Source: an uncultured Clostridia bacterium (GTDB lineage Bacteria > Bacillota > Clostridia > TANB77 > CAG-508). From it: a stretch of DNA of 64,000 nt. Made by a program: the position numbers and the translations under genes. The notes beneath the pieces were generated by a model. The model did no database searches. It was not told the origin of the DNA and saw only the letters and a list, made by a program, of their open reading frames with translations. This document shows positions 1 to 64,000 of the stretch, in pieces. Within the stretch, counting starts at the first letter, position 1, and each line of letters starts with the position of its first letter. Location of the stretch: positions 10,324-74,323 of the forward strand of contig CANQTV010000002.1 of the NCBI GenBank assembly GCA_947626875.1. The letters run 5' to 3'.

Positions 1-1
1 A

Positions 2-205
2 TTGCACGGAGATAGTTCAGAAAGAACGAAAATGAAATTTAAGAAATTATGTGATGAAAATAAATTACCATATTGTATTGCAGGCAAAATAGAAGAAATT
101 AGTAAGGCAATAGGAAAAACAAATAAGGCAATAATAGGGATAAAAGAAGAAAATATAGCAAAGCAAATCCAGAAAATCAATCATGGGGGTGAAGAAATTG
201 GGTAA
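2..205 (+). CDS. L7Ae/YlxQ-family RNA-binding protein, 5' end cut by window edge
   Basis: The C-terminal pattern ...[21 protein letters not shown]...[25 protein letters not shown] resembles YlxQ. It lies immediately upstream of infB, as in the Firmicute nusA-ylxR-ylxQ-infB operon. Confidence 0.5.
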
Positions 206-3002
206 AATAAAAATACATGAAGTTGCAAAAAAACTAGAGTTAACAAGTAAAGAGGTAATTGATATAGCAAAACAATTAAAAATTGAAGTAAAAAGTCATA
301 TGAGTAGTATAACAGAAGAAGAAATGGCAAAAATAGAAAAAAAGGTTAAAAAATCAGCAGTAAAAAAAGAAGAGAAAAAAGAACCAAAGGCACCATTTAT
401 TATTAGGAGAGAAGTAATTATCAATGAAGATAAATCAAAGAAAGAAGAAGTAAAAAAGGAATCAAAAAGAGAAAATGTAGGTTTTGTAGAAAGAAAACAA
501 AATGCAGATTATAATATTGTTTATCGTAATAAACCAAATAAACCAAAAACGGTGAGTGAATTATTTGGTTTGAAAACAACAAATAATAATCAACAAGCAA
601 AAGCAGAACCAGTAAAAACTGAAAAAGCTGAAAAAACTGAAAAGCCAAAAGAACAGTTAAAAGAACAACCAAAAGAATCAAAAACTGTACAAGAGCAAGC
701 AGAAGTGCACAATCATATGCAAACACAGCCAGTACAAACAAAACAACATATGCAAAATTCAAATCAACAAAGTAGAAATAAAGATAATAATTTTCGCCAA
801 TATAATAATAGAAACAATCATGGAGACAATAGATTTAATAACCGTAAAAATGGAACAAATCAAAATCAAAGTTATCAAAACCGCTTTGGAAATCAAAGGC
901 GCCCATTAGATGAAAAAGGAATTGAAAAAAACATAAAAAACATCATGTCTGCAGATATAGGTGAAAAAGAAGTCGTAAGGGAATACAATAAAAATATTGA
1001 TAAGCAAAAAAATAGTAATAAATTTGAAGAAAATAGGGGAAAGAAAACCAGAAATAGAAGAAACGGAAATGAAAATTCTTTTGATGAAGGTAAACTAAAA
1101 AGCCTAAAACAAACAAGTAAATTATCGCATATGTTTGATGATCAAGAAGGTGGAATGTTAGATTATTATGATTTAACAACACAAAGAGGAAGAAAAGGCA
1201 AGAAAAAACCAAGTAAAGGAAATGAAGAAAGGAATAAGCAGAAAATTTTCAAATTAACAGAAATAGAAATACCGGAAAATATTACGGTAAAAGATTTAGC
1301 TGCTGAGATGAAAAAAACCACAGCAGAAGTTATCAAAAAATTACTAGGATATGGCATTATGGCAACAATTAATAATGAAGTTGACTTTGACACAGCTTTC
1401 TTAGTAGCAGGGGAATTTGGTATTACAGCAAAGAAAAAGGAAACAATAACAGAAGAAGATATTTTGTTTGATGATTCTGAAGATAGTCAAGATGAGTTAC
1501 AAGAAAGACCACCAGTTGTTGTAGTAATGGGACATGTAGACCATGGAAAAACATCTTTATTAGATACAATCCGTAAAACAAATGTTATTGAAGGAGAAGC
1601 AGGTGGTATTACACAGGCGATAGGTGCATATATGGTAAATGTAAATGGTAGACAAATTACATTTCTAGATACACCAGGGCATGAAGCATTTACTGCTATG
1701 AGAGCTAGAGGTGCACAAATTACAGATATTGCAATATTAGTAGTTGCTGCAAATGATGGTATCATGCCACAGACTGTAGAAGCAATAAATCATGCAAAAT
1801 CAGCAGGAATACCAATTATTGTTGCTATTAACAAAATTGATTTACCAGATGCTAATATTGACAAAGTAAAACAAGAATTGATGAACTATGAATTAGTACC
1901 AGAAGAATGGGGAGGAGACACTATTTGTGTACCAATTTCTGCAAAGAAAAATGTAAATATAGATCAATTACTAGAAATGGTATTATTACAAGCAGATGTA
2001 TTAGAATTAAAAGCAAATCCTCATAAACAAGCAAAAGGTGTTGTAATTGAAGCAAGACTTGACAAATCAAAAGGTGCTATTGCAACAATGTTAGTACAAA
2101 GAGGAAAACTAGATGTAGGTGATACAATAGTAGTAGGTTCTTCAATTGGAAGAATCAGAGTCATGACAAATGAAAAAGGCAAAAAAGTAAAATCAGCTAC
2201 ACCATCTACACCAGTAGAAATTATGGGATTAACAGATGTACCAGAAGCGGGAGACACATTCTATGAGGTTAAAGATGAAAAAACAGCAAAACATTTAATA
2301 GAAAGAAGAAAACGTCAAGCAAGAGAAAAAGCTATCAATCAAGTAACAAAAGTAACATTAGATAATTTATTTACTCAAATGGAAGAAGGAAAATTAAAAG
2401 TATTAAACTTAATTGTCAAAGCAGATGTACAAGGTTCTGTTGAAGCAGTAAAACAATCTATGGAAAAACTAGCTAATGATGAAGTTAGAGTAAAAGTAAT
2501 TCACCATGCAACAGGAGCAGTAAATCAATCAGATGTTACATTAGCAAAAGTGTCAAATGCTATAATTATTGCTTTTAATGTAAGACCAGATGCAGTGGCA
2601 AAAGAAATGGCAGAAAAAGATGAAGTAGAAATTAAACAATATTCTGTTATTTATCAAGCTATTGAAGATGTTGAATTAGCAATGAAGGGAATGTTAGATC
2701 CTAAATTTGAAGAAAAAGTCATAGGAAATGTAGAAGTAAGACAAACATTTAAGATTTCAAATGTTGGAACTATTGCAGGAAGTTATGTATTAAGCGGAAA
2801 GGTAGAAAGAAATGCAGGAGTTAGAGTAATTCGTGATAATGTAGTAATTCATGAAGGTAAACTTGCAACATTGAAGAGATTTAAAGATGATGTAAAAGAA
2901 GTTACAAAAGGATTTGAATGTGGTATTCAAATCGAAAACTATGATGATATCAAAGAAGGAGATAATATCGAAGTATATGTCATGGAGGAAATCAAGAGAT
3001 AG
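183..3002 (+). CDS. infB: translation initiation factor IF-2
   Basis: 939 aa with G-domain motifs [20 protein letters not shown] and NKID, and a conserved C-terminal domain. The N-terminal region is a K/E/N/Q-rich low-complexity linker. The start is uncertain: ATG 183, or TTG 198 behind a GGGGGTGA SD. Confidence 0.95.
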
Positions 3003-3115
3003 GGAAAAGGGGACGTCCTTTTTTTCCCTATCAAAATATTCCCTATTTGTGATTTTGTGATATAGAATAAAGAGGGAAAAACGGAATAGGGAAAAAAAGG
3101 ACGTCCCCTTTTCCC
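3002..3115. repeat. family-1 palindromic intergenic element, complete copy
   Basis: The left arm GGGAAAAGGGGACGTCCTTTTTTTCCC (3002-3028) and its exact reverse complement (3089-3115) flank the inner inverted module TATCAAAATATTCCCTATTT / ...GGAATA. The first G is the last base of the infB TAG. Confidence 0.9.
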
Positions 3116-3133
3116 TTAGGAAAGGAGCAAACT

Positions 3134-3493
3134 ATGCCAACAAGCAACAATCGATTAAATCGAATTGATGAAGAATACAAAAAAGAATTAAGCTATATTA
3201 TTGATAGAGAATTGAAAGATCCTAATATAACAGGATTGATTAGTGTTACAAAAGTAAAGGTAACAAATGACTTAAAATATGCAAAAATATCTGTTAGTAT
3301 TTTAAATGCAAAAGACACTAAGGCAACACTAGCAGGTCTAAAAAAATCATCAGGCTTTATTAGAACAGAATTAGCAAAAAGAATAAATTTGCGAAATACG
3401 CCAGAATTGATATTTGAATTAGATGATTCAATGGAATATGGAGCAAAAATTGATTCTATTTTGAAAGAAATCATGCCAAAAAAAGAAGAATAA
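3134..3493 (+). CDS. rbfA: ribosome-binding factor A
   Basis: 119 aa. It has the typical RbfA N-terminus (R..RI.EE.KKELS.II..ELKDP), follows infB, and has an AAAGGAG SD. Confidence 0.9.
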   Translation: MPTSNNRLNRIDEEYKKELSYIIDRELKDPNITGLISVTKVKVTNDLKYAKISVSILNAKDTKATLAGLKKSSGFIRTELAKRINLRNTPELIFELDDSMEYGAKIDSILKEIMPKKEE

Positions 3494-3503
3494 GGAGGAG
3501 CAA

Positions 3504-4454
3504 ATGACATTAGATACAATAGTAGAAGAAATACAGAAAGCAAATTCTATTGTCTTGTTAGCACACGAATCACCAGATGGAGATGCTATAGGAAGTGTGC
3601 TAGCAATGGGAATAGCACTAGAAAATATGGGTAAAAAACCTGATAGAATAATAAAAGAATATCCAAGAAGATTTGCATTTTTGCCAGGTGCAGATAAAGT
3701 AAAAGAAGCTAGTGATATAGAAAAATATGATTTGGCAATAGCATTAGATTGTTCAGATTTGAGAAGATTAGATGGAAAAGAATATTTTGAAAATGCTAGA
3801 AAGACAATTGTAATAGACCATCATAGTACAAATACTATGTATGGAGATATTAACTTTGTAAATCCAGTAGCACCAGCATGTTGTGAGATTTTAATAGGAA
3901 TATTTACATATTTTGAATTAGAAATTAATCATGATTTGGGAACATGCATTTTAACAGGAATCATCACAGACACAGGAGGATTCAAATACCAAGGTGTAAC
4001 ACCGGAAACATTTGAGTTTACTGCGGAGTTATTAAGAAAAGGTATAAATGTTTCAGAAATATATGAAAAAGTATTAGAAACTAGAACAAAATCTAATTTT
4101 GAATTAATGAAAAGAATTTTAAATAGGATGGAAGTTTTAGAAGATGGAAAAGTGACTTTTACATATATGACAAATCAGGATGTGAAAGAAGTTAATGCAG
4201 AACCAGGAGATCATGAAGGATTAGTAGAAATAGGTAGAGGTATAGAAGGCGTAGAAGTTTCAATTTTTATTAGACAAGATGAAGATGAATCAAAATACAA
4301 AATATCAATGCGTTCAAATAATAATGTAAATGTTTCTAAAATCTGTTATTTATTTGGTGGTGGAGGACATCCAAGAGCAGCAGGATGTTTGATACAAGGA
4401 ACATTAGAACAAGTAAAGGATAAAATACTAAGTGAAGTAAAAAAGGCGTTATAG
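3504..4454 (+). CDS. nrnA: DHH/DHHA1 phosphoesterase (NrnA-like oligoribonuclease/pAp phosphatase)
   Basis: Motifs HESPDGDAIGS, DCSD, VIDHHSTN and GGGGHPRAAG. Confidence 0.75.
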   Translation: MTLDTIVEEIQKANSIVLLAHESPDGDAIGSVLAMGIALENMGKKPDRIIKEYPRRFAFLPGADKVKEASDIEKYDLAIALDCSDLRRLDGKEYFENARKTIVIDHHSTNTMYGDINFVNPVAPACCEILIGIFTYFELEINHDLGTCILTGIITDTGGFKYQGVTPETFEFTAELLRKGINVSEIYEKVLETRTKSNFELMKRILNRMEVLEDGKVTFTYMTNQDVKEVNAEPGDHEGLVEIGRGIEGVEVSIFIRQDEDESKYKISMRSNNNVNVSKICYLFGGGGHPRAAGCLIQGTLEQVKDKILSEVKKAL

Positions 4455-4467
4455 TTACTAGAAAGGG

Positions 4468-5355
4468 ATGAAAGTAAAAATAAAAAAAGTTGAAGATGGA
4501 ATTATAAATGTTTTTAAACCCAAAGAATATACTTCACATGATGTTGTAGCGATTATAAAAAAAATAACAGGAAAAAAGGTGGGACATACAGGAACGTTAG
4601 ATCCATTAGCACAGGGAGTTTTACCAATTTTAATAGGAAAAGGAACACAATGTGCAAAATATTTAAATAATCATGATAAAATTTATGAAGTAGAATTAAT
4701 ATTGGGTAAAAAAACAACAACATTGGATGAAGAAGGCGAAATAATAGAACAAAGGGAAGTGCCTGAAGAATTATTTCAAACGGAAAAAGTTGAAGAAACT
4801 TTGCAAAGATTTGTTGGAAAAATCAAGCAAAGACCACCAATATATTCTGCAATAAAAGTAAATGGTAGAAAATTATATGAATATGCCAGAAAAGGGCAAG
4901 AAGTAGAAATACCAATAAGAGAGATTACAATTTACAATATAGATCTAAAAAATGTAGATAAAGAAACACAGACAATAAGATTTGAAGTATCTTGTAGTAA
5001 AGGAACATATATAAGAACTCTGTGTGAAGATATTGCAAAAGAATTAGGAACTATAGGTTATATGAAAAATCTAATTAGGATACAAGTAGGTGACTTTAAT
5101 ATAAAAGATTCTATTTCAATAGAAAAATTAAAAGAAAATGAAGATGAAATTACAGGAAAAATAAAAACAATTGAAGAAATATTTAAAGATAAACCTACAA
5201 TTATTTTAGAAGAAAAAAAATTACGACACTTTTTGAATGGTGTTAAGATAACAAATAAAAATCCAGATGGGATTTATCGAGTGTATCAAAATAGCAGATT
5301 TATTGGTATAGGAATTATAAAAGAAAATTTATTAAAACGAGATATAATTTTATAA
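4468..5355 (+). CDS. truB: tRNA pseudouridine(55) synthase
   Basis: Catalytic motif GHTGTLDPLAQGVLPILIG, plus IQRPPIYSAIKVNGRKLYEYAR. It follows rbfA and nrnA. Confidence 0.9.
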   Translation: MKVKIKKVEDGIINVFKPKEYTSHDVVAIIKKITGKKVGHTGTLDPLAQGVLPILIGKGTQCAKYLNNHDKIYEVELILGKKTTTLDEEGEIIEQREVPEELFQTEKVEETLQRFVGKIKQRPPIYSAIKVNGRKLYEYARKGQEVEIPIREITIYNIDLKNVDKETQTIRFEVSCSKGTYIRTLCEDIAKELGTIGYMKNLIRIQVGDFNIKDSISIEKLKENEDEITGKIKTIEEIFKDKPTIILEEKKLRHFLNGVKITNKNPDGIYRVYQNSRFIGIGIIKENLLKRDIIL

Positions 5356-5390
5356 AACACTTCATATATTGAAATATGTGAGGTGTTTTT

Positions 5391-6257
5391 ATGTATTATA
5401 TCTATGAAAATGACAAGCCTAAATTTTTAGAACAAAAATTTAATATTATAAAAATAAAAGGAAACAAAATCATATTGCCAAATGGAGACAAAACAGATAA
5501 ACAATTAGAAAAATTAGCACAAAAAACAATAAAAATTATGCAAAATGTAAATAATAAAAAAATTGTGTTAAGCAAAGAATTACAGAAAAAGGAAAAATAT
5601 ATTAATATATTGCAATCATATCCATTAGAAATAATTGATGGAAAATGGTTATATTTTATGTTATTACCAGAAATATTAGAGTATATTTTACAAGGACAAA
5701 ATATGAAAAAGGAAGAGACAATAATACATATATTAGTGAATGATATAAATGAAAATATGATTCAATTATTAAATCTTTTAACAAAAACATATAAATCAAT
5801 ATGTGTAGTTACAAAGCATGTGCAAAAATTACAAAAAATAGAGCAACAAATTTTAGATGAGACAGGAACTGTAATTACAGTGATGAATAATAAAAAGAAA
5901 AGTTTATCAAAAGCCAAAATAATTGTGAATATAGATTTTCCAGAAGAATTTGTGAACCAATATATAATCTATGAAAATGCAGTAATATTAGATATACAAG
6001 GAAATACTAAGATTAGAAAAAAGAGATATAATGGTATAATTTTGCAAAATTATGAAATCAATATAAAACGAAAGGAAGAATATGAAATTGAAGAAGAACT
6101 TTTTTATGTAAGAGATTTGTATGAGGCAGAATTTTACAAAAAACAACCATATCAATTTGTGAGAGAAAAAATAAAAAAAGATGGAATAAAAATTGCATCA
6201 GTGTATGGAAAGAATGGAAACTTTGAAAGAGTGAACCACAATGAAAAAATTTCTTAA
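5391..6257 (+). CDS. hypothetical protein (no recognisable motif)
   Basis: 288-aa ORF with coding-like composition that fills the gap between truB and the PBP gene. I recognise no TM segment or catalytic motif. Confidence 0.5.
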   Translation: MYYIYENDKPKFLEQKFNIIKIKGNKIILPNGDKTDKQLEKLAQKTIKIMQNVNNKKIVLSKELQKKEKYINILQSYPLEIIDGKWLYFMLLPEILEYILQGQNMKKEETIIHILVNDINENMIQLLNLLTKTYKSICVVTKHVQKLQKIEQQILDETGTVITVMNNKKKSLSKAKIIVNIDFPEEFVNQYIIYENAVILDIQGNTKIRKKRYNGIILQNYEINIKRKEEYEIEEELFYVRDLYEAEFYKKQPYQFVREKIKKDGIKIASVYGKNGNFERVNHNEKIS

Positions 6258-6335
6258 AATTTATAGAAAACCTTTATTTTTTCAAACAAATGTAATATAA
6301 TAATGATGTCTAATTTGGGACAGGAGGTATTTATT

Positions 6336-8924
6336 ATGCCAAGTAATAATAAAAATAGAAAAAGAACTACTAGCAATATGAATAAAAATATGCCTGTAGT
6401 AAAAAAAGCATCAAATAAAAAAAATAAAAAGACAAAAGGCAAAAATAAATTTTCTGCTAGGCATCCAAAATTAATGACAGCAATAAAAATTATTATTATT
6501 ATATTCTTGTTATTATGTGTTATTGGAGCAGGAATTGTTGCTGCTATGTTCTTTGGATTATTTGGGGATGATTTTGAAATTACAAAAGATGAACTAGTGA
6601 TAGGAACATCTAATTCTATTGTGCTTGATGCAAATGGAAGTGAAATTGCAAACTTAAGTAAAGATCAGAGGAGAAAAATTATTACATTAGATGAAATGTC
6701 AGAATATTTACCAAAAGCATATGTTGCAATAGAGGATAAAAGATTTTATGATCATGATGGTGTAGATTGGAGAAGAACAGGTGGAGCAATTATGAACACC
6801 ATATTTAAAGGTAGCTCATCATATGGTGGAAGTACAATTACACAGCAATTAGTAAAAAATATTACTGAAGATGATGATGCATCAGGACTTGCAGGTATAT
6901 CAAGAAAAGTAAGAGAATGGGCAAAAGCATATCAAGTAGAAAGAATGATATCAAAGCAACAAATCTTAGAATTATATTTAAATATTTTATTTGTTGGTGG
7001 AAATGAAATACATGGAGTAGAATTAGGTTCAAAGTATTATTTCAATAAAAGTGCAAAAGATTTAGACTTAGCAGAATGTGCATTTTTAGCAGGAATAAAT
7101 AGTTCACCAAATAGTTATAATCCATTTAATACAAATCAAACAGAAGAGGAACAGGCAAAAGTAAAGGAAAAAATAAAAAGCAAAACATTAACAGTATTAA
7201 ATGAAATGAAAGATCAAGGTTATATTGAAAATGAAGAAGATTATAATGCAGCAGTTGCAAAGACAGAAGCGGGAATTACTTTTACAAAAGGTGAGGTAGA
7301 AGTTGCATCAACATATTCATATCACACAGATGCAGCTATAAAACAAATTGTAAATCAAGTAATGGAAGAAAAAAATGTTACAAGAGAATTTGCAGAGAGA
7401 TATGTATATAGTAGTGGATTAACAATTTACACAACACAAAATACAGAAATACAAAAACGTGTAGAAGATGAATTTATGAAGCCTGCATATCAATTAAAAG
7501 GAAAAGAAAAGAAAGCAGATGGAACATTAAAAAATGATCATGCACAAGCAGGAATGGCAATAATAGATTATAAAACAGGTCAAGTTGTTGCAGTCGGAGG
7601 AAATTTAGGAACTAGAGGGGCATCAGGTTGGAACAGAGCAACTCAAATGGTAAGGCAAACAGGTTCATCAATAAAACCAATTGCAGATGTTGCACCAGCT
7701 TTACAGGAAAAAGTAATTACAGCATCAACAGTATATAATGATGTGAAAACAGATTTTAATGGATATTCTCCAAAAGATGATGGTAATAGAGAAAGAGGAG
7801 CAATTAATATTAGACAATTTATTGCAACATCACAAAATATTCCCGCAGTAAAAATTATGAGAGAATTAACACCTGCAAAATCAATTGAATACATGAAAAA
7901 AATGGGAATAACAACATTAGATGAGCAAAACGATTTACAATTACCATTAGCAATAGGTGGATTAACTAGTGGAATAAGTCCACTAGAAATGGCAGGAGCA
8001 TATGGAACAATAGCAAATGATGGAGTATATAATACACCAACATTCTATACAAAAGTAACAGATCCAAATGGAAATGTTGTATTAACACCAAAACAAGAAC
8101 AAACAAGAGCAATATCAGAACAAGTTGCATATATTACTAGATCAATAACAGAAGAACCAGTAAAATCAGGAGGAACAGCAACATATTGTGCAATTCCAGG
8201 TATGGAAACATGTGCTAAAACAGGTACAACAGATGGATCAAAAGATAGATGGTTATGTGGAATGACGCCATATTATTCAGCAGCAGTATGGTTTGGATAT
8301 GATGATCCAGAAGAAATAGTTTATAATAGTACAAATCCAGCAGGTCAAATTTGGTCAAATGTTATGAAAGATATTCACAGAGGTTTGGAAAATGCTAATT
8401 TTAGTACACCATCAGGAATTGTAAATGAAACAGTTTGTAGAAAAACAGGAGGATTAGCAACATCAAGTTGTGGAGATACTTATTCAGAAATGTTTACACA
8501 AGATAATATACCAGAAAAATGCGAAGGACATGGAATACAAAAAATATGTACAGAATCAAATAAAATAGCTACAGAATATTGTCCACAAACTAGAAGCAAT
8601 AGTTATGGAGGAGCACTTCCAAAAGAAAGATTAAATTTGTGGAAACCAAGTTCAGGAAATGCCGGCGGAATGATAACAGGAACTTGTACAATTCATACAC
8701 AGCCAACACAAACAAATACTATTGATGCTAATACGAATACTACAAATACAACAAATACAGCAACTACCACAAATACATCTGGTGCGGCGAATACAACAAA
8801 ACCAACTACTAATACAGCACCTGCAACAAATACGAATCCAAAACCAGGTACGACAAATACAGCAACTCCAGCAACAAATACATCAACAACAAACACAGCA
8901 GGAACAGCACAAAATCAAACATAA
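6336..8924 (+). CDS. class A penicillin-binding protein (transglycosylase/transpeptidase, PBP1A type)
   Basis: It has an N-terminal TM anchor. GT51 motifs are EDKRFYDHDGVD, GGSTITQQLVKN and RKVREW. Transpeptidase motifs are SSIKP (SxxK) and KTGTT. The C-terminus has a Cys-rich module and a T/N-rich tail. The start is taken at ATG 6336 behind a GGAGG SD, although the ORF is open from 6303. Confidence 0.9.
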   Translation: MPSNNKNRKRTTSNMNKNMPVVKKASNKKNKKTKGKNKFSARHPKLMTAIKIIIIIFLLLCVIGAGIVAAMFFGLFGDDFEITKDELVIGTSNSIVLDANGSEIANLSKDQRRKIITLDEMSEYLPKAYVAIEDKRFYDHDGVDWRRTGGAIMNTIFKGSSSYGGSTITQQLVKNITEDDDASGLAGISRKVREWAKAYQVERMISKQQILELYLNILFVGGNEIHGVELGSKYYFNKSAKDLDLAECAFLAGINSSPNSYNPFNTNQTEEEQAKVKEKIKSKTLTVLNEMKDQGYIENEEDYNAAVAKTEAGITFTKGEVEVASTYSYHTDAAIKQIVNQVMEEKNVTREFAERYVYSSGLTIYTTQNTEIQKRVEDEFMKPAYQLKGKEKKADGTLKNDHAQAGMAIIDYKTGQVVAVGGNLGTRGASGWNRATQMVRQTGSSIKPIADVAPALQEKVITASTVYNDVKTDFNGYSPKDDGNRERGAINIRQFIATSQNIPAVKIMRELTPAKSIEYMKKMGITTLDEQNDLQLPLAIGGLTSGISPLEMAGAYGTIANDGVYNTPTFYTKVTDPNGNVVLTPKQEQTRAISEQVAYITRSITEEPVKSGGTATYCAIPGMETCAKTGTTDGSKDRWLCGMTPYYSAAVWFGYDDPEEIVYNSTNPAGQIWSNVMKDIHRGLENANFSTPSGIVNETVCRKTGGLATSSCGDTYSEMFTQDNIPEKCEGHGIQKICTESNKIATEYCPQTRSNSYGGALPKERLNLWKPSSGNAGGMITGTCTIHTQPTQTNTIDANTNTTNTTNTATTTNTSGAANTTKPTTNTAPATNTNPKPGTTNTATPATNTSTTNTAGTAQNQT

Positions 8925-8933
8925 GACTATATA

Positions 8934-8965
8934 AAATTAGCGGGTTAGACTCAATCCGCTAATTT
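8934..8965 (+). terminator. intrinsic terminator after the PBP gene
   Basis: AAATTAGCGG-loop-CCGCTAATTT hairpin followed by T-rich sequence. Confidence 0.65.
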
Positions 8966-8990
8966 ATACTATAAGAAATAGGAGGATTAC

Positions 8991-10394
8991 ATGGAAATTT
9001 ATTTATATAATACATTGACAAAAGAAAAAGAAATTTTCAAACCAATTAATCCAGATGAAATAAAAATTTATTCTTGTGGACCGACAGTATATAAAGATGC
9101 AACAATAGGAAATTTGAGAACAAATGTATTTCAAGATGTATTAAGAAGAGTTTTTCAATATAATGAATATAAAATAAAGCATGTAATGAATATAACAGAT
9201 GTAGGTCATTTAGTTTCAGATGGTGATGAAGGGGAAGACAAAATGATAAAATCTGCAAGAGAACAACATAAAACACCATTAGAAATTGCAGAATATTATA
9301 CAAAACTATTTTTTAAAGATTTAGAAGATTTGAATATTCAAACACCTGAAATTATATGTAAAGCAACAGAGCATATTTCAGAAATGCTTGAGTATGTAGA
9401 AGAATTGCTTAAAAATGGATATGCTTATGAAACTTCAACAGCAATATATTTTGATATTTCTAAATTAGACAAATATCCAATATTATCAAACCATGATTTA
9501 GAAGAACAAAAAGCAGGGGCTAGAGTGCAAGTTGATGAAGAAAAGAAAAATCCATATGATTTTGCATTATGGATAAAAGCACCAGAAAATCATTTGATGA
9601 AGTGGGATAGTCCATGGGGACCAAGTTATCCAGGTTGGCATATTGAATGTTCAGCAATGGGTCAGAAATATTTAGGAGAACAATTTGACATACATACAGG
9701 AGGAATTGATTTAATCCCAACACATCATGAAAATGAAATTGCACAAAGTAAAGGTAAATGTGGAAAAATTCCAGCTAATTACTGGTTACATGGAGAATAT
9801 TTATTAATCAATGGTGGAAAAATGTCAAAAAGTCTAAATAATGTATATTTATTGAAAGACATTGAAGAAAAAGGATATGATCCATTGGTATATAAGTTGT
9901 TTTGTTATTCTTGCCATTACCGTAACAAATTAAACTTTACATGGGAAGGAATAGAAGCAACTGCAAAATCATTAGAAAGATTGCGTAATAGTTATCAGAT
10001 GCATTTAAATGGAACAGATGAGTTAGAAGAAAGTGAAAAACAGCAATTAATAGAAATTAAAAGTAATTTTCATAAAGCAATTAATGATGATATGAATATG
10101 CCATTAGCATTAAGTTATGTATGGGAAGTTGCAAAGTTTGATAAAAAATCAAAGGAAATAGCTAAATTATTAGCAAAATTTGATACAGTTTTGGGAATAA
10201 AAATTGATAAAGAAAAACAAGAAATTTCACAAGAAATTCCAAAGGAAGTATTAGAAATAGTAAAAGAAAGAGAACAAGCAAGGGCACAAAAAGATTGGGA
10301 AAAATCAGATAAGCTAAGAGATAAAATTAAAGAAATGGGATATGAAGTGAAAGATACAAAGGAGGGCTCTCAAATCTTAAAAATATTGAGTTGA
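8991..10394 (+). CDS. cysS: cysteine--tRNA ligase
   Basis: Motifs YSCGPTVY, GWHIECS and KMSKS (GGKMSKSLNN). 467 aa. Confidence 0.93.
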   Translation: MEIYLYNTLTKEKEIFKPINPDEIKIYSCGPTVYKDATIGNLRTNVFQDVLRRVFQYNEYKIKHVMNITDVGHLVSDGDEGEDKMIKSAREQHKTPLEIAEYYTKLFFKDLEDLNIQTPEIICKATEHISEMLEYVEELLKNGYAYETSTAIYFDISKLDKYPILSNHDLEEQKAGARVQVDEEKKNPYDFALWIKAPENHLMKWDSPWGPSYPGWHIECSAMGQKYLGEQFDIHTGGIDLIPTHHENEIAQSKGKCGKIPANYWLHGEYLLINGGKMSKSLNNVYLLKDIEEKGYDPLVYKLFCYSCHYRNKLNFTWEGIEATAKSLERLRNSYQMHLNGTDELEESEKQQLIEIKSNFHKAINDDMNMPLALSYVWEVAKFDKKSKEIAKLLAKFDTVLGIKIDKEKQEISQEIPKEVLEIVKEREQARAQKDWEKSDKLRDKIKEMGYEVKDTKEGSQILKILS

Positions 10395-10513
10395 AAAATA
10401 ATTACAATTTTGACTGTGTCAACTTTCATTAAAAACGCGGTTACATACAAAGAGTATGTGCCCTTGCCTTTTTAATAAAAGTTTCCTTGTCAAAATTTAA
10501 TTCTTTTCCAACT
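10389..10513. repeat. family-2 long-hairpin intergenic element, copy A
   Basis: AGTTGAAAAATAATTACAATTTTGAC...GTCAAAATTTAATTCTTTTCCAACT folds as one about 60-bp imperfect hairpin. The cysS TGA (10392-10394) lies inside the left terminus. Confidence 0.88.
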
Positions 10514-10547
10514 GAGAGTTTGTACTTAGGAAAGGAATGTGATAGAA

Positions 10548-11546
10548 ATGGCAATATTATTACCAGGTGGAGCAGGATATATTGGAAGTCATACAGCAGT
10601 GGAATTATTAAATGCGGGAAAAGAAATTATTATTATAGATAATTATTCAAATAGCAAACCACAAGTATTAGAAGAAATTAAACAAATTACAGGAAAAGAC
10701 TTTAAATCATATATAATGGACTACCGAGATAAAGAAAAACTGGAAAAGGTATTTAGGGAAAATAAAATCGAAGCAGTTATAAATTTTGCAGGTTATAAAG
10801 CAGTAGGAGAATCGATTGAAAAGCCATTAGAATATTATGATAACAATATAATGGGTGCAATTGCTTTATTAGAAATAATGAAGAAATATGAGGTAAATAA
10901 ATTTATATTTAGTTCATCAGCAACAGTTTATGGAGAACCAGAAAAAATACCAATTACAGAAGATTGCAGAACTGGAGGAACAACAAATCCATATGGTAAT
11001 ACAAAGTTATTTATAGAACAAATCTTAAAAGATGTATATAATGCTGATAATACATGGGACATTTGTATTTTAAGATATTTCAATCCAGTAGGTGCACATG
11101 AAAGTGGAAAAATAGGGGAAGAACCAAATGGAATTCCAAATAATTTAATGCCGTATATTGCAAGAGTAGCAGTAGGGCAATTAGAACAATTATCTGTATT
11201 TGGAGATGATTATGATACACCAGATGGAACTGGTGTAAGAGATTATATTCATGTTGTTGATTTAGCTAAAGGTCATGTATGTGCATTAGAAAAATTGGAA
11301 AAAGAGCAGAAAGGATTATATATTTATAATTTGGGAACAGGTACTGGATATAGTGTATTAGACATGGTAAGAGCGTTTGAAAAGGCAACAGGAAAGACTG
11401 TGCCATATAAGATAGCTCCAAGAAGAGCAGGAGATATTGCTAGTTGTTATGCAGATCCAACAAAAGCAAAACAAGAGTTAGGATGGGAAGCAACAAAAAC
11501 ATTAGAAGATATGTGTAAAGATTCATGGAACTATATACAACATTAA
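10548..11546 (+). CDS. galE: UDP-glucose 4-epimerase
   Basis: Rossmann motif GGAGYIGSH, catalytic YGNTK (YxxxK), and FNPVGAH. The start is taken at ATG 10548 (MAILLPGG...). Confidence 0.9.
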
Positions 11547-11562
11547 GAAAGGAATGAGATGA

Positions 11563-13281
11563 GTGATAGATTTTAAACAAGAAATAGCAAATACAATTTC
11601 AAAAGTAATTGAAATAAATGCGAATGAATTAAAAGAATATATTGAGATTCCAAAAGATACAAAAAATGGAGATTATGCTTTTCCTTGTTTTCGTCTTGCA
11701 AAAGAATTAAAAAAAGCACCACCAGTAATAGCACAAGAAATTAAAGAAAAAATAGAAATTGATACAAATTATATAGAAAAGGTAGAAATAGCAGGAGGAT
11801 ATTTAAATTTTTATGTACCAAAAATGAAATTGGCTAAAGAAGTTTTAGGAGAGATTGCAAAACAGGAACAATATGGTGCAAGTGATATTGGAAAAGGCAA
11901 AAATATAGTAATTGATTATTCAGCACCAAATATAGCAAAACCATTTCATATTGGGCATCTACGTTCAACAGTAATTGGAGCAGCACTTTATAAAATATAT
12001 AAATATTTAGGATATAATGTAATAGGAATTAACCATTTAGGAGATTATGGTACACAATTTGGAAAATTGATTGAAGGATATAGGTTATGGGGAAACGAAT
12101 ATGACATTGATAAAAATCCTATTGAAGAATTGACGAAAATATATGTTAGGATTAATGAACTGTGTAAGAAAGACGAAAATGTTCTACAAGCTTGTCGTGA
12201 TAATTTCAAAAAATTAGAAGATGGTGATGAATATTGTGTTACACTATGGAAAAAATTTAGAGAACTAAGTTTACAAGAATTTCAAAAAGTTTATGATTTG
12301 CTAGGAAGTGAATTTGATTCATGGAATGGGGAAGCTTTTTACTCTGATAAAATGCCAGAAGTAATAGACATATTAGAAAAGACGGGTAAGCTAGTTGAAT
12401 CACAAGGTGCAATGATTATTGATTTAGAAGAGCAAGGAATAAATACACCTTGTATTATAAAAAAGACAAATGGTTCAACAACATATGCAACAAGGGATTT
12501 AGCAGCAATATTATATAGAGCAAGAACTTATGATTTTGATAAAGCATTATATGTTACTTCATATGAACAAGTATTACATTTTAAACAAGTTTTTGAAGTT
12601 GCAAAATTGTTAGGCTTAGATGAAAAATATACAAAAGGTTTAGAACATGTGTCTTTTGGAATGGTATTATTACCAACAGGAAAAATGTCTACAAGGGAAG
12701 GAAATATTGTTAAATTAGAAGATTTATTGCAAGAGTCAATGACAAGAGCAAAAGAAATTATCGAAGAAAAAAATCCAAGTTTACCAAACAAAGAAGAAAT
12801 TAGTAAAAAAGTTGGAATAGGGGCAATTATATTTAATGATTTAGCAAATAGTCGTGTTAAAGATGAAATATTTGACTGGAACCAAATTTTGAACTTCCAA
12901 GGGGAAACAGGTCCATATATTCAATATACCTATGTGCGTACACAAAGTGTATTAGAAAAAGCAGGTATTGAAAAAGATGAATTAAAAATAGAAAATGTAA
13001 AAGTGGAAACATTACAAGATAGTTATTCTCAAAATATTATAAAATTATTATACAATTTTAATGAGATTTTACAACAGGTAACAGAAAAGAATGAGCCATC
13101 AATTTTGTCACGTTATTTAATTGAATTAGCAAAAGCGTTTAGTGTTTTTTATAATGAAAATAAAATTATGGTGGAAGAAACAGATGTAAGAGATAGTAGG
13201 TTATATTTAACTTATGCAGTTGGCAAAGTTTTGAAGATGGGGGCGGAGTTATTGGGTATGGAGATGCCCGCTAAAATGTAA
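11563..13281 (+). CDS. argS: arginine--tRNA ligase
   Basis: HIGH-type motif PFHIGHLRS, a GKMSTREG loop, and a C-terminal DALR anticodon-binding end ...MPAKM. GTG start behind an AGAAAGGAA SD. Confidence 0.92.
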   Translation: MIDFKQEIANTISKVIEINANELKEYIEIPKDTKNGDYAFPCFRLAKELKKAPPVIAQEIKEKIEIDTNYIEKVEIAGGYLNFYVPKMKLAKEVLGEIAKQEQYGASDIGKGKNIVIDYSAPNIAKPFHIGHLRSTVIGAALYKIYKYLGYNVIGINHLGDYGTQFGKLIEGYRLWGNEYDIDKNPIEELTKIYVRINELCKKDENVLQACRDNFKKLEDGDEYCVTLWKKFRELSLQEFQKVYDLLGSEFDSWNGEAFYSDKMPEVIDILEKTGKLVESQGAMIIDLEEQGINTPCIIKKTNGSTTYATRDLAAILYRARTYDFDKALYVTSYEQVLHFKQVFEVAKLLGLDEKYTKGLEHVSFGMVLLPTGKMSTREGNIVKLEDLLQESMTRAKEIIEEKNPSLPNKEEISKKVGIGAIIFNDLANSRVKDEIFDWNQILNFQGETGPYIQYTYVRTQSVLEKAGIEKDELKIENVKVETLQDSYSQNIIKLLYNFNEILQQVTEKNEPSILSRYLIELAKAFSVFYNENKIMVEETDVRDSRLYLTYAVGKVLKMGAELLGMEMPAKM

Positions 13282-13294
13282 TTCTTTTCCAACT
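13279..13294. repeat. family-2 solo right terminus
   Basis: TAATTCTTTTCCAACT is identical to the right end of copies A and C. Its first three bases are the argS TAA. Confidence 0.6.
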
Positions 13295-13302
13295 AGGAAA
13301 TT

Positions 13303-13339
13303 AAAAAAGAAGTGAAAATTTAATTTTCACTTCTTTTTT
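13303..13339. terminator. bidirectional terminator between argS and the SPFH gene
   Basis: AAAAAAGAAGTGAAAATT / AATTTTCACTTCTTTTTT is a perfect inverted repeat with A and T tracts on either side. Confidence 0.75.
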
Positions 13340-14267
13340 CTTCTTCTTTTTTAGTTTCTTTTTTTGATTCTTTTTTATCAGTTAAAACTTCTTTCATTGC
13401 ACCTAAGCTAGCTAAAGCACTTGTTGCTTCAAAAGGAATAAATACTTTGTTTGCTTCACCTTTTGCAACTTCTTCTAAAGCTTCTAAAGATTTTAATTGA
13501 ACAAGTTTATCATTTGGGTCAGCTTGTTTCATAGCATCATAAATCATTTGAATTTCTTTTGCCTTAGCTTCAGCAACTTCTTTAATTGCTTGTGCTTCAC
13601 CGGCAGCTCTTCTGATTTTAGATTCTCTATCAGCTTCAGCTTCTAGAATAGAAGCTTGTTTCTTACCTTCTGCAATTGTAATAGCAGATTGCCTTTCAGC
13701 TTCAGATTCAAGAATTAATGCTCTTTTATTTCTTTCAGCATTCATTTCTTTTTCCATGGCATCGCGGATATCAGCTGGAGGGGTAATATCTTTAATTTCA
13801 ACTCTATCTACTTTACATCCCCATTTATCAGTTGCTTCATCAAGAACAACTCTTAATTGTGTATTGATACCATCTCTTGAACTAAATGTTTCATCTAAGT
13901 CCATTTTACCAATGATATCACGAATTGTTGTAATTGCTAAATATTCAATACCTTTTTTCAAGTTTTGAATTTCGTATACAGCTTTTGCTGGATCAGTTAT
14001 TTGATAAAATACAACTGTATCAATTGTAATTGTAACATTATCTTTTGTGATAACTCCTTGAGGTGGTACATCCATTGTTTGTTGTTTTAAGCTAACAACA
14101 CTTCTAACATGATCAAAGAAAGGAATGATAATAGTAAGACCGGCATCAGCTACTTTATAAAATTTACCCAACCTTTCAATAATGTAAACCTCAGCTTGTT
14201 TTACGATTTTAATAGAACTAAATGCAATGATTAAAATAATAACAAGTAGTGCTAATAAAAACAACAT
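13320..14267 (-). CDS. SPFH/band-7 (stomatin-like) membrane protein
   Basis: N-terminal TM, then a band-7 core (IVKQAEVYIIERLGKF...VTIDTVVFYQITDP) and a coiled-coil A/E-rich C-terminus. It is paired with nfeD upstream. Confidence 0.88.
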   Translation of the reverse strand: MLFLLALLVIILIIAFSSIKIVKQAEVYIIERLGKFYKVADAGLTIIIPFFDHVRSVVSLKQQTMDVPPQGVITKDNVTITIDTVVFYQITDPAKAVYEIQNLKKGIEYLAITTIRDIIGKMDLDETFSSRDGINTQLRVVLDEATDKWGCKVDRVEIKDITPPADIRDAMEKEMNAERNKRALILESEAERQSAITIAEGKKQASILEAEADRESKIRRAAGEAQAIKEVAEAKAKEIQMIYDAMKQADPNDKLVQLKSLEALEEVAKGEANKVFIPFEATSALASLGAMKEVLTDKKESKKETKKEEEKRSEN

Positions 14268-14334
14268 AATTTCTACCTCCTTTTTTAGAAAGTTTCTCTT
14301 TCTAAAATATATTTATAAATAAAAATATAAATAC

Positions 14335-14778
14335 CTAATTTTGTGTTATAGCCATTTTTATAGGTTCAACAATGGCTTTTACACCTTCAATTTTTAAAAC
14401 TTTGACTTCTGCATCAACAGGTATAATAGTTTCATCTTCACATTGTGCAGACCAAGTTTCTCCTCCGATTTTAATTTGACCTGTTCCTTTAATAGTATTA
14501 ATTTCTTGAATAACAAGAGCTTTTTTACCAATTAAGGAAAATGCATTTGTAATAAGAATTTCTTTTTCCATAAATTTTTTAACAAAAGGCTTTGTTGCTA
14601 GAATCAGAATTGCAGATGAAATAATAAAAACAGTCATCTGAATAATTATATTAGAAGTAAAGAAACTAACAATCATTGCAAATAAACTTGCAACACCACA
14701 CCAAAATAGTAAAAATCCTACGGTTATAATTTCTCCTATAAAAAATACACCTGCAGCTATTAACCAATATTGCCACAT
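14335..14778 (-). CDS. NfeD-family membrane protein
   Basis: Three N-terminal TM helices plus a C-terminal OB-like soluble domain (GKKALV...GQIKIGGETWSA...V.V..IEG). It lies directly upstream of the SPFH gene. Confidence 0.8.
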   Translation of the reverse strand: MWQYWLIAAGVFFIGEIITVGFLLFWCGVASLFAMIVSFFTSNIIIQMTVFIISSAILILATKPFVKKFMEKEILITNAFSLIGKKALVIQEINTIKGTGQIKIGGETWSAQCEDETIIPVDAEVKVLKIEGVKAIVEPIKMAITQN

Positions 14779-14968
14779 AATGCATACCTCCTAAAAACTT
14801 ACTACATTTCTATTATACTACATTTTTCCATAAAAATAAAGGGATTTGCCGAATAAAGTAAAAAAAACCGGAAAAATTAGTATAAAAAATAAGTATAGTA
14901 TTTTTTTTTACTTGTAATTCTATTAAAAAAATGATATAGTAAGAAAGGAAAAATGCGAGGTGACAAAA

Positions 14969-15889
14969 ATGCAAATACAAGAATACATAGAAAATGCAAA
15001 TTTGCAGATACCACAAAATCGAATACAATATGAAGAACCAATGAAAAATCATACTAGTTTTAAAGTTGGTGGGCCAGCAGAAGTCTATATAAAAATACAG
15101 AATGAGGAAGAATTGCAAAGTATACAAAAATTTGCAAATGAAAAGAAAATACCAATTACAATTTTAGGAAACGGAAGTAATGTATTAGTAACAGATAAAG
15201 GGATTAGAGGAATTGTTTTACAAATTAATATAAAAAAGGAAATAGTAGAAGATTTACAAAATGGAAAAAAACGAGTGATATTAGGAGCAGGAAATAAAAT
15301 GGCAGAAGTTGCACATAGTTTGTGTAAACAGAGTATCACGGGATTTGAAGAATTGGCAGGTATTCCAGGCACAGTTGGTGGAGCAGTAAAAATGAATGCA
15401 GGTGCTTATGGAAAAGAAATTAAAGATATTATAAAACAGGTTAGAGTATTAGATGAAACAGGAAAAATAGAAACATGGGAGAAAGATAAACTTCAATTTG
15501 AATATAGAAACAGTGTATTTTCAAGTAACAAAGCAATTATATTAGAAGCAGAATTTATTTTAGATACAGCAAGTCAAAATGAAATCAAAGAAAAAATGGA
15601 TGAATATATGCAAATGCGTAAACAAAAGCAACCAATGGAGTACCCAAGTGCAGGAAGTACATTTAAAAGGGGAAATACTTATATTACAGCAAAATTAATT
15701 GATGAAGCAGGTCTAAAGGGATATCAAATAGGTGGAGCTCAAGTTTCAGAAAAACATGCAGGGTTTGTCATCAATAAAGATAATGCTACTGCAAAAGATA
15801 TACAAGAGTTAATTGAATTCATAAAAAAGACTGTATATGAAAAATGTGGAGAGAAAATTGAGTTAGAAGTAGAAATAATTGGAGAATAG
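14969..15889 (+). CDS. murB: UDP-N-acetylenolpyruvoylglucosamine reductase
   Basis: FAD-binding region MKNHTSFKVGGPAE...ILGNGSNVLV and C-terminal PSAGSTFKRG. The start is ATG 14969 behind GAGGTGA (the ORF is open from GTG 14960). Confidence 0.9.
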   Translation: MQIQEYIENANLQIPQNRIQYEEPMKNHTSFKVGGPAEVYIKIQNEEELQSIQKFANEKKIPITILGNGSNVLVTDKGIRGIVLQINIKKEIVEDLQNGKKRVILGAGNKMAEVAHSLCKQSITGFEELAGIPGTVGGAVKMNAGAYGKEIKDIIKQVRVLDETGKIETWEKDKLQFEYRNSVFSSNKAIILEAEFILDTASQNEIKEKMDEYMQMRKQKQPMEYPSAGSTFKRGNTYITAKLIDEAGLKGYQIGGAQVSEKHAGFVINKDNATAKDIQELIEFIKKTVYEKCGEKIELEVEIIGE

Positions 15890-15898
15890 GAGGAAATC

Positions 15899-17479
15899 AT
15901 GAAGGGATTTTTAAAATGGTTTCAAGCAAGTTCAAAAATGAAAAGGTGGATGCTTATGATTGTAGTAGGTATCTTATTGACATGTCTTGGAATAGCTAAA
16001 ATCTTAGTTTTAAAAGAAATGACATTTATGCAAGTAGGGAAAGTTGTAGGAGTATTTGTTGTTGGATTTTTAGCTATTGTTATAGGATTAGTAGGTTTAA
16101 ATAAAAGAACATTAGAAGTATTAGTAGAATCTACAGATGAAAGAATGGAAGGCAATAAAAAAGTAAATGTAAAATCATTAATATTTAACAAAAAGGTATA
16201 TGATAAAGGACCTAATATTGTTGTGATTGGCGGAGGTACAGGATTAAATACAGTTTTAACAGGATTAAAAAAATATACTAGTAATTTGACAGCAATTGTA
16301 ACAATTTCAGATTATGGTGAAGAAATTTCAACTTCACGCAAAGAATTAGGAACATTACCATTAGAAGATGTAAAAGATAGTATTATTTCATTAGCAAATC
16401 AAGAAGAAAAAATGAGTGAATTGTTAAATTATAATTTTAAGAAAGGAAAGCTAAGAGGATTATCATTTGCAGATATTTATTTTTTAGCAATGAGTGAAGT
16501 TCATGAGGATTTTGCAAAATCAATTATTAATAGTAATGAAATTTTAAATATTGTGGGAAGAGTTTTGCCTGTAACGTTAGACCAAATGAATATTACAGCA
16601 GAACTTGCAAATGGATATAGTGTGACAGAAAAATCAAGAATACCAGAAGTAGTATATGATAAAGTGACAAAAATCAATCGAATTTATTTAAATCCTTCAA
16701 ACTGTATGCCAGCACCAGGTGTAATAGAAGCAATTCAACAAGCTGATTGTATCATTATTGGACCAGGTAGTTTATATACAAATGTTATTCCAAATTTATT
16801 AGTTAATGGAATAGCAAAAGCAATAAAAAAAGCAACTGCAATGAAAATATACATTAGTAATATAATGACAGATCCAGGACAAACTGATGACTATTCAATT
16901 TCAGATCATATAAAAGCTATTGAGGAACATTGTGGAAAAGGTCTTATTGATTATTGTATTTATGATACTGGAGAAATTATCCCTGAAATGATTAAAAAAT
17001 ATAATAGTGAAGGGCAAGAATTAGTAGAACAAGATGTGGATAAAGTAAAAGGAATTACTTTTTTACAGAGAGATTTAGCATTAGTAACAGATGGACATAT
17101 TAGACATGATCCAACTTTAGTAGCAGCATCAGTTATTGAATTGATATGTGATGATTTAAAATATCAAGATAAGCAAAATGATCCACAATATATGATGTTA
17201 AATAATAAATTAAGAGAAGATAAACGTATTCAAAAAATAAAAAAGAGAATGAAGAAAAATGAAAAGAAAAATAGTAAAAATCCTAAGAATACTGCAAAAC
17301 ATATAAAAAGCAAAAGTAAATTTAGTAGTAAATATAGTGATAGAATTGCTTCAATTAAAGAAGCAGACAAAAAGGCTAATAGAAAAGCAGAGCAAAGAAA
17401 AAAAGCAAAGAAAAAGACTAAAGCAGATATAAGGGAAGAGATGAAGAGGAAGTTAGAAAAGAGTAGTTTTGATAAATAA
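15899..17479 (+). CDS. YvcK/CofD-family protein with N-terminal membrane anchor and Lys-rich C-terminal tail
   Basis: The core carries VVIGGGTGLNTVL and IIIGPGSLYTNVIPNLLV, which are YvcK signatures. About 100 extra N-terminal residues contain two hydrophobic helices, and about 100 extra C-terminal residues are K/R-rich. Confidence 0.8.
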   Translation: MKGFLKWFQASSKMKRWMLMIVVGILLTCLGIAKILVLKEMTFMQVGKVVGVFVVGFLAIVIGLVGLNKRTLEVLVESTDERMEGNKKVNVKSLIFNKKVYDKGPNIVVIGGGTGLNTVLTGLKKYTSNLTAIVTISDYGEEISTSRKELGTLPLEDVKDSIISLANQEEKMSELLNYNFKKGKLRGLSFADIYFLAMSEVHEDFAKSIINSNEILNIVGRVLPVTLDQMNITAELANGYSVTEKSRIPEVVYDKVTKINRIYLNPSNCMPAPGVIEAIQQADCIIIGPGSLYTNVIPNLLVNGIAKAIKKATAMKIYISNIMTDPGQTDDYSISDHIKAIEEHCGKGLIDYCIYDTGEIIPEMIKKYNSEGQELVEQDVDKVKGITFLQRDLALVTDGHIRHDPTLVAASVIELICDDLKYQDKQNDPQYMMLNNKLREDKRIQKIKKRMKKNEKKNSKNPKNTAKHIKSKSKFSSKYSDRIASIKEADKKANRKAEQRKKAKKKTKADIREEMKRKLEKSSFDK

Positions 17480-17485
17480 TGGGGT

Positions 17486-17614
17486 AGTTGAAAAACAATT
17501 ATAATTTTGGCTGTGTCACAACGATTAAGGAATACAGTTGACTAAAGTCAACTGCATACTGACGCTGTAACAGCTAAAGCTTAACAGCCTCAGCAATTTA
17601 ATTCTTTTTCAACT
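17486..17614. repeat. family-2 element, copy B (same termini, different core)
   Basis: AGTTGAAAAACAATTATAATTTTGGCTGTGTCAC...CAGCCTCAGCAATTTAATTCTTTTTCAACT. The core holds its own hairpins CAGTTGACTAAAGTCAACTG and GCTGTAACAGC. Confidence 0.85.
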
Positions 17615-17652
17615 TAGTGACCATATACGTTTAGAAAGGAATGAAATAAAAT

Positions 17653-19662
17653 ATGAAGTATACAAAAGAAGCACTTACTTTAGAAAAAGGAATTGAAAGA
17701 GAATGGATTATAACAAATGGCATTGGCGGATTTGCTAGTTCCACTAGTATTGGAATTAATACCAGAAAGTATCATGGTTTGTTAATAGCTCCATTAACAC
17801 CACCAGCTAGGAGATATTTAATATTATCTAAACTAGATGAAAGTCTTGAAATTGGTCAAAAGCATTATGATTTATATTCAAATATGTGTGAAAATTATAT
17901 ATCCAAAGGATATCAATATCAAACAAGTTTTGAAAAAGAATATGTACCTGTATTCACATATAGTGTAGAAGGTGTGCAGATCACAAAAACAATTTGTATG
18001 GAATATGGAAAAAATACTGTAGGTGTGCATTATAAAATAAAAACAAAGGACAAGCCTGTAAAACTAACTTTGGCACCAATTATGAATTTTAGAGATTTTC
18101 ATACAATGAGTACAAATCATGATTTTCAGGTAAAACAACAAATAAACGGAACAAAGGTAAGAGTTGTTATAGATGATGTGATACAATTTCCAATATATAT
18201 GAATTTGTCAGAAGGAAATTATGTGCAACATGAACATGATATATTTTCACATATGTTTTATGTAGAAGAGCAAAAAAGAGGTTTTTATCCAGAGGAAAAC
18301 CATGCAGTAATTGGAAGATATGAAGTAACAATTCCAGAAAATACAACAAAAGAGATTTCATTTGTGTGTTCATTTGAAGAGAATATAGAAGAAATAGATG
18401 TTAAAAAATTAATTCAAAAAGAAAAAAGAAGACTTCAAACAATTGTAAAAAAATCAGATTTAATTGAAGAACCAGAAGCTGAAGAAAAAAAGGAACTTAT
18501 TAAAAATTTAATTATTAGTACAGATAGTTTTATTGCATATAGACCAACATTTAGGTTACATACAATTATAGCAGGATATCCATGGTTTTTAGATTGGGGA
18601 AGAGATAGCTTAATTGCATTAGAAGGGCTATTATTAAAAACAAAAAGATTTGACATAGCCAAAGAAGTGTTATTGACAATGGTAAGAGATATCAAATATG
18701 GATTGGTTCCAAATGGGTATTCAGGTTTTGATAATCGTCCTCTATACAATAGTGTAGATGCATCTTTGTTATTATTTGAACAAATACAAAAATATATTGA
18801 ATATACTGGTGATGAAAGCTTTATTGAAAAAGAAATATTTAGTAAGCTAGAAACGATCATTGAAAATTATATGAATGGAATTGATGTTGATAATAACAAT
18901 ATTTATTTAGATTCAGACAATTTACTTGTATCAGGAACAGACACAACACAAAATACATGGATGGATGCAAAAATTGGTGATTTTGCTGTAACACCACGAA
19001 ATGGTAAAGCGGTAGAGATTAATGCAATGTGGTATAATAGCTTAAAAATCATGGAAAGTTTATGTAAAAAATTTAAGAAAACAACACAAGCAAAGAAATA
19101 TGCTGAATTAGCGAAAGCAACTAAAAATGCATTTGAAGATAAATTTTATAATAGTCGTAGAAAATGTTTGTATGATGTATTAGGAGATAGCAAAATCAGA
19201 CCAAATCAATTATTTAGTTTAAGTTTGACATATCCAATTATTGAACCAAATTCTGAGATTGCAGAAAATATTATTGCAGTAGTGGAGAAAAAGTTATTAA
19301 ATCCATATGGATTGCAAACATTAGCAAAAGGTGAGAAGGGATATGTTGCGGTTTATGAAGGAGATCCTAAAAAACGAGATATGAGTTATCATCAAGGAAT
19401 TACTTGGACATGGTTATTAGGAATTTATTTTGATAGTTTATGCAATATACAAAAAGCACAAAAAGGTAAAACTAAAAAAGAAAAATGGACAAAAAAAATA
19501 CAAGAATTTAAAGAAAATGTAACTCAAACATTTTCAAAAGAAATAGAAGAAAGAGGTTGTGTAGGAAGTATTGCAGAAATTTACGACTCAAATAAACCAT
19601 ATGCACCAAAAGGTGCAATATCACAAGCATGGAGTGTAGCAGAAATTTTGAGAATTATTTAG
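17653..19662 (+). CDS. glycogen debranching enzyme (amylo-alpha-1,6-glucosidase family)
   Basis: N-terminal EWIITNGIGGFASST...RKYHGLL, a GDE_C-type motif GYPWFLDWGRDSLIAL, and C-terminal SQAWSVAEILR. Confidence 0.85.
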   Translation: MKYTKEALTLEKGIEREWIITNGIGGFASSTSIGINTRKYHGLLIAPLTPPARRYLILSKLDESLEIGQKHYDLYSNMCENYISKGYQYQTSFEKEYVPVFTYSVEGVQITKTICMEYGKNTVGVHYKIKTKDKPVKLTLAPIMNFRDFHTMSTNHDFQVKQQINGTKVRVVIDDVIQFPIYMNLSEGNYVQHEHDIFSHMFYVEEQKRGFYPEENHAVIGRYEVTIPENTTKEISFVCSFEENIEEIDVKKLIQKEKRRLQTIVKKSDLIEEPEAEEKKELIKNLIISTDSFIAYRPTFRLHTIIAGYPWFLDWGRDSLIALEGLLLKTKRFDIAKEVLLTMVRDIKYGLVPNGYSGFDNRPLYNSVDASLLLFEQIQKYIEYTGDESFIEKEIFSKLETIIENYMNGIDVDNNNIYLDSDNLLVSGTDTTQNTWMDAKIGDFAVTPRNGKAVEINAMWYNSLKIMESLCKKFKKTTQAKKYAELAKATKNAFEDKFYNSRRKCLYDVLGDSKIRPNQLFSLSLTYPIIEPNSEIAENIIAVVEKKLLNPYGLQTLAKGEKGYVAVYEGDPKKRDMSYHQGITWTWLLGIYFDSLCNIQKAQKGKTKKEKWTKKIQEFKENVTQTFSKEIEERGCVGSIAEIYDSNKPYAPKGAISQAWSVAEILRII

Positions 19663-19763
19663 GGAATTGGGGACGTCCTTTTTTTCCCTATCCAAATTTT
19701 CCCTATTTTGGATAAGGAAGATAAAGAATATTAAAATAGGGAAAATTTAGATAGGGGAAAAAA
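19662..19763. repeat. family-1 element, right GC core missing
   Basis: The left arm GGGAATTGGGGACGTCCTTTTTTTCCC and the inner pair CTATCCAAATTTTCCCTATTTT / AAAATAGGGAAAATTTAGATAG are present. The right side stops at GGGGAAAAAA, just before the ruvC ATG. Confidence 0.85.
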
Positions 19764-19764
19764 T

Positions 19765-20250
19765 ATGCGTATTTTAGGAATAGATCCTGGATTTGCAATT
19801 ACAGGATATAGTATTATAGATTATGTTGGAAATAAGTTTAAACTAGTTAAATCAGGAGCCATTTTGACAGAGGCAAAAACATCATTTCCATTACGTTTAG
19901 AAAAAATACATGAAGATTTAGAAGAAATTATAACAACATATCAACCAGAGGCAATGTCAATAGAAGAATTATTTTTTAATAACAATGCAAAAACAGCAAT
20001 CAATGTAGCACAAGCAAGAGGAGTTATTTTAATGACTGCTAGGATACATAAATTAGATGTTTTTGAATATACACCATTACAAGTAAAACAAGCAGTTACT
20101 GGATATGGAAGAGCAGATAAAATACAAGTTCAAAGAATGGTTAAGATGATATTAAATGAAGAAAAATTACCAAAATTAGATGATATAACAGATAGTATGG
20201 CAATTGGTATATGTCATGCACATTCAGCAAAATTTGCAGTGAAATTGTAA
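19765..20250 (+). CDS. ruvC: crossover junction endodeoxyribonuclease RuvC
   Basis: MRILGIDPG...GY N-terminus with catalytic Asp. 161 aa, with ...D..DA.AIA.CH near the C-terminus. Confidence 0.9.
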   Translation: MRILGIDPGFAITGYSIIDYVGNKFKLVKSGAILTEAKTSFPLRLEKIHEDLEEIITTYQPEAMSIEELFFNNNAKTAINVAQARGVILMTARIHKLDVFEYTPLQVKQAVTGYGRADKIQVQRMVKMILNEEKLPKLDDITDSMAIGICHAHSAKFAVKL

Positions 20251-20272
20251 AGGAGAACTATTAGAAGCAAAT

Positions 20273-21295
20273 ATGATTAAAATTGAAGAATTAGAAAAAC
20301 GATTGCAAAATAAAGCAATTTTAAGTTTATATCTCTTATATGGAGAAGAACAGTTTTTAATTGAACAATGTGCAAAAAAGATAAAAGCAATATTTGGTAC
20401 TTGTATAAAAGGTATCAATTATATTCAAATTGATGAAAGCAATTATACACAAATTTTATCAGATATAGAAACTCCTAGTTTTGGATATGAAAAAAAATTA
20501 ATTATTGCAAAAAATACAGGTTTATTAAAAAAAGAAGGTCGAAAAAAATCAGAGGAACTAAATAAAATAAAAAAACAGTTAGCTGAATATATAAACGAAA
20601 ATATTGAAATAATAAAGCAAAGTGTAATATTAGTATTTATAGAGGAAGAAATAGAAAAAGGAGAGTTATATAAAGTAATTGACAAATTGGGAGTTGTATG
20701 TCAAGTTGACAATCAAAAACCAATGCAGTTAATTTCGCGCTTAAAAACGATTTGTAATGGATATCATGTAAAAATAGAAAATTATGTTTTACAATATTTT
20801 ATAGAATGCTGTGGAACAAATATGCAAGAACTTATAAATGAAATGCGCAAACTTATTGAATATGCAGGAGAAAATGGAACAATACAAAAAGAAGATATTG
20901 ATGCATTATGTATAAAAAAGCTAGAGAGTGTAATTTTTGATTTAACAGATAATTTAGGAAAGAAAAATATTGTAAAGGCATTAGAAGTTTTAAAGAATTT
21001 AATATATGCAAAAGAGCCACTTCAAAAAATTTTGATTACACTATATAATCATTTTAAAAAATTATATTTGACAACAGTTGCAGTAGCATTAAATAAAGAT
21101 ATTGTACAAAGTTTAAATTTGAAACCAAATCAAACTTTTTTGGTAAATAAATATAAGACTCAGGCTAGATATTTTAAAGGGAATGAATTAAGAAGTATAT
21201 TACAGGATTTATGTGATTTAGATTATCAGTATAAAACTGGAATGATTGATTTGCAAATAGGATTAGAAACAGTACTTTGTAAGTATTGTGGATAA
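20273..21295 (+). CDS. holA: DNA polymerase III subunit delta
   Basis: 340 aa with the typical N-terminus (...LYLLYGEEQFLIEQ...). The size and helical C-terminal domain fit HolA. Confidence 0.7.
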   Translation: MIKIEELEKRLQNKAILSLYLLYGEEQFLIEQCAKKIKAIFGTCIKGINYIQIDESNYTQILSDIETPSFGYEKKLIIAKNTGLLKKEGRKKSEELNKIKKQLAEYINENIEIIKQSVILVFIEEEIEKGELYKVIDKLGVVCQVDNQKPMQLISRLKTICNGYHVKIENYVLQYFIECCGTNMQELINEMRKLIEYAGENGTIQKEDIDALCIKKLESVIFDLTDNLGKKNIVKALEVLKNLIYAKEPLQKILITLYNHFKKLYLTTVAVALNKDIVQSLNLKPNQTFLVNKYKTQARYFKGNELRSILQDLCDLDYQYKTGMIDLQIGLETVLCKYCG

Positions 21296-21361
21296 AAATG
21301 TATAACAAAACCAAATATTGATAAAAATAACAATAATGATTTATCAATAGGAGGTTTTTTT

Positions 21362-22036
21362 ATGTTAAAAAGAATAGGAATAGTATTATTAGTAATTATG
21401 ACATTTGCAGTAACAATAATATTTGTGCAACATTCTGTAGAAGCATTATCAAAATATGGTTCAAGAGGTAATGAAGTAAAAGAAATACAAACAAAATTGA
21501 AGAGATGGGGATATTATAAGGGACAAATAGATGGAATTTATGGAAGTCAAACTTTAGAAGCGGTCAAATATTTCCAAAGAAAAAATGGATTGACAGCTGA
21601 TGGTATTGCAGGACCAGCAACATTAAAAGCTATGGGAATTACATCATCATCTTCAAACACGTCAAGTGGAAGTGGTTCTACGAATTCAAGCAATACGAAT
21701 TTATTAGCAAGATTAGTATATGGAGAAGCAAGAGGAGAACCATATTCTGGACAAGTGGCAGTAGCAGCAGTTGTATTAAATCGTGTAAAGAGTAGCTCTT
21801 TTCCAAATTCAATATCAGGAGTGATATATCAATCAGGTGCATTTAACGTTGTATCAGATGGACAAATAAATTTAACACCAAATGATACAGCCAAAAAAGC
21901 TGCACAAGATGCAATAAATGGGTGGGATCCAAGTTATGGTGCTATTTATTATTTTAATCCATCAACAGCAACAAATAAGTGGATATGGTCAAGACCAATG
22001 ACAGTAACTATTGGGAAACATAGATTTTGCAAGTGA
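21362..22036 (+). CDS. SleB/CwlJ-family cell wall hydrolase with N-terminal peptidoglycan-binding domain
   Basis: Signal/TM segment, then a PG_binding_1 repeat (GSRGNEVKEIQTKLKRWGYYKGQIDGIYGSQT..AVK.FQ...GL.ADGIAG), an S-rich linker, and a Hydrolase_2 core (LARLVYGEARGEPY.GQVAVAAVVLNRV). Confidence 0.85.
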   Translation: MLKRIGIVLLVIMTFAVTIIFVQHSVEALSKYGSRGNEVKEIQTKLKRWGYYKGQIDGIYGSQTLEAVKYFQRKNGLTADGIAGPATLKAMGITSSSSNTSSGSGSTNSSNTNLLARLVYGEARGEPYSGQVAVAAVVLNRVKSSSFPNSISGVIYQSGAFNVVSDGQINLTPNDTAKKAAQDAINGWDPSYGAIYYFNPSTATNKWIWSRPMTVTIGKHRFCK

Positions 22037-22063
22037 GGGAATAGGGGACGCCCTTTTTTTCCC
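22037..22063. repeat. family-1 element, solo left arm
   Basis: GGGAATAGGGGACGCCCTTTTTTTCCC lies immediately after the TGA of the SleB-like gene. Confidence 0.8.
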
Positions 22064-22065
22064 TC

Positions 22066-22094
22066 TTGCCAATAAAGGTAGAATGTGATAAAAT
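22066..22094 (+). promoter_or_regulatory. putative promoter of dnaE
   Basis: TTGCCA-N17-TAAAAT with TGn directly upstream of the -10 hexamer (TGATAAAAT). It begins right after the family-1 solo arm. Confidence 0.45.
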
Positions 22095-22116
22095 TCAGTC
22101 AATAGGGGGCAAGAAT

Positions 22117-25100
22117 ATGTCAAATTTTGTACACTTACATATACACAGTGAATATAGTTTATTAGATGGAGCAAATAGAATAAAAGATTTACCTAAAAGA
22201 GCTAAAGAATTAGGAATGGATGCAATTGCACTAACAGATCATGGAGTGATGTATGGTGCGATTGATTTTTATAAAGCATGCAAAAATGAAGGAATTAAGC
22301 CAATTATAGGATGTGAAGTATATGTTGCCATGCGTTCTAGATTTGACAAAGAACCAAATATAGATAATAGATATTATCATTTGATATTACTTGCCAAAAA
22401 TAATCAAGGTTATAAAAATCTTAGCAAATTAGTATCACTTGGATTTTTAGATGGATATTATTATAAGCCAAGGATAGATAGAGAAATTTTAGAAAAATAT
22501 CATGAAGGATTAGTATGTTTAAGTGCTTGCCTAGCAGGAGAAATTAATCAAAAATTACTAAATGGAACTGAGGAAGAAGCTGAACAAGCAGCTTTATGGC
22601 ATAAAAATTTATTTGGAGAGGATTATTATATAGAAATACAAAACAATGGAATACAAGAGCAAGTGCTTGCTAATCAAAAACTTATTAAACTTGCTCGAAA
22701 ACTAGATATTCCACTTGTCGCAACAAATGATGCACATTATTTAAAAAGAGAAGATGCATATAATCATGAAGTTTTACTATGTATACAAACAGGAAAACGA
22801 ATGAGTGATGAAGACAGAATGAAATTTGACACAGATGAACTATATGTTAAATCACCTGAAGAAATGATAGAATATTTTTCAAGTTTTCCAGATGCAATTG
22901 AAAATACAGTAAAAATTGCAGAGAAATGTAATGTAGAATTTGAGTTTGGACATACAATTTTACCGAATTATGATGTACCAGAGGAATTTGAAACCCATTA
23001 TGATTATTTAAAAAAACTATGTGATGATGGATTAAAAGAAAGATATAGTGAGATTACAGAAGAAATTCAAGCAAGAGCAGATTATGAGTTATCTGTTATT
23101 AAGAAAATGGGATATGTAGATTATTATTTAATTGTATGGGATTTTATTCATTATGCAAAATCACAAGGGATACCAGTAGGACCAGGGCGTGGCTCTGGAG
23201 CAGGTTCCATTTTAGCATATAGCATAGGTATTACTGATATTGATCCAATTAAATATGGACTTATATTCGAAAGATTTTTGAATCCGGAAAGAGTTAGCAT
23301 GCCAGATTTTGACGTGGATTTTTGCTATGAAAGAAGACAAGAGGTAATTGACTATGTATCAAGAAAATATGGACATGACCATGTTTCTCAGATCATCACA
23401 TTTGGTACAATGTCAGCAAGAATGGTAATTAGAGATGTAGCAAGAGTACTAGATGTACCATATGCAGAAGCAGATAGTTTAGCTAAAATGATACCAAATG
23501 AATTACATATTACAATAAAGAAAGCATTAGAACAAAACCGAGAATTAAAAGAGAAATACGAAAATGAACCAGATATAAAAAGTTTATTAGATATTGCAAT
23601 GGGATTAGAGGGGATGCCAAGGCAGGCCTCAACACATGCTTGTGGAATTGTTATTACAAAGGACCCAGTAGATACTTATGTTCCTTTATATGTAAGGGAT
23701 AATCAAATATCTACACAATATATAATGACAACTTTGGAAGAACTAGGATTGTTAAAAATGGACTTTTTAGGATTGCGTACATTAACTGTTATTCAAGATA
23801 CAATTAATCTAGTAAAGCAAGATAGAGGAATAGATGTAGAAGTTGACAAAGAAATGGCAGATCCAAAAGTATATAAACAATGGCAAGAAGGAAATTCATC
23901 TGGAATTTTTCAATTTGAAAGTCAGGGTATGACAAATTTCATGAAAGAATTAAAACCAGACTGTTTGGAAGATTTAATTGCAGGAGTATCATTATATAGA
24001 CCAGGACCAATGGACCAAATACCGAGATATGTAAAAGGAAAACAAAATCCTGGGCATAATGAGTATACACATCCAAGTTTGGAACCAATCTTAAATGTAA
24101 CATATGGTTGTATGGTATATCAAGAACAAGTTATGCAAATTGTGCGAGAATTAGCAGGATATTCTTTAGGTAGGGCAGATTTAGTAAGACGTGCTATGGG
24201 AAAGAAAAAGTTAGATGTAATGGCAAAAGAAAGAGAAGTTTTTATACATGGACAAGTAGATGAAAATGGGGAAGTTATTGTACCAGGCTGTGTTAGAAAT
24301 GGAATAGATGAAGCATCTGCTAATAAAATATTTGATGAGATGGCTGAATTTGCTAAATACGCTTTTAATAAATCACATGCGGCATGTTATGCAGTAGTAG
24401 CATATAGAACAGCATATTTAAAAACATATTATCCAGCAGAATTTATGGCAGCAACATTAAATAGTTTTTTAGGAAATTTAGATAAGATACCAGAATATAT
24501 TGATGAGTGTAAAAGATTAGGTATAGAGATTTTGAAACCAGAAATTAATAAAAGTTCTAGTAAATTTACTGTAGAAAATAATAAAATTCGTTTTGGTTTA
24601 GGTAGTATAAAAAATGTGGGAATTGCACCGGTAGATGCAATTGTAGAAGAAAGAAATGTAAATGGAGATTACACAGGGTTTATAAATTTTTGTGAAAGAA
24701 CAATTGAAAAAGGTGTTAATAAAAAGTGTATTGAAAGTTTAATAAAAGCAGGAGTATTTGCAGAATTTGAGCAAACTAGAGCGACATTATTAGCTTCTTT
24801 TGAACAAATTGTAGAAAGTATACAAAGCAGTAAAAAGAAGGGATTAGAAGGGCAAGTTTCTATGTTTGATATGGGAACTGACGAAGAAAAGGAACAATTA
24901 CAAAAACAAAAATATAGTTTTGAAATTTATAAAGAAGTATCTGATAAAGAGCTATTATCAATGGAAAAAGAAATGTTAGGTATATATATTTCAGGACATC
25001 CTTTAGAAAAATATAGAGAGCAAATTCAAGCTCAGACTAATATTAGTACATTGGATTTACGAGAAATTGATGAACAGATGAATACACAACTTGAGAATAA

Positions 25101-25611
25101 TATTATAGAAAAGCCTAAATTTGTTGATGGGCAAAAAATAAGATATGCAGGAATTATTACATCTATTAAGAAAAAATATACAAAAAATAATAAAATTATG
25201 GCTTTTGTTACTATAGAAGATTTATATGGTTCAGCAGAACTAATAGTATTTGAAAGTACGTATTTAAATTCAAAAGATGCGCTAATAGAAGAAAATATTG
25301 TATTAGTAGAAGGAAGGCTAAGCATTAGAGAAGATGACACAACAACTATTATTGCAAGTAGTATTCAAAATTTTGGGGAGAAAAAACAAAATATATTGAT
25401 TTTTGATATTACAGATTTAGGAGAAGAAAAAAAGGCACAATTACGAGGAGGTATAAAGTATTTTACAGGAGATAGAAATAATATACATGTATTTGTAAAA
25501 ATACAAGAAGAACAAAAACCATGTGGTGCAATATATGTTAATGATAGTATTATTGAGTTATTTAAAAGAATATTAGGAGAAGAGAGAGTTATTTTGAAAT
25601 CATCAACTTAA
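22117..25611 (+). CDS. dnaE: DNA polymerase III subunit alpha (DnaE type)
   Basis: PHP motif FVHLHIHSEYSLLDG, GPGRGSGAGS, PDFDVDF, and a GLLKMDFLGLRTL finger region. The start is ATG 22117, behind GGGGG, within a longer ORF. Confidence 0.95.
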   Translation: MSNFVHLHIHSEYSLLDGANRIKDLPKRAKELGMDAIALTDHGVMYGAIDFYKACKNEGIKPIIGCEVYVAMRSRFDKEPNIDNRYYHLILLAKNNQGYKNLSKLVSLGFLDGYYYKPRIDREILEKYHEGLVCLSACLAGEINQKLLNGTEEEAEQAALWHKNLFGEDYYIEIQNNGIQEQVLANQKLIKLARKLDIPLVATNDAHYLKREDAYNHEVLLCIQTGKRMSDEDRMKFDTDELYVKSPEEMIEYFSSFPDAIENTVKIAEKCNVEFEFGHTILPNYDVPEEFETHYDYLKKLCDDGLKERYSEITEEIQARADYELSVIKKMGYVDYYLIVWDFIHYAKSQGIPVGPGRGSGAGSILAYSIGITDIDPIKYGLIFERFLNPERVSMPDFDVDFCYERRQEVIDYVSRKYGHDHVSQIITFGTMSARMVIRDVARVLDVPYAEADSLAKMIPNELHITIKKALEQNRELKEKYENEPDIKSLLDIAMGLEGMPRQASTHACGIVITKDPVDTYVPLYVRDNQISTQYIMTTLEELGLLKMDFLGLRTLTVIQDTINLVKQDRGIDVEVDKEMADPKVYKQWQEGNSSGIFQFESQGMTNFMKELKPDCLEDLIAGVSLYRPGPMDQIPRYVKGKQNPGHNEYTHPSLEPILNVTYGCMVYQEQVMQIVRELAGYSLGRADLVRRAMGKKKLDVMAKEREVFIHGQVDENGEVIVPGCVRNGIDEASANKIFDEMAEFAKYAFNKSHAACYAVVAYRTAYLKTYYPAEFMAATLNSFLGNLDKIPEYIDECKRLGIEILKPEINKSSSKFTVENNKIRFGLGSIKNVGIAPVDAIVEERNVNGDYTGFINFCERTIEKGVNKKCIESLIKAGVFAEFEQTRATLLASFEQIVESIQSSKKKGLEGQVSMFDMGTDEEKEQLQKQKYSFEIYKEVSDKELLSMEKEMLGIYISGHPLEKYREQIQAQTNISTLDLREIDEQMNTQLENNIIEKPKFVDGQKIRYAGIITSIKKKYTKNNKIMAFVTIEDLYGSAELIVFESTYLNSKDALIEENIVLVEGRLSIREDDTTTIIASSIQNFGEKKQNILIFDITDLGEEKKAQLRGGIKYFTGDRNNIHVFVKIQEEQKPCGAIYVNDSIIELFKRILGEERVILKSST

Positions 25612-25627
25612 AATCAAGTTGACAAAA

Positions 25628-25657
25628 TTGACAAGTATTATGGAAACGTGATATAAT
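25628..25657 (+). promoter_or_regulatory. putative promoter of the Spo0A_C-domain gene
   Basis: TTGACA-N18-TATAAT with an extended -10 element (TGATATAAT). A second TTGACA lies 9 nt upstream. Confidence 0.5.
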
Positions 25658-25725
25658 ATAAGATGTCACTGTACATTATTATTTACAACAAGAAAGGAGA
25701 GGAAGGGTACCTTCCAGGAAACAAC

Positions 25726-26181
25726 ATGGAAAACAATATTTTAATTTTGAAGGAGAACTTGAAGTACCTTATTCTTCATGATGAGGAGATACGGGAAATA
25801 ATTTTCCAAATTGTAACGAAAAGAGGATATAATTCAAGTACACCACTTGAAGCAAGAATCTGCGAATTCTTGCAGAAAAGACTAAAGGTGCCAACTAATA
25901 TTCTGGGGTATCGTTATTTGGTCGAAGCAGTAAAAATTGTAGTTGTGGATCCTAGCAATATAAGCAGGGTTTTTGCAAATTTATATGCAGAAATCGCAAA
26001 TAAATTTGAAACCACAATTCCCTGCGTTGAAAGGTCAATTAGACATGCAATACATAAATCTTTTGACCAGATGGAATGCCCAGAGGAAATATTTGTTTAT
26101 AAAAATGGGAGAGTACCAACTAACTCGCAATTCATTGCAACTGTCGCGGAGTATATCCGCTTTAATAAGGACTTGCAATGA
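25726..26181 (+). CDS. stand-alone Spo0A C-terminal (DNA-binding) domain protein, no receiver domain
   Basis: The region GYRYLVEAVKIVVVDPSNISRVFANLYAEIANKFETTIPCVERSIRHAIHKSF matches the Spo0A effector-domain signature (..SRVERAIRHAIE..). It has its own promoter and terminator. The start is uncertain (ATG 25726 or 25663). Confidence 0.7.
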   Translation: MENNILILKENLKYLILHDEEIREIIFQIVTKRGYNSSTPLEARICEFLQKRLKVPTNILGYRYLVEAVKIVVVDPSNISRVFANLYAEIANKFETTIPCVERSIRHAIHKSFDQMECPEEIFVYKNGRVPTNSQFIATVAEYIRFNKDLQ

Positions 26182-26186
26182 ACGAA

Positions 26187-26226
26187 TATCCGGTAGAGCC
26201 ATATTGGCACTGCCGGATACTTTTTT
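26187..26226 (+). terminator. intrinsic terminator after the Spo0A_C-domain gene
   Basis: 13-bp GC-containing stem TATCCGGTAG.GCC / GGC.CTGCCGGATA followed by TTTTTT. Confidence 0.85.
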
Positions 26227-26245
26227 GTAATATTTCCCAAAATAC

Positions 26246-26274
26246 TTGAAAAAAAGCCTAAAACAGTGTAAAAT
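26246..26274 (+). promoter_or_regulatory. putative promoter of pth
   Basis: TTGAAA-N17-TAAAAT with TGT directly upstream of the -10 hexamer. Confidence 0.45.
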
Positions 26275-26307
26275 AGACTAGTAAAGAATAAAGGAGAGAA
26301 AATAAAA

Positions 26308-26866
26308 ATGTATTTAATCATAGGATTAGGAAATCCAGAAGAAGAATATAGTCATACAAGGCACAATATGGGATTTGATACAATTAATCATTTATCTAAA
26401 AAATATGGAATAGAAGTAACAAAAAAGAAATTTAAAAGTTTATATGGAACAGGAATTATAGAAGGGGAAAAAGTAATACTCTTAAAGCCACAAACATATA
26501 TGAATTTAAGTGGAGATGCTATTATAGAAGCAATGGATTACTATGACATTGAAACAGAAGATTTAATTATTATATATGATGATATGGACATTGAAAAAGG
26601 GAAAATAAAAATTAGAAAAAAAGGTGGAGCAGGTTCTCATAATGGAATGAAATCTGTTGTAGAAAATTTACAAACAGAAGAATTTACTAGGATAAGAGTG
26701 GGAATAGGAAGGCCACAGCATGAATATGATGCAATAAATTATGTGATTGGGAAAATATCAAAAGAAGAACAAGAAATTTTAGAAAAAGCAACTCGGAAAA
26801 GCAGCAGAAATCATACCAGAAATCATAAAAAATGGTGTAGACAATGCTATGAATAAATATAATTAA
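26308..26866 (+). CDS. pth: peptidyl-tRNA hydrolase, with an apparent 1-nt frameshift about 22 codons before the end
   Basis: GLGNPEEEYSHTRHNMGF and SGDAI...DD.D...G.I..RKKGGAGSHNG motifs. After codon 164 the canonical tail AAEIIPEIIKNGVDNAMNKYN is read in the +1 frame and ends at 26866. The uninterrupted frame ends at 26856 with an atypical basic tail. Confidence 0.85.
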
Positions 26867-26896
26867 AATGTGTATTAGTAAATACAGGAGGTAGAA

Positions 26897-28078
26897 ATGT
26901 TAGAAGTTTTTATTAGCAAAAAGAATGAGCAAGAAAGAATTGCACTTGTTGAAAATGGAAATCTAGTAGAATATTACGAAGAAGACCCAGATACAGATAG
27001 AAAAGAGGGAAATATTTATATAGGAAAAGTAAAAGACATAATTGTCGGTATGCAATCAGCATTTATAGATATAGGCACAGAAAAAAATAGTTTTATACAT
27101 GTAAGAGATATTTTGCCAAAAGTAGATGAGAAGAATGAAGTATCGAATATGGATGTACAAATTAGAGATGTTATAAAGCCAAATCAAAAATTATTGGTAC
27201 AGGTAAAAAAAGATAGTAATGAAAAAAAAGGAGCAAGAGTTTCAACACATATTAGTTTACCAGGAAGATATATTGTATTAATGCCAAATACTGATATTAT
27301 TACAATTTCGCAAAAAATAGAAAGTAAAAAAGAACAGGAGAGATTACTAAATTTAGTAAAAGAGCATATATCAAAGGAAAATGGTGCTATTATTCGTACA
27401 TCAAGTATGAAAAAAGACAAAGAAATAGTTGCAGAAATTCAAAGTTTAGAAAAAAAATGGAGAGAAATTCAAGAAGAATATGATAACAATACTGAGGGAG
27501 AAGGTAAATTAATTTATCGAGCAGAAACAATTGTTGAAAAAATGTTGTTAGATTTATGCAATCAAAATATTGAAAATATAGTAACAGATGATCAAGCAGA
27601 ATATGAAAAAACTTTAAAAATTAAATCAGAAACACCAGAATTAGAAAATACAAAAATAAATTTAGAGCATAAAGATATATTTGAAAAATATGAAATTGAG
27701 ACGCAAATAGAAAAAAGATTAAATAGAAAAATTTGGCTAAAATGTGGAGGATTTATCACTATTGATAAAACAGAAGCATTAACAGCAATTGATGTTAACA
27801 CAGGAAAATATACAGGAGACAAAAGTTTAGAGCAAACTTTATATAAAGTTAATGAAGAAGCAACAATTGAAATTGCTAAACAAATTAGATTACGTGATAT
27901 TGGTGGAATTATTATTATTGATTATATAGATATGAAAAAACAAGAAAACAAAGATAAAATTCAAAAATTATTGGAAGAAAGGTTAAAATTAGATAGAAGT
28001 AAAACACAAATAGAAGGATTTACAAAATTAGACTTAATGGAGATGACAAGAAAGCATATTTGTAGTCACAAAGAATAG
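26897..28078 (+). CDS. rng: RNase E/G-family ribonuclease (short form, ends before Zn-link/small domain)
   Basis: S1 domain (GNIYIGKVKDIIVGMQSAFIDIG), DNase-I-like region ALTAIDVNTGKYTG and GGIIIIDYIDM. It ends at ...EMTRKHICSHKE. Confidence 0.85.
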   Translation: MLEVFISKKNEQERIALVENGNLVEYYEEDPDTDRKEGNIYIGKVKDIIVGMQSAFIDIGTEKNSFIHVRDILPKVDEKNEVSNMDVQIRDVIKPNQKLLVQVKKDSNEKKGARVSTHISLPGRYIVLMPNTDIITISQKIESKKEQERLLNLVKEHISKENGAIIRTSSMKKDKEIVAEIQSLEKKWREIQEEYDNNTEGEGKLIYRAETIVEKMLLDLCNQNIENIVTDDQAEYEKTLKIKSETPELENTKINLEHKDIFEKYEIETQIEKRLNRKIWLKCGGFITIDKTEALTAIDVNTGKYTGDKSLEQTLYKVNEEATIEIAKQIRLRDIGGIIIIDYIDMKKQENKDKIQKLLEERLKLDRSKTQIEGFTKLDLMEMTRKHICSHKE

Positions 28079-28178
28079 GGAAAAGGGGACGTCCTTTTTT
28101 TCCCTATTGAAATATTCCCTGTTTTTTTATATAAGAGGGAAAAATAGAATAGGGAAAAAAAGGACGTCCCCTTTTCCC
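28078..28178. repeat. family-1 palindromic intergenic element, complete copy
   Basis: The arms at 28078-28104 and 28152-28178 are identical to those of the 3002 copy. TA flanks both ends (28076-28077 and 28179-28180). The rimO SD follows directly. Confidence 0.9.
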
Positions 28179-28192
28179 TAGGAGGAATAAAA

Positions 28193-29533
28193 ATGAAAGT
28201 AGGATTTATATCACTAGGATGTAGTAAAAATTTAATTGATACAGAAATAGCAGTAGGTATGTTTAAAGAACATAAATATATTATTGAAAATCGTCCAGAA
28301 GAAGCAGATATTATTGTGATAAATACTTGTGGATTTATAGATGATGCAAAAGAAGAGGCAATCAATACAATTTTAGAAATGGCAGAATACAAGAAAAGGA
28401 AATGTAAATACCTAATTGTTATGGGATGTTTAGTACAAAGGTATTATGAAGAATTATTAAAATGCTTACCAGAAGTTGATTTATTTATTAAATTAGAAGA
28501 ATATGATAAATTATGGGAAAAAATTGATGATTTATTAAAAAGAGATATTGTAATTAAATCAAAAGGGAAAGCAAAAAAAATACCAATGTTAGATCAAATA
28601 GATTATATGAATAGAGTTGTTACAACTGGAAAAGATTATGCTTATTTGAAGATAGGTGAAGGATGTAGTAATAGATGTACATATTGTGCAATTCCAAATA
28701 TTAGAGGACCTTTTATTAGTCGCCCAAAAGAAGAAATTATTGATGAAGCAAAAATGTTAGCTAAAAAAGGAATTACAGAAATTATTGTTATTGCACAAGA
28801 TACTACAAAATATGGAATTGATATTTATGGAGAACCAAAATTAGTAGAATTACTAGAAGAATTAGCACACATAAAAGAAATAAAATGGATTCGCTTCTTA
28901 TATTCATATCCAGAAGGAATAACACAAGAATTGATTGATTTAGTAGCAAAAAATGATAAAATTGCTAACTACTTTGACATCCCAATTCAACATATATCAA
29001 ATCGAGTATTGAAAAGAATGAATAGAAGGACTACAAAACAGGAGATTGAAATTTTAATAGAAAATATTCGTAAACAAATACCAGATGCTGTAATAAGAAC
29101 AAGTTTGATTGTAGGTTTCCCAGGAGAAACTAAAGATGAATTTGAAGAATTAAAAGAATTTGTGAAAAAGATCCATTTTGATAAATTAGGAGCATTCATG
29201 TATTCAAAAGAAGAAGGGACACCAGCAGCAAGATTACCAGAACAAATTCATGGAAACACTAAGAAATCAAGATATAATCAGATTATGAAAATACAGCAAA
29301 TTATATCAAAACAAAATTTGGAGAAACGTATTGGAAAGAAATGCCAAGTTTTAATAGAAGATATTTCTTTTGATGGAAAATATTATGTAGGTAGGACAAT
29401 GCAAGATGTACCAGAAATAGATGGCTTGGTGTATATTAAAAATACAAGTCCTAAAAATATGTTACATATGTATGTTATGTGCGAGATAGAGGATGTGCAG
29501 GGAGAGTATGATGTGATGGCAAAATTTATATAG
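28193..29533 (+). CDS. rimO: ribosomal protein S12 methylthiotransferase
   Basis: UPF0004 N-terminal domain (GFISLGCSKNLIDTE), radical-SAM CSNRCTYCAIP, and a C-terminal TRAM domain. Confidence 0.88.
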   Translation: MKVGFISLGCSKNLIDTEIAVGMFKEHKYIIENRPEEADIIVINTCGFIDDAKEEAINTILEMAEYKKRKCKYLIVMGCLVQRYYEELLKCLPEVDLFIKLEEYDKLWEKIDDLLKRDIVIKSKGKAKKIPMLDQIDYMNRVVTTGKDYAYLKIGEGCSNRCTYCAIPNIRGPFISRPKEEIIDEAKMLAKKGITEIIVIAQDTTKYGIDIYGEPKLVELLEELAHIKEIKWIRFLYSYPEGITQELIDLVAKNDKIANYFDIPIQHISNRVLKRMNRRTTKQEIEILIENIRKQIPDAVIRTSLIVGFPGETKDEFEELKEFVKKIHFDKLGAFMYSKEEGTPAARLPEQIHGNTKKSRYNQIMKIQQIISKQNLEKRIGKKCQVLIEDISFDGKYYVGRTMQDVPEIDGLVYIKNTSPKNMLHMYVMCEIEDVQGEYDVMAKFI

Positions 29534-29544
29534 GAGGTAGTAAA

Positions 29545-30873
29545 ATGGAAAAAGAAAAAATATTAGAATTTATGAGAGAATTAAAAGTTAATGCTCAAAA
29601 AAGAGGTAGAAGTATAGAGCCTGCATATCTTGGAAAAATAAAAATAGATGAAAATATCAAAGACATCTATTTGGTTCGTGAGTTAATTGAAAAAAAGATT
29701 AATGGTGAAATGCAAACAGTTGAAGTAGATAGTTATATAACAGAGCAACTTGAAAAAATAGCTGGAAACAATAAAAGTGATTCATATCCATATCCAATTG
29801 TAGTAAGTAAATATACAGATCAAAAACAAGATTTAGAAGAACAATTACAAACTTTAGAAGATGAAGGTTTAATAGATTTAGGAGATTTGGAACGTGAGAG
29901 AGCAAAAGAAATAGCAAAAGCATTAAATATTGAAGAGAAACAAATCAAAGAAATTCAAGAAATTGACTTAAATCAAGAAATACAAGAACCTATGCAACAA
30001 GGTCAACAACAAGTTACTCAAAAAGATTTAAAAGGTTTAGATATTAAAGAAGAAACTAATTTAAATCAATATATTAAAGGTGAAACATTAGAAAAGAAAT
30101 TAGGGTTAAGAGAAAATGGCATTGAAGATGGTGTGAAATTAGCAAGAGTATCAAGTAGTAGTTTGAATAAATATCTAGATAAACCAACAACCCAAATTGA
30201 TAGTTTTGTTGTTATTCGTAAAGATGGAACTGCAGTAGCGTTAGGAGAAAATATTTTAACACCAGATAATAGTTTGGGAACAAATCCAACGAAGAAAATT
30301 GCAACAGCGAATGTAGAAATGGGAGATGTAGAAGAGGAACCAATTACAACAAGCTGGAAAATTGCAAATAGAAAAAATGACTATTTAACAGTAGGATATG
30401 ATGAATCATATGGTTCTCATAGAGAAATGAAATATACTATGCGATCTGTTGAAGAAAAAGAATATGTTTCTGTAGAATTAGAGACACAATATACATATCG
30501 CCAGGACGAAGATATAAGGCAATATATGAAAGAAAGAGGAGAGGGCACAAGAACAGCTGATAATGCAATTAAGAGAGATGGGGATCAAACAAAAGGAAAA
30601 AGAGAACAAGTTCAAGATATAGATAATGATAAAAATAATGATACAGAATTAACAATGAAACAGGCAGGAATTGATCCAGAGCAAAAAATACCAGATACAG
30701 ATATAACTTGGAGAGAGTTTGCAGATAAATGTAATATTACAGTTGAAGATGCTTATGATAGATTTCAAGAAAAACGAGAAAAAGAAAATGTAGATATAGA
30801 AAATGAAGATATAATAAATGAAATTGAAGATGATGTAAATGAAGAATGGGGTATGCCAGAACAAAAAAGATAA
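29545..30873 (+). CDS. hypothetical acidic protein (unrecognised)
   Basis: 442-aa ORF with an AGGAGG SD, 11 nt after rimO. It is E/D/K/Q-rich with no TM segment and no motif I can assign. Confidence 0.55.
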   Translation: MEKEKILEFMRELKVNAQKRGRSIEPAYLGKIKIDENIKDIYLVRELIEKKINGEMQTVEVDSYITEQLEKIAGNNKSDSYPYPIVVSKYTDQKQDLEEQLQTLEDEGLIDLGDLERERAKEIAKALNIEEKQIKEIQEIDLNQEIQEPMQQGQQQVTQKDLKGLDIKEETNLNQYIKGETLEKKLGLRENGIEDGVKLARVSSSSLNKYLDKPTTQIDSFVVIRKDGTAVALGENILTPDNSLGTNPTKKIATANVEMGDVEEEPITTSWKIANRKNDYLTVGYDESYGSHREMKYTMRSVEEKEYVSVELETQYTYRQDEDIRQYMKERGEGTRTADNAIKRDGDQTKGKREQVQDIDNDKNNDTELTMKQAGIDPEQKIPDTDITWREFADKCNITVEDAYDRFQEKREKENVDIENEDIINEIEDDVNEEWGMPEQKR

Positions 30874-30899
30874 GTTTTGAAAGAGAGTTGAATGTAAAA

Positions 30900-31904
30900 A
30901 TGAAAAGAATATTAACAGGTGATAGACCAACAGGTAGATTACATATAGGTCATTATTTCGGATCTTTAAAAACAAGATTAGAATTACAAGAAAATCCAAA
31001 TTATGATCCATATATATTAATTGCAGATGTGCAAGCATTAACAGATAATTTTAACAATCCAGAAAAAGTTAGAAAAAATGTTAGAGAAGTTGCAATAGAT
31101 TATTTATCAGTAGGAATAGACCCAAACAAAACAACAATATATATTCAATCTATGATACCAGAAACAGCAGAATTAACAGTATATTATTCAAATTTGGTAA
31201 CAATAGCACGATTAGAAAGAAACCCAACTGTTAAAACAGAAATAGCACAGAAAAAAGATATTTTTGGCGAAAGTGTAACTTATGGTTTTTTAGGATATCC
31301 AGTTAGTCAAGCAGCAGATATTACAACATTTGAAGGAGAAATTGTACCAGTAGGAGAAGATCAACTACCACTAATTGAGCAATGTAGAGAAATTGTTAGA
31401 AAATTTAATAGCATATATGGAGAAGTTTTAAAAGAACCAAAAGCATTACTATCAAATGCAAAAAGGATAAAAGGATTAGACGGAAATGAAAAAATGGGAA
31501 AATCACTTGGAAATGCGATTTATCTATCAGATAGTGAAGAAGAAATTACCAAAAAAGTAATGAGTGCAATAACAGATCCAAATAGAATAAAAAAAGATGA
31601 TTTAGGAAACCCTGATATATGTATGGTAGCATATTATCATAACTTGTTTACAAGCAAAGAAGATGTTAAGGCTGTATGTGAAGAATGTAAAGCAGGAAAA
31701 CGTGGATGTGTAGCTTGTAAAAAACAATTAGCAAAAAATATTATTGATACATTACAACCAATACGTGAGAAAAGAGCATACTATGAGGCACATCCAGAAG
31801 AGGTAGATAAGATTTTACAAGAAGGAACTGAAAAAGCAAGAAAAGTAGCAAAAGAAACAATGAAAAAGGTGAAAAAGGCAATGAAACTAGACTATTTTGA
31901 CTAG
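30900..31904 (+). CDS. trpS: tryptophan--tRNA ligase
   Basis: TGDRPTGRLHIGHY (HIGH), KMGKS (KMSKS variant), and GEDQLPLIE. The start is ATG 30900 within a longer ORF. Confidence 0.92.
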   Translation: MKRILTGDRPTGRLHIGHYFGSLKTRLELQENPNYDPYILIADVQALTDNFNNPEKVRKNVREVAIDYLSVGIDPNKTTIYIQSMIPETAELTVYYSNLVTIARLERNPTVKTEIAQKKDIFGESVTYGFLGYPVSQAADITTFEGEIVPVGEDQLPLIEQCREIVRKFNSIYGEVLKEPKALLSNAKRIKGLDGNEKMGKSLGNAIYLSDSEEEITKKVMSAITDPNRIKKDDLGNPDICMVAYYHNLFTSKEDVKAVCEECKAGKRGCVACKKQLAKNIIDTLQPIREKRAYYEAHPEEVDKILQEGTEKARKVAKETMKKVKKAMKLDYFD

Positions 31905-33188
<1,284 letters not shown>

Positions 33189-33360
33189 GGGAATTGGGGA
33201 CGCCCTTTTTTTCCCTAGCCGGGAATTGGGGACGCCCTTTTTTTCCCTATCTAATTCTTCCCTATTTGTATATTATTAAAAAATTATTTTTCCTATCTAA
33301 ATAGGGAAGAATTAGATAGGGAAAAAAAGGGCGTCCCCAATTCCCGGCTAGGGAAAAAAA
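33189..33360. repeat. family-1 element, nested/duplicated copy
   Basis: Two tandem left arms (33189-33215 and 33221-33247) are joined by TAGCC. They are followed by the inner module, a full right arm (33319-33345), GGCTA, and a truncated second right arm GGGAAAAAAA. Confidence 0.9.
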
Positions 33361-33376
33361 TAATTTGTAAAAATAG

Positions 33377-33405
33377 TTGTAAAATTCATGAAAAATTGAT
33401 ATACT
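33377..33405 (+). promoter_or_regulatory. putative promoter of the asp23 cluster
   Basis: TTGTAA-N17-TATACT with an extended -10 element (TGATATACT). It lies just downstream of the nested family-1 element. Confidence 0.45.
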
Positions 33406-33430
33406 GTTACCATGTAAAGGAGGAAGTAAC

Positions 33431-33892
33431 ATGGAAGAAGAAAACAAAAATATGGAAGAGGAAAAACAAGAAATTGAAGTACAACAAGAAACAACAGAAA
33501 ATGAAGGAATACAAATTTCAAATGATGTTATCGCAGTTATTGCAGGTGTAGCTGTGTCAGAAGTACAAGGCGTTTCATCAATGGCAGGAGGTTTTGCAGG
33601 AGGCATTAGTGAGGTATTGAGTGGAAAGAAAAATCTAGCAAAAGGTATTAAGGTAGAAAAAAATGAAACAACTGTTAAAATTGATGTTAATATTATTGTA
33701 GAATATGGTACAAGAATACCAGATGTAGCATTTGAAATTCAAAATAGAGTAAAGGCATCTGTAGAAAATATGACAGGATTAAAAGTAGAAGAAGTAAATG
33801 TACATGTACAAGGTGTTAATACTGAAGGAGTAAAACAAGAAGAAATTAATGAAGATTCAGAAGAAATAATAGAGAATGAAGAAAACAATTAA
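33431..33892 (+). CDS. Asp23/Gls24-family envelope stress protein
   Basis: ISNDVIAVIAGVAVSEVQGV...VDVNIIVEYGTRIPDVAFEIQNRVK is the Asp23 signature. Confidence 0.85.
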   Translation: MEEENKNMEEEKQEIEVQQETTENEGIQISNDVIAVIAGVAVSEVQGVSSMAGGFAGGISEVLSGKKNLAKGIKVEKNETTVKIDVNIIVEYGTRIPDVAFEIQNRVKASVENMTGLKVEEVNVHVQGVNTEGVKQEEINEDSEEIIENEENN

Positions 33893-33908
33893 AAAAGGAG
33901 TAGTAAAA

Positions 33909-34472
33909 ATGAAAATAATTGAAAAAATCACATTAATTATATATTCTAATATCATGCTAATTGTATCTATAATAGCGTGTTTACTAGTATTTGGATGGTT
34001 AGATTTACAAGTTGTAATAAATATTGCAACAGCATGTATTACAACAGATCCAGCATCAAAAATTGTTTTAGGGGCAAGTGTAATATTTATATTATTGTCT
34101 ATTAGATGTATTTTCTTTGATCCAACTTCAAAAGCAGATATTAAAGATAGACAAGGAATTCTTTTAGAAAATGAAAATGGAAAACTAATGATATCAAAAG
34201 AAACAATTGAAAACTTAGTAGAATCAGTTGCAAGAGATTTCCAAGATGCAGATAATATTTCAACAAGAGTCGAACTAGATAGAGAAAATAATGTTACTAT
34301 ATTTGCGAATCTAGTTGTTACATCAGATGCAATTATAAAAGATTTATCAGCAAATCTTCAAAATAAAATCAAAGAAAGAATAAAAATAGCAACAGACTTA
34401 GAAGTAAAAGAAGTAAATATTTCAGTAAAAAAAGTAGCACCAGTACAAGAGGAACAGGAAGGAATGAGATAA
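33909..34472 (+). CDS. amaP: alkaline shock response membrane anchor protein (AmaP-like)
   Basis: Two N-terminal TM helices, then an Asp23-like soluble part. It lies directly after asp23. The start is ATG 33909 behind AAGGAG. Confidence 0.65.
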   Translation: MKIIEKITLIIYSNIMLIVSIIACLLVFGWLDLQVVINIATACITTDPASKIVLGASVIFILLSIRCIFFDPTSKADIKDRQGILLENENGKLMISKETIENLVESVARDFQDADNISTRVELDRENNVTIFANLVVTSDAIIKDLSANLQNKIKERIKIATDLEVKEVNISVKKVAPVQEEQEGMR

Positions 34473-34676
34473 ATGGAGGATTTTAAGAAATTTATAAATA
34501 AATATAGTGGTAGTATAATAGGTATTATTGTTGCAATTATTATTTTAGCAACAAGACTATATGACCTAATTATAGGAATTATTGTCGTATTATTAGGAGC
34601 ATTTATTGGAAATTATGTACAACAAAATAAAGAAGATGTAAAAACAAAACTAAAAGGATGGATAGACAAAATGTAA
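34473..34676 (+). CDS. small integral membrane protein (DUF2273-like)
   Basis: 67 aa with two TM helices. It is the third gene of the asp23-amaP cluster, and its start abuts the amaP stop. Confidence 0.6.
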
Positions 34677-34699
34677 TTAGCGAGCAGAAAGGAAGAAAC

Positions 34700-35101
34700 A
34701 TGAACAGAACACAAATGCGTGAAAACGCCTTTAAATTACTATATAGTTTAGAAGTACAAAAAAAGCAAAATTTAGAAGAGCAAATTGATTTATATTTACA
34801 AAGTAATGAAATTGAAAATGAAGAAGCAATTACATATATTAAAGATGCTATTATGGGAATTGAAAAAAACCAAGAGCAAATACAATCAGAAATAGAGGCT
34901 AATTTAAAATCTAATTGGAAAATTGACAGGATTTCAAAAGTAAATTTAAGCATATTAAAATTAGCTATTTATGAAATTAAATATACTAAAGTTCCATTTA
35001 AAGTAGCAATAAATGAAGCAGTTGAATTAGCAAAACGTTATGGCGAAGAAAATGCTAAAACTTTTGTGAATGGTATATTGGCAAGTATTGTAAAGGAATG
35101 A
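34700..35101 (+). CDS. nusB: transcription antitermination factor NusB
   Basis: About 133 aa, with R..RE.AFK.LY..E near the N-terminus and a ...[13 protein letters not shown]......FVNGIL end. It precedes xseA, as is common in Firmicutes. Confidence 0.88.
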
Positions 35102-35110
35102 AAATAAGTA

Positions 35111-36304
35111 ATGAAATACGAAAATATGGCAATAACTGTAAGTGAATTAAATAGTTATATTAAAGAAAAAATAGCAGATGATGAATACTTGAGTAGTCTG
35201 TTAGTAAAAGGAGAAATTTCTAATTTTAAGCATCATTATACAGGGCATATGTATTTTACTTTAAAAGACGAAAAATCTCTTATTAAATGTGTTATGTTTA
35301 AAACATATGCACAAAGATTAGATTTTATGCCAAAAGATGGAATGAAAGTTTTTGTATTAGGAAGTGTATCTGTATTTGAGAGAGATGGAATATATCAGAT
35401 TTATGTACAAGCTATGCAGGAAGATGGAGTAGGAGCACTTTATAAAAAATATGAAGAATTGAAACAAAAATTAGAAAAGCAAGGATATTTTGAACAAAGC
35501 CATAAACAAAAAATTCCACAAATGCCAAAAGTAATTGGAGTATTGACATCACAAACAGGATCTGTGATAAGAGATATCATAAATGTTAGTACAAGAAGAA
35601 ATCCAAATGTTAGAATACGCTTGTTGCCAGTACCAGTACAAGGGCAAGATGCAGCAGGAAAAATAGCAGAAGGAATTAACTATATGAATAAAAATCAGTT
35701 AGCTGATGTATTGATATTAGCAAGAGGGGGAGGCTCATTAGAGGATTTATGGCCATTTAATGAAGAAATAGTTGCTCAGGCAATATATGAATCAAAAATT
35801 CCAATTATTTCTGCAGTAGGGCATGAAACAGACTTTACAATTTCAGATTTCACAGCAGACTTAAGAGCTCCAACACCATCTGCAGCAGCAGAATTAGCGG
35901 TACCAGATGTGTATGAACTAAAACAAAAAATAAGATCATATCAAAACAGAATGAGATTAGCACTTAGTAAAAAATATGAAATGTTGAAATTACGAATACA
36001 AAAATGTATGGCAAGTCATGTATTTAAAGAACCTATGAGAATGATAAATGACAGATACATTTTAATAGATAAATATATAAAACAATTACAAGTACAAATA
36101 CAAACTAAACATCAACAGGAAAAAGAGCATTACAAGACTTTATTAGCAAAATTAGATACACTTAGCCCATTAAAAACGTTAATAAGAGGATATGCAGTTA
36201 TTGAGCAAAATGATAAAATTATTAAAAGTGTAAAAGAGTTAAAAACTGGTGATGAAGTTAATTTGAAATTATCAGATGGACTTAAAATTGCACAAATAAA
36301 ATAA
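35111..36304 (+). CDS. xseA: exodeoxyribonuclease VII large subunit
   Basis: OB-fold N-terminus (VSELN..IK......L....V.GEISNFK.H.TGH.YFTLKD), GVLTSQTGSVIRDI, and ARGGGSLEDLWPFNEE. Confidence 0.92.
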   Translation: MKYENMAITVSELNSYIKEKIADDEYLSSLLVKGEISNFKHHYTGHMYFTLKDEKSLIKCVMFKTYAQRLDFMPKDGMKVFVLGSVSVFERDGIYQIYVQAMQEDGVGALYKKYEELKQKLEKQGYFEQSHKQKIPQMPKVIGVLTSQTGSVIRDIINVSTRRNPNVRIRLLPVPVQGQDAAGKIAEGINYMNKNQLADVLILARGGGSLEDLWPFNEEIVAQAIYESKIPIISAVGHETDFTISDFTADLRAPTPSAAAELAVPDVYELKQKIRSYQNRMRLALSKKYEMLKLRIQKCMASHVFKEPMRMINDRYILIDKYIKQLQVQIQTKHQQEKEHYKTLLAKLDTLSPLKTLIRGYAVIEQNDKIIKSVKELKTGDEVNLKLSDGLKIAQIK

Positions 36305-36334
36305 AAATATACAAAAGAAAGGAATGATATTAAA

Positions 36335-36835
36335 ATGAGAAGAAGTACAAAAATATTAATTGCAATATTATTGATATTGATTATTGCTCTAGTTGGATAT
36401 ATTGCGTGGATATGGGTAGAAGATACTTTAGAAACAGCAAATGAAGTGCAAAATGAAACTCAAAATGAAGTTAATATGACAGAAGATGAAATGAGCGAAG
36501 CAAATGAAACAAATGTGAGTGAAGAAGAAAATGCAATAAATGACACAAATACTAGTACTACAACAAGTGCTACTTCACCTACATCATCAACTTCATCTTC
36601 ATCAACAGTTGTAGGAAAAGAAGAACAAGAAAGTGCAGAACAGAGTGGCTCAGAAAATCCGGAAGAAGCAGCAATTGAATTGGCAAAGCAAAAATGGGGT
36701 GAAACTAGTAGTAATTATAAATTTTCTGTGGAAAATGTAGAAGGAAATATATATCATATATCAATTATTTCAAATGCGCTTACAATCGCATATATGGATG
36801 TAGATATGATGACAGGTGAGGTAACGGAAAAATAA
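36335..36835 (+). CDS. hypothetical membrane-anchored protein with PepSY-like C-terminus
   Basis: One N-terminal TM helix, an acidic/S-T-rich linker, and a small C-terminal domain (AIELAKQKWGE....Y.F.VE...GNIYHISI....). Confidence 0.55.
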   Translation: MRRSTKILIAILLILIIALVGYIAWIWVEDTLETANEVQNETQNEVNMTEDEMSEANETNVSEEENAINDTNTSTTTSATSPTSSTSSSSTVVGKEEQESAEQSGSENPEEAAIELAKQKWGETSSNYKFSVENVEGNIYHISIISNALTIAYMDVDMMTGEVTEK

Positions 36836-36864
36836 ACCATAGTTTTCAGAAAGGATTGGAATTT

Positions 36865-37089
36865 ATGAAACAAGCAAGCTTTGAAGAAAATATAGAACAA
36901 TTAGAAAAAATTGTTGATGAATTAGAAAAAGGAGAGTTAAATTTAGATGACGCAATGAAGAAATTTGAACAAGGAATTTCGATATCCCAAGACTGCAATA
37001 AAATATTAGAAAAAGCAGAAAAGAAAATTACAATTTTATTAGGACAAGAAGAAGGAGAAATAAAAGAAGAAGACTTCACAGCCGAATAG
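36865..37089 (+). CDS. xseB: exodeoxyribonuclease VII small subunit
   Basis: SFEENIEQLEKIVDELEKGELNLDDAMKKFEQGI is the XseB signature. Confidence 0.88.
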   Translation: MKQASFEENIEQLEKIVDELEKGELNLDDAMKKFEQGISISQDCNKILEKAEKKITILLGQEEGEIKEEDFTAE

Positions 37090-37123
37090 ATATCTGACAA
37101 AAAGAAAGGGGAGAAATACACAA

Positions 37124-37567
37124 ATGAGTAACAATATAGCAGGAGTTTTACAAAATAAATACATTGTAATACCAATATTATTATGGTTTTTTATTCAGCT
37201 GTTTAAAGTGATATATGATTTAGTTACTACAAAGAAATTTAATTTTAAAAGAATATTAGGAGCAGGTGGTATGCCAAGTTCACATTCAGCAGTTGTTGTA
37301 GGATTAGCAACTTTAGTTGGAAAATATGAAGGTATTAATTCAAGCATATTTGCTGTTGCATTAATTTTAGCATTTGTAGTTATGTATGATGCAGCAGGAA
37401 TTAGAAGAGCTGCAGGAAAACAAGCAAAATTATTAAATCAACTGATTGAAACACCAGGTTTAACAGGAGTAGAAGTATCAGAAAAATTAGTAGAAGTATT
37501 GGGGCATACTCCATTTCAAGTTCTTGTAGGAGCTTTAATAGGTTTAATAGCAGGTTTAATTGCTTAA
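37124..37567 (+). CDS. divergent PAP2-family membrane protein (DUF212 type)
   Basis: GGMPSSHSAVVVGLAT... and MYDAAGIRRAAGKQA motifs. About 4 TM helices. Confidence 0.8.
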   Translation: MSNNIAGVLQNKYIVIPILLWFFIQLFKVIYDLVTTKKFNFKRILGAGGMPSSHSAVVVGLATLVGKYEGINSSIFAVALILAFVVMYDAAGIRRAAGKQAKLLNQLIETPGLTGVEVSEKLVEVLGHTPFQVLVGALIGLIAGLIA

Positions 37568-37602
37568 AAATATAAAAATAAAAGTAGAAAGGGTGATTAC
37601 AG

Positions 37603-39294
37603 ATGACAGACATTGAAATTGCAAAAAGTGTTGAACTAAAGAATATTACAGAAATTGCAAAAAAACTAGGAATAGAGGAGGAAGAAATAGAGCAATATGG
37701 CAAATATAAGGCTAAAATTTCACCAGAAGTATATGAGAAGAGAAAGAATAAAGAAGATGGTAAATTAATTTTAGTAACAGCCATAAATCCAACACCACTA
37801 GGAGAAGGAAAAACTACAATATCTATTGCTGTGGCAGATGGACTTTCAAAAATAGGAAAAAAATCAATTTTAGCATTAAGAGAGCCATCATTAGGTCCTG
37901 TTTTTGGAATTAAAGGAGGAGCTGCAGGTGGTGGTAGAGTTCAAGTTGCACCAATGGAAGATATAAATTTGCATTTTACAGGTGATATTCATGCAATAAC
38001 AGCAGCAAATAACCTTTTATCAAGCTTAATTGATAACCATATTTATTTTGGAAATAATTTAAAATTAAAAGAAGTAACTTGGAAAAGATGTGTAGATCTA
38101 AATGATAGGCAATTAAGAGTAGTTGATACAGGATTATCACAAGAAAAAAATATTGTACCAAGAAGAGATGGATTTAATATAACAGTTGCATCAGAAATTA
38201 TGGCAATTTTATGTTTGGCAACTGATTTAGAAGATTTAAAAGAAAAACTTGGAAATATTGTGATTGGGTATAATGAAGATGAACAACCAGTATATGCAAA
38301 AGATTTAAATGCACAAGGAGCTATGGCAGTACTTTTAAAAGATGCTATAAAACCAAATTTAGTACAAACGTTAGAACATACACCAGCTATTATACATGGT
38401 GGACCATTTGCAAATATTGCACATGGATGTAACAGTATAATTGCAACAAAAACAGCATTGAAATTAGGAGAATATACAATTACTGAAGCAGGATTTGGTG
38501 CAGATTTAGGTGCAGAAAAATTTTTAGATATTAAATGCAGAAAAGCAAAAATAAAACCAGATGCTGTTGTATTAGTAGCTACAATAAAAGCATTAAAATA
38601 TCATGGTGGTGTGCCAAAATCAGAAATTCAAAAAGAAAATAAAGAAGGATTACAAAAGGGATTAAGAAATTTATTAACACATATTGATAATTTGAAAAAT
38701 CAATATGGATTGAAAGTAATAGTTGCATTAAATCGTTATCAAACAGATACAGAAGAAGAAATCGAATTTCTACAAAATGAACTTAGTCAAAAAGATGTAT
38801 TGCTTAGTTTAGTAGAAGGATGGGCAAAAGGAGGAGAAGGTGCAATTGATATTGCAAATAAGATTGTACAATTAACATCAGAAACAGAATTTATAAATGA
38901 ATCTTCAATGATAGATGAAGAAGTAAACTATATTTATCCATTAGGAGATGACATAAAAACAAAGATAGAAAAAGTTGCAACAAAGATATATCATGCAGCA
39001 GGAGTAGAATTTACACCAGAAGCAATTACAAATATAGAAAAAATAGAGAAATTGGGATATAAAGAATTACCTGTGTGTATAGCAAAAACTCAATATTCAT
39101 TATCAGATGATGATAAAAATTTAACAGATGAAGGAGATTATGTAATACATATCCGTGATGTAGAATTAAAAGCAGGAGCAGGATTTGTTGTAGCACTAGC
39201 AGGAAAAATAATGACAATGCCAGGATTACCAAGAGTGCCAGCAGCAGAAACAATAACTATAGACAAAGATGGAAATGTAGAAGGTATTTTTTAG
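37603..39294 (+). CDS. fhs: formate--tetrahydrofolate ligase
   Basis: TAINPTPLGEGKTT P-loop, EPSLGPVFGIKGGAAGGG, and GGPFANIAHGCNS. Confidence 0.95.
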   Translation: MTDIEIAKSVELKNITEIAKKLGIEEEEIEQYGKYKAKISPEVYEKRKNKEDGKLILVTAINPTPLGEGKTTISIAVADGLSKIGKKSILALREPSLGPVFGIKGGAAGGGRVQVAPMEDINLHFTGDIHAITAANNLLSSLIDNHIYFGNNLKLKEVTWKRCVDLNDRQLRVVDTGLSQEKNIVPRRDGFNITVASEIMAILCLATDLEDLKEKLGNIVIGYNEDEQPVYAKDLNAQGAMAVLLKDAIKPNLVQTLEHTPAIIHGGPFANIAHGCNSIIATKTALKLGEYTITEAGFGADLGAEKFLDIKCRKAKIKPDAVVLVATIKALKYHGGVPKSEIQKENKEGLQKGLRNLLTHIDNLKNQYGLKVIVALNRYQTDTEEEIEFLQNELSQKDVLLSLVEGWAKGGEGAIDIANKIVQLTSETEFINESSMIDEEVNYIYPLGDDIKTKIEKVATKIYHAAGVEFTPEAITNIEKIEKLGYKELPVCIAKTQYSLSDDDKNLTDEGDYVIHIRDVELKAGAGFVVALAGKIMTMPGLPRVPAAETITIDKDGNVEGIF

Positions 39295-39304
39295 TTAGAA
39301 AAAA

Positions 39305-39352
39305 GGGAAAAGGGGACGCCCTTTTTTTCCCTATCTAAATTTTCCCTATTTG
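39305..39352. repeat. family-1 element, left half only
   Basis: GGGAAAAGGGGACGCCCTTTTTTTCCCTATCTAAATTTTCCCTATTTG lies 10 nt after the fhs stop. No right half is present before the Rpn gene. Confidence 0.85.
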
Positions 39353-39410
39353 AAAAATTTCTAATGTCGAATTTTGTCAAAAATTTGTGATAAAAATATA
39401 TCGCAAAGTA

Positions 39411-39439
39411 TTGACAAATTCGACTTTTTGCATTATTAT
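39411..39439 (+). promoter_or_regulatory. consensus-like promoter inside a 59-nt palindrome upstream of the Rpn gene
   Basis: TTGACA-N17-TATTAT. The -35 hexamer is part of the right arm of the inverted repeat GTCGAATTTTGTCAA (39366-39380) / TTGACAAATTCGAC (39411-39424). Confidence 0.4.
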
Positions 39440-39586
39440 GACTTCAATACATTATTTAAAGTCTTTTAAGATTGATTCTATTTTTTAAGATAATTATTTT
39501 AATTCGAAAAATTTCCAAAAACCAAGAAAATAAGAAAAATCGTGCAAAAAATTAAAACTAACAACAATTTTACTACAAAAGAAAAC

Positions 39587-39615
39587 TTGACTTATAAAAA
39601 AAGAATGTATATAAT
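39587..39615 (+). promoter_or_regulatory. second promoter-like hexamer pair immediately upstream of the Rpn SD
   Basis: TTGACT-N17-TATAAT. The -10 hexamer ends 1 nt before GGGAGGAG, so a transcript from here would have almost no leader. Confidence 0.3.
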
Positions 39616-39627
39616 GGGAGGAGAAAA

Positions 39628-40611
39628 ATGTTATTGATGATAAATAAAAAAACAAATCAGCCATATGATAAGATTTATAGGAAGATATTATCCAATAAAA
39701 TACAAGTAGTAGGACTGTTAAATAGATATATAAAAACTGAAGAAAAAATCACAGAAGATAATATAGAAAGATATCAAAGCAAATTTGTAAATGCACAATT
39801 TGAAAACAGAGAATCAGATATAGTATATAAAATAAAAAATACAAATGTATTTTTCTTAATAGAACATCAATCGAGAATAGATTATAACATGGCACAAAGA
39901 ATAGCAGAATATCAAATGGAAATAATTAAATTAGAAAATCCAAAAAAGGAAAATAGAAAAAATATAGTAGTGCCGTTAGTTATTCCATTAGTAATATATA
40001 CAAGTAATAAAGCAAAATGGAATGCGCAAAGAAGCATAACAAAAATGCAACCAAAAGTGAAGGGGTATAAAAGGTTAGGTTTAAGTGAATATCACTTATT
40101 AGATATAAATTCAATAGATGTAAATCAATTATTGCATGAAAATCTTTTTGTGTTAAGAATATTTGGATTAGAAAAGGCAAAAACTCAAGAAGAGCTAGGC
40201 AATATTTTTGAATATATCTTACATACAGAACAAGATAAAGAAAATATACAATTATTAAAAGAAATAGCATATTATGTGTACAACACAGTATTAGAAAATG
40301 AAAAAGTAAAAGAAAAATTTGAAGAATTGGAAGAAGGTGAGGAAAATATGAGTTTTGTAGATATGTTATTAGAAGAAAAAGAAAAACACATAGCAGAAGG
40401 CGAAAAATTGGGAATAAAGAAAGGACGAAGTGAAGGTGAAAAAATTGGAAGACAACAAGGTGAAAAAATCGGAAGGCAGAAAGGAGCACAAATTCAAAAA
40501 GAAAAAATAGCTAAAAATTTATTAAATTTAAAAATGAAAATACAGGATATAGAAAGAGCAACAGGTTTAAGTGAAAGCGAAATAAAAAAATTGCAAAAAA
40601 CTAAATCATAG
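39628..40611 (+). CDS. Rpn-family recombination-promoting nuclease / putative transposase (PD-(D/E)XK, YhgA-like)
   Basis: N-terminal DKIYRKILSN..., ...RESDIVYKIKNTNVFFLIEHQSRIDYNMAQRIAEYQ (the D..EHQS core of the YhgA/Rpn family), and a repetitive C-terminal EGEK(L/I)G..(K/Q)G tail. Confidence 0.8.
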   Translation: MLLMINKKTNQPYDKIYRKILSNKIQVVGLLNRYIKTEEKITEDNIERYQSKFVNAQFENRESDIVYKIKNTNVFFLIEHQSRIDYNMAQRIAEYQMEIIKLENPKKENRKNIVVPLVIPLVIYTSNKAKWNAQRSITKMQPKVKGYKRLGLSEYHLLDINSIDVNQLLHENLFVLRIFGLEKAKTQEELGNIFEYILHTEQDKENIQLLKEIAYYVYNTVLENEKVKEKFEELEEGEENMSFVDMLLEEKEKHIAEGEKLGIKKGRSEGEKIGRQQGEKIGRQKGAQIQKEKIAKNLLNLKMKIQDIERATGLSESEIKKLQKTKS

Positions 40612-40672
40612 ATTAGCATATATTAAAGAAAAAATGCACATCCTATAAAAAAAATATAGGAGGTCTATTTTT

Positions 40673-41608
40673 ATGATAAATTTTAGAACAGATTTAGCAT
40701 CAGAAAGAAGAGACTTATATAAAAAAGCAAATCAAATAGATGAGGAAATTGAAGGAATTGAGAGCGAAAAAGAGGAAATTGATGAAAATATAGCAATAGA
40801 ACGTGTAAAAATTACAAATCAAGAGGGAGAAAAAGCAATTGGAAAACCAATAGGAAATTATGTTACAATCGATATTAAAAAATTAAAAATAGCACAAGAT
40901 GAAGAAATTCAAAAAGCATCAGAAACTTTGACAGCTGAACTAAAAAAAATTGTAGATTTACATGTTGATAAACAAGGAGAAACATTAGTTGTTGGATTGG
41001 GAAACATATATGTTACACCAGATAGTTTAGGTCCAAAGGTTATAAATGAGATAGAAGTTACTAGGCATGTAATAAAATATTTACCACAATATGTAGAAGA
41101 AGGTACAAGAGAGATTAGTGCAATATCTCCAGGTGTTTTAGGCACAACAGGAATTGAAACATTGGAAATATTAAAAGGAATTGTTGATAATGTGCATCCT
41201 AAATTGTTAATAGTTATTGATGCACTTGCGTCAAGGAGTATAGAAAGGATTAGTAGTACAATTCAGATTTCTGATACAGGCATTGTACCTGGTGCAGGAG
41301 TGGGAAATACAAGAGCAGAGCTTAGTCAAAGAACATTGGGAATACCTGTTATAGCAGTAGGAATTCCAACAGTTGTGGAAACTGCAGTGTTAGTAAATGA
41401 TTGCTTGGATTTATTAATTGAAAAATTGCAAGATGAAGCAAAATCAAATGATATGTTAAATAATTTGAAAGAAGCAGACAATTATGAAGAAATTAGAGAG
41501 GCTTTGGTGCCAAATGATTATAATTTAATTGTAACTCCTAAGGAAATAGATGATTTAATTGAAAATATGAAAGATGTTGTAGCAGGCGGTATCAATGGTA
41601 GTTTATAA
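40673..41608 (+). CDS. gpr: GPR spore germination endopeptidase
   Basis: FRTDLASE N-terminus, VVGLGN..VTPDSLGP, and IDALASRS, which are peptidase A25 signatures. Confidence 0.88.
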   Translation: MINFRTDLASERRDLYKKANQIDEEIEGIESEKEEIDENIAIERVKITNQEGEKAIGKPIGNYVTIDIKKLKIAQDEEIQKASETLTAELKKIVDLHVDKQGETLVVGLGNIYVTPDSLGPKVINEIEVTRHVIKYLPQYVEEGTREISAISPGVLGTTGIETLEILKGIVDNVHPKLLIVIDALASRSIERISSTIQISDTGIVPGAGVGNTRAELSQRTLGIPVIAVGIPTVVETAVLVNDCLDLLIEKLQDEAKSNDMLNNLKEADNYEEIREALVPNDYNLIVTPKEIDDLIENMKDVVAGGINGSL

Positions 41609-41695
41609 TATAAATGAAAAAAATTGTAAAAAAAGTTGCAAAAAAGTAGTAATTCATATATAATCATGTTAGAAAAAGAAAAAGGAGGAGATATT

Positions 41696-42457
41696 ATGGC
41701 AGAAAATAAAGAAGATAAGAAAGAAATAAAAGAAAATAAGGAGACACCAAAAAAAGAAACTCCAAAAAACGAGGAAGTGAAAAAAGCATCTCCAAAAGAA
41801 GATAAAAAATTTGAGCCAGTGAAATCATCATCAGAGACAAAAAAAGCAACAAATACTGCAAAACCAAAAGCTGAAAAAGGTAAAAAGATAAATACAGTAC
41901 TAAGAGCGATAGCTGTTGTTATAGTATTAGCACTTGTGATAGGAATTATTTATATTGTATTGCCATCTCCAGCAAGAGAATTGCAACAAATGTTAAAAGA
42001 GTTAAAAGCAGGAAATTATGATAAAGTTCAACAATATGTAGATTATGATAAATTACTAGATTCTTCTGTAATATCAACAGATAATGAAGATCAAAGGAAA
42101 TTATTTTTTGAGGATTTAGAATTTACAGTAAAAGAAGTGAAACAAGAAGGAGATACAGCAAAGATTACATTAGAAGCAACTAATAAAGACTTTAAATCAA
42201 TTGTACAAAAAGCTGTTACAAAATTAGTTCAAAAATATTTTAGTAGTGAAAATGCAGAAATTGAAAATGTTTTGATAGAGGAATTACAAAATGAAAATGT
42301 TGAAAAAGTAACAACTACACAAACAATTACAGTTCAAAAACAAGATGGAAAATGGAGAGTTGTTGTAGATAATAGTTTAAAAAATGCAATTTTTCCAGGA
42401 TTGACAGAGACTTTAGATACGTTGACTAATGGTAATATGTTTTCAGAAAGCGACTAG
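41696..42457 (+). CDS. hypothetical membrane-anchored protein (K/E-rich N-terminus, one TM, DUF4878-like ectodomain)
   Basis: Start is ATG 41696 behind AAAGGAGGAG. TM segment VLRAIAVVIVLALVIGIIYIVL. C-terminal ...KITLEATNKDF......QKQDGKWRVV. Confidence 0.55.
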   Translation: MAENKEDKKEIKENKETPKKETPKNEEVKKASPKEDKKFEPVKSSSETKKATNTAKPKAEKGKKINTVLRAIAVVIVLALVIGIIYIVLPSPARELQQMLKELKAGNYDKVQQYVDYDKLLDSSVISTDNEDQRKLFFEDLEFTVKEVKQEGDTAKITLEATNKDFKSIVQKAVTKLVQKYFSSENAEIENVLIEELQNENVEKVTTTQTITVQKQDGKWRVVVDNSLKNAIFPGLTETLDTLTNGNMFSESD

Positions 42458-42461
42458 ATTG

Positions 42462-42476
42462 TAATTCTTTTCCAAC
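42462..42476. repeat. family-2 solo right terminus
   Basis: TAATTCTTTTCCAAC lies 4 nt after the stop at 42455-42457. Confidence 0.55.
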
Positions 42477-42487
42477 CGGGTTTGAAC

Positions 42488-42520
42488 AAAAAAGAAGGGC
42501 TATTTAAGCCCTTCTTTTTT
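42488..42520. terminator. bidirectional terminator between convergent genes
   Basis: AAAAAAGAAGGGCT-ATTTA-AGCCCTTCTTTTTT. It overlaps the last codons of the minus-strand ytxC-like gene. Confidence 0.8.
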
Positions 42521-43354
42521 ATGCTTATATAATTGACAAATATGGCAATCTGTACATAATTCAGTGCGCTTTTCAAATATTAAAATCAATGTATTTAAAA
42601 ATTCATCAATAGTTTGTTCTATTAAATGGATATATAGTTTTTTAGGTAATAAATTTAATAAAGTATTTAGTAAAAAATCATTATTTGAAAAAGTTATGTC
42701 AGATAAATATTTTCCATCTAAAAAATAATCTTTTATATCAATTTGATTCATTTCTTTGTCAAATAAGATAGGATTATTTTTGAAATATACAAGATGTAAA
42801 CAATCAATGTGTGAGGTTTGAGAATTGATATATAGTTTTAGTAAAGAAATAAATTCTAAATATTCTTTTTCAATAATAAATTGATTTACGGCATTATCAA
42901 CGATTTCATCTAAAATAGAAAAATAAGATTTTAAACGAAAATATATGAAACCAGTTAATATAATAGATTTATGTTCTTTTAAATATAGGTAAAACTGTTT
43001 TGTTAGATAAGAGAATTTTTTATCAAAGTAATTTGTAAAATCATCACTACAAATATCAAAACAGTTTTGTAATATTTTCTTTTTTTCTAATGCATCAAAA
43101 TAAAAATAATTTTGAGAGATACATGTTTTTAAGAAATTTTCTTCTAATTCGTCAATAACCATGTAAGATAAAATATTAGAAATAGTATGGATAAATTCAT
43201 CTATTTGATTACCAGTATAGTGAATAATAATATTATGATAATGCTTAAATTGATTTTGTGAAAAACAAACATTTTTTAATTTGCAAAAGTGGAATTCATT
43301 TAGTAGATAGGTTAGCAATTTTTCATTGTTTGTTTTTATACAAATGGATTTCAT
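42500..43354 (-). CDS. hypothetical protein, possibly YtxC-like sporulation protein
   Basis: 284 aa with a good SD. The size, composition and repeated aromatic/Leu pattern resemble YtxC. This assignment is from memory only. Confidence 0.35.
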   Translation of the reverse strand: MKSICIKTNNEKLLTYLLNEFHFCKLKNVCFSQNQFKHYHNIIIHYTGNQIDEFIHTISNILSYMVIDELEENFLKTCISQNYFYFDALEKKKILQNCFDICSDDFTNYFDKKFSYLTKQFYLYLKEHKSIILTGFIYFRLKSYFSILDEIVDNAVNQFIIEKEYLEFISLLKLYINSQTSHIDCLHLVYFKNNPILFDKEMNQIDIKDYFLDGKYLSDITFSNNDFLLNTLLNLLPKKLYIHLIEQTIDEFLNTLILIFEKRTELCTDCHICQLYKHKKEGLK

Positions 43355-43433
43355 TCAAAAAAACTCCCTTCCTAACTAGTATCTACTAAACTTAAAAACT
43401 TATACACTATCATATGAAAAAAAGCATAAAATG

Positions 43434-43460
43434 AAAATTGTCCCCAAAGGGACAATTTTT
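43434..43460. terminator. terminator downstream of the GH57 gene (minus strand)
   Basis: AAAATTGTCCC-CAAA-GGGACAATTTT. Confidence 0.7.
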
Positions 43461-45045
43461 AAAGATAAATATGATAATCGATATCAGGGAACAAACAATC
43501 TTGTTCTTGAACATTTTTTAAAAAAGTATCGTCGATTTTATTTTCTTTTATTTGTTTATATAATTTTGTAAAACGGCCAATATGGTCTTTAATTCTCTTT
43601 TTTGCATAATCGACCATTGTACCATTTGTAATAATAAAAAGCCAATCACTACTTTGTGCTAGTAAAAGTTCTCTGGCACATTGATTTAAAGCATCTTTTT
43701 GTAGACCTTCTGCATTAGGGAATAGATAGGCTAATTCGCACATTCTGTCACCAGCAACATGTAAATGTCTATGTACATAGTCATTTGATTGATTAAGCCA
43801 TACTTCACTATATCCATTTGCACCCCAACTTGAACGGCAAGGTGTTGAAACTTGAATTTCTGGATAACGATCAATATATTCAGAAGGTGTAATTAATGAG
43901 AAATTGCAGTCATCATAATAAATCTTTTTAAATAATATATATAACCAATAAGGACCTTCATACCACCAGTGTCCATATAATTCAGCGTCATAGGGGCATA
44001 AAATAATAGGTGGTTTTTCCATGTATGGAGAAATATCATTGATTTGCTTTACGCGAGAATCTAAAAAATGTCCAGCTTGCATTTCAGCAGAGTCCATGGC
44101 CCATTGAGGATTATAATAATCTTTATATTCTGTTTTTCCAGTGATACGATAATATTTTATACCTGTGTGAACACGCACACCATTATGTGCAATATATGGT
44201 TTAATGTAATCATAATCGGCTTCATAACCAATATCACGATAAAATTCTCTATAATTAAAATCTCCGGGGTATCCATTTATAGAACTCCAAACTTGGCGAG
44301 AAGACTCTAAGTCACGGCCGAAAGCAACTAGCCCATCAGGAGAGACAATAGGTGCAAAAGTTCCATAAATAGGGGTAGGGTTTGCATATAAAATGCCATG
44401 AGTTTCAGTTATGGCATATTCAATTCCAAATTCTCTTAAATATTTATCTGCTTCAGGTACATAACCACATTCTGGTAACCAAATACCACGAGGTTTTCTT
44501 CCAAAAAATCTTTCATATGTTTGTACACCAACAGCAATTTGTGCACGGACTGTTTTTTCATTTACATATAAAATAGGGAAGTATCCATGTGTTGCACCAC
44601 AAGTAATAATTTCCAAAACACCAATATCTTGGAAATGTTTGAAACCTTGGATTAAATTGCAATTATATACATCTTTAAAAATATGCAAATCATTTGAATA
44701 TCTATTATAATAATAATGAGATAATTCATTTAAACGTGCATCATAAGCAGTTCTTTTAATTTCTTTTTCAGACAATTCAATTAATTGTTCTAGATAATGT
44801 ATATATTTTTTTTGTAATAAAGAATTATCTAACATAGAAAGTAAAGGAGGTGTCATGGACATTGTAATCCTAAAATCAACACCTTCATCTACTAATTTTT
44901 TAAAATTTGTCAGTAATGGGATATATGTTTCTGAAATAGCTTCAAATAGCCATGATTCTTCTAGATAATCATCACTTTCTGGATGATGAATAAAAGGAAG
45001 ATGGGCATGTAGTACAAAACTGACATAACCTTTTTTCTCTTGCAT
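43459..45045 (-). CDS. GH57-family 1,4-alpha-glucan branching enzyme
   Basis: FVLHAHLPFIHHPE, GIWLPECGY (nucleophile Glu region), and CPYDAELYGHWWYEG (acid/base Asp region). Confidence 0.85.
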   Translation of the reverse strand: MQEKKGYVSFVLHAHLPFIHHPESDDYLEESWLFEAISETYIPLLTNFKKLVDEGVDFRITMSMTPPLLSMLDNSLLQKKYIHYLEQLIELSEKEIKRTAYDARLNELSHYYYNRYSNDLHIFKDVYNCNLIQGFKHFQDIGVLEIITCGATHGYFPILYVNEKTVRAQIAVGVQTYERFFGRKPRGIWLPECGYVPEADKYLREFGIEYAITETHGILYANPTPIYGTFAPIVSPDGLVAFGRDLESSRQVWSSINGYPGDFNYREFYRDIGYEADYDYIKPYIAHNGVRVHTGIKYYRITGKTEYKDYYNPQWAMDSAEMQAGHFLDSRVKQINDISPYMEKPPIILCPYDAELYGHWWYEGPYWLYILFKKIYYDDCNFSLITPSEYIDRYPEIQVSTPCRSSWGANGYSEVWLNQSNDYVHRHLHVAGDRMCELAYLFPNAEGLQKDALNQCARELLLAQSSDWLFIITNGTMVDYAKKRIKDHIGRFTKLYKQIKENKIDDTFLKNVQEQDCLFPDIDYHIYL

Positions 45046-45065
45046 TTTTAACTCCTTAAAAGTAT

Positions 45066-45983
45066 CTAAATTTTTCCTATACGGAAATTCCCAGATGATG
45101 GATTTCCTGAGGAAGGATTTGATAAATCATAAAAATTATCTTCTTCTTTATAAAATTTCTTATATAAGTCATGAATATTATATATTTTTTGCATACTATT
45201 TTTTACTTTTAATGAAGAAATAGGCTTGCTGTGTTGTTCATTAGTTTTTATATTTCTAATCAAAATATCTTCTTGAGTAAACAAAATATGATCATTTGGT
45301 GAAACGAGAGGATTAGAAATAGTAATGTAAAAATAGTTAGGCAAAGGAATTGGTTCATTTTTTGTGTATTCAGGGATTGGTTTTCTTGCAAGTTCAATAC
45401 GATAGTGGCAATCACTATCTTTAACATGTAAATACCAAGAATTAGCAAAATCATTGATTTCTACTTCATAACTATATTGCATGGTATCATTATAAATAAT
45501 TAAAATAGGACGTGTTTTTTCAAAGAAATTATCACCATATTGTTTTTTTAAATTTTCTCTATCAGTATCTGAAATATCCCAATAAATGAATAATGTATTT
45601 GGGGTTTGAGCAAGTAATTTTATAACAGTTTGATTATAACGGTATGGCAAATCATAATATTCTACAATATCTACTTTTTTATCAGCTGATACTTTTCTGG
45701 TTCTTGTTGTTTTTTTTGTAGTGGTAGCCTTTTTTGTGCCAGTTGTTTTTTTAGCTGTTGAGCCTTTTTTTGTACTGGTTGTTTTTTTTGTTGCTGAGCT
45801 TTTTTTTGTAGAAGAAGCTTTTTTAGTGCTACTTGTTTTTTTGGTAGTAGCCTTTTTTGTAGTGGTAGCTTTTTTTGTAGTAGGAACTACTTTATTACTA
45901 GTTGTTTTTTTTGTAGCAGTTGTAGTTTTTGTTGTAGTTATTTTACTTTCAATTTCTTTTTGCTCTTTTGTTTTCCTTGGCAT
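45066..45983 (-). CDS. DUF4912-family protein with T/K-rich repetitive N-terminus
   Basis: C-terminal YDLPYRYNQTVIKLLAQTPNTLFIYWDIS resembles DUF4912, which commonly lies upstream of GH57 genes. The N-terminal ~95 aa are degenerate TKK(A/T/S)TT repeats. Confidence 0.7.
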   Translation of the reverse strand: MPRKTKEQKEIESKITTTKTTTATKKTTSNKVVPTTKKATTTKKATTKKTSSTKKASSTKKSSATKKTTSTKKGSTAKKTTGTKKATTTKKTTRTRKVSADKKVDIVEYYDLPYRYNQTVIKLLAQTPNTLFIYWDISDTDRENLKKQYGDNFFEKTRPILIIYNDTMQYSYEVEINDFANSWYLHVKDSDCHYRIELARKPIPEYTKNEPIPLPNYFYITISNPLVSPNDHILFTQEDILIRNIKTNEQHSKPISSLKVKNSMQKIYNIHDLYKKFYKEEDNFYDLSNPSSGNPSSGNFRIGKI

Positions 45984-46130
45984 GACCCAATCCTCCTATG
46001 TATACTTTTTTACTGAGTATATACTATACCAAAATAGAAATAAATTCAAGTAAAATCGACAATATTTTTAAAAAAATTAACGGATTGAAAATTGTTCACA
46101 GAAAATTCACAAAAAATTTAGCAGAAAGTA

Positions 46131-46159
46131 TTGACAAGTGCTAAAAATGGATATAATAT
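46131..46159 (+). promoter_or_regulatory. sigma-A-type promoter of the hrcA operon (putative)
   Basis: TTGACA at 46131-46136. TATAAT at 46152-46157 gives a 15-nt spacer; TAATAT gives a 17-nt spacer. Confidence 0.45.
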
Positions 46160-46168
46160 ATATAGGAA

Positions 46169-46195
46169 TTAGCAATCGAACACATAGAGTGCTAA
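46169..46195 (+). promoter_or_regulatory. CIRCE operator (HrcA binding site)
   Basis: TTAGCAATC-N9-GAGTGCTAA versus the consensus TTAGCACTC-N9-GAGTGCTAA. It lies between the promoter-like hexamers and the hrcA SD. An extra half-site AGTGCTAA sits at 46137-46144. Confidence 0.9.
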
Positions 46196-46209
46196 AAGAG
46201 GTGATTAAA

Positions 46210-47223
46210 TTGTTGGACCAAAGAAAGAAAAAAGTCTTACAAGCTATTGTAGAAGAATATGTCAATACAGCAGAACCAATCAGCTCAAATCAATTAACAC
46301 AAAAGGAAGAATTAAACTACAGTAGTGCAACCATAAGAAATGAAATGGCGAACTTGGAAAAAGCTGGGTATTTAGAAAAAACACATACATCTAGTGGAAG
46401 AATACCGTCGGAAAAGGGATATCGATACTATGTAGATGAATTATTAAGAGATGATAATATTAGTTTAGAAGAAATCAAATACATTAGTGAGAAATTAGAA
46501 ACAAAAGTTAATGAAATAGAAGAGCTAACAAAACTCACAACAACTACTATTTCAGAAGTTACACATTATACGACAGTGGCAATAGGCCCAAGCCCCAAAA
46601 CACAATGTATAGAAGAGATAAAGTTTGTCTTATTAGGAAGTCGAATGTTAATGGCAATTATCCTAACAAATACAGGTATGGTAAAGGAAACTATTATCAA
46701 ATTTGATGAAGATGTTACAGAAAAACAAGTTGAAACTATTAACTATATGTTCAATAAGAAATTAAAAAATCAGCCATTAGAAGTTATTGATATTCCACTT
46801 CAGGAGTATTTAATAAATGAAATGAAATATAGTGTAAAAGTAATAAAGCCAATTATTGAGCAAATAAAAAAGGCATTACAGGAAGAAACACAGATATATT
46901 TGCAAGGTGCTAATAAAGCTTTTGACTTACCAGAGTTTAATAGTTTGGCAGTTGCAAAGAATTTTATCAATATTATTGATGAAAAAGAGCTAATGGCAGA
47001 TATGTTAAATACTGGATTTGCAAAAGATATAAATGTATATATTGGTGATGAAAATGAAAAAGAACAGTTAAAAGATTTTAGTATTATTACTTTTAAGCAT
47101 AGAGTTGGTAATAGAGATTTGGGTACAATTGGTATTATTGGGCCAAAGAGAATGGATTATTCAAAAGTTATTTCTGTGATGAAGTATATTAGTAAGAAGT
47201 TAAACGAAAAAGAGGTGGATTGA
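46210..47223 (+). CDS. hrcA: heat-inducible transcription repressor HrcA
   Basis: LDQRKKKVLQAIVEEYVNTAEPISSNQL winged-helix N-terminus, with CIRCE directly upstream. The TTG start at 46210 sits 7 nt after an AGAGGTG SD (the ORF track begins earlier, at 46138). Confidence 0.9.
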   Translation: MLDQRKKKVLQAIVEEYVNTAEPISSNQLTQKEELNYSSATIRNEMANLEKAGYLEKTHTSSGRIPSEKGYRYYVDELLRDDNISLEEIKYISEKLETKVNEIEELTKLTTTTISEVTHYTTVAIGPSPKTQCIEEIKFVLLGSRMLMAIILTNTGMVKETIIKFDEDVTEKQVETINYMFNKKLKNQPLEVIDIPLQEYLINEMKYSVKVIKPIIEQIKKALQEETQIYLQGANKAFDLPEFNSLAVAKNFINIIDEKELMADMLNTGFAKDINVYIGDENEKEQLKDFSIITFKHRVGNRDLGTIGIIGPKRMDYSKVISVMKYISKKLNEKEVD

Positions 47224-47342
47224 AAAATAATTACAATTTTGACTGTGTCAAATTTCATTTTGAACGCGGTTACATACAAAAAGTATGCGCCCTTGCCTTC
47301 AAAATAAAATTATCCTTGTCAAAATTTAATTCTTTTCCAATC
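47218..47342. repeat. family-2 element, copy C, inside the hrcA-grpE operon
   Basis: It is collinear with copy A over its full length. The hrcA TGA (47221-47223) lies inside the left terminus GATTGAAAAA. Confidence 0.88.
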
Positions 47343-47376
47343 ATATTAAAACCTTAGAAAGGAAGGAGAATAAAAT

Positions 47377-47871
47377 ATGGCAGAAGCAGAAAAAAATGAA
47401 AATGAAGAAGTAAAAGAAGAACAACAAGAAGTGAATGAATTGCAACAAGTTCAACAAGAACTAGAAGAAATTACAGACAGATACAAAAGAGTATTAGCAG
47501 AGTTTGAAAATCATAAAAAGAGAAGTCAAAAGGAAAGAGATAGTTTATATAATATGATATTAGCAGATATTATTGAAAATATGCTACCAATATTAGATAA
47601 TCTAGAAAATGCAGTAAAAGTAGAAACAAAAGATGAAGAATTTAAAAAAGGAATTGAATTAGTAGTAAAACAATTTCAAGATACATTAAAGGCAAAAGGC
47701 GTAGAAGAAATAAAAACAGTAGGAGAAACTTTTGATCCAGAATTACATGAAGCAGTATCAAGTGTTCAAGATGATACAAAAGGGGAAAAAGAAATTGTGC
47801 AAGAATATAGAAAAGGATATAGAATAGGAACGAAAGTTATTAGACATTCTATGGTAGTAGTAGCAAACTAA
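47377..47871 (+). CDS. grpE: nucleotide exchange factor GrpE
   Basis: RVLAEFENHKKR, ...LPILDNLE.A, and FDPELHEAV motifs. Confidence 0.93.
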   Translation: MAEAEKNENEEVKEEQQEVNELQQVQQELEEITDRYKRVLAEFENHKKRSQKERDSLYNMILADIIENMLPILDNLENAVKVETKDEEFKKGIELVVKQFQDTLKAKGVEEIKTVGETFDPELHEAVSSVQDDTKGEKEIVQEYRKGYRIGTKVIRHSMVVVAN

Positions 47872-47945
47872 TGAAAAGGGAATAGGTTAACAAAAGAAAT
47901 TTTAGAAAATGAAGAAATTGTTATTAAATTTAAAATATATATTAG

Positions 47946-49802
<1,857 letters not shown>

Positions 49803-49821
49803 ATATAATAGGGATGATATA

Positions 49822-50182
49822 ATGGAAAAAAGAGAAGTTTTTTTCTTAGATAAAGAAGGAAGAAAGATATCAGGATATAACTTGAAATTTCATTCTCAAC
49901 TGGCAAAAAAACTAATAGAGCAAGATGAAGAATTAAAAGAAAAATATGAGCAAAGTGGCGTTGAAGATATGACTATGTTCTTATTAGAATATTTTTATTG
50001 TGCTGGAGTAAATTCAAGTCGATACAAGGAAATATCGTTCTTACCGAGAAGTATTACAGAAAAGCAAAAAAAAAGTATTAGTATATTATTTTTGTGAAGA
50101 AGGATATAAATTAGTAAATTTAGAAAAAGAATATGAAAATAATATTAAAAAGCAAAATATGCAAGAAGGAGAATCAAGATAA
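49822..50182 (+). CDS. hypothetical small protein between dnaK and dnaJ, reading frame broken at an A9 run
   Basis: Frame 1 reads MEKREVFFLDKEG...SITEKQKK and stops at 50097. From the A9 run (50066-50074) the +1 frame continues KKVLVYYFCEEGYKLVNLEKEY...GESR to 50182. That frame has stops just upstream, so it is not an independent gene. Confidence 0.45.
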
Positions 50183-50255
50183 AATGGATGTGGGATGTTC
50201 TAAATATCCTTCTTCGCTTGCAAATATATAAAGACAATTTGATAGGGAGGAAAAA

Positions 50256-51422
50256 ATGTCTAGTAAAAGAGACTATTATGAGGTACTAGGTGTTAACAAA
50301 AATGCATCAGATGATGAATTGAAAAAAGCTTATAGAAAAAAGGCAAAACAATATCATCCTGATGCTAACCCTGATAATAAAAAAGAAGCAGAAGCAAAAT
50401 TTAAAGAAGTAAATGAAGCTTATGAAACATTATCAGATCCACAAAAAAGAAGAATGTATGATCAATTTGGACCAGATGGACCACAAGGCTTTGGAGGAGC
50501 TGGTGGACCATTTGGTGGGCAAGGTGGATATTATTCATATAATGGTTCTGGATTTGATGGTTTTGGAGACTTTGGAGATTTAGGAGACATTTTCTCATCT
50601 TTCTTTACAGGAGGTTTTGGAAAACAATCTGGAAGAAGTAGACAAAATGGACCAAGAAAAGGCTCTGACTTAAATTTACGAATTGATATTACGTTTGAGG
50701 AGTCATATTTAGGAGTTGAAAAAGAAATTGTTATTACAAGAAATGAAACTTGTAATTATTGCCATGGAACAGGTGCAAAGCCAGGAACAAATCCAATGAA
50801 ATGTCCTGGATGTCAAGGCACAGGGCAAATTAGACAAGTTCAAAATACAATTTTGGGTCAAGTGCAAACAACAAGAACTTGTCCAGAGTGTCATGGAACA
50901 GGAGAGATTATTAAAGAGCCATGCGACATTTGTAAAGGTAAAGGAACAGTTAGAAAGCAACCAAAAATAAAAGTGCGTATACCAGCAGGAATTGATAATG
51001 ATCAAACTGTTGTATTGAGAGGTGAAGGAGATCCAGGTGAAAAAGGTGGACCAAATGGAGATTTATATATAACAGTTAGAATCAAAAAACATAGTATTTT
51101 TACAAGAAAGGGAAATAATGTTCTATGTGATGTTCCAATTACTATTACACAAGCAGCTTTAGGAGCAGAATTAGAGATTCCAATGGTAGATGGATTAAAG
51201 GAAAAATATAAAATCCCAGAAGGTACACAGACAGGAGCAAAATTTACTATAAGGAATAAAGGCTTTAAAAGTGTCAATTCTTCAGCTCAAGGGGATTATG
51301 TCTTTACAGTAATTGTACAAACACCTAAAAAATTATCAAAAGAGCAAAGAGATTTATTAACACAATTAGCAAAAACAATGAATGAACAACCACCAATAAA
51401 AAAACGTGGATTGTTTGGATAA
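50256..51422 (+). CDS. dnaJ: molecular chaperone DnaJ
   Basis: J domain (DYYEVLGV...HPD), a G/F-rich linker, and four CxxCxGxG zinc-finger repeats. Confidence 0.97.
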
Positions 51423-51426
51423 AAAT

Positions 51427-51453
51427 AAAGCTACTGATTTTTCAGTAGCTTTT
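51427..51453. terminator. bidirectional terminator between dnaJ and the flavin reductase gene
   Basis: AAAGCTACTGA-TTTT-TCAGTAGCTTT. Confidence 0.75.
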
Positions 51454-51948
51454 ATATATTTTTTGGATTTCACTAACATACATGAAATGATAATCTTTAT
51501 TAGGATACCATTTTTCATCTAGTGAATTTTCTAAAAAGCAGGAAGGGCTCAGATCTTGACAATATAATTTTTTACAAATTAATACTAATTTAGCTTCTTT
51601 AAAATAAGGAACATTTTCTATAAAATCAGGAGTTAATCCACATTTTTCAATCTTATTTTCATCTCTTCCAGAAACGGATCCTAAATATGATAATGTTTTT
51701 TGGAATGTCGTATCAAAAAAACAAAGAGAAAACTGTTCATTTTTTTCTATAAATTCTCTTGTATAACGCTGAGGGCGTATAAAAGTAAAAGCTACATTTT
51801 TTCCCCACATAACACCAAGACCACCCCATGAAGCAGTCATTGTATTAAAATTGGTTTTGTCTCCACTTGAAATTAGCATCCATTCTTTACCAATTTTAGT
51901 AAAAGGATTGCATATAAATTCTTCTTGATTTAATTTTTTTAATTCCAT
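51442..51948 (-). CDS. flavin reductase-like (FMN-binding split-barrel) protein
   Basis: NTMTASWGGLGVMWGKNVAFTFIRPQRYT resembles the flavin reductase domain. The start is at MELKKL behind a GAGGAGG SD. Confidence 0.7.
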   Translation of the reverse strand: MELKKLNQEEFICNPFTKIGKEWMLISSGDKTNFNTMTASWGGLGVMWGKNVAFTFIRPQRYTREFIEKNEQFSLCFFDTTFQKTLSYLGSVSGRDENKIEKCGLTPDFIENVPYFKEAKLVLICKKLYCQDLSPSCFLENSLDEKWYPNKDYHFMYVSEIQKIYKSY

Positions 51949-52030
51949 ATTAAACCTCCTCACATATATATTTTATACAAAAAAACCTTAAATTGCTAGA
52001 CATTAAGCAAAAAAAAATATATAATATATA

Positions 52031-52060
52031 CTAGTTGAAAAATAATTATTTTCCAACTAG
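52031..52060. repeat. family-2 minimal form (both termini fused, no core)
   Basis: CTAGTTGAAAAATAATTATTTTCCAACTAG is a 30-nt hairpin made only of the two family-2 ends. It lies in the leader of the alg14-like operon. Confidence 0.7.
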
Positions 52061-52081
52061 ATTCCTAGGAGAAATTGAAAA

Positions 52082-52555
52082 ATGAAAAAAAAGGTATTAT
52101 TTATTTCTAGCACAGGTGGGCATTTAGAAGAATTGTTGCAATTAAAACCATTATTTGAAAAATATGAATATCATATTATAACAGAAAAGGATAAAGCCAA
52201 TATTAGTTTAAAAGAAGAATATGGGGAAAGATTATATTTTTTACCATATGGGACAAGAGCAAAGCTATTTACATATATATTTAAATATTTTTATTTGTGC
52301 TTAAAAACAGTATATTTATATTTTAAAATAAGACCAAAAGTTATTGTTACAACAGGTACACATACAGCAGGGCCAATGTGCATTTTAGGAAAGATATTTA
52401 GAAGTAAAATTATTTATATTGAAACAATAGCAAATACAAATAAAAAAACAGCAACAGGAAGATTGATTTATCCGATTGCAGATTTATTTATTGTACAATG
52501 GGAAGAAATGTTGAAAATATATCCAAAAGCAGTATATGGAGGTTTAATATATTAA
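52082..52555 (+). CDS. Alg14-like / PssD-Cps14F-family glycosyltransferase membrane-associated subunit
   Basis: MKKKVLFISSTGGHLEELLQL and ...VVTTGTHTAGPM... resemble Alg14/Cps14F. Confidence 0.75.
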   Translation: MKKKVLFISSTGGHLEELLQLKPLFEKYEYHIITEKDKANISLKEEYGERLYFLPYGTRAKLFTYIFKYFYLCLKTVYLYFKIRPKVIVTTGTHTAGPMCILGKIFRSKIIYIETIANTNKKTATGRLIYPIADLFIVQWEEMLKIYPKAVYGGLIY

Positions 52556-53034
52556 TGATATTTGTTATGTTAGGAACTCAAAATAACAGTTTCCACAGAT
52601 TGTTAGAAGAAGTGGATAAATTAATTGAAAAAAATGTAATTCAAGAAAAAGTGATAGTACAAGCAGGTTATACAAAATATGAAAGCGAAAATATGCAAAT
52701 ATTGAAATTAATACCGAAAACGGAAATAGAAGAATATCAAAAACAAGCATCACTAATTATTACACATGGTGGGGCTGGTTCAATTATTACTTCATTAAAG
52801 TATGGGAAGAAAGTAATTGCAGTACCTCGTAAACATCAATATGAAGAACATGTAAATGACCATCAGCAAGAAATTGTAGAAGTATTTACAAAAAAAGGAT
52901 ATATTATTGGAATAAAAAATGTAGAAGATTTAGAGGAAGCAATAAAAAAAGCAGAGACATTTGAACCAATACAATATAAACCAAATAATCAAAAGATGTT
53001 ACAAATTATAGAAAATTTTATTGACAATAATTAA
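52555..53034 (+). CDS. Alg13-like / PssE-Cps14G-family glycosyltransferase catalytic subunit
   Basis: [17 protein letters not shown] and [11 protein letters not shown] (Glyco_tran_28_C type). Its ATG overlaps the upstream TAA (TAATG). Confidence 0.75.
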
Positions 53035-53050
53035 ATGCAAAAAGAAAGGA

Positions 53051-54073
53051 ATGATGGCATCTATGGAAGATGATAGAATTATTAGTCCTGAACTAGAAAA
53101 CACAGGTGAAGAAAGACTAGAAAATTCATTAAGGCCAAAGACTTTAGAGGAATATATTGGACAAGATAAAATTAAAGAAAATATGAAAATATACATAGAA
53201 GCAGCAAAAAAAAGAGGAGAGGCATTAGACCATGTTTTATTATATGGACCACCAGGATTAGGAAAAACTACATTGTCTAATATTATATCTAATGAAATGA
53301 ATGCAAATATAAGAATTACATCAGGTCCTGCAATTGAAAAACCTGGAGATTTAGCAGCATTACTTACAAATTTATCAGAATTTGATGTGTTGTTTATTGA
53401 TGAAATTCATAGACTTAGTAAAAGTGTAGAAGAAATTTTATATCCTGCACTTGAAGATTATACATTAGACATTATTATTGGAAAAGGACCAAGTGCAAGG
53501 TCAATTAGATTAGATTTGCCCAAATTTACATTGATTGGTGCAACAACAAAAGCAGGGGCTCTTACAACACCATTAAGAGATAGATTTGGTATTGTCCATA
53601 GATTAGAATTGTATTCAGATAAAGATTTAACAAAAATAGTGAAACGTTCTAGCAAAATATTGGAAGTTGATATTGAAGATTTAGCAGCAGCAGAAATTGC
53701 AAAGAGGTCAAGGGGTACACCTAGAATTGCAAATAGACTTTTGAAAAGAGTAAGAGATTATGCAGCAGTTTTGGGAAATGGAGAGATAGACTTAAAAATT
53801 GCAAAACATGCATTAAATAAGCTTGAAATTGATGAATTAGGTTTAGATGAAATTGATAGAAAGTTATTAGAAACAATGATTGTGCAATATGGTGGAAGAC
53901 CTGTTGGAATAGAGGCATTAGCTACAACAATAGGTGAAGAAGTTGATACGATAGAAGATGTTTATGAACCTTTTTTAATTCAAATAGGTTTTATTGCTAG
54001 AACTTTAAGAGGTAGAGTTGTGTTACCACCGGCATATACACATATGGGCTACACATATTTGGAGGGAGAATGA
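53051..54073 (+). CDS. ruvB: Holliday junction branch migration helicase RuvB
   Basis: [12 protein letters not shown], Walker [10 protein letters not shown], Walker B FIDEIHRL, and [11 protein letters not shown]. The exact start is uncertain (53051, 53054 or 53063). Confidence 0.95.
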
Positions 54074-55620
54074 AAAAAGTTTTAAAAAAAGAATATCTGC
54101 TAATTGCTTTTATATTTGTAATGATATTGAGTACAATTATAATCAAACCATTAGGTGATTTAGATGAAATTTGGAATTATAATATAGCAAGAAATGTAGC
54201 TGAAGGAAAAATAATATATAAAGAAATTAATACGATTACAACACCATTAATTCCATTTATTAGTAGTATATTTTTGAAACTGATTGCAAACCAATTATTT
54301 ATAATGAGAATATTGGCAGCAATTTTAGGAACAGCAATTTTATATATGATATTTAAAATTGCTAGAGAACTTACAAAAGAGACAAATGTTAGTATGATAA
54401 TTACAATTGTGATAGGATGGCTATTTAGAGAAATTTATTGCTTAGATTATAATTACATGATTTTGTTTCTTGGGTTAAGTATTTTATATTTAGAATTAAA
54501 ACAATCAGAAAAATTAAAAAACAAATCTTTTTGGTTAGGTATTTTAGCTGGATTAGCAATTTGTACTAAACAAACTATAGGTGTAATGATAGCTATTATG
54601 ACTATTATTTGCCCAATGTTGGAAATACAAGAAAGACAGGATATTAAACCAATTTTAGGAAAAATGGGAAAACGAATATTAGGAATTGCAATTCCATGTA
54701 TGTTGTTAGTATTGTATTTAATAGTAACGAACTCAATGACAGATTTTATAAGTTATACTGTGCAAGGAATTGCAACATTTGACAATCATATATCATATGA
54801 AAAATTATTTAGAGATGAAGCAACTGAAGTATCAATTTTAGCGAAAGTAATACCAATTACAATTTTGGCTACTATTATAGCAAGTGTTGTAGCTGAAATT
54901 ATTATAATTAAAAAAGCGAAGATAGAAAATGAAACAAAAGAAGAATTTAAAAATTTGCAAAAACTTACAATATATAGTTTGCCAATTTTTATAATTGTTT
55001 ACCCAATTTCAGATAAAATTCATTTTTTGATTGGTGCTACAATTGCAATTATTACAGCAAGTTATGGTATATGGCTATTGGGAAAACTATTATATAAAAA
55101 GATATCTTATCCAAAAAAGCAATTTATTTATAAAACTATTACTTTATTTATTTGGGTAATAATGATTGCAATGATTGCTAAACAAGGAATGGCAAATTTA
55201 TTTAGTATAGTTAATGACTATCAAAATGGTGAGTTTAATCAAGAAATAGCACATTATAAATATATCAAAGTACCAGACTACTTAAAAGATAGAATTGAAA
55301 GTATAAATAAATATATCCAAGAAAAAGAAGAACAAGGAAATAAAGTATATATATTAGATGCAGAAAGTGCTGTATATATGATTCCACTAAATAAATATAC
55401 GAAAGACTATGACTTATTTTTAAAAGGAAATGTTGGGAAAGATGGAGAAGATGGGCAAATCGAAAGAATTAAACATGAAGCAGATGATAAAACTATATAC
55501 TTAATAAAAAAAGATGAATATTCGCAAAATTGGCAGTCACCTTTAAAAGTGATTAAATATGTAAAAGATAATTTTAGAATTATAGGAGAAACAGAAATTT
55601 ATGATGCATATATGCGATAA
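54070..55620 (+). CDS. GT-C-fold membrane glycosyltransferase (GT39/ArnT-like), copy 1
   Basis: 516 aa with about 10 TM helices, an acidic first loop ([10 protein letters not shown]), and a soluble C-terminal domain. Its ATG overlaps the ruvB stop (ATGA). Confidence 0.55.
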
Positions 55621-57235
55621 AATAAAGCAAGAGAAATATAAAATATTGGTTGTATTGATTTTTATTTTTGCGATTGGTGTTAGAATTTGGAGTTGGCCAA
55701 ATGCAATAAATGATATGAATTGTGATGAGGCAATGTCAGCAATTAATGCTAAATCAATAGCAGAAAGTGGAACAGATATATTTGGAACTACATATCCAAT
55801 TTATTTTGAAGGTTGGGTAATTAGTGGACAAAGTGCATTTGCCATTTATATTACTGCTTTGTTTATTAAATTATTTGGCTTTTCAGTAATATCAATCAGA
55901 TTACCAATTTTGTTAATATCAATATCATCATTGTGTTTTATGCCTTTACTCATCAATCGCATATTTAAAAATAAAAAGATGGCTATTATTGCTTTGGTAT
56001 TGCTAGCAATAAATCCATGGGATATTATGCAGAGCCAGTGGCTATTAGATTGCAATTTTTATCCACATATTATGTTGATAGCAATATATGCATTATTAGT
56101 AGGAATTCAAGATAAAAAAATGTCAGCAACATATTTTTCTATGGTTTTGTTTGCAATTACACTGTATACATATGGGATTGCATTATATTTAACACCGATT
56201 TTTTTGTGTATTATAGCAGGATATTTATTGAAGAAAAAGAGTATAACAATTAAGCAATTTTTTATTTGTTTAATGATATTTATTGTAGTATCGATACCAA
56301 TTATATTGATGGCAATTATTCAATTGTTTAATTTGCCAACAATCCAATTAGGAAAAATAACAATTCAAAACTTTGCTTATGCAACTAGAACAAATGATAT
56401 GTTACTTTTTTCAGAAAATAAACTTGCAACATTATCACAAAATTTTAAATATATGACAGATATATTTATTAAGCAGTCAGATGATTTAATATGGAATGCA
56501 TTACCAAAATATGGAACAATATATTTAATAAGTATGCCAATTGTTTTTATTGAAACAATATTTCTTTGTTTTGATTTTTTCAAAAAGAAAGAAGAGACTA
56601 ATCAGAATTTTGGAATTGTTTTGATTTTAACATGGTTATTGATAGGAATTCTTGACGGACTGTTAATCAATGATACTAACATAAATAGAATCAATATTAT
56701 TTGGTATGTATTGATTATGATAAATGCAATTGGAATTTTTGAAATTGTGAAAATGCTAAAATATAAAAAAATTTTGAGCATTGTATTTCTTTTAGTTTAT
56801 GGAATTCAATTTGTGGGATTTATAAATGAATTTCATACTATTGGAACTGAAGAAATTGTTAATTCTTTTACATGGTCAAAAGGATTAGTTAGTGCAGTAG
56901 AATATGCTGAAAATAGTGATGAAACTAAAATAGTTTTATCAGAACATGTAAGTGATACAGATAAAAAAGATATTTTTATTAGATATGGAACAAAAGTAAA
57001 CCAAAAAGAAGAGAAAATAAATATAGAAGAGTTTATGAAGTATTATAAATCAAAAGAAAATTCAACTATGGATTTTTCAACACAGGAAAAAGAATATGAT
57101 ATTGTATCAATAGAATCTGATACAATATTGACAGAGCCAATGTATATTATGACAAAAGAAGAAGCAGATATTGTAAATACAGATGGTTATGAAAAAAGTG
57201 AATTTAATCAATATGTAGTTTTTAAGAATAAATAG
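55601..57235 (+). CDS. GT-C-fold membrane glycosyltransferase (GT39/ArnT-like), copy 2
   Basis: 544 aa, polytopic, with the first loop NCDEAMSAINAKSIAESGTD..G...P.YF (a DE motif as in PMT/ArnT). It overlaps the previous gene by 20 nt. Confidence 0.55.
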   Translation: MMHICDKIKQEKYKILVVLIFIFAIGVRIWSWPNAINDMNCDEAMSAINAKSIAESGTDIFGTTYPIYFEGWVISGQSAFAIYITALFIKLFGFSVISIRLPILLISISSLCFMPLLINRIFKNKKMAIIALVLLAINPWDIMQSQWLLDCNFYPHIMLIAIYALLVGIQDKKMSATYFSMVLFAITLYTYGIALYLTPIFLCIIAGYLLKKKSITIKQFFICLMIFIVVSIPIILMAIIQLFNLPTIQLGKITIQNFAYATRTNDMLLFSENKLATLSQNFKYMTDIFIKQSDDLIWNALPKYGTIYLISMPIVFIETIFLCFDFFKKKEETNQNFGIVLILTWLLIGILDGLLINDTNINRINIIWYVLIMINAIGIFEIVKMLKYKKILSIVFLLVYGIQFVGFINEFHTIGTEEIVNSFTWSKGLVSAVEYAENSDETKIVLSEHVSDTDKKDIFIRYGTKVNQKEEKINIEEFMKYYKSKENSTMDFSTQEKEYDIVSIESDTILTEPMYIMTKEEADIVNTDGYEKSEFNQYVVFKNK

Positions 57236-57263
57236 ATGTAGCAAGAAGGGAATCAAGAATAAA

Positions 57264-58508
57264 ATGGAAAAACATTTGCAAAAAGTAGAGTTTAACAAAA
57301 AGAAAAGGATAATAGATGTAATATTTTTAGTTTTAATTTTTTTAATTATTATTTCTTTTTATATAGCACTTATGATTAGAGGACAAAAAGAAGAATCAAT
57401 TACAGAAAATAGAGCATTAAATAAAATACCAACATTTAGTTTTGCTTCATTTTTTTCAGGAGAATATCAAAATAAACTAGAAGATAGTTTAGTTGATCAA
57501 ATGTTATTTAGTGAAAAAATAAAAAAATCAATGAATCAGGAACAGGCAGAAACAATTACAGGTATACAAAGAGCCATAACTAAAAAATTTCATGAAGAAA
57601 AAACTGAACAAGGAGTAACTAACGCTGAATATTTTCCGATTGGAAATAAAAATGTTTATTATTATGGTAATTCTGATTACATGGTTTTTAAATGTGAGGA
57701 TTACGAAAGAAGTAAAATAGTAATTGATAAATGGGCAAAAACTTATAATCCTCATTTTAAAGGATTAGATACATATTTTTATCTAGTAAATACAAGTAAA
57801 AGTATTGATTTTAACAATATAGATAAAGATGAAAATAAATTTGTTACATATATTAGAAGTGCTTTAAATTTTAAAAAAGTGCAGGGCTTGAAAATTAACA
57901 GTTTTGAACAGTATAAAGATTATTTTTATGAAACAGATCATCATTGGAACTATAAAGGTTCTTATCAGGGATATAGAGATATTATTCAAATGATATATCC
58001 AGAAGATAAGTTAATTGAGCCAATAGGAACAAAAACTTATGATGTTTATTATTATGGTTCAAATGCTAGAACGACTTCTGTTTATAATAATAAAGAAAAG
58101 TTTACGGTATATAAGTATGATATAGAAGATTGTCCTACTAAAATTGATGGTGAATATGCAAGATATGATAATGAAGATTTGTATGATAGAGGAGAGTATT
58201 CTAAAGAAGAAGGATATAATCACTATGGCGGTTATTATGGAGAAGATTATGCGGAAGTAATTTATGAAAGAAATCAGCCAGAAAAAGAGAATTTGCTTAT
58301 TATTGCACCTTCATATTCTAATGCAAATAACAAATTAATTTCTACACATTTTAATAATACATATGTAATTGATTTGAGACATTATATCAATACATATGGA
58401 AAAAATCTTGATGTAGATGAATATTGTAAGAAAAATCATATCACAAAAGTTTTAGTAATGTTAGGTCTTGATTTAATTAACACAGGAATTTTTAATTTAG
58501 ATATATAA
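57264..58508 (+). CDS. DHHW-family protein (AlgJ/AlgX-like SGNH acyltransferase partner)
   Basis: N-terminal TM anchor and the literal motif YETDHHWNYKGSY. It lies directly upstream of the MBOAT gene. Confidence 0.75.
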   Translation: MEKHLQKVEFNKKKRIIDVIFLVLIFLIIISFYIALMIRGQKEESITENRALNKIPTFSFASFFSGEYQNKLEDSLVDQMLFSEKIKKSMNQEQAETITGIQRAITKKFHEEKTEQGVTNAEYFPIGNKNVYYYGNSDYMVFKCEDYERSKIVIDKWAKTYNPHFKGLDTYFYLVNTSKSIDFNNIDKDENKFVTYIRSALNFKKVQGLKINSFEQYKDYFYETDHHWNYKGSYQGYRDIIQMIYPEDKLIEPIGTKTYDVYYYGSNARTTSVYNNKEKFTVYKYDIEDCPTKIDGEYARYDNEDLYDRGEYSKEEGYNHYGGYYGEDYAEVIYERNQPEKENLLIIAPSYSNANNKLISTHFNNTYVIDLRHYINTYGKNLDVDEYCKKNHITKVLVMLGLDLINTGIFNLDI

Positions 58509-58548
58509 ATAAGACGATTATAATTTTGTAGAAAGAAAGGGATTAAAA

Positions 58549-59952
58549 ATGGTATTTAGTAGTTTTGCATTTTTATTTGTATTTTTACCATTAGTATTAG
58601 TTACGTATTTTGTTGTAAAAAATCGTACTTATCGTAATATTGTATTGTTTCTTTTTTCTCTTGTGTTTTATGCATGGGGAGAGCCGATATATGTATTGTT
58701 AATGTTGTTTTCCATTGTAATAAATTACTTTTTGGCTTTGATAATAGATAAAAAGGAAAAGAAATATCAAAGAAAATGGTTGTTGATATTAGCAATTATT
58801 ATTAATCTATCTATCATAGGATTTTTTAAATATGGAGACTTTTTTATTAATAATATTAATATGTTGTTTCATAGTTCAATTCCAAATTTAAATTTGGGAT
58901 TGCCTATAGGAATCAGTTTTTATACATTCCAAATTTTGTCTTATGTGATAGATGTATATACAAAGAAAGTAAAAGTACAAAAAAATATTATATATTTAGG
59001 AACATATGTTGCATTATTCCCACAATTGATAGCAGGTCCAATTGTTAGATACGAAACTATTGCAGAAGAATTAGAAAATAGAAAAGAAAATTTAACTGAA
59101 TTTATTGATGGAATTAGAAGATTTATTATTGGATTAGGAAAAAAGGTAGTAATTGCTAATCAGATGGCAATTATTGCAGACAATATTTATGGAGGGGATT
59201 TAGCATCTTATGGAACGATTGTACTTTGGATAGCAGCAATAGCTTATACTTTCCAGATTTATTTTGACTTTAGTGGATATTCAGATATGGCAATAGGTTT
59301 AGGTAAGGTGTTTGGTTTTCATTTCTTAGAAAACTTTAATTATCCATATATTGCAAATAGTATTACAGATTTTTGGCGTAGATGGCATATTTCTTTATCT
59401 ACCTGGTTTAGAGATTATGTGTATATACCTTTAGGAGGAAATCGAGTAAGCAAAGCAAAATGGCTTAGAAACATTTTAATTGTATGGATGCTTACTGGAT
59501 TTTGGCATGGAGCATCTTGGAATTTTGTAGTATGGGGATTGTATTATGGTATTTTATTAATAATAGAAAAACTATTCCTTGGAAAAGCATTAGAAAAATT
59601 ACCAAAAATTATAAGACATATTTATACACTACTTATTGTGATTATAGGTTGGGTTATATTTAGAATGGAAGATTTTTCTCAAATAACATTAGTATTGAGC
59701 AAAATGTTTACTTTCCAAACTTCAGATTTATGGAATCAAATTGTATATAATTTTGACGTATTTTCAGCAATACCATATATATTTATTGCAATTATTGCAA
59801 GCATACCACTAATTAAACATATATCTGAAAAATATGAGAATAAAACCTCATATCATTTGGTGAGAAATATAGCAACTTTAGGAATATTAATTTTATCAAT
59901 TTGCTTATTGTTAAGTTCAACATATAATCCATTCATTTATTTTAGATTTTAG
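58549..59952 (+). CDS. MBOAT-family membrane O-acyltransferase (AlgI/DltB-like)
   Basis: FFKYGDF, PIGISFYTFQ..SY..D.Y, FWRRWHISLSTWFRDYVYIPLGGNR, and WHGASWNF. Confidence 0.88.
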   Translation: MVFSSFAFLFVFLPLVLVTYFVVKNRTYRNIVLFLFSLVFYAWGEPIYVLLMLFSIVINYFLALIIDKKEKKYQRKWLLILAIIINLSIIGFFKYGDFFINNINMLFHSSIPNLNLGLPIGISFYTFQILSYVIDVYTKKVKVQKNIIYLGTYVALFPQLIAGPIVRYETIAEELENRKENLTEFIDGIRRFIIGLGKKVVIANQMAIIADNIYGGDLASYGTIVLWIAAIAYTFQIYFDFSGYSDMAIGLGKVFGFHFLENFNYPYIANSITDFWRRWHISLSTWFRDYVYIPLGGNRVSKAKWLRNILIVWMLTGFWHGASWNFVVWGLYYGILLIIEKLFLGKALEKLPKIIRHIYTLLIVIIGWVIFRMEDFSQITLVLSKMFTFQTSDLWNQIVYNFDVFSAIPYIFIAIIASIPLIKHISEKYENKTSYHLVRNIATLGILILSICLLLSSTYNPFIYFRF

Positions 59953-59967
59953 AAGGGAATGAGTAAA

Positions 59968-60504
59968 ATGAAACTTTTAATGCATACTTGTTGTGCGCCT
60001 TGTAGTGTATATTGTATAGATTCATTAAGAAAAGAGGGGATAGAGCCAACATTATATTGGTATAATCCTAATATTCACCCATATATGGAATATAAAGCAA
60101 GAAGAGATACTTTAAAAGAATATAGTAAAATGATAGATGTGCAAGCTATATTTGAAGATGAATATGGTTTAGATGCGTTCTGCAAAAATGTAATAAATGG
60201 ATTAAACACACGTTGTCAAGATTATTGTTATCCAGTAAGACTTGAACAAACTGCAAAATATGCAAAGGAAAATGGTTATACAGCAATTACAACTACTCTG
60301 CTTGTAAGTCCATATCAAAAACATGACATTATAAAAGAACAAGGTGAAAAAATTGCTGAAAAATATGGATTAGAATTTTTGTACCGTGATTTTCGAGTTG
60401 GTTTTAGAGAGGGACAAGCAAAGGCAAGGGAATTAGGTTTATATATGCAGAAATATTGTGGATGTATTTTTTCAGAGGAAGACAGATTTTATCGACACAC
60501 ATAA
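59968..60504 (+). CDS. queH: epoxyqueuosine reductase QueH (DUF208)
   Basis: LLMHTCCAPCS N-terminus, conserved Cys pattern (..C.DYC...R, YCGC), and about 178 aa. Confidence 0.8.
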   Translation: MKLLMHTCCAPCSVYCIDSLRKEGIEPTLYWYNPNIHPYMEYKARRDTLKEYSKMIDVQAIFEDEYGLDAFCKNVINGLNTRCQDYCYPVRLEQTAKYAKENGYTAITTTLLVSPYQKHDIIKEQGEKIAEKYGLEFLYRDFRVGFREGQAKARELGLYMQKYCGCIFSEEDRFYRHT

Positions 60505-60551
60505 AAAAATACCTAAAACCATTGAAATATAAACAAAAAAAGCATTTTTTT

Positions 60552-60583
60552 AAAAGAAAGCAAATTTTTAGCTTTCTTTTTTT
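60552..60583 (+). terminator. intrinsic terminator after queH (end of the ruvB-glycan operon)
   Basis: AAAAGAAAGC-loop-GCTTTCTTTT followed by TTT. Confidence 0.7.
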
Positions 60584-60764
60584 AGGTTAAAAAACAAGCA
60601 AACAGGTAAAATTTTACCAATTTTTCTTTATTTATAAATTTTTAGAACCTCTTCATAATTATTCGTGTATATTTTATATTATAATGAGAATAATAATAAT
60701 ATTATTATATTTTACTTTTAAATTTATTTTAAAAAAATTTATTATAATGCAAAAGGAGGTTATG

Positions 60765-61910
60765 ATGTTAAAATCAAAAATATTTATTATTTTATTTTTA
60801 ATTCCTATATTTTGTGTGATACCAAATTTTGTTTCAGCAGAAAATATAGAAAAACAAACTGTAACAATAGATTTAACAACTCATACAACAGAAGATAAGC
60901 TTGACTCTCATGGATGGAAATGGGATAGTCAAACAAAAACACTAACTTTAAGAAATGCAAACTTTGAAGTGCTAGGTGACCAGCCATGTTTTATTTTTAA
61001 CAAAAATGATAACATAACAGTTATATATGAAGGGATAAATACTCTAAAGTCGGAATCTAAATCCGTATTCTATGGAACTGGGAGTAATACAGAAGGTACT
61101 CACGGAAGCCTTACTTTAAAAAGTTCAAATAATGGTATTTTAAATTTAGAAGTAACCAAGGCAGATGCAAGAAGAGGGTTTAATCTAGGAAATACCATTC
61201 ACTATGCATATGACTTAAACATTGAATCTGGAACTATAAAGAGTAGGGGTGGATTCTGGGTAGATGGAACTATAACTATAAATGGTGGAAATGTTAATAT
61301 TAATACTGAAAATATGGAAACTAGTTTAGGAAAGGTAAATGGTATTTATGCTTTGGTACAAGTAAAAATTACTGGTGGAAATGTAGATATTAAATCAAAC
61401 GATTCAGCAATTCTTGTTTCTGGAACGCCTGGCGATTGGGATACCAAAGATGAGGGAATAGTAATAAGTGGTGGGAATATGTTTCTTAGCTCCCAAGCCT
61501 CTAATTCAGCAGTAGTAGCAACAGGAATGTTAAAAAATAAAAATATAATAATTGATGGTGGAAATATAACCCTTGCTGGTGATTACGGATTTTATACAAA
61601 AAAAGGTAGTATTAAAGTATATCACGTGAATAGCTTAAACACTGATAATATAAAAAAAGAAGCATTTAAAGTCGCGGAAGGTGATGGAAATGAAATAATA
61701 TTCGCTGAGGCAGATTATAGCAAAGTTGAAGAAGCAATTGCTAGGGCTAACAAATTAAATAAAGCTGATTATAAAGACTTTAGTGCTGTTGAAAAAGCAA
61801 TTAACGCAGTAATTAGAGGTAAAAATGTATTGGAGCAGAACGAAGTAGATGCTATGGCAGATGCTATTAATGATGCTATTGATTCACTAGAATTAATAGA
61901 TAAACGGTAA
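60765..61910 (+). CDS. secreted surface protein: repetitive beta-helix-like GGN(V/I/M) repeats plus FIVAR-like C-terminal helix bundle; sorting signal displaced by frameshift
   Basis: Signal peptide MLKSKIFIILFLIPIFCVIPNFVSA. Repeats GGNVNIN, GGNVDIK, GGNMFLS and GGNITLA. C-terminal ADYSKVEEAI..ANKL...DYKDFSAVEKAI......LEQNEVDAMADAINDAIDSL is FIVAR-like. Confidence 0.7.
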   Translation: MLKSKIFIILFLIPIFCVIPNFVSAENIEKQTVTIDLTTHTTEDKLDSHGWKWDSQTKTLTLRNANFEVLGDQPCFIFNKNDNITVIYEGINTLKSESKSVFYGTGSNTEGTHGSLTLKSSNNGILNLEVTKADARRGFNLGNTIHYAYDLNIESGTIKSRGGFWVDGTITINGGNVNINTENMETSLGKVNGIYALVQVKITGGNVDIKSNDSAILVSGTPGDWDTKDEGIVISGGNMFLSSQASNSAVVATGMLKNKNIIIDGGNITLAGDYGFYTKKGSIKVYHVNSLNTDNIKKEAFKVAEGDGNEIIFAEADYSKVEEAIARANKLNKADYKDFSAVEKAINAVIRGKNVLEQNEVDAMADAINDAIDSLELIDKR

Positions 61911-62016
61911 ATTAGATAATACACCAAAAACTGGTATAAGTAATTTACCTGCTATAATGGTAATTGTATTGATAGTTTCTTTTATAGTAGTTTCAATATT
62001 AAAAAGGAAAAAATAA
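61900..62016 (+). pseudogene. orphaned cell-wall sorting signal (TPKTG + hydrophobic helix + KRKK) in the +1 frame relative to the surface-protein gene
   Basis: The +1 frame reads INGKLDNTPKTGISNLPAIMVIVLIVSFIVVSILKRKK*. This frame is closed by TAG at 61897-61899, so it can only be joined to the upstream ORF within 61900-61910. Confidence 0.7.
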
Positions 62017-62022
62017 ATAAAG

Positions 62023-62065
62023 AAGTGGTAATAAGAAAATTTAAATATCTTATACCACTTTTTAT
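62023..62065 (+). terminator. intrinsic terminator after the orphaned sorting-signal segment
   Basis: AAGTGGTAATAAGA-loop-TCTTATACCACTT followed by TTTT. Confidence 0.7.
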
Positions 62066-62491
62066 TAACTTTAAAGTAAAAAATGTTTGCAGAGTAATAC
62101 TTTTTACTGGAATATTAGTTTGAAAGAATATAATCTTTTATAACTATGTGTGCATTCCAAACAAAGAAAGGAATGAATTTTTATATGAAATATTGAATAA
62201 AAATCCTTTTGTTTATTTTTTACATTATTATTTATAATTTGTGGAAAAATTTTATTAAATATGATATATTATTCTTGGGTTTTTTAAAGAAATTTAAAAA
62301 AATAGCGTTTTAAAAGACATAAAAAAATGAATAGTTTTTTTGAATATTTCAATGAAAATATAAGTTTGAGTATGTGTCGATAAATTGCTTACTCAGAGGC
62401 AATTTCAAATTATGACCACATTATTTCTGATAAGAAAGTCCAACTTCTTGAAAATAAAATTACAGAGCGTAAGATTAGGTTAAGCTGGGAA

Positions 62492-62957
62492 GTGCCAAAT
62501 CTAGAATTAAAACTATATAAAAATGGGAATAAAGAACAAATTAAGTTTATCTATGATTTAAAAAAGGAAGTTTATCAAAAATATGTAGAAAATATTTATG
62601 GAGAATGGAATGAAGAAATCCAAAAAAAGCTATTTGATAAGTTTATGAAAGAAAATTCAAAAAATATAGAACTTATATATTTAAAAGATGAATTAGTCCG
62701 GATTTTACAATGGAAAAGAAATAGAAAATAATACTTTTGAAATAGGCAATATTTGTGTAAAACCAGAATATCAAAATAAAGGAATTGAAACAGCAATATT
62801 AAAAGAAATTATATTTGAGAACAAAGGAAAAAATATAAAGTTACAAGTATTTAAAATAAATGAAAAAGCAATTAAGTTGTATGAAAAAATGGGATTTGAA
62901 AAAGTAGAAGAAACTCAAACACATTATATAATGATTTTAGACAAAAGAAAATATTAA
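62492..62957 (+). pseudogene. GNAT-family N-acetyltransferase, frameshifted
   Basis: The N-terminal part runs in one frame to TAA at 62729-62731. The +1 frame continues from about 62699 as GFYNGKEIENNTFEIGNICVKPEYQNKGIETAILKEII...KLYEKMGFEKVE (GNAT motif A and the acetyl-CoA site) to 62957. There is no ATG start, and the ORF is open upstream to 62384. Confidence 0.65.
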
Positions 62958-62985
62958 GGCAAAGAAGGAAGAAGGAGGAAAATAT

Positions 62986-63600
62986 ATGTTACTAAAAAAT
63001 AAGTTAGGATTAAATAATGAGATAGAACTTGCTAAAGAGGAAGAAAGAATAACAAAATTAAAAGCAATAGAATTATTTGAAACTGGGAAATTAGAAGAGT
63101 TTGAAGTTGGAACTTTTCAAGGTTTATCTCAAATTCACAAATATTTATTTGAAGATATATATGAATTTGCGGGTATTGTTAGAACTGAAAATATTTCTAA
63201 AAATAATTTTAGGTTTGCATCTAGTATGTATTTAGAGGATGCTTTGAAAAATATAGATAAAATGCCACAATCAAATTTTGATGAAATTATAGAAAAATAT
63301 ATTGAAATGAATATTGCTCACCCATTTAGAGAGGGAAACGGGAGGACTACAAGAATTTGGCTTGATATGATTTTAAAAAAAGAACTAGGTAGAGTTATTG
63401 ATTGGAGCAAAATAGATAAAGAAGATTATTTGCTTGCAATGGAAAGAAGTCCAATAAAAAATACAGAAATAAAGTTTTTGTTAAAAGAAGCATTAACTGA
63501 TAAAATAAATGATAGAGATGTATATATGAAAGGTATTGACGCAAGTTATAGATATGAAGGATATAACGTATATAAAGCAGAAGATTTAAAAAATGATTAA
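62986..63600 (+). CDS. fic: Fic-domain protein (AMPylase type, class III with C-terminal inhibitory motif)
   Basis: Active-site motif HPFREGNGRTTR, which is HxFx(D/E)GNGRxxR. The C-terminal SYRYEG fits the (S/T)xxxE(G/N) autoinhibition motif. 204 aa. Confidence 0.85.
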   Translation: MLLKNKLGLNNEIELAKEEERITKLKAIELFETGKLEEFEVGTFQGLSQIHKYLFEDIYEFAGIVRTENISKNNFRFASSMYLEDALKNIDKMPQSNFDEIIEKYIEMNIAHPFREGNGRTTRIWLDMILKKELGRVIDWSKIDKEDYLLAMERSPIKNTEIKFLLKEALTDKINDRDVYMKGIDASYRYEGYNVYKAEDLKND

Positions 63601-63609
63601 CTTTTAATT

Positions 63610-64000
63610 TCATAATGATTTTTCCTTTTTAAATTTTTTAATATCAAATTTATAAATAGCTATCATAGCTGAAAACATTTCAATAAAAGTTGATATTAAA
63701 CCACTTATTGCTAAAACTTTAATATTATATATTATAAAAAGTAAACAAGAAATTATTTCGGTAATCCTTGTTATAGTTAAATTACTTTGCCATAAGGCAA
63801 TACTATATAATACTACTGCTAGAGTAGGAAGTAAACTAATAATACCATTGTAAGAAGCTAATGATAAAATAACCATACATAGAATAATTAGCACTAAATA
63901 TAGTATGGGAATTTTATCATTAAATTTTTTATATATAAGATTTCTTACCATTGTCATTAAATTCATTAAACATCCAGAAATTGCATTCAAAAAAAGATAT
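63610..64000 (-). CDS. YgjV-like inner membrane protein, N-terminus probably beyond window
   Basis: Polytopic hydrophobic ORF that stays open to the window edge. The resemblance to YgjV-family repeats is from memory only. Confidence 0.4.
   Translation of the reverse strand, partial: YLFLNAISGCLMNLMTMVRNLIYKKFNDKIPILYLVLIILCMVILSLASYNGIISLLPTLAVVLYSIALWQSNLTITRITEIISCLLFIIYNIKVLAISGLISTFIEMFSAMIAIYKFDIKKFKKEKSL

Follow-up and report, generated by a model that had tools for sequence, protein, structure and literature searches.

The GC-cored palindromes scattered between genes in the 64,000-nt stretch of DNA analysed here (the window) form a repeat family, hereafter family 1, which very probably represents the REP/REPIN-type, non-autonomous palindromic repeats of a RAYT (REP-associated tyrosine transposase, HUH/Y1 superfamily) gene whose position is conserved across three species. 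As repeats of a RAYT gene, these palindromes would enlarge a known kind of bacterial repeat by one example and not constitute a new kind. REP/REPIN-RAYT systems have been studied almost exclusively in Proteobacteria. Family 1 adds a clear case from gut metagenomes, in a lineage of uncultured Clostridia with AT-rich DNA, where the GC-cored repeats contrast sharply with the AT-rich background of the host genome.

Copies in the window

All six loci of family 1 in the window (6/6) are intergenic and lie between genes of the + strand: infB and rbfA, GDE and ruvC, a cell-wall hydrolase gene and dnaE, the genes for RNase G and a MiaB-like protein, obg and Asp23, and FTHFS and a PF04754 gene. The copies and their parts are the following.

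3000..3117, no strand assigned: full REPIN-like copy between infB and rbfA, from sequence matches and RNA fold; left REP 3000-3030 (+), left inner module 3029-3048, AT-rich loop, right inner module 3072-3088, right REP 3087-3117 (reverse complement)
19660..19764, + strand: copy between GDE and ruvC with a shortened right REP; left REP 19660-19690, left inner module 19689-19708, right inner module 19737-19753, right REP remnant TAGGGGAAAAAA 19752-19763
22035..22065, + strand: solo REP between the cell-wall hydrolase gene and dnaE, from the arm match
28076..28180, no strand assigned: full REPIN-like copy between RNase G and the MiaB-like gene, from sequence matches; left REP 28076-28106, left inner module 28105-28124, right inner module 28135-28151, right REP 28150-28180
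33187..33360, no strand assigned: nested structure after obg, from sequence matches; outer left REP 33187-33217, outer right remnant TAGGGAAAAAAA 33349-33360
33219-33347, within the previous structure: complete inner REPIN; left REP 33219-33249, inner modules 33248-33267 and 33302-33318, right REP 33317-33347
39303..39351, + strand: left half between FTHFS and the PF04754 gene; REP 39303-39333, inner module 39332-39351

The copies fit closely between their neighboring genes. In the copy at 3000, the TAG of TAGGGAA is the stop codon of infB and the right end abuts the rbfA ribosome-binding site. The same TAG ends GDE in the copy at 19660, where the right REP remnant lies directly before the ruvC ATG, and it is also a stop codon in the copy at 28076, whose right end CCCTAGGAGG runs into a ribosome-binding site. 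The solo REP at 22035 is found directly after the TGA stop codon of the hydrolase gene and about 50 nt before dnaE, while the half at 39303 begins 8 nt past the stop codon of the formate-tetrahydrofolate ligase gene, with its 27-nt arm starting 10 nt past it. REP termini often supply a TAG stop codon in other systems (PMC3733652). Because family 1 supplies stop codons as well, gene calling in these MAGs is affected.

The repeat arm and its hairpin

The 27-nt arm GGGAANNGGGGACGYCCTTTTTTTCCC occurs with 0 mismatches on the + strand at 3002, 19662, 22037, 28078, 33189, 33221, and 39305, and on the - strand at 3089-3115, 28152-28178, and 33319-33345. All 10 positions, spread over six loci, are those listed by a previous reading of the DNA by sequence only, and they compare with 0.00 matches expected in the 64-kb window from 100 shuffles. 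The 9-mer GGGACGYCC is confined to family-1 arms within the window. In its complete form the arm is a 31-nt imperfect palindrome, TAGGGAA-nn-GGGGACGYCC-TTTTTTTCCCTA (as a full unit, TAGGGAAnnGGGGACGYCCTTTTTTTCCCTA), with a TAGGGAA(A)/(T)TTCCCTA stem. The general structure of the arms consists of a GGGAAAA/TTTTCCC stem and an asymmetric loop bearing GGGACG. Folded as single-stranded DNA, the 31-nt unit reaches -5.6 to -10.5 kcal/mol (z = -1.1 to -4.6), and the hairpin at 22035 reaches -6.3 kcal/mol. The sequence-only reading had described each arm as a small hairpin centred on an 8-nt palindrome; the hairpin is well founded, but GGACGTCC is palindromic in the T variant only. TAG is present in the arms as part of TAGGG, and some copies of the related genome S24_Bin1 read GTAG.

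No Rfam family matched the window at gathering thresholds, and ARAGORN found no tRNA or tmRNA in it. In full-text literature, the strings GGGGACGCCC and GGGGACGTCC and their complements returned unrelated eukaryotic and viral matches only.

Inner modules and REPIN-like copies

Two inverted arms, together with inner modules that bear TTCCCTA, form a hairpin of 100-130 nt, an arrangement that corresponds to the REPIN architecture. Three full copies of this kind are present in the window, and several more in relatives. The long hairpin of two inverted arms had been anticipated by the sequence-only reading, as had the inner inverted module. The latter exists, but the pattern proposed for it was one base short of the true length of 20 nt (TATCnAAnnnTTCCCTATTT), so that no true copy could be found without mismatches. 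Complementarity between left and right inner modules is perfect in the copy at 33221 and imperfect in those at 3002 and 28078. Inward of each arm there are one or more 15-nt modules with a TTCCCTA end; the 8-mer TTTCCCTA or its counterpart TAGGGAAA occurs 4-8 times per copy, and contig L060 carries 7 tandem 15-nt units containing TTTCCCTA. As RNA, the copy at 3000 folds with -67.3 kcal/mol (z = -9.3).

The paired changes that keep the two arms complementary, already pointed out in the window, are real and recur in relatives, whose private spacer variants (ATAAG, GTAAA, and ATTTA, as well as CCCG in L060) are each matched in both arms. The copies at 3000 and 28076 belong to one subfamily.

The claim that the left arm alone is always retained holds in the window, but related genomes contain right-only halves, located directly before ribosome-binding sites. 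Likewise, the copies at 22037 and 39305 are indeed solo or half copies, whereas the one at 19662, assigned to the same group, keeps the right inner module and 12 nt of the right arm (19737-19763). About 38 of the 54 scored halves share one orientation, with left halves after stop codons, right halves before ribosome-binding sites, and an inner spacer that is A-rich on the sense strand; exceptions include the left flank of the RAYT gene of S24_Bin1 itself. This bias may stem from composition, from strand-specific transposition, or from selection.

The RAYT-type gene bracketed by family-1 arms

The sequence-only reading suggested a search for a cognate RAYT gene. A RAYT-type Y1 transposase gene was found outside the window, on contigs assigned to the same organism and to two related species, with two family-1 arms in inverted orientation on its flanks. 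When E. coli RayT was compared by phmmer with all ORFs of the fetched loci, a single match was obtained, adjoining a family-1 arm of S24_Bin1. The ORF holds the HUH motif (NHAH) and the tyrosine motif (YIHHNP / YIHYNP). The protein of the window's organism is an HUH/Y1 protein of 255 aa, and those of the family measure 252-259 aa. They score 35-37 bits against Pfam Y1_Tnp (gathering threshold 23) and 61-67 bits against NCBIfam REP_Tyr_transpos, under its curated cut-off of 80, while the IS200 model gives 19 bits or nothing. A member of the 90% cluster of the S24_Bin1 protein carries the JGI label "REP element-mobilizing transposase RayT".

A PDB sequence search with the RAYT protein returned 4ER8 at E = 0.16, which is uninformative, and a comparison of folds was therefore needed. 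The AlphaFold2 model (pLDDT 88) has 4ER8_A as its top Foldseek match, with a target-normalised TM-score of 0.74 for the predicted model. 4ER8 is E. coli TnpA-REP bound to a REP hairpin. The model shows helices in the C-terminal part (approximately residues 150-254, an extension of about 100 aa). The sole helix-turn-helix signal is a weak match to HTH_37 (E = 0.034).

The gene occupies the same spot in three species, preceded by Peptidase_S26, holB, PSP1, and ferredoxin genes and followed by LPG synthase, and the three RAYT proteins are 54-88% identical. In S24_Bin1 (L064), in L067, and in the window species (L070/L071), it lies between two inverted family-1 arms that carry inner modules. L071 has the exact 27-mer on both flanks of the gene, and an alignment of these flanks to the window copies extends over about 50 nt. 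The contigs with the RAYT gene (P0124) and those of the window come from the same samples, with coverages of 5.37 versus 5.38 and 5.55 versus 5.13, and a GC content of 28.8% versus 28.5%. The assignment of the gene to the window's genome rests on these shared samples, coverage, and GC content, and on the arm variant, rather than on a contiguous assembly.

Relatives of the family and covariation of the stems

Around 370 RAYT-family relatives are found in metagenomes. Of 41 further, more distant RAYT relatives from metagenomes, most are flanked by inverted repeats that follow the pattern stem-GGGAC(G/A)-T-rich-stem', with stems that are lineage-specific yet complementary. The 28 loci analysed show 27 distinct stems, and their longest pairing run averages 6.9 nt with the own partner versus 4.2 nt with the partners of other loci. 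The feet of the hairpins vary as well (TAGACA, CAGACA, GTATACA, TGGAAAA, and others) while GGGACG is kept, and some relatives carry GGGGACAG. The GT[AG]G head is not conserved across the repeats of the RAYT relatives. The family thus offers a natural covariation series, in which stems vary, pairing is held, and GGGACG remains fixed, a combination that points to the part of the hairpin read by the enzyme.

Dispersal, occupancy, and turnover

Family 1 is not confined to the six loci of the window, since the exact 20-nt core is found at 41 loci (50 arms) in related MAGs. Neither is its occupancy fixed. The site between infB and rbfA is occupied in several lineages and empty in the strain contig L052, whose rbfA is 98% identical. 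Between species, occupancy varies at three sites (upstream of obg, upstream of FTHFS, and downstream of obg). The flanks are too diverged for exact junctions to be defined. S24_Bin1 has nothing after obg and, at the orthologous site, lacks the segment 39295-40650, PF04754 gene included. In the same genome, the position after the GDE stop codon is also occupied (L006), and a left half is present at the site between RNase G and the MiaB-like gene (L022). Two orthologous sites are occupied, with the arm sequence kept, in species only about 72% identical in DNA, and these shared sites could reflect long persistence and selection, not ongoing mobility. Strain-level look-ups around ruvC and the hydrolase gene returned near-identical contigs only, and therefore no extra polymorphism. 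A look-up of the Asp23 protein gave no record.

Arm variants are genome-specific, and contigs break inside arms, as in the case of the Logan contig L154, which ends within the REP at 22035; family 1 thus breaks metagenome assemblies. The empty site, the differences in occupancy, the nested copy, the arm variants, and the contig breaks are signs of mobility or turnover.

Comparison with known repeat systems

Family 1 shares with the REP/REPIN-RAYT systems of Proteobacteria (E. coli REP/BIME with RayT/YafM, Pseudomonas REPINs) a short, extragenic, dispersed imperfect palindrome, frequently arranged as inverted doublets in a long hairpin but also found as singlets, in which compensatory changes hold the pairing and the end of a copy gives a TAG stop codon. 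The repeat variants are genome-specific in both, the fold predicted here best matches 4ER8, and in both a Y1/HUH gene has two inverted flanking copies, in synteny in the three species checked here. RAYT genes have been described as always flanked by two inverted REPs (PMC2817692). The differences from Proteobacterial systems concern the host, an AT-rich lineage of uncultured Clostridia; the conserved motif, which is GGGACG within the loop instead of a GT[AG]G head; the presence of 15-nt subterminal modules that end in TTCCCTA and can be amplified in tandem; and the protein, with about 255 aa and a helical C-terminal extension of about 100 aa against the 165 aa of E. coli RayT, and a score below the NCBIfam RAYT cut-off.

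Among described classes, that of the TIRYTs or TIRtrons is probably the nearest to family 1 and its RAYT. The repeats on either side of TIRYT genes share the motif GGGGWSAS (Di Nocera et al. 2013, PMC3733652). From the 26 described TIRYTs, 20 fall in TnpA-Y1 subclass 2.1 (Quentin et al. 2018, PMC6006769), which is equated with Bertels' Group 1 in a table of the same study (PMC6006769), and Group 1 RAYTs occur in Clostridia (PMC5581495). As in this class, the RAYT-like gene is longer than canonical ones and its inverted flanks are other than GTAG REPs; TIRtrons also resemble family 1 in that some of their repeats are self-complementary, form moderately abundant families, and adopt a dimer arrangement. 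The GGGGACGY of family 1 agrees with GGGGWSAS at 7/8 positions in the C variant and 6/8 in the T variant, position 7 being G and not A, while the GGGGACAG of some relatives agrees at 8/8. On the other hand, no REP-like secondary structures were reported near subclass 2.1 genes by Quentin et al., whereas the flanks described here are hairpins with covarying stems. The local density of 10 arms in 64 kb also contrasts with the approximately 12 flanking 16-mers per replicon reported for Group 1, and the protein motifs (NHAH, Y[KR] in place of W[EQ], and YIH[HY]NP) fit no published subclass signature exactly. Long, C-terminally extended RAYT-like proteins can hence own abundant hairpin repeats, of which earlier surveys found none for this class.

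Proposed mechanism

If it acts like its homologues E. coli TnpA-REP and IS608 TnpA, the RAYT would recognise the hairpin in its folded, single-stranded form, and would then cut and rejoin it, spreading and remodelling copies in trans. To our knowledge, direct transposition of REPs by a RAYT has not been demonstrated in any system. Copies would persist where they are harmless, namely in the short spacers between stop codon and ribosome-binding site of operons, often donating the stop codon. There, the repeats would be transcribed within polycistronic mRNAs as very stable hairpins, with a possible secondary effect on the processing or stability of the mRNA.

A more elaborate version of the RAYT mechanism is tentative and, taken as a whole, rather unlikely. 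It assumes a distinct gut-Clostridia subclass of RAYTs together with halves co-opted as operon punctuation. The catalytic domain of such a subclass may read the kept loop motif GGGACG and not a 5' head, and the helical C-terminal domain may bind TTTCCCTA, the 8-mer repeated through the 15-nt subterminal modules. Left halves may serve as punctuation by donating stop codons and giving the upstream cistron a 3'-terminal hairpin, and right halves by putting a hairpin directly before the next ribosome-binding site. If true, this punctuation would explain the sense-strand polarity of the inner modules.

Alternative explanations

The repeats could instead be cis-acting intercistronic RNA hairpins of the host, selected for mRNA stabilisation, RNase III processing, or translational coupling, with an incidental or historical link to the RAYT. 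This explanation would account for arms that begin at or overlap stop codons and finish at ribosome-binding sites, for the very stable RNA fold (-67.3 kcal/mol), for the A-rich sense strand of the inner-module spacers in most halves, and for the retention of arm sequence at two sites common to species about 72% identical and of the infB-rbfA copy in several lineages; REPs elsewhere have been reported to affect mRNA stability (PMC3733652, PMC6006769). It is nevertheless improbable as the primary one. The infB-rbfA site is empty in one strain and others vary between species, and the flanking genes show no sign of needing the element. Halves, nested copies, and tandem 15-mers suggest turnover over a fixed design, the absence of a U-run means that no standard terminator is present, and genome-specific arm variants are expected if the family co-evolves with its transposase. 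A host RNA role may still exist as a secondary, exapted function of the repeats.

The comparison with MITE, REP, and Correia elements made by the sequence-only reading was right as regards REP/REPINs, given the arm-flanked RAYT gene, but no evidence was obtained for its Correia-type part, a MITE derived by deletion from an IS with a DDE transposase, in which the arms would be terminal inverted repeats and TA the duplicated target. Correia elements of Neisseria and other MITEs are, like family 1, intergenic hairpin repeats of 100-150 nt that are co-transcribed and polymorphic in presence; size and hairpin shape are thus reminiscent of them, many copies are bounded by TA...TA (such as 28076/28180, L016, and L006), and a gene of a "transposase" family (PF04754) adjoins the half copy at 39303. 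However, this TA belongs to TAGGG/CCCTA, the foot of the palindrome, and several ends lack it or carry a changed form (TT at 3117, CC..GG at 33219, GA..TC at 22035), no direct target-site duplication beyond it was found at the window copies, and the sequences next to the nested inner copy are inverted (TAGCC/GGCTA), not direct. In Correia elements the TA target is duplicated and no cognate transposase is known, whereas family 1 has no consistent duplication and, in three species, its arms flank a Y1 transposase gene. A DDE transposase whose ends match the arms was not seen. A DDE origin is very improbable. PF04754 (YhgA/Rpn, "Transposase_31") was also rejected as the partner of the family, as none of the other loci with arms contains a homologue of it and the gene is not followed by a right arm.

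Hardly credible is a third explanation, in which the copies are binding sites for a DNA-binding protein not involved in transposition, such as a nucleoid-associated protein or a repressor, reading TTTCCCTA at 15-nt spacing. The 4-8 occurrences of TTTCCCTA/TAGGGAAA per copy and the 7 tandem 15-nt units of L060 agree with it, but no candidate protein for TTTCCCTA was found, and the 8-mer forms the 3' half of the stem of the hairpin, varies together with that stem in other RAYT lineages, and could be bound by the RAYT's own helical C-terminal extension.

Integron attC sites and recoding signals of the pyrrolysine or selenocysteine type after the stop codons were considered unlikely, since the neighboring genes serve core housekeeping functions and each of the three stop codons is represented. 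A Rho-independent terminator was rejected because the full hairpin is followed by UUAGG or UAGGAGG, with no U-run on the sense strand; a terminator scan flagged only the minus strand of one arm. Canonical terminators, as a separate observation, occur elsewhere in these genomes.

Family 1 and its copies in the window

The MITE/REP/Correia-like repeat family proposed in the sequence-only reading is supported, and can be narrowed to a family of REP/REPIN type with a REP-associated tyrosine transposase (RAYT) of its own: a new example of a kind already known. The 27-nt arm pattern described there has ten zero-mismatch matches in the window, at exactly the positions listed (none expected from shuffles), and its GC core, GGGACGYCC, does not occur again in the 64 kb, which have a GC content of 28.5%. 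Including its feet, the arm, or REP unit, spans 31 nt, TAGGGAA-nn-GGGGACGYCC-TTTTTTTCCCTA, and inverted arms form doublets (REPINs). The inner module was also recovered, but its length had been given one nucleotide short (20 nt found). The copies are the following:

3000-3117, complete doublet
19660-19764, copy with a truncated right arm
22035-22065, solo arm
28076-28180, complete doublet
33219-33347, complete doublet
39303-39351, left half

All six loci are intergenic spacers between plus-strand genes: infB/rbfA, glycogen-debranching enzyme (GDE)/ruvC, cell-wall hydrolase/dnaE, RNase G/MiaB-like, obg/Asp23, and formate-tetrahydrofolate ligase/PF04754. Private variants are matched between both arms of every complete copy, and the obg copy is nested within the remnants of another one. 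At three loci the upstream gene takes its stop codon from the TAG of the arm, and at two others the stop directly precedes the arm; right arms extend into the ribosome-binding site of the following gene. Copies would be retained in stop-to-ribosome-binding-site spacers because they supply a stop codon themselves and keep the binding site intact, as noted likewise for REPs by Di Nocera et al. (PMC3733652).

The 3' half of the arm is a repeated 12-15-nt module ending in TTCCCTA, whose boundary coincides precisely with the ends of the window's two truncated right arms. Located at 19752-19763 and 33349-33360, these arms break off at one common position, following TAGGG(G)AAAAAA(A). The 12-mer complementary to this string, TTTTTTTCCCTA, also makes up the right-type inner module.

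The partner RAYT gene

The 64-kb window holds no RAYT gene. The cognate gene envisaged elsewhere by the sequence-only reading was found with E. coli RayT as the query against every ORF in the fetched loci: the single match lies 150 nt downstream of a family 1 arm in S24_Bin1, a related Clostridiaceae MAG. The full-length protein has 259 aa; in it and its homologues, the HUH motif takes the form NHAH and the tyrosine motif reads YIHHNP or YIHYNP. These proteins are above the Pfam Y1_Tnp threshold and reach 61-67 bits with the NCBIfam RAYT model (cut-off 80), while the IS200 model gives 19 bits or no score. JGI applies the name RayT to a protein from the same cluster as that of S24_Bin1. For P0124, the RAYT-type protein of the window species, the best fold match of the AlphaFold2 model (pLDDT 88) is 4ER8, TnpA-REP with a bound REP hairpin; the IS608 and ISDra2 transposases rank lower.

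The gene has the same position in S24_Bin1, a close relative (RAYT 88% identical) and a third species (54% identical), with Peptidase_S26, holB, PSP1 and ferredoxin upstream and an LPG synthase gene in opposite orientation downstream. In all three it lies between two inverted family 1 arms with inner modules. This third species is identified as the window's own, on the basis that its RAYT contigs share ENA and Logan samples with the window-gene contigs, at equal coverage and GC content. On one contig of this species (L071), both RAYT flanks carry the exact 27-mer and can be aligned with the window copies.

When metagenomes were scanned with a RAYT-type protein alignment, 372 relatives came up, and most of the 41 examined have inverted flanking repeats of the same build: a 5-9-nt stem is followed by GGGAC(G/A), by several bases that vary, by a run rich in T and lastly by the stem's complement. 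Among 28 analysed loci, 27 different stems were found, whose longest complementary run averaged 6.9 nt with their own partner versus 4.2 nt with partners from other loci. GGGACG would thus be what is recognised and stays fixed, with the stem free to vary if pairing is kept; this is the signature expected of a protein-read hairpin.

Other GGGGAC(G)-cored palindromes also occur in these genomes (TTTTGGGGATTGAGGGACACCCC, TTTTGGGGACGGAGG..., GTCCAATTGGGGACGGGTAC; L020 1-120, L012 1543-1589, L057 9866-9970, L030 5690-5760). They look like the flanks of further RAYT relatives (L074, L082, L112), and two of them sit nested, with CCCTA and TAGGG of family 1 arms immediately on either side.

Distribution and site occupancy

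Scanning one genome per species with the 20-nt core returned 42 loci. One (L038), in GC-rich Lachnospiraceae sequence, was put down to chance, and the others come from a handful of uncultured Clostridia MAGs: S24_Bin1 (about 30 loci), Clostridium sp. 26_22 (nine) and a few more. DNA identity between the window and these MAGs is 70-83%, so the window represents a different species. Arm variants are specific to each genome:

GGGAA-nn-GGGG: window species and Clostridium sp. 26_22
GGGAAATAAAGGGG, often with TTTTCTT: S24_Bin1
GGGAAAAAGGGACGCCCTTTTCTTCCC: two further relatives

In a subset of S24_Bin1 arms (L003, L007, L014, L016 at 4169, L021, L025, L031, L040), a purine-only stretch of 30-60 nt (e.g., GAGGAAAAAGGAAAAAGGAAAAAGGAAAGA) separates stop codon and arm, and TAGGGAAATAAA is replaced by GAGGGAAAAAAA. 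In the same MAG, two inverted arms spaced by about 920 nt enclose a 219-aa ORF without a Pfam match (L017 6955-7925). Both arms have the private variant ATTTA in their spacers, which gives the impression of a gene carried in a single element's loop.

Across the window, a strain contig and relatives, the infB/rbfA spacer shows five states:

element wholly absent: contig with 98% identical rbfA
25-nt hairpin GGAAAAAAGAGGATACCTTTTTTCC alone, arm-like in shape and without the GGGACG core: L056 130-182, relative with 95% identical RbfA
full copy: window
arm, then seven tandem copies of the 15-nt unit TGAAAAATTTCCCTA: L060 9815-9960
degenerate arm around a different palindrome: another relative

Two other assemblies (L061 and L062) have scaffold gaps (N runs) at the place of the tandem units. 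The sites 3' of the GDE gene and of RNase G are filled in the window and S24_Bin1 alike, and species differ in occupancy upstream of the ligase gene and on both sides of obg. Short-read contigs are repeatedly broken within arms, as expected of multi-copy repeats.

Proposed mechanism and known systems

Dispersed hairpin repeats, doublets with compensatory arm changes, a syntenic RAYT-type gene flanked at both ends and family-wide covariation are directly seen. By analogy with E. coli TnpA-REP and the IS200/IS605 transposases (PMC3479197, PMC6006769, PMC2817692), from which we infer the action of the enzyme, the RAYT would bind the folded single-stranded hairpin, cut it and rejoin it, with copies spreading and rearranging in trans without target duplication. 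More speculatively, the shared boundary of both truncated right arms suggests that cut-and-join may go astray at the repeated TTCCCTA module. As RNA, the hairpin of a full copy is very stable (-67 kcal/mol, z = -9.3). It has no U-run and is therefore not a standard terminator; an effect on RNA processing or stability is possible.

Family 1 would work like REP/REPIN-RAYT systems and shares most of their defining features, but a GT[AG]G head is not conserved across the repeats of its relatives and its protein scores under the curated RAYT cut-off. The closest class is TIRYT/TIRtron (PMC3733652), by the length of the protein, its helical C-terminal extension and the G-rich repeat motif rather than by phylogeny; the published motif is GGGGWSAS, the one here GGGGACGY. 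Quentin et al. (PMC6006769) assign 20 of the 26 TIRYTs described to TnpA-Y1 subclass 2.1, equivalent to Bertels' Group 1. Published surveys place Group 1 RAYTs in Clostridia, but describe few repeats at their flanks and recognise no hairpins there (PMC5581495, PMC6006769).

Other features of the window

10395-10538, 17480-17652 and 47224-47376: second intergenic repeat family
39628-40611: PF04754 (Transposase_31, YhgA/Rpn-like) gene, preceded by a half REPIN
45674-45955: tandem repeat

The second family (about 120-170 nt; no Rfam match) starts with AAAATAATTACAATTTTGACTGTGTCAA and ends with AATTTAATTCTTTTCCAAC, and 10391-10511 and 47220-47340 are 91% identical. Its short tail, TTCTTTTCCAAC, also lies 3' of genes at about 13282 and 42464, with a variant near 52040. 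The PF04754 gene and its half REPIN (39295-40650) are missing at the orthologous S24_Bin1 site (L030), where a different palindrome, GTCCAATTGGGGACGGGTAC..., follows the same ligase gene. The tandem repeat has spacings of 15, 18 or 36 nt and nine overlapping 105-nt registers, and falls within a minus-strand ORF (45066-45983).

Follow-up and report, generated by a model that had tools for sequence, protein, structure and literature searches.

The 64-kb stretch of an uncultured Clostridia genome analyzed here (hereafter, the window) carries copies of a long palindromic repeat at the edges of its genes, raising the question of whether these are mobile DNA, signals acting in the mRNA, coding sequences, or recombination sites. 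An initial annotation had described a family of long imperfect hairpins with conserved termini (family 2), and the family is genuine: the window contains three full copies, two right-end remnants, and one 30-nt remnant, far above chance. The left terminus, TTGAAAAATAATTACAATTTTGAC, has three matches in the window (with up to 3 mismatches) versus 0.01 expected, the right terminus, GTCAAAATTTAATTCTTTTCCAA, has three versus 0.00 expected, and the total of three full copies plus three remnants per 64 kb compares with an expectation of ~0.01. The full copies lie where they had first been placed, the two solo right ends and the minimal form are present at their sites, and the names given to the flanking genes agree with our synteny-based calls. 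An nhmmer profile built from 81 copies and run on the window found no further family-2 copies.

All of these features are on the + strand. Copy A (positions 10389 to 10513) is a 125-nt end-to-end hairpin with a type 1 core, AGTTGAAAAAT...TTTTCCAACT, and its left terminus supplies the cysS stop codon through an internal TGA (10392 to 10394). Its 3' tail, GAGAGTTTGTACTTAGGAAAGGAATGTGATAGAA (10514 to 10547), reaches the ATG of a galE-like gene at 10548 and, as seen by comparing filled and empty sites, stands in place of the GGAGGG ribosome-binding site of the relatives. Copy C (47218 to 47342), also of core type 1 (GGATTGAAAAAT...TTTTCCAATC) and ~90% identical to copy A, lies between hrcA and grpE and similarly supplies the hrcA stop codon (internal TGA at 47221 to 47223); the segment that follows (47343 to 47376) consists of the tail, ATATTAAAACCT, then TAG and the native grpE ribosome-binding site, AAAGGAAGGAGAATAAAAT, with the grpE ATG at 47377. 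Copy B (17486 to 17614) begins 7 nt past the stop codon of a CofD/YvcK-family gene and has only the two arms in common with copies A and C, its interior consisting of a different core and a nested hairpin, module X (GCATACTGACGCTGTAAC...TTAACAGCCTCAGCA, 17554 to 17595); its 3' tail (17615 to 17652) contains TTTAGAAAGGAATGAAATAAAAT and ends at the ATG of a GDE-family gene at 17653. The genes 5' of copies A, B, and C were assigned by synteny with the called genes of relatives as CysS (PF01406), CofD/YvcK-family (PF01933), and HrcA (PF01628). One right-end remnant, TAATTCTTTTCCAACTAG (13279 to 13296), is directly 3' of argS, and its first three bases, TAA, are the argS stop codon; the other, ATTGTAATTCTTTTCCAACC (42458 to 42477), is at a convergent junction, flanked by a stop codon and an intrinsic terminator. 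The 30-nt minimal palindrome, CTAGTTGAAAAATAATTATTTTCCAACTAG (52031 to 52060), is in the 5' UTR of an Alg14-family gene, right behind a TATAAT box.

The general anatomy emerges from 110 paired-end copies, counted in 930 kb of loci together with the window after removal of one double count. The unit is a hairpin of ~122 nt with arms GG-TTGAAAAATAATTACAATTTTGRC and GYCAAAATTTAATTCTTTTCCAA-CC, 24 to 30 nt long and ~80% A+T, both of which are nearly invariant, although for the left arm this is partly by construction because the loci were fetched by an exact left-arm pattern. The arms GTTGAAAAATAATTACAATTTTGRC and GYCAAAATTTAATTCTTTTCCAAC pair across 22 positions with two fixed mismatches, and are terminal inverted repeats. 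The cores between them are interchangeable (types 1, 2, and 3), and in most copies the hairpin is followed by a short 3' tail with the consensus CAGATTTGTGCCTTAAGAAAGGAATG / AGATTTGTGCCT. Copies range from 52 to 209 nt with a mode of 122 to 123, and the paired-end copies fall into size classes of ~52, 121 to 123, ~129, and ~172 nt. The hairpin is maintained by compensatory changes. The covariation analysis that had been proposed at the outset gives clear statistical support, with 98.3% of cells paired and 13 pairs changed on both sides; none of 500 shuffles is as good, and slid controls are only 28 to 52% paired. Two base pairs outside TTG...CAA also covary, being Watson-Crick in 106/110 and 93/110 copies with three or four pair types. 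The proposal that each full copy folds end to end into a single hairpin holds for copy A and fails for copy B, whose top strand forms a terminal stem with internal branches rather than one simple hairpin. With Rfam release 15, there are no matches in the whole window at gathering thresholds, and this is not a known RNA family; relaxed thresholds return only generic long-hairpin (miRNA precursor) models, scoring 10 to 25 bits against cut-offs of 39 to 140.

Which strand folds is a separate matter. The initial annotation noted a recurrent A opposite C in the terminal stem, and took it as a hint that the folded species is bottom-strand single-stranded DNA or antisense RNA. The mismatch is indeed recurrent (28/34 type 1 and 38/41 type 2 copies), and the bottom strand is the more stable in 78/81 copies (mean, -45.0 vs -33.6 kcal/mol), including copy A (-48.1 kcal/mol, z -9.9, vs -35.0 kcal/mol, z -7.2, for the top-strand RNA) and copy B (-52.0 vs -34.8 kcal/mol). 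One type 2 pair (A·C 23, A-U 12, G-C 4) would read on the bottom strand as a classical A-U / G·U / G-C series, and there is a minus-strand promoter-like sequence, TTGACA-16 nt-TATTTT, in the left arms of copies A and C. However, the bottom-strand excess derives wholly from three or four positions at which A·C is fixed; mismatches that arise sporadically show no asymmetry (A·C 12 vs G·U 12 in type 1; 11 vs 10 in type 2), and we rejected general bottom-strand selection on these grounds. The promoter-like site occurs at chance frequency and is directed out of the element, so that a transcript would not include the hairpin. Moreover, the + strand is the leading strand in the window, and the lagging-strand template therefore exposes the top strand, contrary to what bottom-strand single-stranded DNA would need. 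Orientation follows the transcription of the flanking genes, and because the elements are co-oriented with genes inside operons the top strand is certainly transcribed. The hint is thus not borne out, and we consider it improbable that the bottom strand, as RNA or as DNA, is the functional folded species.

A scan of species-representative genomes identified family 2 in at least 118 stretches from at least ~80 uncultured gut Clostridia assemblies at the species level, and the further copies anticipated from the window alone are abundant. Genomes carry multiple copies, with at least seven loci from the metagenome-assembled genome (MAG) CAMJYG and at least six from RUG13298. In CAMJYG, copies at four loci are 100% identical and one at another locus is 96.7% identical; the tails of the four identical hairpins differ from one another, so gene conversion confined to the hairpin could mimic a recent burst. 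Copy A is 95% identical to a RUG13298 copy at a different locus, and the cysS genes of the two organisms share 69% nucleotide identity. Phage and plasmid collections searched with blastn gave zero family-2 matches, and a pattern scan of IMG/VR gave seven, all of them chance occurrences inside ORFs; the concern that the termini might be the ends of a known insertion sequence is met by the finding of no IS, phage, or plasmid match. Family 2 has not been described before, and is probably a further example of the small non-autonomous mobile repeats known in other bacteria. As had been suggested, it is unrelated in sequence to a second repeat in the window, family 1, and occupies the same niche: the junction 5' of a rimO/miaB-like gene has family 1 in the window, family 2 in two species, and nothing in one.

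Comparison of filled and empty sites provides the strongest view of how copies come and go. Relatives were reached by protein homologue look-ups, and syntenic segments were compared with one genome examined per species. In the closest relatives, which have 82 to 89% nucleotide identity and 144 kb of synteny with this genome, all six window sites are tight, empty junctions, and no family-2 copy is present in the 144 kb of syntenic DNA; the window copies are therefore lineage-specific gains. The site of copy A is empty in three relatives (L125, L126, and L127; cysS-galE gap, 11 to 18 nt), that of copy B in two (L125, 37-nt gap; L127, 20-nt gap), and that of copy C in six (L119 to L124; hrcA-grpE gap, 16 to 25 nt), with TGAAAGGAAGGAGAATAAAATG directly 3' of hrcA in L119. 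Conspecific strains L141 and L142 have copy C, and the L142 tail at this site, ATATTTGTACCT, is nearer to the family tail than is that of the window; the sequence of a third strain, L143, matches that of the window at 100% identity over 15.7 kb. In L141, a low-coverage contig links copy C to another gene, possibly through chimeric assembly at the repeat rather than genuine recombination between copies. The 3' junction of argS has a full copy in another species (L095), the right end alone in the window, and only a terminator in close relatives. The remnant at 42458 to 42477 is missing from the same junction in L119, and the site orthologous to 52031 to 52060 has a 52-nt form in RUG13298 (L051) and none in L119 or L121. 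Conversely, the junction at window positions 26856 to 26897 is empty in the window and filled in an orthologous location elsewhere (L007).

The solo ends and the minimal form are deletion derivatives of full copies, as the argS junction illustrates, and the minimal forms could have arisen through loss of the sequence between short direct repeats such as GTCAAA. Module X, a nested hairpin of 48 to 53 nt, interrupts family-2 copies at several positions; it is found at differing positions in the family-2 copies of seven other loci and also in other repeats, and in copy C it is present or absent among conspecific strains whose HrcA proteins are 99% identical. It is a second mobile hairpin nested in family 2. 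Overall, family 2 shows copies gained with respect to the closest relatives, copies identical to one another in a single genome, and decay by deletion.

The positions of the copies are as constrained as their structure. They reside in very short operon-junction spacers or in 5' UTRs, and their orientation matches that of the downstream gene in 95/103 copies, with or without a tail; the upstream and downstream genes are both on the + strand in 72 cases and both on the - strand in three, of which one survives inspection. Because orientation is almost always along transcription, family 2 is expected to be cotranscribed with its flanking genes. At one locus (L002) the copy follows the downstream genes even though most of the coding sequence and the GC skew are on the opposite strand. 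IS200/IS605-derived palindrome-associated elements (PATE) insert 3' of a fixed tetra- or pentanucleotide, without target duplication and in a strand-specific orientation relative to replication; in family 2 any such strand bias is confounded with gene direction. The stop codon of the upstream gene is within the left arm in 18 copies, and the arm shuts two of the three reading frames within 0 to 3 codons, with the TGA of TTGA and the TAA of AATAATTA; the TTG frame alone is left open, for a median of 27 codons vs 0 and 3. On the right, the element usually runs through its 3' tail into a AGAAAGGAATG-type ribosome-binding site of the next gene. Stop codons on one side and a ribosome-binding site on the other presumably explain why insertion is tolerated.

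An orientation bias this close to absolute, together with constant placement between a stop codon and a ribosome-binding site, is not what a purely selfish MITE usually shows, and would also fit a host-selected RNA element. On one alternative reading, family 2 is primarily a cis-acting RNA device of polycistronic mRNAs, with mobility secondary: an intercistronic hairpin cut by a double-strand-specific RNase, or protecting transcript ends, and combined with translation signals (a stop codon in the left arm and a Shine-Dalgarno [SD] sequence behind the right arm). Ribosomes could then enter via an upstream SD sequence, unfold the hairpin, and carry translation over into the next gene. The compensatory changes and the dependence of orientation on the downstream gene, including at L002, agree with such a role, as do RNase III and RNase E effects on record for transcribed Correia and ERIC elements (PMC10969869). 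In addition, copies of the 5'-UTR type have a GGAG/GAGG peak 5 to 8 nt upstream of the TTG (32 motif hits; background, 0.0036 per nt or ~0.2 per position), and copies with the upstream SD tend also to have the 3' tail (odds ratio 3.7, p = 0.003). The TTG of copy C shares bases with the hrcA stop codon (TTGA), has GAGGTG 4 nt upstream, and begins a frame that stays open for 45 codons, closing at the TAG immediately ahead of the grpE SD; the triplet separating tail and SD is TAA, TAG, or TGA in most copies. Nonetheless, the element is dispensable at all six window sites, given that the closest relatives have no copies there, the downstream genes are functionally unrelated housekeeping genes, and the top strand, the one transcribed, is the weaker folder. 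The length of the TTG frame ranges between 4 and 55 codons, and whether it is open through the hairpin shows no association with an upstream SD (p = 0.63); this SD may just as well be a native one, orphaned when an insertion struck the start region of its gene. We hold a primarily host-selected device to be a reasonable but clearly less probable account than mobile DNA, with which it would be compatible, by analogy with Correia and ERIC elements.

The same TTG could be read as the start of a small protein or leader peptide (MKNNYNFG...), since it has an SD at canonical spacing in many copies, opens the sole frame through the left arm, and is followed by 45 to 55 open codons in the type 2 consensus and in copy C. 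But stop codons turn up at many places from codon 5 onward, a loop that differs in length by one nucleotide shifts the frame, and about two-thirds of full-length copies have a stop within the hairpin, with that of copy A coming after 13 codons. Cores of unlike sequence are interchangeable, and sequence changes track base pairing rather than codons. With variable ORF lengths and no conserved ORF, a protein-coding reading is largely refuted and we regard it as very improbable.

As to insertion, no consistent target-site duplication is readable from the three filled/empty pairs, and none of the candidate readings (TA, TAA/TAG, TAAG, TGAG, or AAGG) holds across copies or across these pairs. TA flanks are found in ~15/110 copies; the left flank is frequently (T)AAGG but variable; and TAG...TAG borders copy B. 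Copies A and C point to replacement or microhomology (TGAAA, GAAAGGAA) rather than duplication, and at copy A the native stop codon and ribosome-binding site seem to have been replaced rather than split. A search for transposases with matching ends, which the initial annotation had recommended, found no autonomous element or transposase with these termini in the 1.1 Mb of fetched loci, no pair of left and right ends 0.3 to 5 kb apart, and no transposase beside the solo ends. The sole transposase-like gene in the window encodes a YhgA-like protein (Transposase_31, PF04754; 39628 to 40611), which was tested as a possible mobilizer because it is in a 1.3-kb lineage-specific insertion adjoining a family-1 half site. 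It was rejected: the 1.1 Mb of repeat-bearing loci contain a single weak homologue, and its closest paralogues are in repeat-free relatives, with no repeats nearby and no link to them. We also rejected a reading in which the tail is native sequence that serves as the target of insertion; its AGAAAGGAATG part does occur widely as a native ribosome-binding site, but its GATTTGTGCC part is missing from repeat-free relatives and nearly always joined to a hairpin.

Palindromes of this length directly after genes, with GTTG...CAAC ends and conserved unpaired positions, also recall integron attC sites, which recombine as a folded single strand. However, the neighbors are syntenic core genes (cysS, argS, and hrcA-grpE-dnaK) rather than cassettes, and the order of the ends, read from the upstream gene, is the reverse of that in the attC consensus (RYYYAAC ... 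GTTRRRY). There is no integrase among the ten window ORFs scanned against Pfam or the remainder covered by synteny, which yielded the YhgA-like protein only. An intrinsic terminator is equally rejected, since a T-run is missing behind the stem and no terminator-like site was found. We give almost no credence to either the attC or the terminator interpretation.

Family 2 more closely resembles several classes of small interspersed repeats. As in MITEs, there are terminal inverted repeats, a small size, many copies, no conserved ORF, and presence/absence variation at orthologous sites. Correia elements (CREE/NEMIS) of Neisseria are likewise interspersed repeats of ~100 to 155 bp with terminal inverted repeats and a long hairpin, are mostly near genes and cotranscribed with them, and occur in full-length and internally deleted forms. 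Correia elements have a TA target duplication and insert in both orientations; family 2, with so few TA flanks, shows no clean duplication in the filled/empty pairs and has an almost fixed orientation, and it differs in its AT-rich Clostridia hosts and in having no sequence similarity. The transcribed Correia hairpin is cut by RNase III and can alter the expression of its neighbors (PMC10969869). ERIC/IRU elements (~127 bp) share with family 2 their size, an imperfect end-to-end palindrome, location in transcribed intergenic regions of operons, and lack of a known transposase. They are confined to Enterobacteria and Vibrio, and have a single conserved core where family 2 has interchangeable ones; ERIC elements are not reported to provide stop codons or to adjoin a ribosome-binding site, as family 2 does, and there is no Rfam or sequence match between them. 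In Yersinia, ERIC is reported to have orientation-dependent effects on flanking mRNA (PMC10969869).

REP, BIME, and REPIN sequences are also extragenic palindromes that are mosaic and modular, host other small insertions, and evolve in concert within a genome. REP/REPIN elements lack a target duplication, and family 2 similarly has two inverted units forming an extragenic hairpin, with no clean duplication seen in the filled/empty pairs. REPs are 20 to 40 nt, G+C-rich, and have a conserved tetranucleotide; the A+T-rich family-2 arms are not of this type. REPs are tied to a single-copy RAYT gene flanked by REPs, whereas no Y1/HUH gene was seen in the family-2 DNA examined (8-kb blocks around copies and the window), and family 2 is missing altogether from the syntenic DNA of the closest relatives, unlike the long vertical persistence of REPIN-RAYT pairs. 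In REPINs, two inverted arms form a long hairpin (PMC3116915). Among Firmicutes, BOX and RUP of Streptococcus pneumoniae and bcr1 of the Bacillus cereus group are small interspersed repeats whose copy numbers, as for family 2, differ strongly among close relatives, and BOX is similarly modular, with conserved pairing ends (boxA and boxC) and variable middle modules. For RUP and bcr1, the target duplications are defined and IS partners are suspected. The sequences of all three differ from family 2, and none is described with stop and start signals at its ends. Repeats of the BOX/RUP/bcr1 type are transcribed with neighboring genes (PMC3049150).

We conclude that family 2 is probably a non-autonomous palindromic DNA repeat of the MITE or REPIN-BIME kind, mobile or at least recently inserted. 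Mobilization would occur in trans, by an enzyme encoded outside the window, and without a clean target duplication, an HUH/Y1-type or recombination-based route would fit better than a DDE transposase. Once inserted, the hairpin could form in mRNA and serve as a processing or stability determinant. A more radical version, which we regard as unlikely but worth stating, is that family 2 is a transposase-independent parasite of translation signals that acts as a translational relay. Recombination or template switching would bring it into operon junctions at short sequences common to all of them: a stop codon with an A-run at its left end and, at its right, the start-codon region or the AGAAAGGA core of the Shine-Dalgarno sequence. 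There it would swap the native spacer for a start-like TTG with stop codons, the hairpin, the tail, and a Shine-Dalgarno sequence. Ribosomes might then stop or reinitiate at TTGA, melt the hairpin, and pass on to the next cistron, with the fixed A·C mismatches perhaps keeping the mRNA hairpin meltable. If this is so, family 2 would be a mobile element with its target set by translation grammar and not by a DNA-binding transposase.

Taking family 2 to be a mobile repeat, it and its nested second mobile hairpin are newly documented in a large, uncultured, and medically discussed gut clade, in which, to our knowledge, nothing is known of mobile DNA or RNA processing. The repeats are a practical hazard for assembly, as the possible chimera at copy C illustrates, and if the hairpins are processed in mRNA they could provide ready-made intercistronic parts for Clostridia engineering. 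The repeat-laden genomes, such as CAMJYG01 and CADAHH01/RUG13298, and their repeat-free congeners (GCA_947624365.1, GCA_947627605.1, GCA_947625565.1, and GCA_947625645.1) offer a clean system in which to find the mobilizing enzyme by phylogenetic profiling. Finally, the copies split tightly coupled housekeeping operons (hrcA-grpE and cysS-galE), exchange ribosome-binding sites, and change one or two C-terminal residues of essential proteins, which makes an effect on expression likely.

The three full copies of family 2, a long-hairpin repeat of ~125 nt, that the initial annotation had placed in the window are present at 10389-10513 (copy A), 17486-17614 (copy B), and 47218-47342 (copy C), as are the two solo right ends (13279-13296 and 42458-42477) and the minimal form, a 30-nt palindrome at 52031-52060; a profile built from 81 copies finds no others in the window. 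The 23-24-nt termini (arms) each match the window three times with ≤3 mismatches, against shuffle expectations of 0.01 for the left and 0.00 for the right. Copies A and C are ~90% identical, and B has only the arms in common with them, its interior consisting of another core and a nested 42-nt hairpin module (17554-17595). The proposal that each full copy forms a single end-to-end hairpin is correct for A, but the top-strand fold of B has a terminal stem with internal branches. The window has a G+C content of 29%, and the GC skew is strongly positive on the + strand, which is therefore the leading strand.

The elements are not confined to this genome. One left-arm pattern scan of species-representative genomes, following up the suggestion to search with the termini, yielded at least 118 stretches from ~80 different assemblies (counted by accession prefix), every one from uncultured gut Clostridia; hosts among the matches listed include Clostridium sp. 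CAG:245 and CAG:780, and metagenome-assembled genomes (MAGs) from human, chicken, rabbit, goat, and deer. In 930 kb of sequence (fetched loci plus the window) there are 111 left/right end pairs, one being a double count of a symmetric copy, in size classes of ~52 nt, 121-123 nt (80 copies), ~129 nt, and ~172 nt. At least three core types lie between the same arms: type 1 (CGCGGTTACATAC...GTATGCGCCCTTGCC), found in A and C; type 2 (AAATTTAATCAACGTAC...GTACGCCTCATAAATTT); and type 3, found in another organism, RUG13298. The invariance of the left arm is partly by construction, the loci having been fetched by an exact left-arm pattern, and the right arm is nearly invariant although it was never used for fetching. 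We also observed a related repeat family with a type-2 or type-3 core, different ends, and a recurring flank, GCAATACTCGTTTCTTTTTGATTTTGG (loci L061, L051, and L010; the L061 copies are two in tandem, at minus-strand offsets 7632 and 7798), and cores therefore go with more than one kind of arm.

The hairpin is maintained, as is evident from covariation in the 81-copy alignment. Standard pairs occupy 98.3% of cells, both-sided changes occur at 13 of 33 pairs (226 cells), and pairing falls to 28-52% when the partners are slid; none of 500 shuffles reaches any of five pairing measures, so the covariation test proposed earlier gives statistical support to the structure. Compensatory examples include GAC/GTC versus GGC/GCC, and TAAAA/TTTTA versus TGAAA/TTTCA versus AAAAA/TTTTT. 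The two base pairs directly outside TTG...CAA also covary (Watson-Crick in 106/110 and 93/110, with three or four pair types), and complementarity beyond them is at background, so that the palindrome ends at GG-TTG...CAA-CC or variants thereof. Such covariation demonstrates that pairing is under pressure or is restored by templated correction, and is compatible with a role at either the RNA or the DNA level.

The hint that the bottom strand is the folded species is not supported. Bottom-strand RNA folds better in 78 of 81 copies (mean -45.0 versus -33.6 kcal/mol for the top strand), but when split by pair, the top-strand excess of A·C over G·U cells (89 versus 12 in type 1; 72 versus 10 in type 2) traces to three or four fixed positions; with these removed, the sporadic mismatches are symmetric (12 versus 12 and 11 versus 10, respectively), and there is therefore no general selection signature for bottom-strand wobble pairs. 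At the fixed positions, A·C alternates with A-U and, in one pair, also with G-C; these positions may either allow an enzyme to tell the two ends apart or weaken the hairpin in mRNA. On the minus strand, the left arm contains an exact TTGACA followed after 16 nt by TATTTT (10395-10422 and 47224-47251), a promoter-like site that faces out of the element and into the gene upstream, at its 3' end. Types 1 and 2 both conserve the GTCAA underlying the -35 box, and such sites are as numerous as expected from shuffles.

Comparison with the closest relatives fetched (HrcA 95% and 88%, and ArgRS 82-85% identical to the window proteins) shows the sites without insertions. Gene order is common, nucleotide identity is 82-89% over most shared genes, and the corresponding gaps are 16-25 nt for hrcA-grpE, 11-18 nt for cysS-galE, and 20-37 nt between cofD and the GDE-family gene; argS is directly followed by a terminator, and a plain 5' UTR precedes the Alg14-family gene. 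There are no family-2 copies in 144 kb of the relatives' DNA, and with such tight junctions each of the six loci in the window is therefore a gain specific to its lineage. The copy C site reads GATATG-TGA-AAGGAAGGAGAATAAAATG when empty (relative L119) and GAGGTG-[GATTGAAAAAT...CCAATCATATTAAAACCT]-TAG-AAAGGAAGGAGAATAAAATATG when filled (window), with the native ribosome-binding site retained downstream and the hrcA stop one codon later, in the left arm. For copy A, AAGATA-TAG-GAGGGAAAAATATG (relative L125) corresponds to AAAATA-[TTGAGTTGAAAA...CCAACTGAGAGTTTGTACT]-TAG-GAAAGGAATGTGATAGAAATG in the window; the GGAGGG site is lost and cysS is lengthened by two codons. No consistent target duplication emerges from these filled/empty comparisons under any reading of the flanks, and the joints share short sequences (TGAAA on the left, GAAAGGAA on the right), which would also fit recombination at microhomology.

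Turnover is evident among more distant species, in which the same junction may be empty or carry family 2 or family 1, a palindromic repeat family unrelated in sequence. A junction can also hold different cores: L105 carries type 2 at hrcA-grpE and RUG13298 carries type 3 plus module X (a small nested hairpin, see below) at the cysS 3' end, whereas the window has type 1 at both. Copies also degrade: L095 has a full copy at the junction where the window has its post-argS remnant, and deletion between short direct repeats could have produced the 52-nt and 30-nt forms as well as several truncated copies. Family 1 consists of GGGAAAAGGGGACGYCCTTTTTTTCCCTAT palindromes (window 3000-3131, 19660-19713, 22036-22068, 28076-28194, 33187-33361, and 39303-39374), and at the rimO/miaB-like junction it is present in the window, family 2 is present in L026 and L061, and neither is present in L005. 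There are 10 family-1 core matches in the window versus only one in the relatives' 144 kb, and the two families thus expanded in the same lineage.

There are signs of recent activity. Four loci of the MAG CAMJYG carry copies that show 100% identity over 123 nt (a fifth copy shows 96.7%) and have differing tails, so that the hairpin has either spread very recently or is being homogenized by gene conversion acting via the conserved arms. RUG13298 has, at a site not orthologous to that of copy A, a copy sharing 95% identity with it, whereas the cysS genes of the two organisms are only 69% identical. A distribution so patchy yet near-identical, taken with the lack of the family in the closest relatives, indicates that the element or its mover has spread horizontally, by way of inference rather than proof. 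Module X is a second, smaller mobile hairpin (~48-53 nt, AGCTNNNGCATACTGAGGCTGTAAC...TTAACAGCCTCAGCA), and the ~172-nt family-2 class contains it as an insertion. It lies at varied positions within family-2 copies and also in other repeats (window 17554-17595; loci L041, L043, L059, L069, L088, L010, and L051), in several cases directly after AAATTTNN. Strains with HrcA 99% identical to that of the window have copy C at the same place with a 52-53-nt X in the left arm (L142:2770-2822), inserted with duplication of one T at most, and X is therefore currently mobile. On a low-coverage contig of a conspecific strain (L141:1440-1580), the copy C left arm with X is joined to the right arm of another copy before an unrelated gene (MGNKYLNEAIIG...), a junction that arose either by recombination of two copies or through chimeric assembly at the repeat.

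Insertions nearly always run in the direction of the adjacent genes. Relative to the copy, the upstream and downstream genes are arranged ++ in 72 cases, -+ in 8, +- in 5, and -- in 3 (one a double count, one ambiguous, and one, L064, genuine), and this bias persists with and without the 3' tail, the stretch after the right arm. At L002, the copy follows the downstream genes where most coding sequence and the GC skew are on the other strand, a single case that favors coupling of orientation to transcription rather than replication. The upstream stop codon lies inside the left arm at the TGA of TTGA in 11 cases (including cysS and hrcA of the window) and at the TAA of AATAATTA in seven; two of three frames meet a stop in the arm within 0-3 codons, and the third, the TTG frame, continues without one for a median of 27 codons. 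In two species (L082, minus-strand offset 2956; L098, plus-strand offset 4662) a truncated left arm, TTGAAAAATAATTACAATTTTGAC, runs directly into an ORF that we read by eye as SpoIIIAD-like, and may provide its start codon and first eight codons.

About 40% of copies (47/109 scored) have the element-specific part of the tail, whose consensus is CAGATTTGTGCCT, TAA/TAG/TGA, and GAAAGGAATGWGATTAAAA, followed by the ATG of the next gene. One part of the tail, AGAAAGGAATG, is also frequent as a native ribosome-binding site, both in the window and in relatives lacking the repeats; another, GATTTGTGCC, is specific to the element, with 42 of 118 loose matches adjoining a right arm, all but ~5 of the remainder judged by reading to be chance matches in coding sequence, and none found in the relatives. 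Many native starts in this lineage have AGAAAGGAATG(A/T)GAT...ATG in place of GGAGG, frequently right behind the stop codon of the preceding gene (window 11540-11565, 34455-34475, 35090-35113, 36315-36340, 53040-53065, and 62160-62185), and at a similar rate in repeat-free relatives; this site is complementary to the very 3' end of 16S rRNA and once more to AUCA, skipping part of CCUCC. Among copies in 5' UTRs, GGAG/GAGG occurs 5-8 nt upstream of TTG far above background and is associated with the tail (odds ratio 3.7, p = 0.003). One possibility is that insertion of hairpin and tail into the start region of a gene orphaned its native Shine-Dalgarno; another is that the motif gives a functional start to a short frame running into the hairpin. 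The latter lacks statistical support, the frame being 4-55 codons long, not conserved, and unrelated in length to the motif (p = 0.63).

Several other identities were considered. An intrinsic terminator and a conserved small gene (in the TTG frame) were rejected, as was an attC-like site: the neighbors are syntenic core genes, the order of ends is inverted, and there is no integrase among the window ORFs scanned or covered by synteny. No Rfam family matches the element, phage and plasmid collections hold nothing similar (seven IMG/VR matches are coincidences in coding sequence), and no transposase with family-2 ends occurs in the 1.1 Mb examined; none of these searches linked the termini to a known mobile element. 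The sole transposase-like gene of the window encodes a YhgA-like 'Transposase_31' (PF04754, Rpn-type nuclease; 39628-40611), within a 1.3-kb insertion (39309-40625) that is lineage-specific relative to L119 and also holds a family-1 half site, ~270 nt of non-coding DNA, and a good promoter-like region. It was rejected as the mobilizer, having no association with the repeats: its paralogues in repeat-free relatives have no repeats in their vicinity, and repeat-bearing loci have only one weak homologue. Separately, a degenerate tandem array at 45674-45955 (18-nt period, nine copies in register, 61-70% identical) lies inside a minus-strand ORF (45066-45983) whose L119 counterpart is a DUF4912 protein, and is therefore probably a coding hexapeptide repeat.

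The best-supported interpretation is that family 2 constitutes a new family of palindromic repeats, mobile but non-autonomous, and similar to Correia, ERIC, REPIN/BIME, and BOX elements. The main rival, which is compatible with mobility, is that the transcribed hairpin may do something for the host such as RNase processing, as documented for Correia and ERIC elements (PMC10969869). Because no clean duplication was seen, the joints are of replacement type, X is nested, and the arm asymmetry is fixed, we infer that HUH-type or recombination-based mobilization fits better than a DDE transposase. With no Rfam, phage, or plasmid match, and none in the literature searched, the family appears to be undescribed; it is real, yet of a familiar kind, and we think it quite improbable that it acts as a mobile translational relay, one that both targets translation signals and imitates them. 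On the favored reading, family 2 colonizes the very short operon spacers of a compact, AT-rich genome; its left end terminates incoming translation and its right end leaves or supplies a ribosome-binding site, properties that would explain why it is tolerated in one orientation.

Follow-up and report, generated by a model that had tools for sequence, protein, structure and literature searches.

The short repeats that sit on stop codons in this 64 kb stretch of DNA (the whole stretch that was analysed, hereafter the window) are probably of two kinds: family 1 a REP-RAYT system of an uncultured low-GC Clostridia clade, and family 2 a MITE. Their overlap with stop codons would result from three causes acting together, and we put the probability of this joint reading at about 0.6. 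In compact genomes, REP/REPIN and MITE elements are known to settle at stop codons. The earlier note on this DNA had taken both families to be MITE-like; for family 1 this gives way to a REP/REPIN population with a putative associated RAYT transposase.

Placement of the repeats at stop codons

Coordinates checked on the window sequence show that the start of five of the six family-1 copies and three of the five family-2 copies overlaps or abuts the stop codon of the preceding gene (Table 1; gene names in the window were confirmed by NCBIfam profiles), and the earlier count of 8 of 11 copies with zero spacing is correct on recheck. The sequence GGGAA runs directly out of the TAG of infB, the debranching enzyme gene and rng (28076-28078), and lies immediately 3′ of the SleB TGA and the obg TAA; the fhs TAG (39292-39294) is separated from its family-1 copy by a gap of 10 nt. 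For family 2, the TGA codons of cysS and hrcA lie within (G/A)TTGAAAAA, and the argS TAA (13279-13281) is the first triplet of TAATTCTTTTCCAAC. The remaining two family-2 copies had been placed 4-6 nt past a stop, which holds for the one at 42463 (4 nt) but not for the one at 17487 (7 nt). The three ordinary terminators begin about 5 to 45 nt past their stops, a contrast that is weak with n = 3.

Table 1 Family-1 and family-2 elements in the window
Feature	Coordinates	Strand	Remarks
Family-1 inverted pair (REPIN-like), infB to next gene	3001..3116	+	Left unit begins within infB TAG 3000-3002; right unit stops just short of TAGGAAAGGAG (Shine-Dalgarno) and ATG 3134
Family-1 copy 3′ of glycogen debranching enzyme gene	19661..19763	+	TAG 19660-19662; left unit complete; right unit truncated, its own TAGGGG being the Shine-Dalgarno of ATG 19765
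Solo family-1 unit	22036..22065	+	Overlaps final A of SleB TGA 22034-22036
Focal family-1 inverted pair, rng-rimO	28076..28180	+	3′ end ...CCCTA followed by GGAGG and ATG 28193
Nested family-1 cluster 3′ of obg	33188..33360	+	obg TAA 33186-33188; sense 33189-33217, sense 33221-33249, antisense 33317-33345, truncated outer arm
Half element 3′ of fhs (family 1)	39304..39356	+	One sense unit and subterminal TTTCCCTA motif
Family-2 MITE-like element	10390..10512	+	Terminal inverted repeats of 24-25 nt; cysS TGA 10392-10394 inside left repeat
Solo family-2 right end, TAATTCTTTTCCAAC	13279..13293	+	First triplet is the argS stop
Family-2 copy, different interior	17487..17613	+	7 nt past TAA 17477-17479 of YvcK-related gene
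Solo family-2 right end	42462..42476	+	4 nt past TAG 42455-42457
Family-2 copy	47220..47340	+	91% identity to 10391-10511; hrcA TGA 47221-47223 inside left repeat
Minimal family-2 palindrome, two fused ends, GTTGAAAAATAATTATTTTCCAAC	52034..52057		Divergent intergenic region

This placement exceeds chance. The window contains 10 occurrences of a 21-nt core where 0 would be expected, and proximity to stops gives a Fisher-combined p of 2e-9 under a null of uniform placement in intergenic space. Solo units in the window and its relatives turn their outer end toward the nearer gene boundary in 32 of 33 cases (binomial p = 4e-9), with 24 of 25 'sense' units closer to the stop upstream of them and all 8 'antisense' units closer to the downstream start. 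Of 64 distinct units, 62 have an A directly 5′ of GGG, and only 41 have a T one position further out. A is therefore the most likely first base of the unit, and on this definition stop and unit overlap by 2 nt (TAG) or 1 nt (TGA, TAA).

Zero spacing is no rule in relatives; in a species-representative genome collection, the relatives found have 76-80% DNA identity to the window. Among about 33 stop-facing units in relatives, the TAG is shared by about 4, a further 4 contain the stop as part of an internal GGG AAA TAA, about 13 lie 3-10 nt past the stop and about 9 lie at 13-45 nt; unit-to-stop spacing across relatives runs from -45 to +50 nt.

Architecture of the family-1 unit

Family 1 has the architecture of REP/REPIN elements and is not a classical MITE. 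Its unit, (T)AGGGAAww-GGGGACGyCC-TTTTTTTCCCTA, is a hairpin of 27-34 nt (-14 to -17 kcal/mol) containing G-U pairs or a mismatch, and occurs singly or as inverted pairs that enclose variable DNA. There are 10 units in the 64 kb of the window and 64 distinct units over the loci fetched. The interiors of head-to-head pairs span 57-190 nt, are mutually unrelated in sequence and in some cases contain whole genes; the partner units of one pair carry common rare variants (AGTAAA in L016, ATTTA in L017 and ATAAGG in L006). A short imperfect palindrome, present as many extragenic singletons and as inverted dimers with variable linkers, is characteristic of REPs and is found here.

The predicted fold of the sense unit, with G-T pairs in its stem, is more stable than that of the antisense unit (-17.3 versus -11.8 kcal/mol); the two strands of a full inverted pair are predicted to fold equally. 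In the rng-rimO pair, the TAG forms the first three paired bases of a predicted -69 kcal/mol hairpin. The unit at 22036 has its outermost pair altered on both sides with pairing kept (GAGGG...CCCTC), and directly after it, at 22066, stands a promoter-like TTGCCA-17-TAAAAT.

The terminal TA pairs with an inner CCCTA that is present in 63 of 64 units, which makes a TA target duplication inseparable from the palindrome. A G precedes the TA in 18 of 40 TA-flanked units and is absent from every window copy.

Several other classes were considered and rejected. An IS630/mariner (Tc1-like) MITE with TA duplication does not fit, since the interiors are unconserved and TA belongs to the palindrome of the unit. 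Nor do intrinsic terminators, as the stem takes up the T7 run as its 3′ arm and leaves no unpaired tail; a terminator scan of the + strand (20001-40000) returned one weak 5-pair match in a family-1 unit (22043), so that the terminator reading appears weak. Integron attC sites, which came into question since they overlap the stop codons of cassettes, were set aside because the flanking genes identified are core housekeeping genes in ordinary operons, and no integrase-like ORF was seen among the window ORFs scanned. Rfam (gathering threshold) and a tRNA/tmRNA scan gave no match over the whole window.

At the rng copy, contigs encoding an identical Rng all carry an identical element or break inside it, and this lack of presence/absence polymorphism leaves recent mobility without support. 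Two Logan contigs stop 21 nt past the rng stop, within the unit.

A RAYT transposase gene in relatives

We infer from the sequences that family 1 belongs to a RAYT-carrying REP system in which the RAYT would mobilize the units and set the position of the cut. Three related genomes (L060, L063 and L066/L067) carry one syntenic Y1 (HUH) transposase gene between two inverted units, with a ferredoxin gene on one side and an LPG-synthase gene on the other; in L060, both genes beside it terminate within the flanking units. The ORF (L060/L016) scores 38.9 bits against Pfam Y1_Tnp (cut-off 23), 62.6 bits against NCBIfam REP_Tyr_transpos ('REP-associated tyrosine transposase'), which is under the curated cut-off of 80, and 17.7 bits against IS200. 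A PDB search with a single RAYT sequence gave no match and a profile was required: with 30 homologues, the sole credible match was 4ER8 (E. coli TnpA-REP, E = 2e-7), the other four PDB matches listed having E of about 0.1. H66-x-H68 and Y126 are invariant across the alignment and are read as the putative HUH motif and catalytic tyrosine.

The gene was found through a weak tblastn lead (E = 0.008) obtained with an approximate E. coli RAYT sequence; equally approximate queries gave no match for IS200 and only a chance-level one for ISHp608 (E = 0.65). No RAYT gene lies within the 64 kb window, and the tie to the window genome is co-occurrence in one run: ERR10663698 contains both the P0004 variant, the one nearest to the window units, which carries GGGAATAGGGGACGTCC as they do, and the exact Rng protein of the window. 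By analogy with E. coli TnpA-REP, which cleaves at CC↓TAC (Ton-Hoang et al. 2012, PMC3333891), the RAYT may bind and cleave the unit in single-stranded form, as supported by the matching family-1 boundary CCC↓TA.

Protein ends and element-free orthologues

The earlier note had asked whether the elements supply the stop codon and replace the native C-terminus, and proposed alignment with orthologues that lack them. In that alignment the ends are kept: the C-termini of Rng, IF-2, SleB, Obg and Fhs are identical to those of element-free orthologues, and the element-free Rng orthologue in L046 ends HICSHKE followed by TAG. Family profiles extend to the final residues of IF-2, SleB, Obg, Fhs, ArgS and HrcA, and the ArgS C-terminus is complete against TIGR00456. 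Unchanged C-termini in element-free orthologues mean that family 1 replaced no protein ends here, and wholesale replacement is ruled out by the orthologue and profile ends. Smaller changes do occur. The nearest element-free CysS orthologues end ...KI*, and the window protein has two more residues, with its TGA inside the family-2 repeat; the debranching enzyme of the window is 3 residues shorter than its L006 counterpart; and in relatives several ORFs end at the GGG AAA TAA of a unit or deeper, for example the LPG-synthase gene of L060 and the ferredoxin gene of L066. The idea is not supported for family 1 in the window; it has slight support at cysS (family 2) and is supported for some ORFs of relatives.

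Where relatives lack the element, stop and following Shine-Dalgarno overlap (TAGGAGG), which is enough for selection alone to explain most of the zero spacing. Two further suggestions of the earlier note, a stop-like target and selection for spacer-free insertion, are both compatible with the data.

Family 2

Family 2 comprises three full copies (121-125 nt), two solo ends and one mini copy in the window, with variants in relatives. The minimal palindrome reads TTGAAAAA...TTTTCCAA (52035-52056) with CTAG on either flank, and direct repeats surround two of four copies (TGAG at 10391 and CTAG at 52035). As part of the joint reading, it is probably an ordinary MITE with terminal inverted repeats.

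Origin of the overlap with stop codons

Under the joint reading, family 1 would be a population of REP-type hairpin units and inverted pairs (REPINs or BIME-like dimers) in a very compact genome. Where the element-free stop touches or overlaps the next Shine-Dalgarno or promoter, the sole insertion point harmless to both genes may be the stop codon itself, in which case the other end of the element would abut the Shine-Dalgarno. The termini also carry stop triplets ((T)A↓G, GGG AAA TAA and GGG GAA TAG in family 1; TTGA and AAATAA in family 2), so that insertion in the stop or last codons would regenerate a stop with 0-2 residues changed. As a third cause, the boundary TA↓GGG (CCC↓TA on the opposite strand) coincides with the cut of E. 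coli TnpA-REP (complement GTA↓G), so that transposase chemistry may be what sets the junction inside the stop, with TA on one side and G on the other. A transcribed pair would form a hairpin of about 50 bp whose base contains the stop codon and which ends at the Shine-Dalgarno; we infer a possible effect of this hairpin on the mRNA. Several observations count against the joint reading: the G of GTAG is missing from the window copies and occurs in fewer than half of the TA-flanked units of the wider set (18/40), TA is base-paired within the unit, the NCBIfam RAYT score falls short of its cut-off, and the 64 kb window has no RAYT gene, its genome being linked by a single-run co-occurrence. The contigs with an identical Rng, which show no presence/absence polymorphism, count against it as well.

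Selection for a neutral point, taken alone, leaves over the solo units that hug the stop or Shine-Dalgarno even though their intergenic region is long (obg, fhs, L028 and L009), and the tight tie of orientation to whichever boundary is near. These same features, outer ends that abut a boundary even in long intergenic regions and coupling of orientation to position in 32 of 33 units, speak for an adaptive origin of zero spacing, in which hairpins are kept at the stop for their action on mRNA. They might protect or process the 3′ end of the upstream cistron and serve as a 5′ hairpin for the downstream one, or the terminating ribosome might have to melt them, tuning upstream yield or coupling translation of the next gene. 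Sense solo units are three times commoner and form the more stable RNA hairpin through G-U pairs; the two-sided change at 22036 preserves the outermost pair; the stop codon is paired in the predicted fold of the full pair (-69 kcal/mol); and the same junctions in relatives hold different palindromic repeats. Ribosome-hairpin coupling at the stop is plausible, and it is already on record for E. coli, where REPs within 15 nt of a stop make ribosomes stall at termination and reduce translation (Liang, Rudd and Deutscher 2015, as summarized in PMC12306157). However, exact zero spacing is not conserved in relatives, a full pair folds equally well on either strand, orthologous junctions function without any element, and the units are poor canonical terminators; adaptive spacing is a tentative and, on balance, unlikely explanation. 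Quite unlikely is a stronger version, in which a RAYT-REP system, beyond neutral survival, punctuates operons because it is targeted to gene boundaries or kept there, with the outer end of every unit on a stop or just before a Shine-Dalgarno. If true, the transcript hairpin would juxtapose the stop with the next ribosome-binding site and would have to be melted by the terminating ribosome, so that in essential genes such as infB, rng and obg either mRNA processing or initiation downstream would come under translation-coupled control.

Target specificity alone would have the elements insert beside a motif that resembles a stop, namely (T)A↓ in family 1 and a 4-bp site of the CTAG/TGAG type in family 2, with stop codons struck simply as carriers of the motif. 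The near-constant A (62/64) and frequent TA (41/64) before GGG, the match of the boundary to the TnpA-REP cut site (PMC3333891), the matching flanks TGAG/TGAG at 10391 and CTAG/CTAG at 52035, and an infB stop that is TAA in one relative and TAG where the unit is present speak for this explanation. We nevertheless consider it very unlikely: 10% of all dinucleotides in this genome are TA, so that a motif this short cannot place insertions at stops by itself, TA is inseparable from the palindrome (inner CCCTA in 63/64), and two of four family-2 copies have no direct repeat. That the elements gave new stops in place of native upstream C-termini is least credible, an extremely improbable account of the overlap, for which the two extra CysS residues, the shorter debranching enzyme and the ORFs of L060 and L066 that end within units must be set against the matching ends of Rng, IF-2, SleB, Obg and Fhs and the full profile spans of ArgS and HrcA. 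It is refuted as an account of the window's family-1 copies in general, and survives only as an occasional outcome.

Relation to known systems

REP/REPIN-RAYT systems are best known from Proteobacteria, and the joint reading would add to their hosts a low-GC gut Clostridium lineage, uncultured, whose unit is unusually A/T-rich. Members of the GTAG REP super-family sit at distances below 20 bp from the 3′ ends of ORFs, and it is already known that its GTAG termini often supply TAG stops; Firmicutes are absent from the hosts listed (Di Nocera et al. 2013, PMC3733652). Clostridia have been described as having Group 1 RAYTs only, without abundant REPs (Bertels et al. 2017, PMC5581495). Family 1 resembles these systems in its short imperfect hairpin with G-T pairs, its occurrence both as singletons and as head-to-head inverted pairs that are 20-100+ bp apart and differ in their linkers, its extragenic position, usually downstream of unidirectional or convergent genes at under 20 bp from where the ORF ends, its TAG stops drawn from termini, its boundary at CC↓TA and, in relatives, the single syntenic Y1 transposase gene between two inverted units. 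It differs in its low-GC, uncultured Clostridium-like host, its A/T-rich unit with a 13-14 bp stem, an additional subterminal TTTCCCTA copy after each unit, and a RAYT (in relatives) of about 255 aa that scores under the NCBIfam RAYT cut-off. Whereas GTAG is unpaired in classic REP families, here the TA takes part in pairing and the G is weak or missing.

Like the stop-proximal REPs of E. coli, family 1 places the start of a stable hairpin inside the footprint of a ribosome on the stop. Here the predicted hairpin begins within the stop, its 3′ end contacts the next Shine-Dalgarno, and many of the junctions are operon-internal. This stop-hairpin-Shine-Dalgarno geometry is a potential test bed for translation-coupled RNA folding. 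It also gives a concrete picture of how repeats may persist in very compact genomes, by combining a single neutral point between stop and Shine-Dalgarno with stop triplets of their own. In practice, the units break short-read assemblies and can mislead gene callers on the last codons and start sites of neighbouring genes.

Family 2 is closest to bacterial MITEs that overlap gene 3′ ends, a group in which the Correia/nemis and ERIC elements, with TA termini, may also be counted. The Coxiella MITEs QMITE1 and QMITE2 show such overlaps of 1-50 bp (PMC5896051). Like these MITEs, family 2 is short (121-125 nt), is bounded by terminal inverted repeats of about 25 nt and gives a strongly folded transcript; it covers the final bases of genes that remain functional, and the length of their proteins changes little. 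Unlike them, it has 4 bp direct repeats (TGAG, CTAG) at two of four copies only, and its interiors vary from copy to copy.

Repeat ends at stop codons

The stop-abutting repeats are real and well explained; they are of a kind already known, and this member of it is new. An earlier note on this DNA held that both repeat families begin at or inside the stop codon of the upstream gene, and its stop-codon coordinates are all correct on the sequence, as is its count of 8 of 11 copies that overlap or abut a stop. In family 1, made up of REP-like hairpin repeats, TAG runs directly into GGGAA at infB, the debranching enzyme gene and rng, and GGGAA lies immediately 3′ of the SleB TGA and the obg TAA; at fhs there is a gap of 10 nucleotides (nt). 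In family 2, the MITE-like repeats with terminal inverted repeats, the TGA codons of cysS and hrcA lie inside TTGAAAAA, and the first triplet of the solo end at argS is the argS TAA. For the remaining two family-2 copies, placed 4–6 nt after a stop in the note, the distances are 4 nt and 7 nt. The base preceding GGG is A in 62 of 64 distinct family-1 units from the window and its relatives, and the next base 5′ is T in 41 of 64, so the unit most likely starts at this A and overlaps the stop by 2 nt (TAG) or 1 nt (TGA, TAA).

The window has a G+C content of about 29% and a strong purine skew, with nearly all genes on the + strand. The rng junction reads ...AAA GAA TAG GGAAAAGGGGACGTCCTTTTTTTCCCTAT ... 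ATAGGGAAAAAAAGGACGTCCCCTTTTCCC TAGGAGGAATAAAAATG. As RNA, the focal palindrome at this junction folds at −69.4 kcal/mol (z = −10.8), with the UAG stop as the first paired bases and the CUA directly 5′ of GGAGG as the last; the opposite strand folds almost equally well.

Coordinates of repeat features in the window and in loci of relatives (L numbers)
Sequence	Position	Feature	Context
Window	28076–28180	Near-perfect palindrome, 105 nt	Between rng (Rne/Rng family) and rimO
Window	3030–3048; 28106–28123	Second copy of the 3′ arm (wTTTCCCTA)	
Window	19733–19768	Truncated right unit of the 19661 copy, end ...GATAGGGGAAAAAATATG	Gene at 19765
Window	39340–39630	Strong promoter-like site TTGACA-17-TATTAT (39411–39439)	Downstream of fhs half-element; upstream of gene starting 39628
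Window	45674–45955	18-nt (and 36-nt) tandem repeats, 60–70% alike	In 305-aa − strand ORF, 45066–45983
L008	5837–5870	Unit variant, CCCTAAATTTCCC in place of CCCTTTTTTTCCC	Creates a new TAA
L017	6962–7907	Gene between two outward-facing family-1 units, both with rare ATTTA variant	219-aa membrane-anchored protein
L018	899–1939	Gene between two outward-facing family-1 units	adk (adenylate kinase), just upstream of map

Repeat architecture and a transposase in relatives

Ten copies of the 21-nt core GGGGACGyCCTTTTTTTCCCT lie in the window, and shuffles have none. Scanning one genome per species for this core, in a collection outside which the window's own genome falls, gave 41 loci from a few uncultured relatives (metagenome-assembled genomes labelled Clostridiaceae bacterium S24_Bin1, Clostridium sp. 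26_22 and others), whose genes in common with the window are 76–80% identical in DNA. The part conserved across loci is a 27–34 nt hairpin unit with a further copy of TTTCCCTA on the inward-facing side. Units stand alone or in inverted pairs with outward TAGGG ends; the DNA inside pairs (57–190 nt) is unconserved and unrelated between copies, and rare variants are often common to both units of a pair. Judged by this organization, the architecture of family 1 is that of REP/REPIN (BIME) elements and not a classical MITE's. Family 2, with ends GTTGAAAAATAATTACAATTTTGAC / GTCAAAATTTAATTCTTTTCCAAC, is present in the window as three full copies, two solo ends and one fused mini copy.

Each family-1 unit, in the window and in all relatives, carries a second copy of its 3′ arm about 8–10 nt inward, which could form an alternative hairpin with the 5′ arm. 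For the unit pairs that enclose genes in relatives (Table), one reading is that the two units are solo and independent, the other that a REPIN interior has grown.

A tblastn search with an E. coli RAYT (REP-associated tyrosine transposase) sequence gave a weak match adjoining a unit in locus L016. The open reading frame (ORF) there encodes a Y1 HUH protein (Pfam Y1_Tnp, 38.9 bits, cut-off 23), and its top NCBIfam model is REP-associated tyrosine transposase, at 62.6 bits, below the curated 80, with IS200 at only 17.7. A profile of 30 homologues found a single credible match in the PDB, 4ER8 (E. coli TnpA-REP, E = 2e-7), the four other matches listed all being near E = 0.1. Every sequence of the alignment has H66-x-H68 and Y126, which are read as the HUH motif and the catalytic tyrosine. 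A complete gene (P0001, 259 aa; L060) has a ferredoxin gene on one side and a convergent LPG-synthase gene on the other, and sits inside two inverted family-1 units of the TTTTCTT variant; the ferredoxin gene shares its TAG with the left unit, and the LPG-synthase gene stops at the TAA of GGG AAA TAA within the right one. The same arrangement and syntenic site recur for an 88% homologue (L063) and a 54% homologue (P0004; L066/L067), the latter flanked by the short GGGAATAGGGGACGTCC form typical of the window. One P0004 contig comes from run ERR10663698, in which the window's exact Rng protein is also found. REP–RAYT systems are defined by a dispersed hairpin whose inverted copies flank a single-copy Y1 gene at a syntenic site (PMC3733652, PMC5581495), and the relatives' gene conforms to this picture. 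The REP survey of PMC3733652 gives no Firmicutes among its hosts, and in PMC5581495 Clostridia come up solely under Group 1 RAYTs, without a link to abundant REPs.

Protein ends and empty sites

One explanation for the junctions, raised in the earlier note, is that the element supplies the stop codon and replaces the native C-terminus. Orthologous regions were collected by a metagenome scan with Rng, with flanks of up to 10 kb per side. Without any element, Rng ends in HICSHKE and TAG (L046) or in HICSHNS and TAG, with the rimO ATG 23 nt further on (L047), and in L042 the rng stop overlaps the rimO start. The last residues of IF-2, SleB, Obg and Fhs are the same in relatives lacking a family-1 unit, and NCBIfam profiles reach the very ends of these four proteins and of ArgS and HrcA. 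Family 1 has therefore left the window's protein ends unrewritten, contradicting replacement for this family here. At cysS, in family 2, the proposal has support on a small scale: the nearest element-free CysS orthologues end in ...KI*, with TAG or TGA touching the Shine–Dalgarno sequence, and the window's CysS has two additional residues and stops at a TGA in the repeat. In L042, a 691-aa ORF likewise has its stop, a TAA, in a family-2 repeat. Several relatives' ORFs end at a family-1 unit's internal TAA or deeper inside. Compared with its L006 counterpart, the window's debranching enzyme is shorter by three residues; the L006 gene, too, shares TAG with a unit, so these insertions were probably independent. 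In L008, the TAA of the variant unit, 23 nt into it, ends a 1,347-aa ORF whose frame otherwise lacks an early stop.

Empty sites suggest why ends and stops meet. Element-free obg (L011) ends in TAGGAGGTTTTGATATG and element-free cysS (L069) in TAGGAGGGAAAAATATG, and the rng junction minus its element is TAGGAGGAATAAAAATG. Since stop and Shine–Dalgarno sequence overlap in such sites, they leave a single neutral position, at which the element would insert, touching the stop on one side and the Shine–Dalgarno sequence on the other. The infB, rng and debranching-gene junctions show this double contact; in the SleB and obg cases the unit occupies the gap from the stop to a promoter-like site. Stops are present in two of the three reading frames of the unit termini, making insertions in the stop or last codons tolerable. 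E. coli TnpA-REP cuts at CC|TAC, the complement of GTA|G (PMC3333891), a position matching the family-1 boundary TA|GGG (CCC|TA on the other strand), so a RAYT cut may place the junction between the TA and G of the stop.

Placement of solo units

Placement leaves room for a targeting or functional component beyond selection alone. Of the 25 sense solo units between co-directional genes, 24 are nearer the upstream stop, and all eight antisense units lie 13–25 nt from the downstream start, just 5′ of the Shine–Dalgarno sequence, even where intergenic regions span 100–600 nt (orientation versus nearer boundary, binomial p = 4e-9; stop proximity, Fisher combination 2e-9). This echoes published REPs, which keep near the upstream ORF and vary in their distance to the downstream ORF (PMC3733652); in the same paper, Di Nocera et al. 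report that the GTAG termini of REPs often provide the TAG stop. Ribosome stalling is reported, as summarised in PMC12306157, for REPs within 15 nt of a stop, and Coxiella MITEs overlap gene 3′ ends by 1–50 bp with protein size unchanged. Unit offsets in relatives range from −45 to +50, and exact zero spacing is unconserved, which argues against a strict functional requirement for it.

Neighbouring sequences

Family-1 repeats break short-read assemblies: Logan contigs carrying the window's exact rng (L073, L074) end 21 nt past the stop, within the unit, and RAYT-gene contigs of about 960 bp are likewise bounded by their flanking units. In relatives, other palindromic repeats occupy the same junctions, after infB (L047), fhs (L030) and the SleB gene (L006), namely CCAAAAAAGACCCGGTCCCAATTGACAC (twice), CCAATTGGGGACGGGTAC...GTACCCGTCCCCAATTGG and a hairpin with loop GGGGACGG; several have the GGGGACG motif in common with family 1, and the three junctions appear to be recurrent landing sites. 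The end of the truncated right unit makes the repeat the source of the sole Shine–Dalgarno-like sequence for the gene at 19765. Motifs flanking the promoter-like site beyond fhs (TGTCGAA / TTCGAC) resemble Spo0A boxes, and the tandem repeats in the minus-strand ORF would encode a repetitive protein segment.
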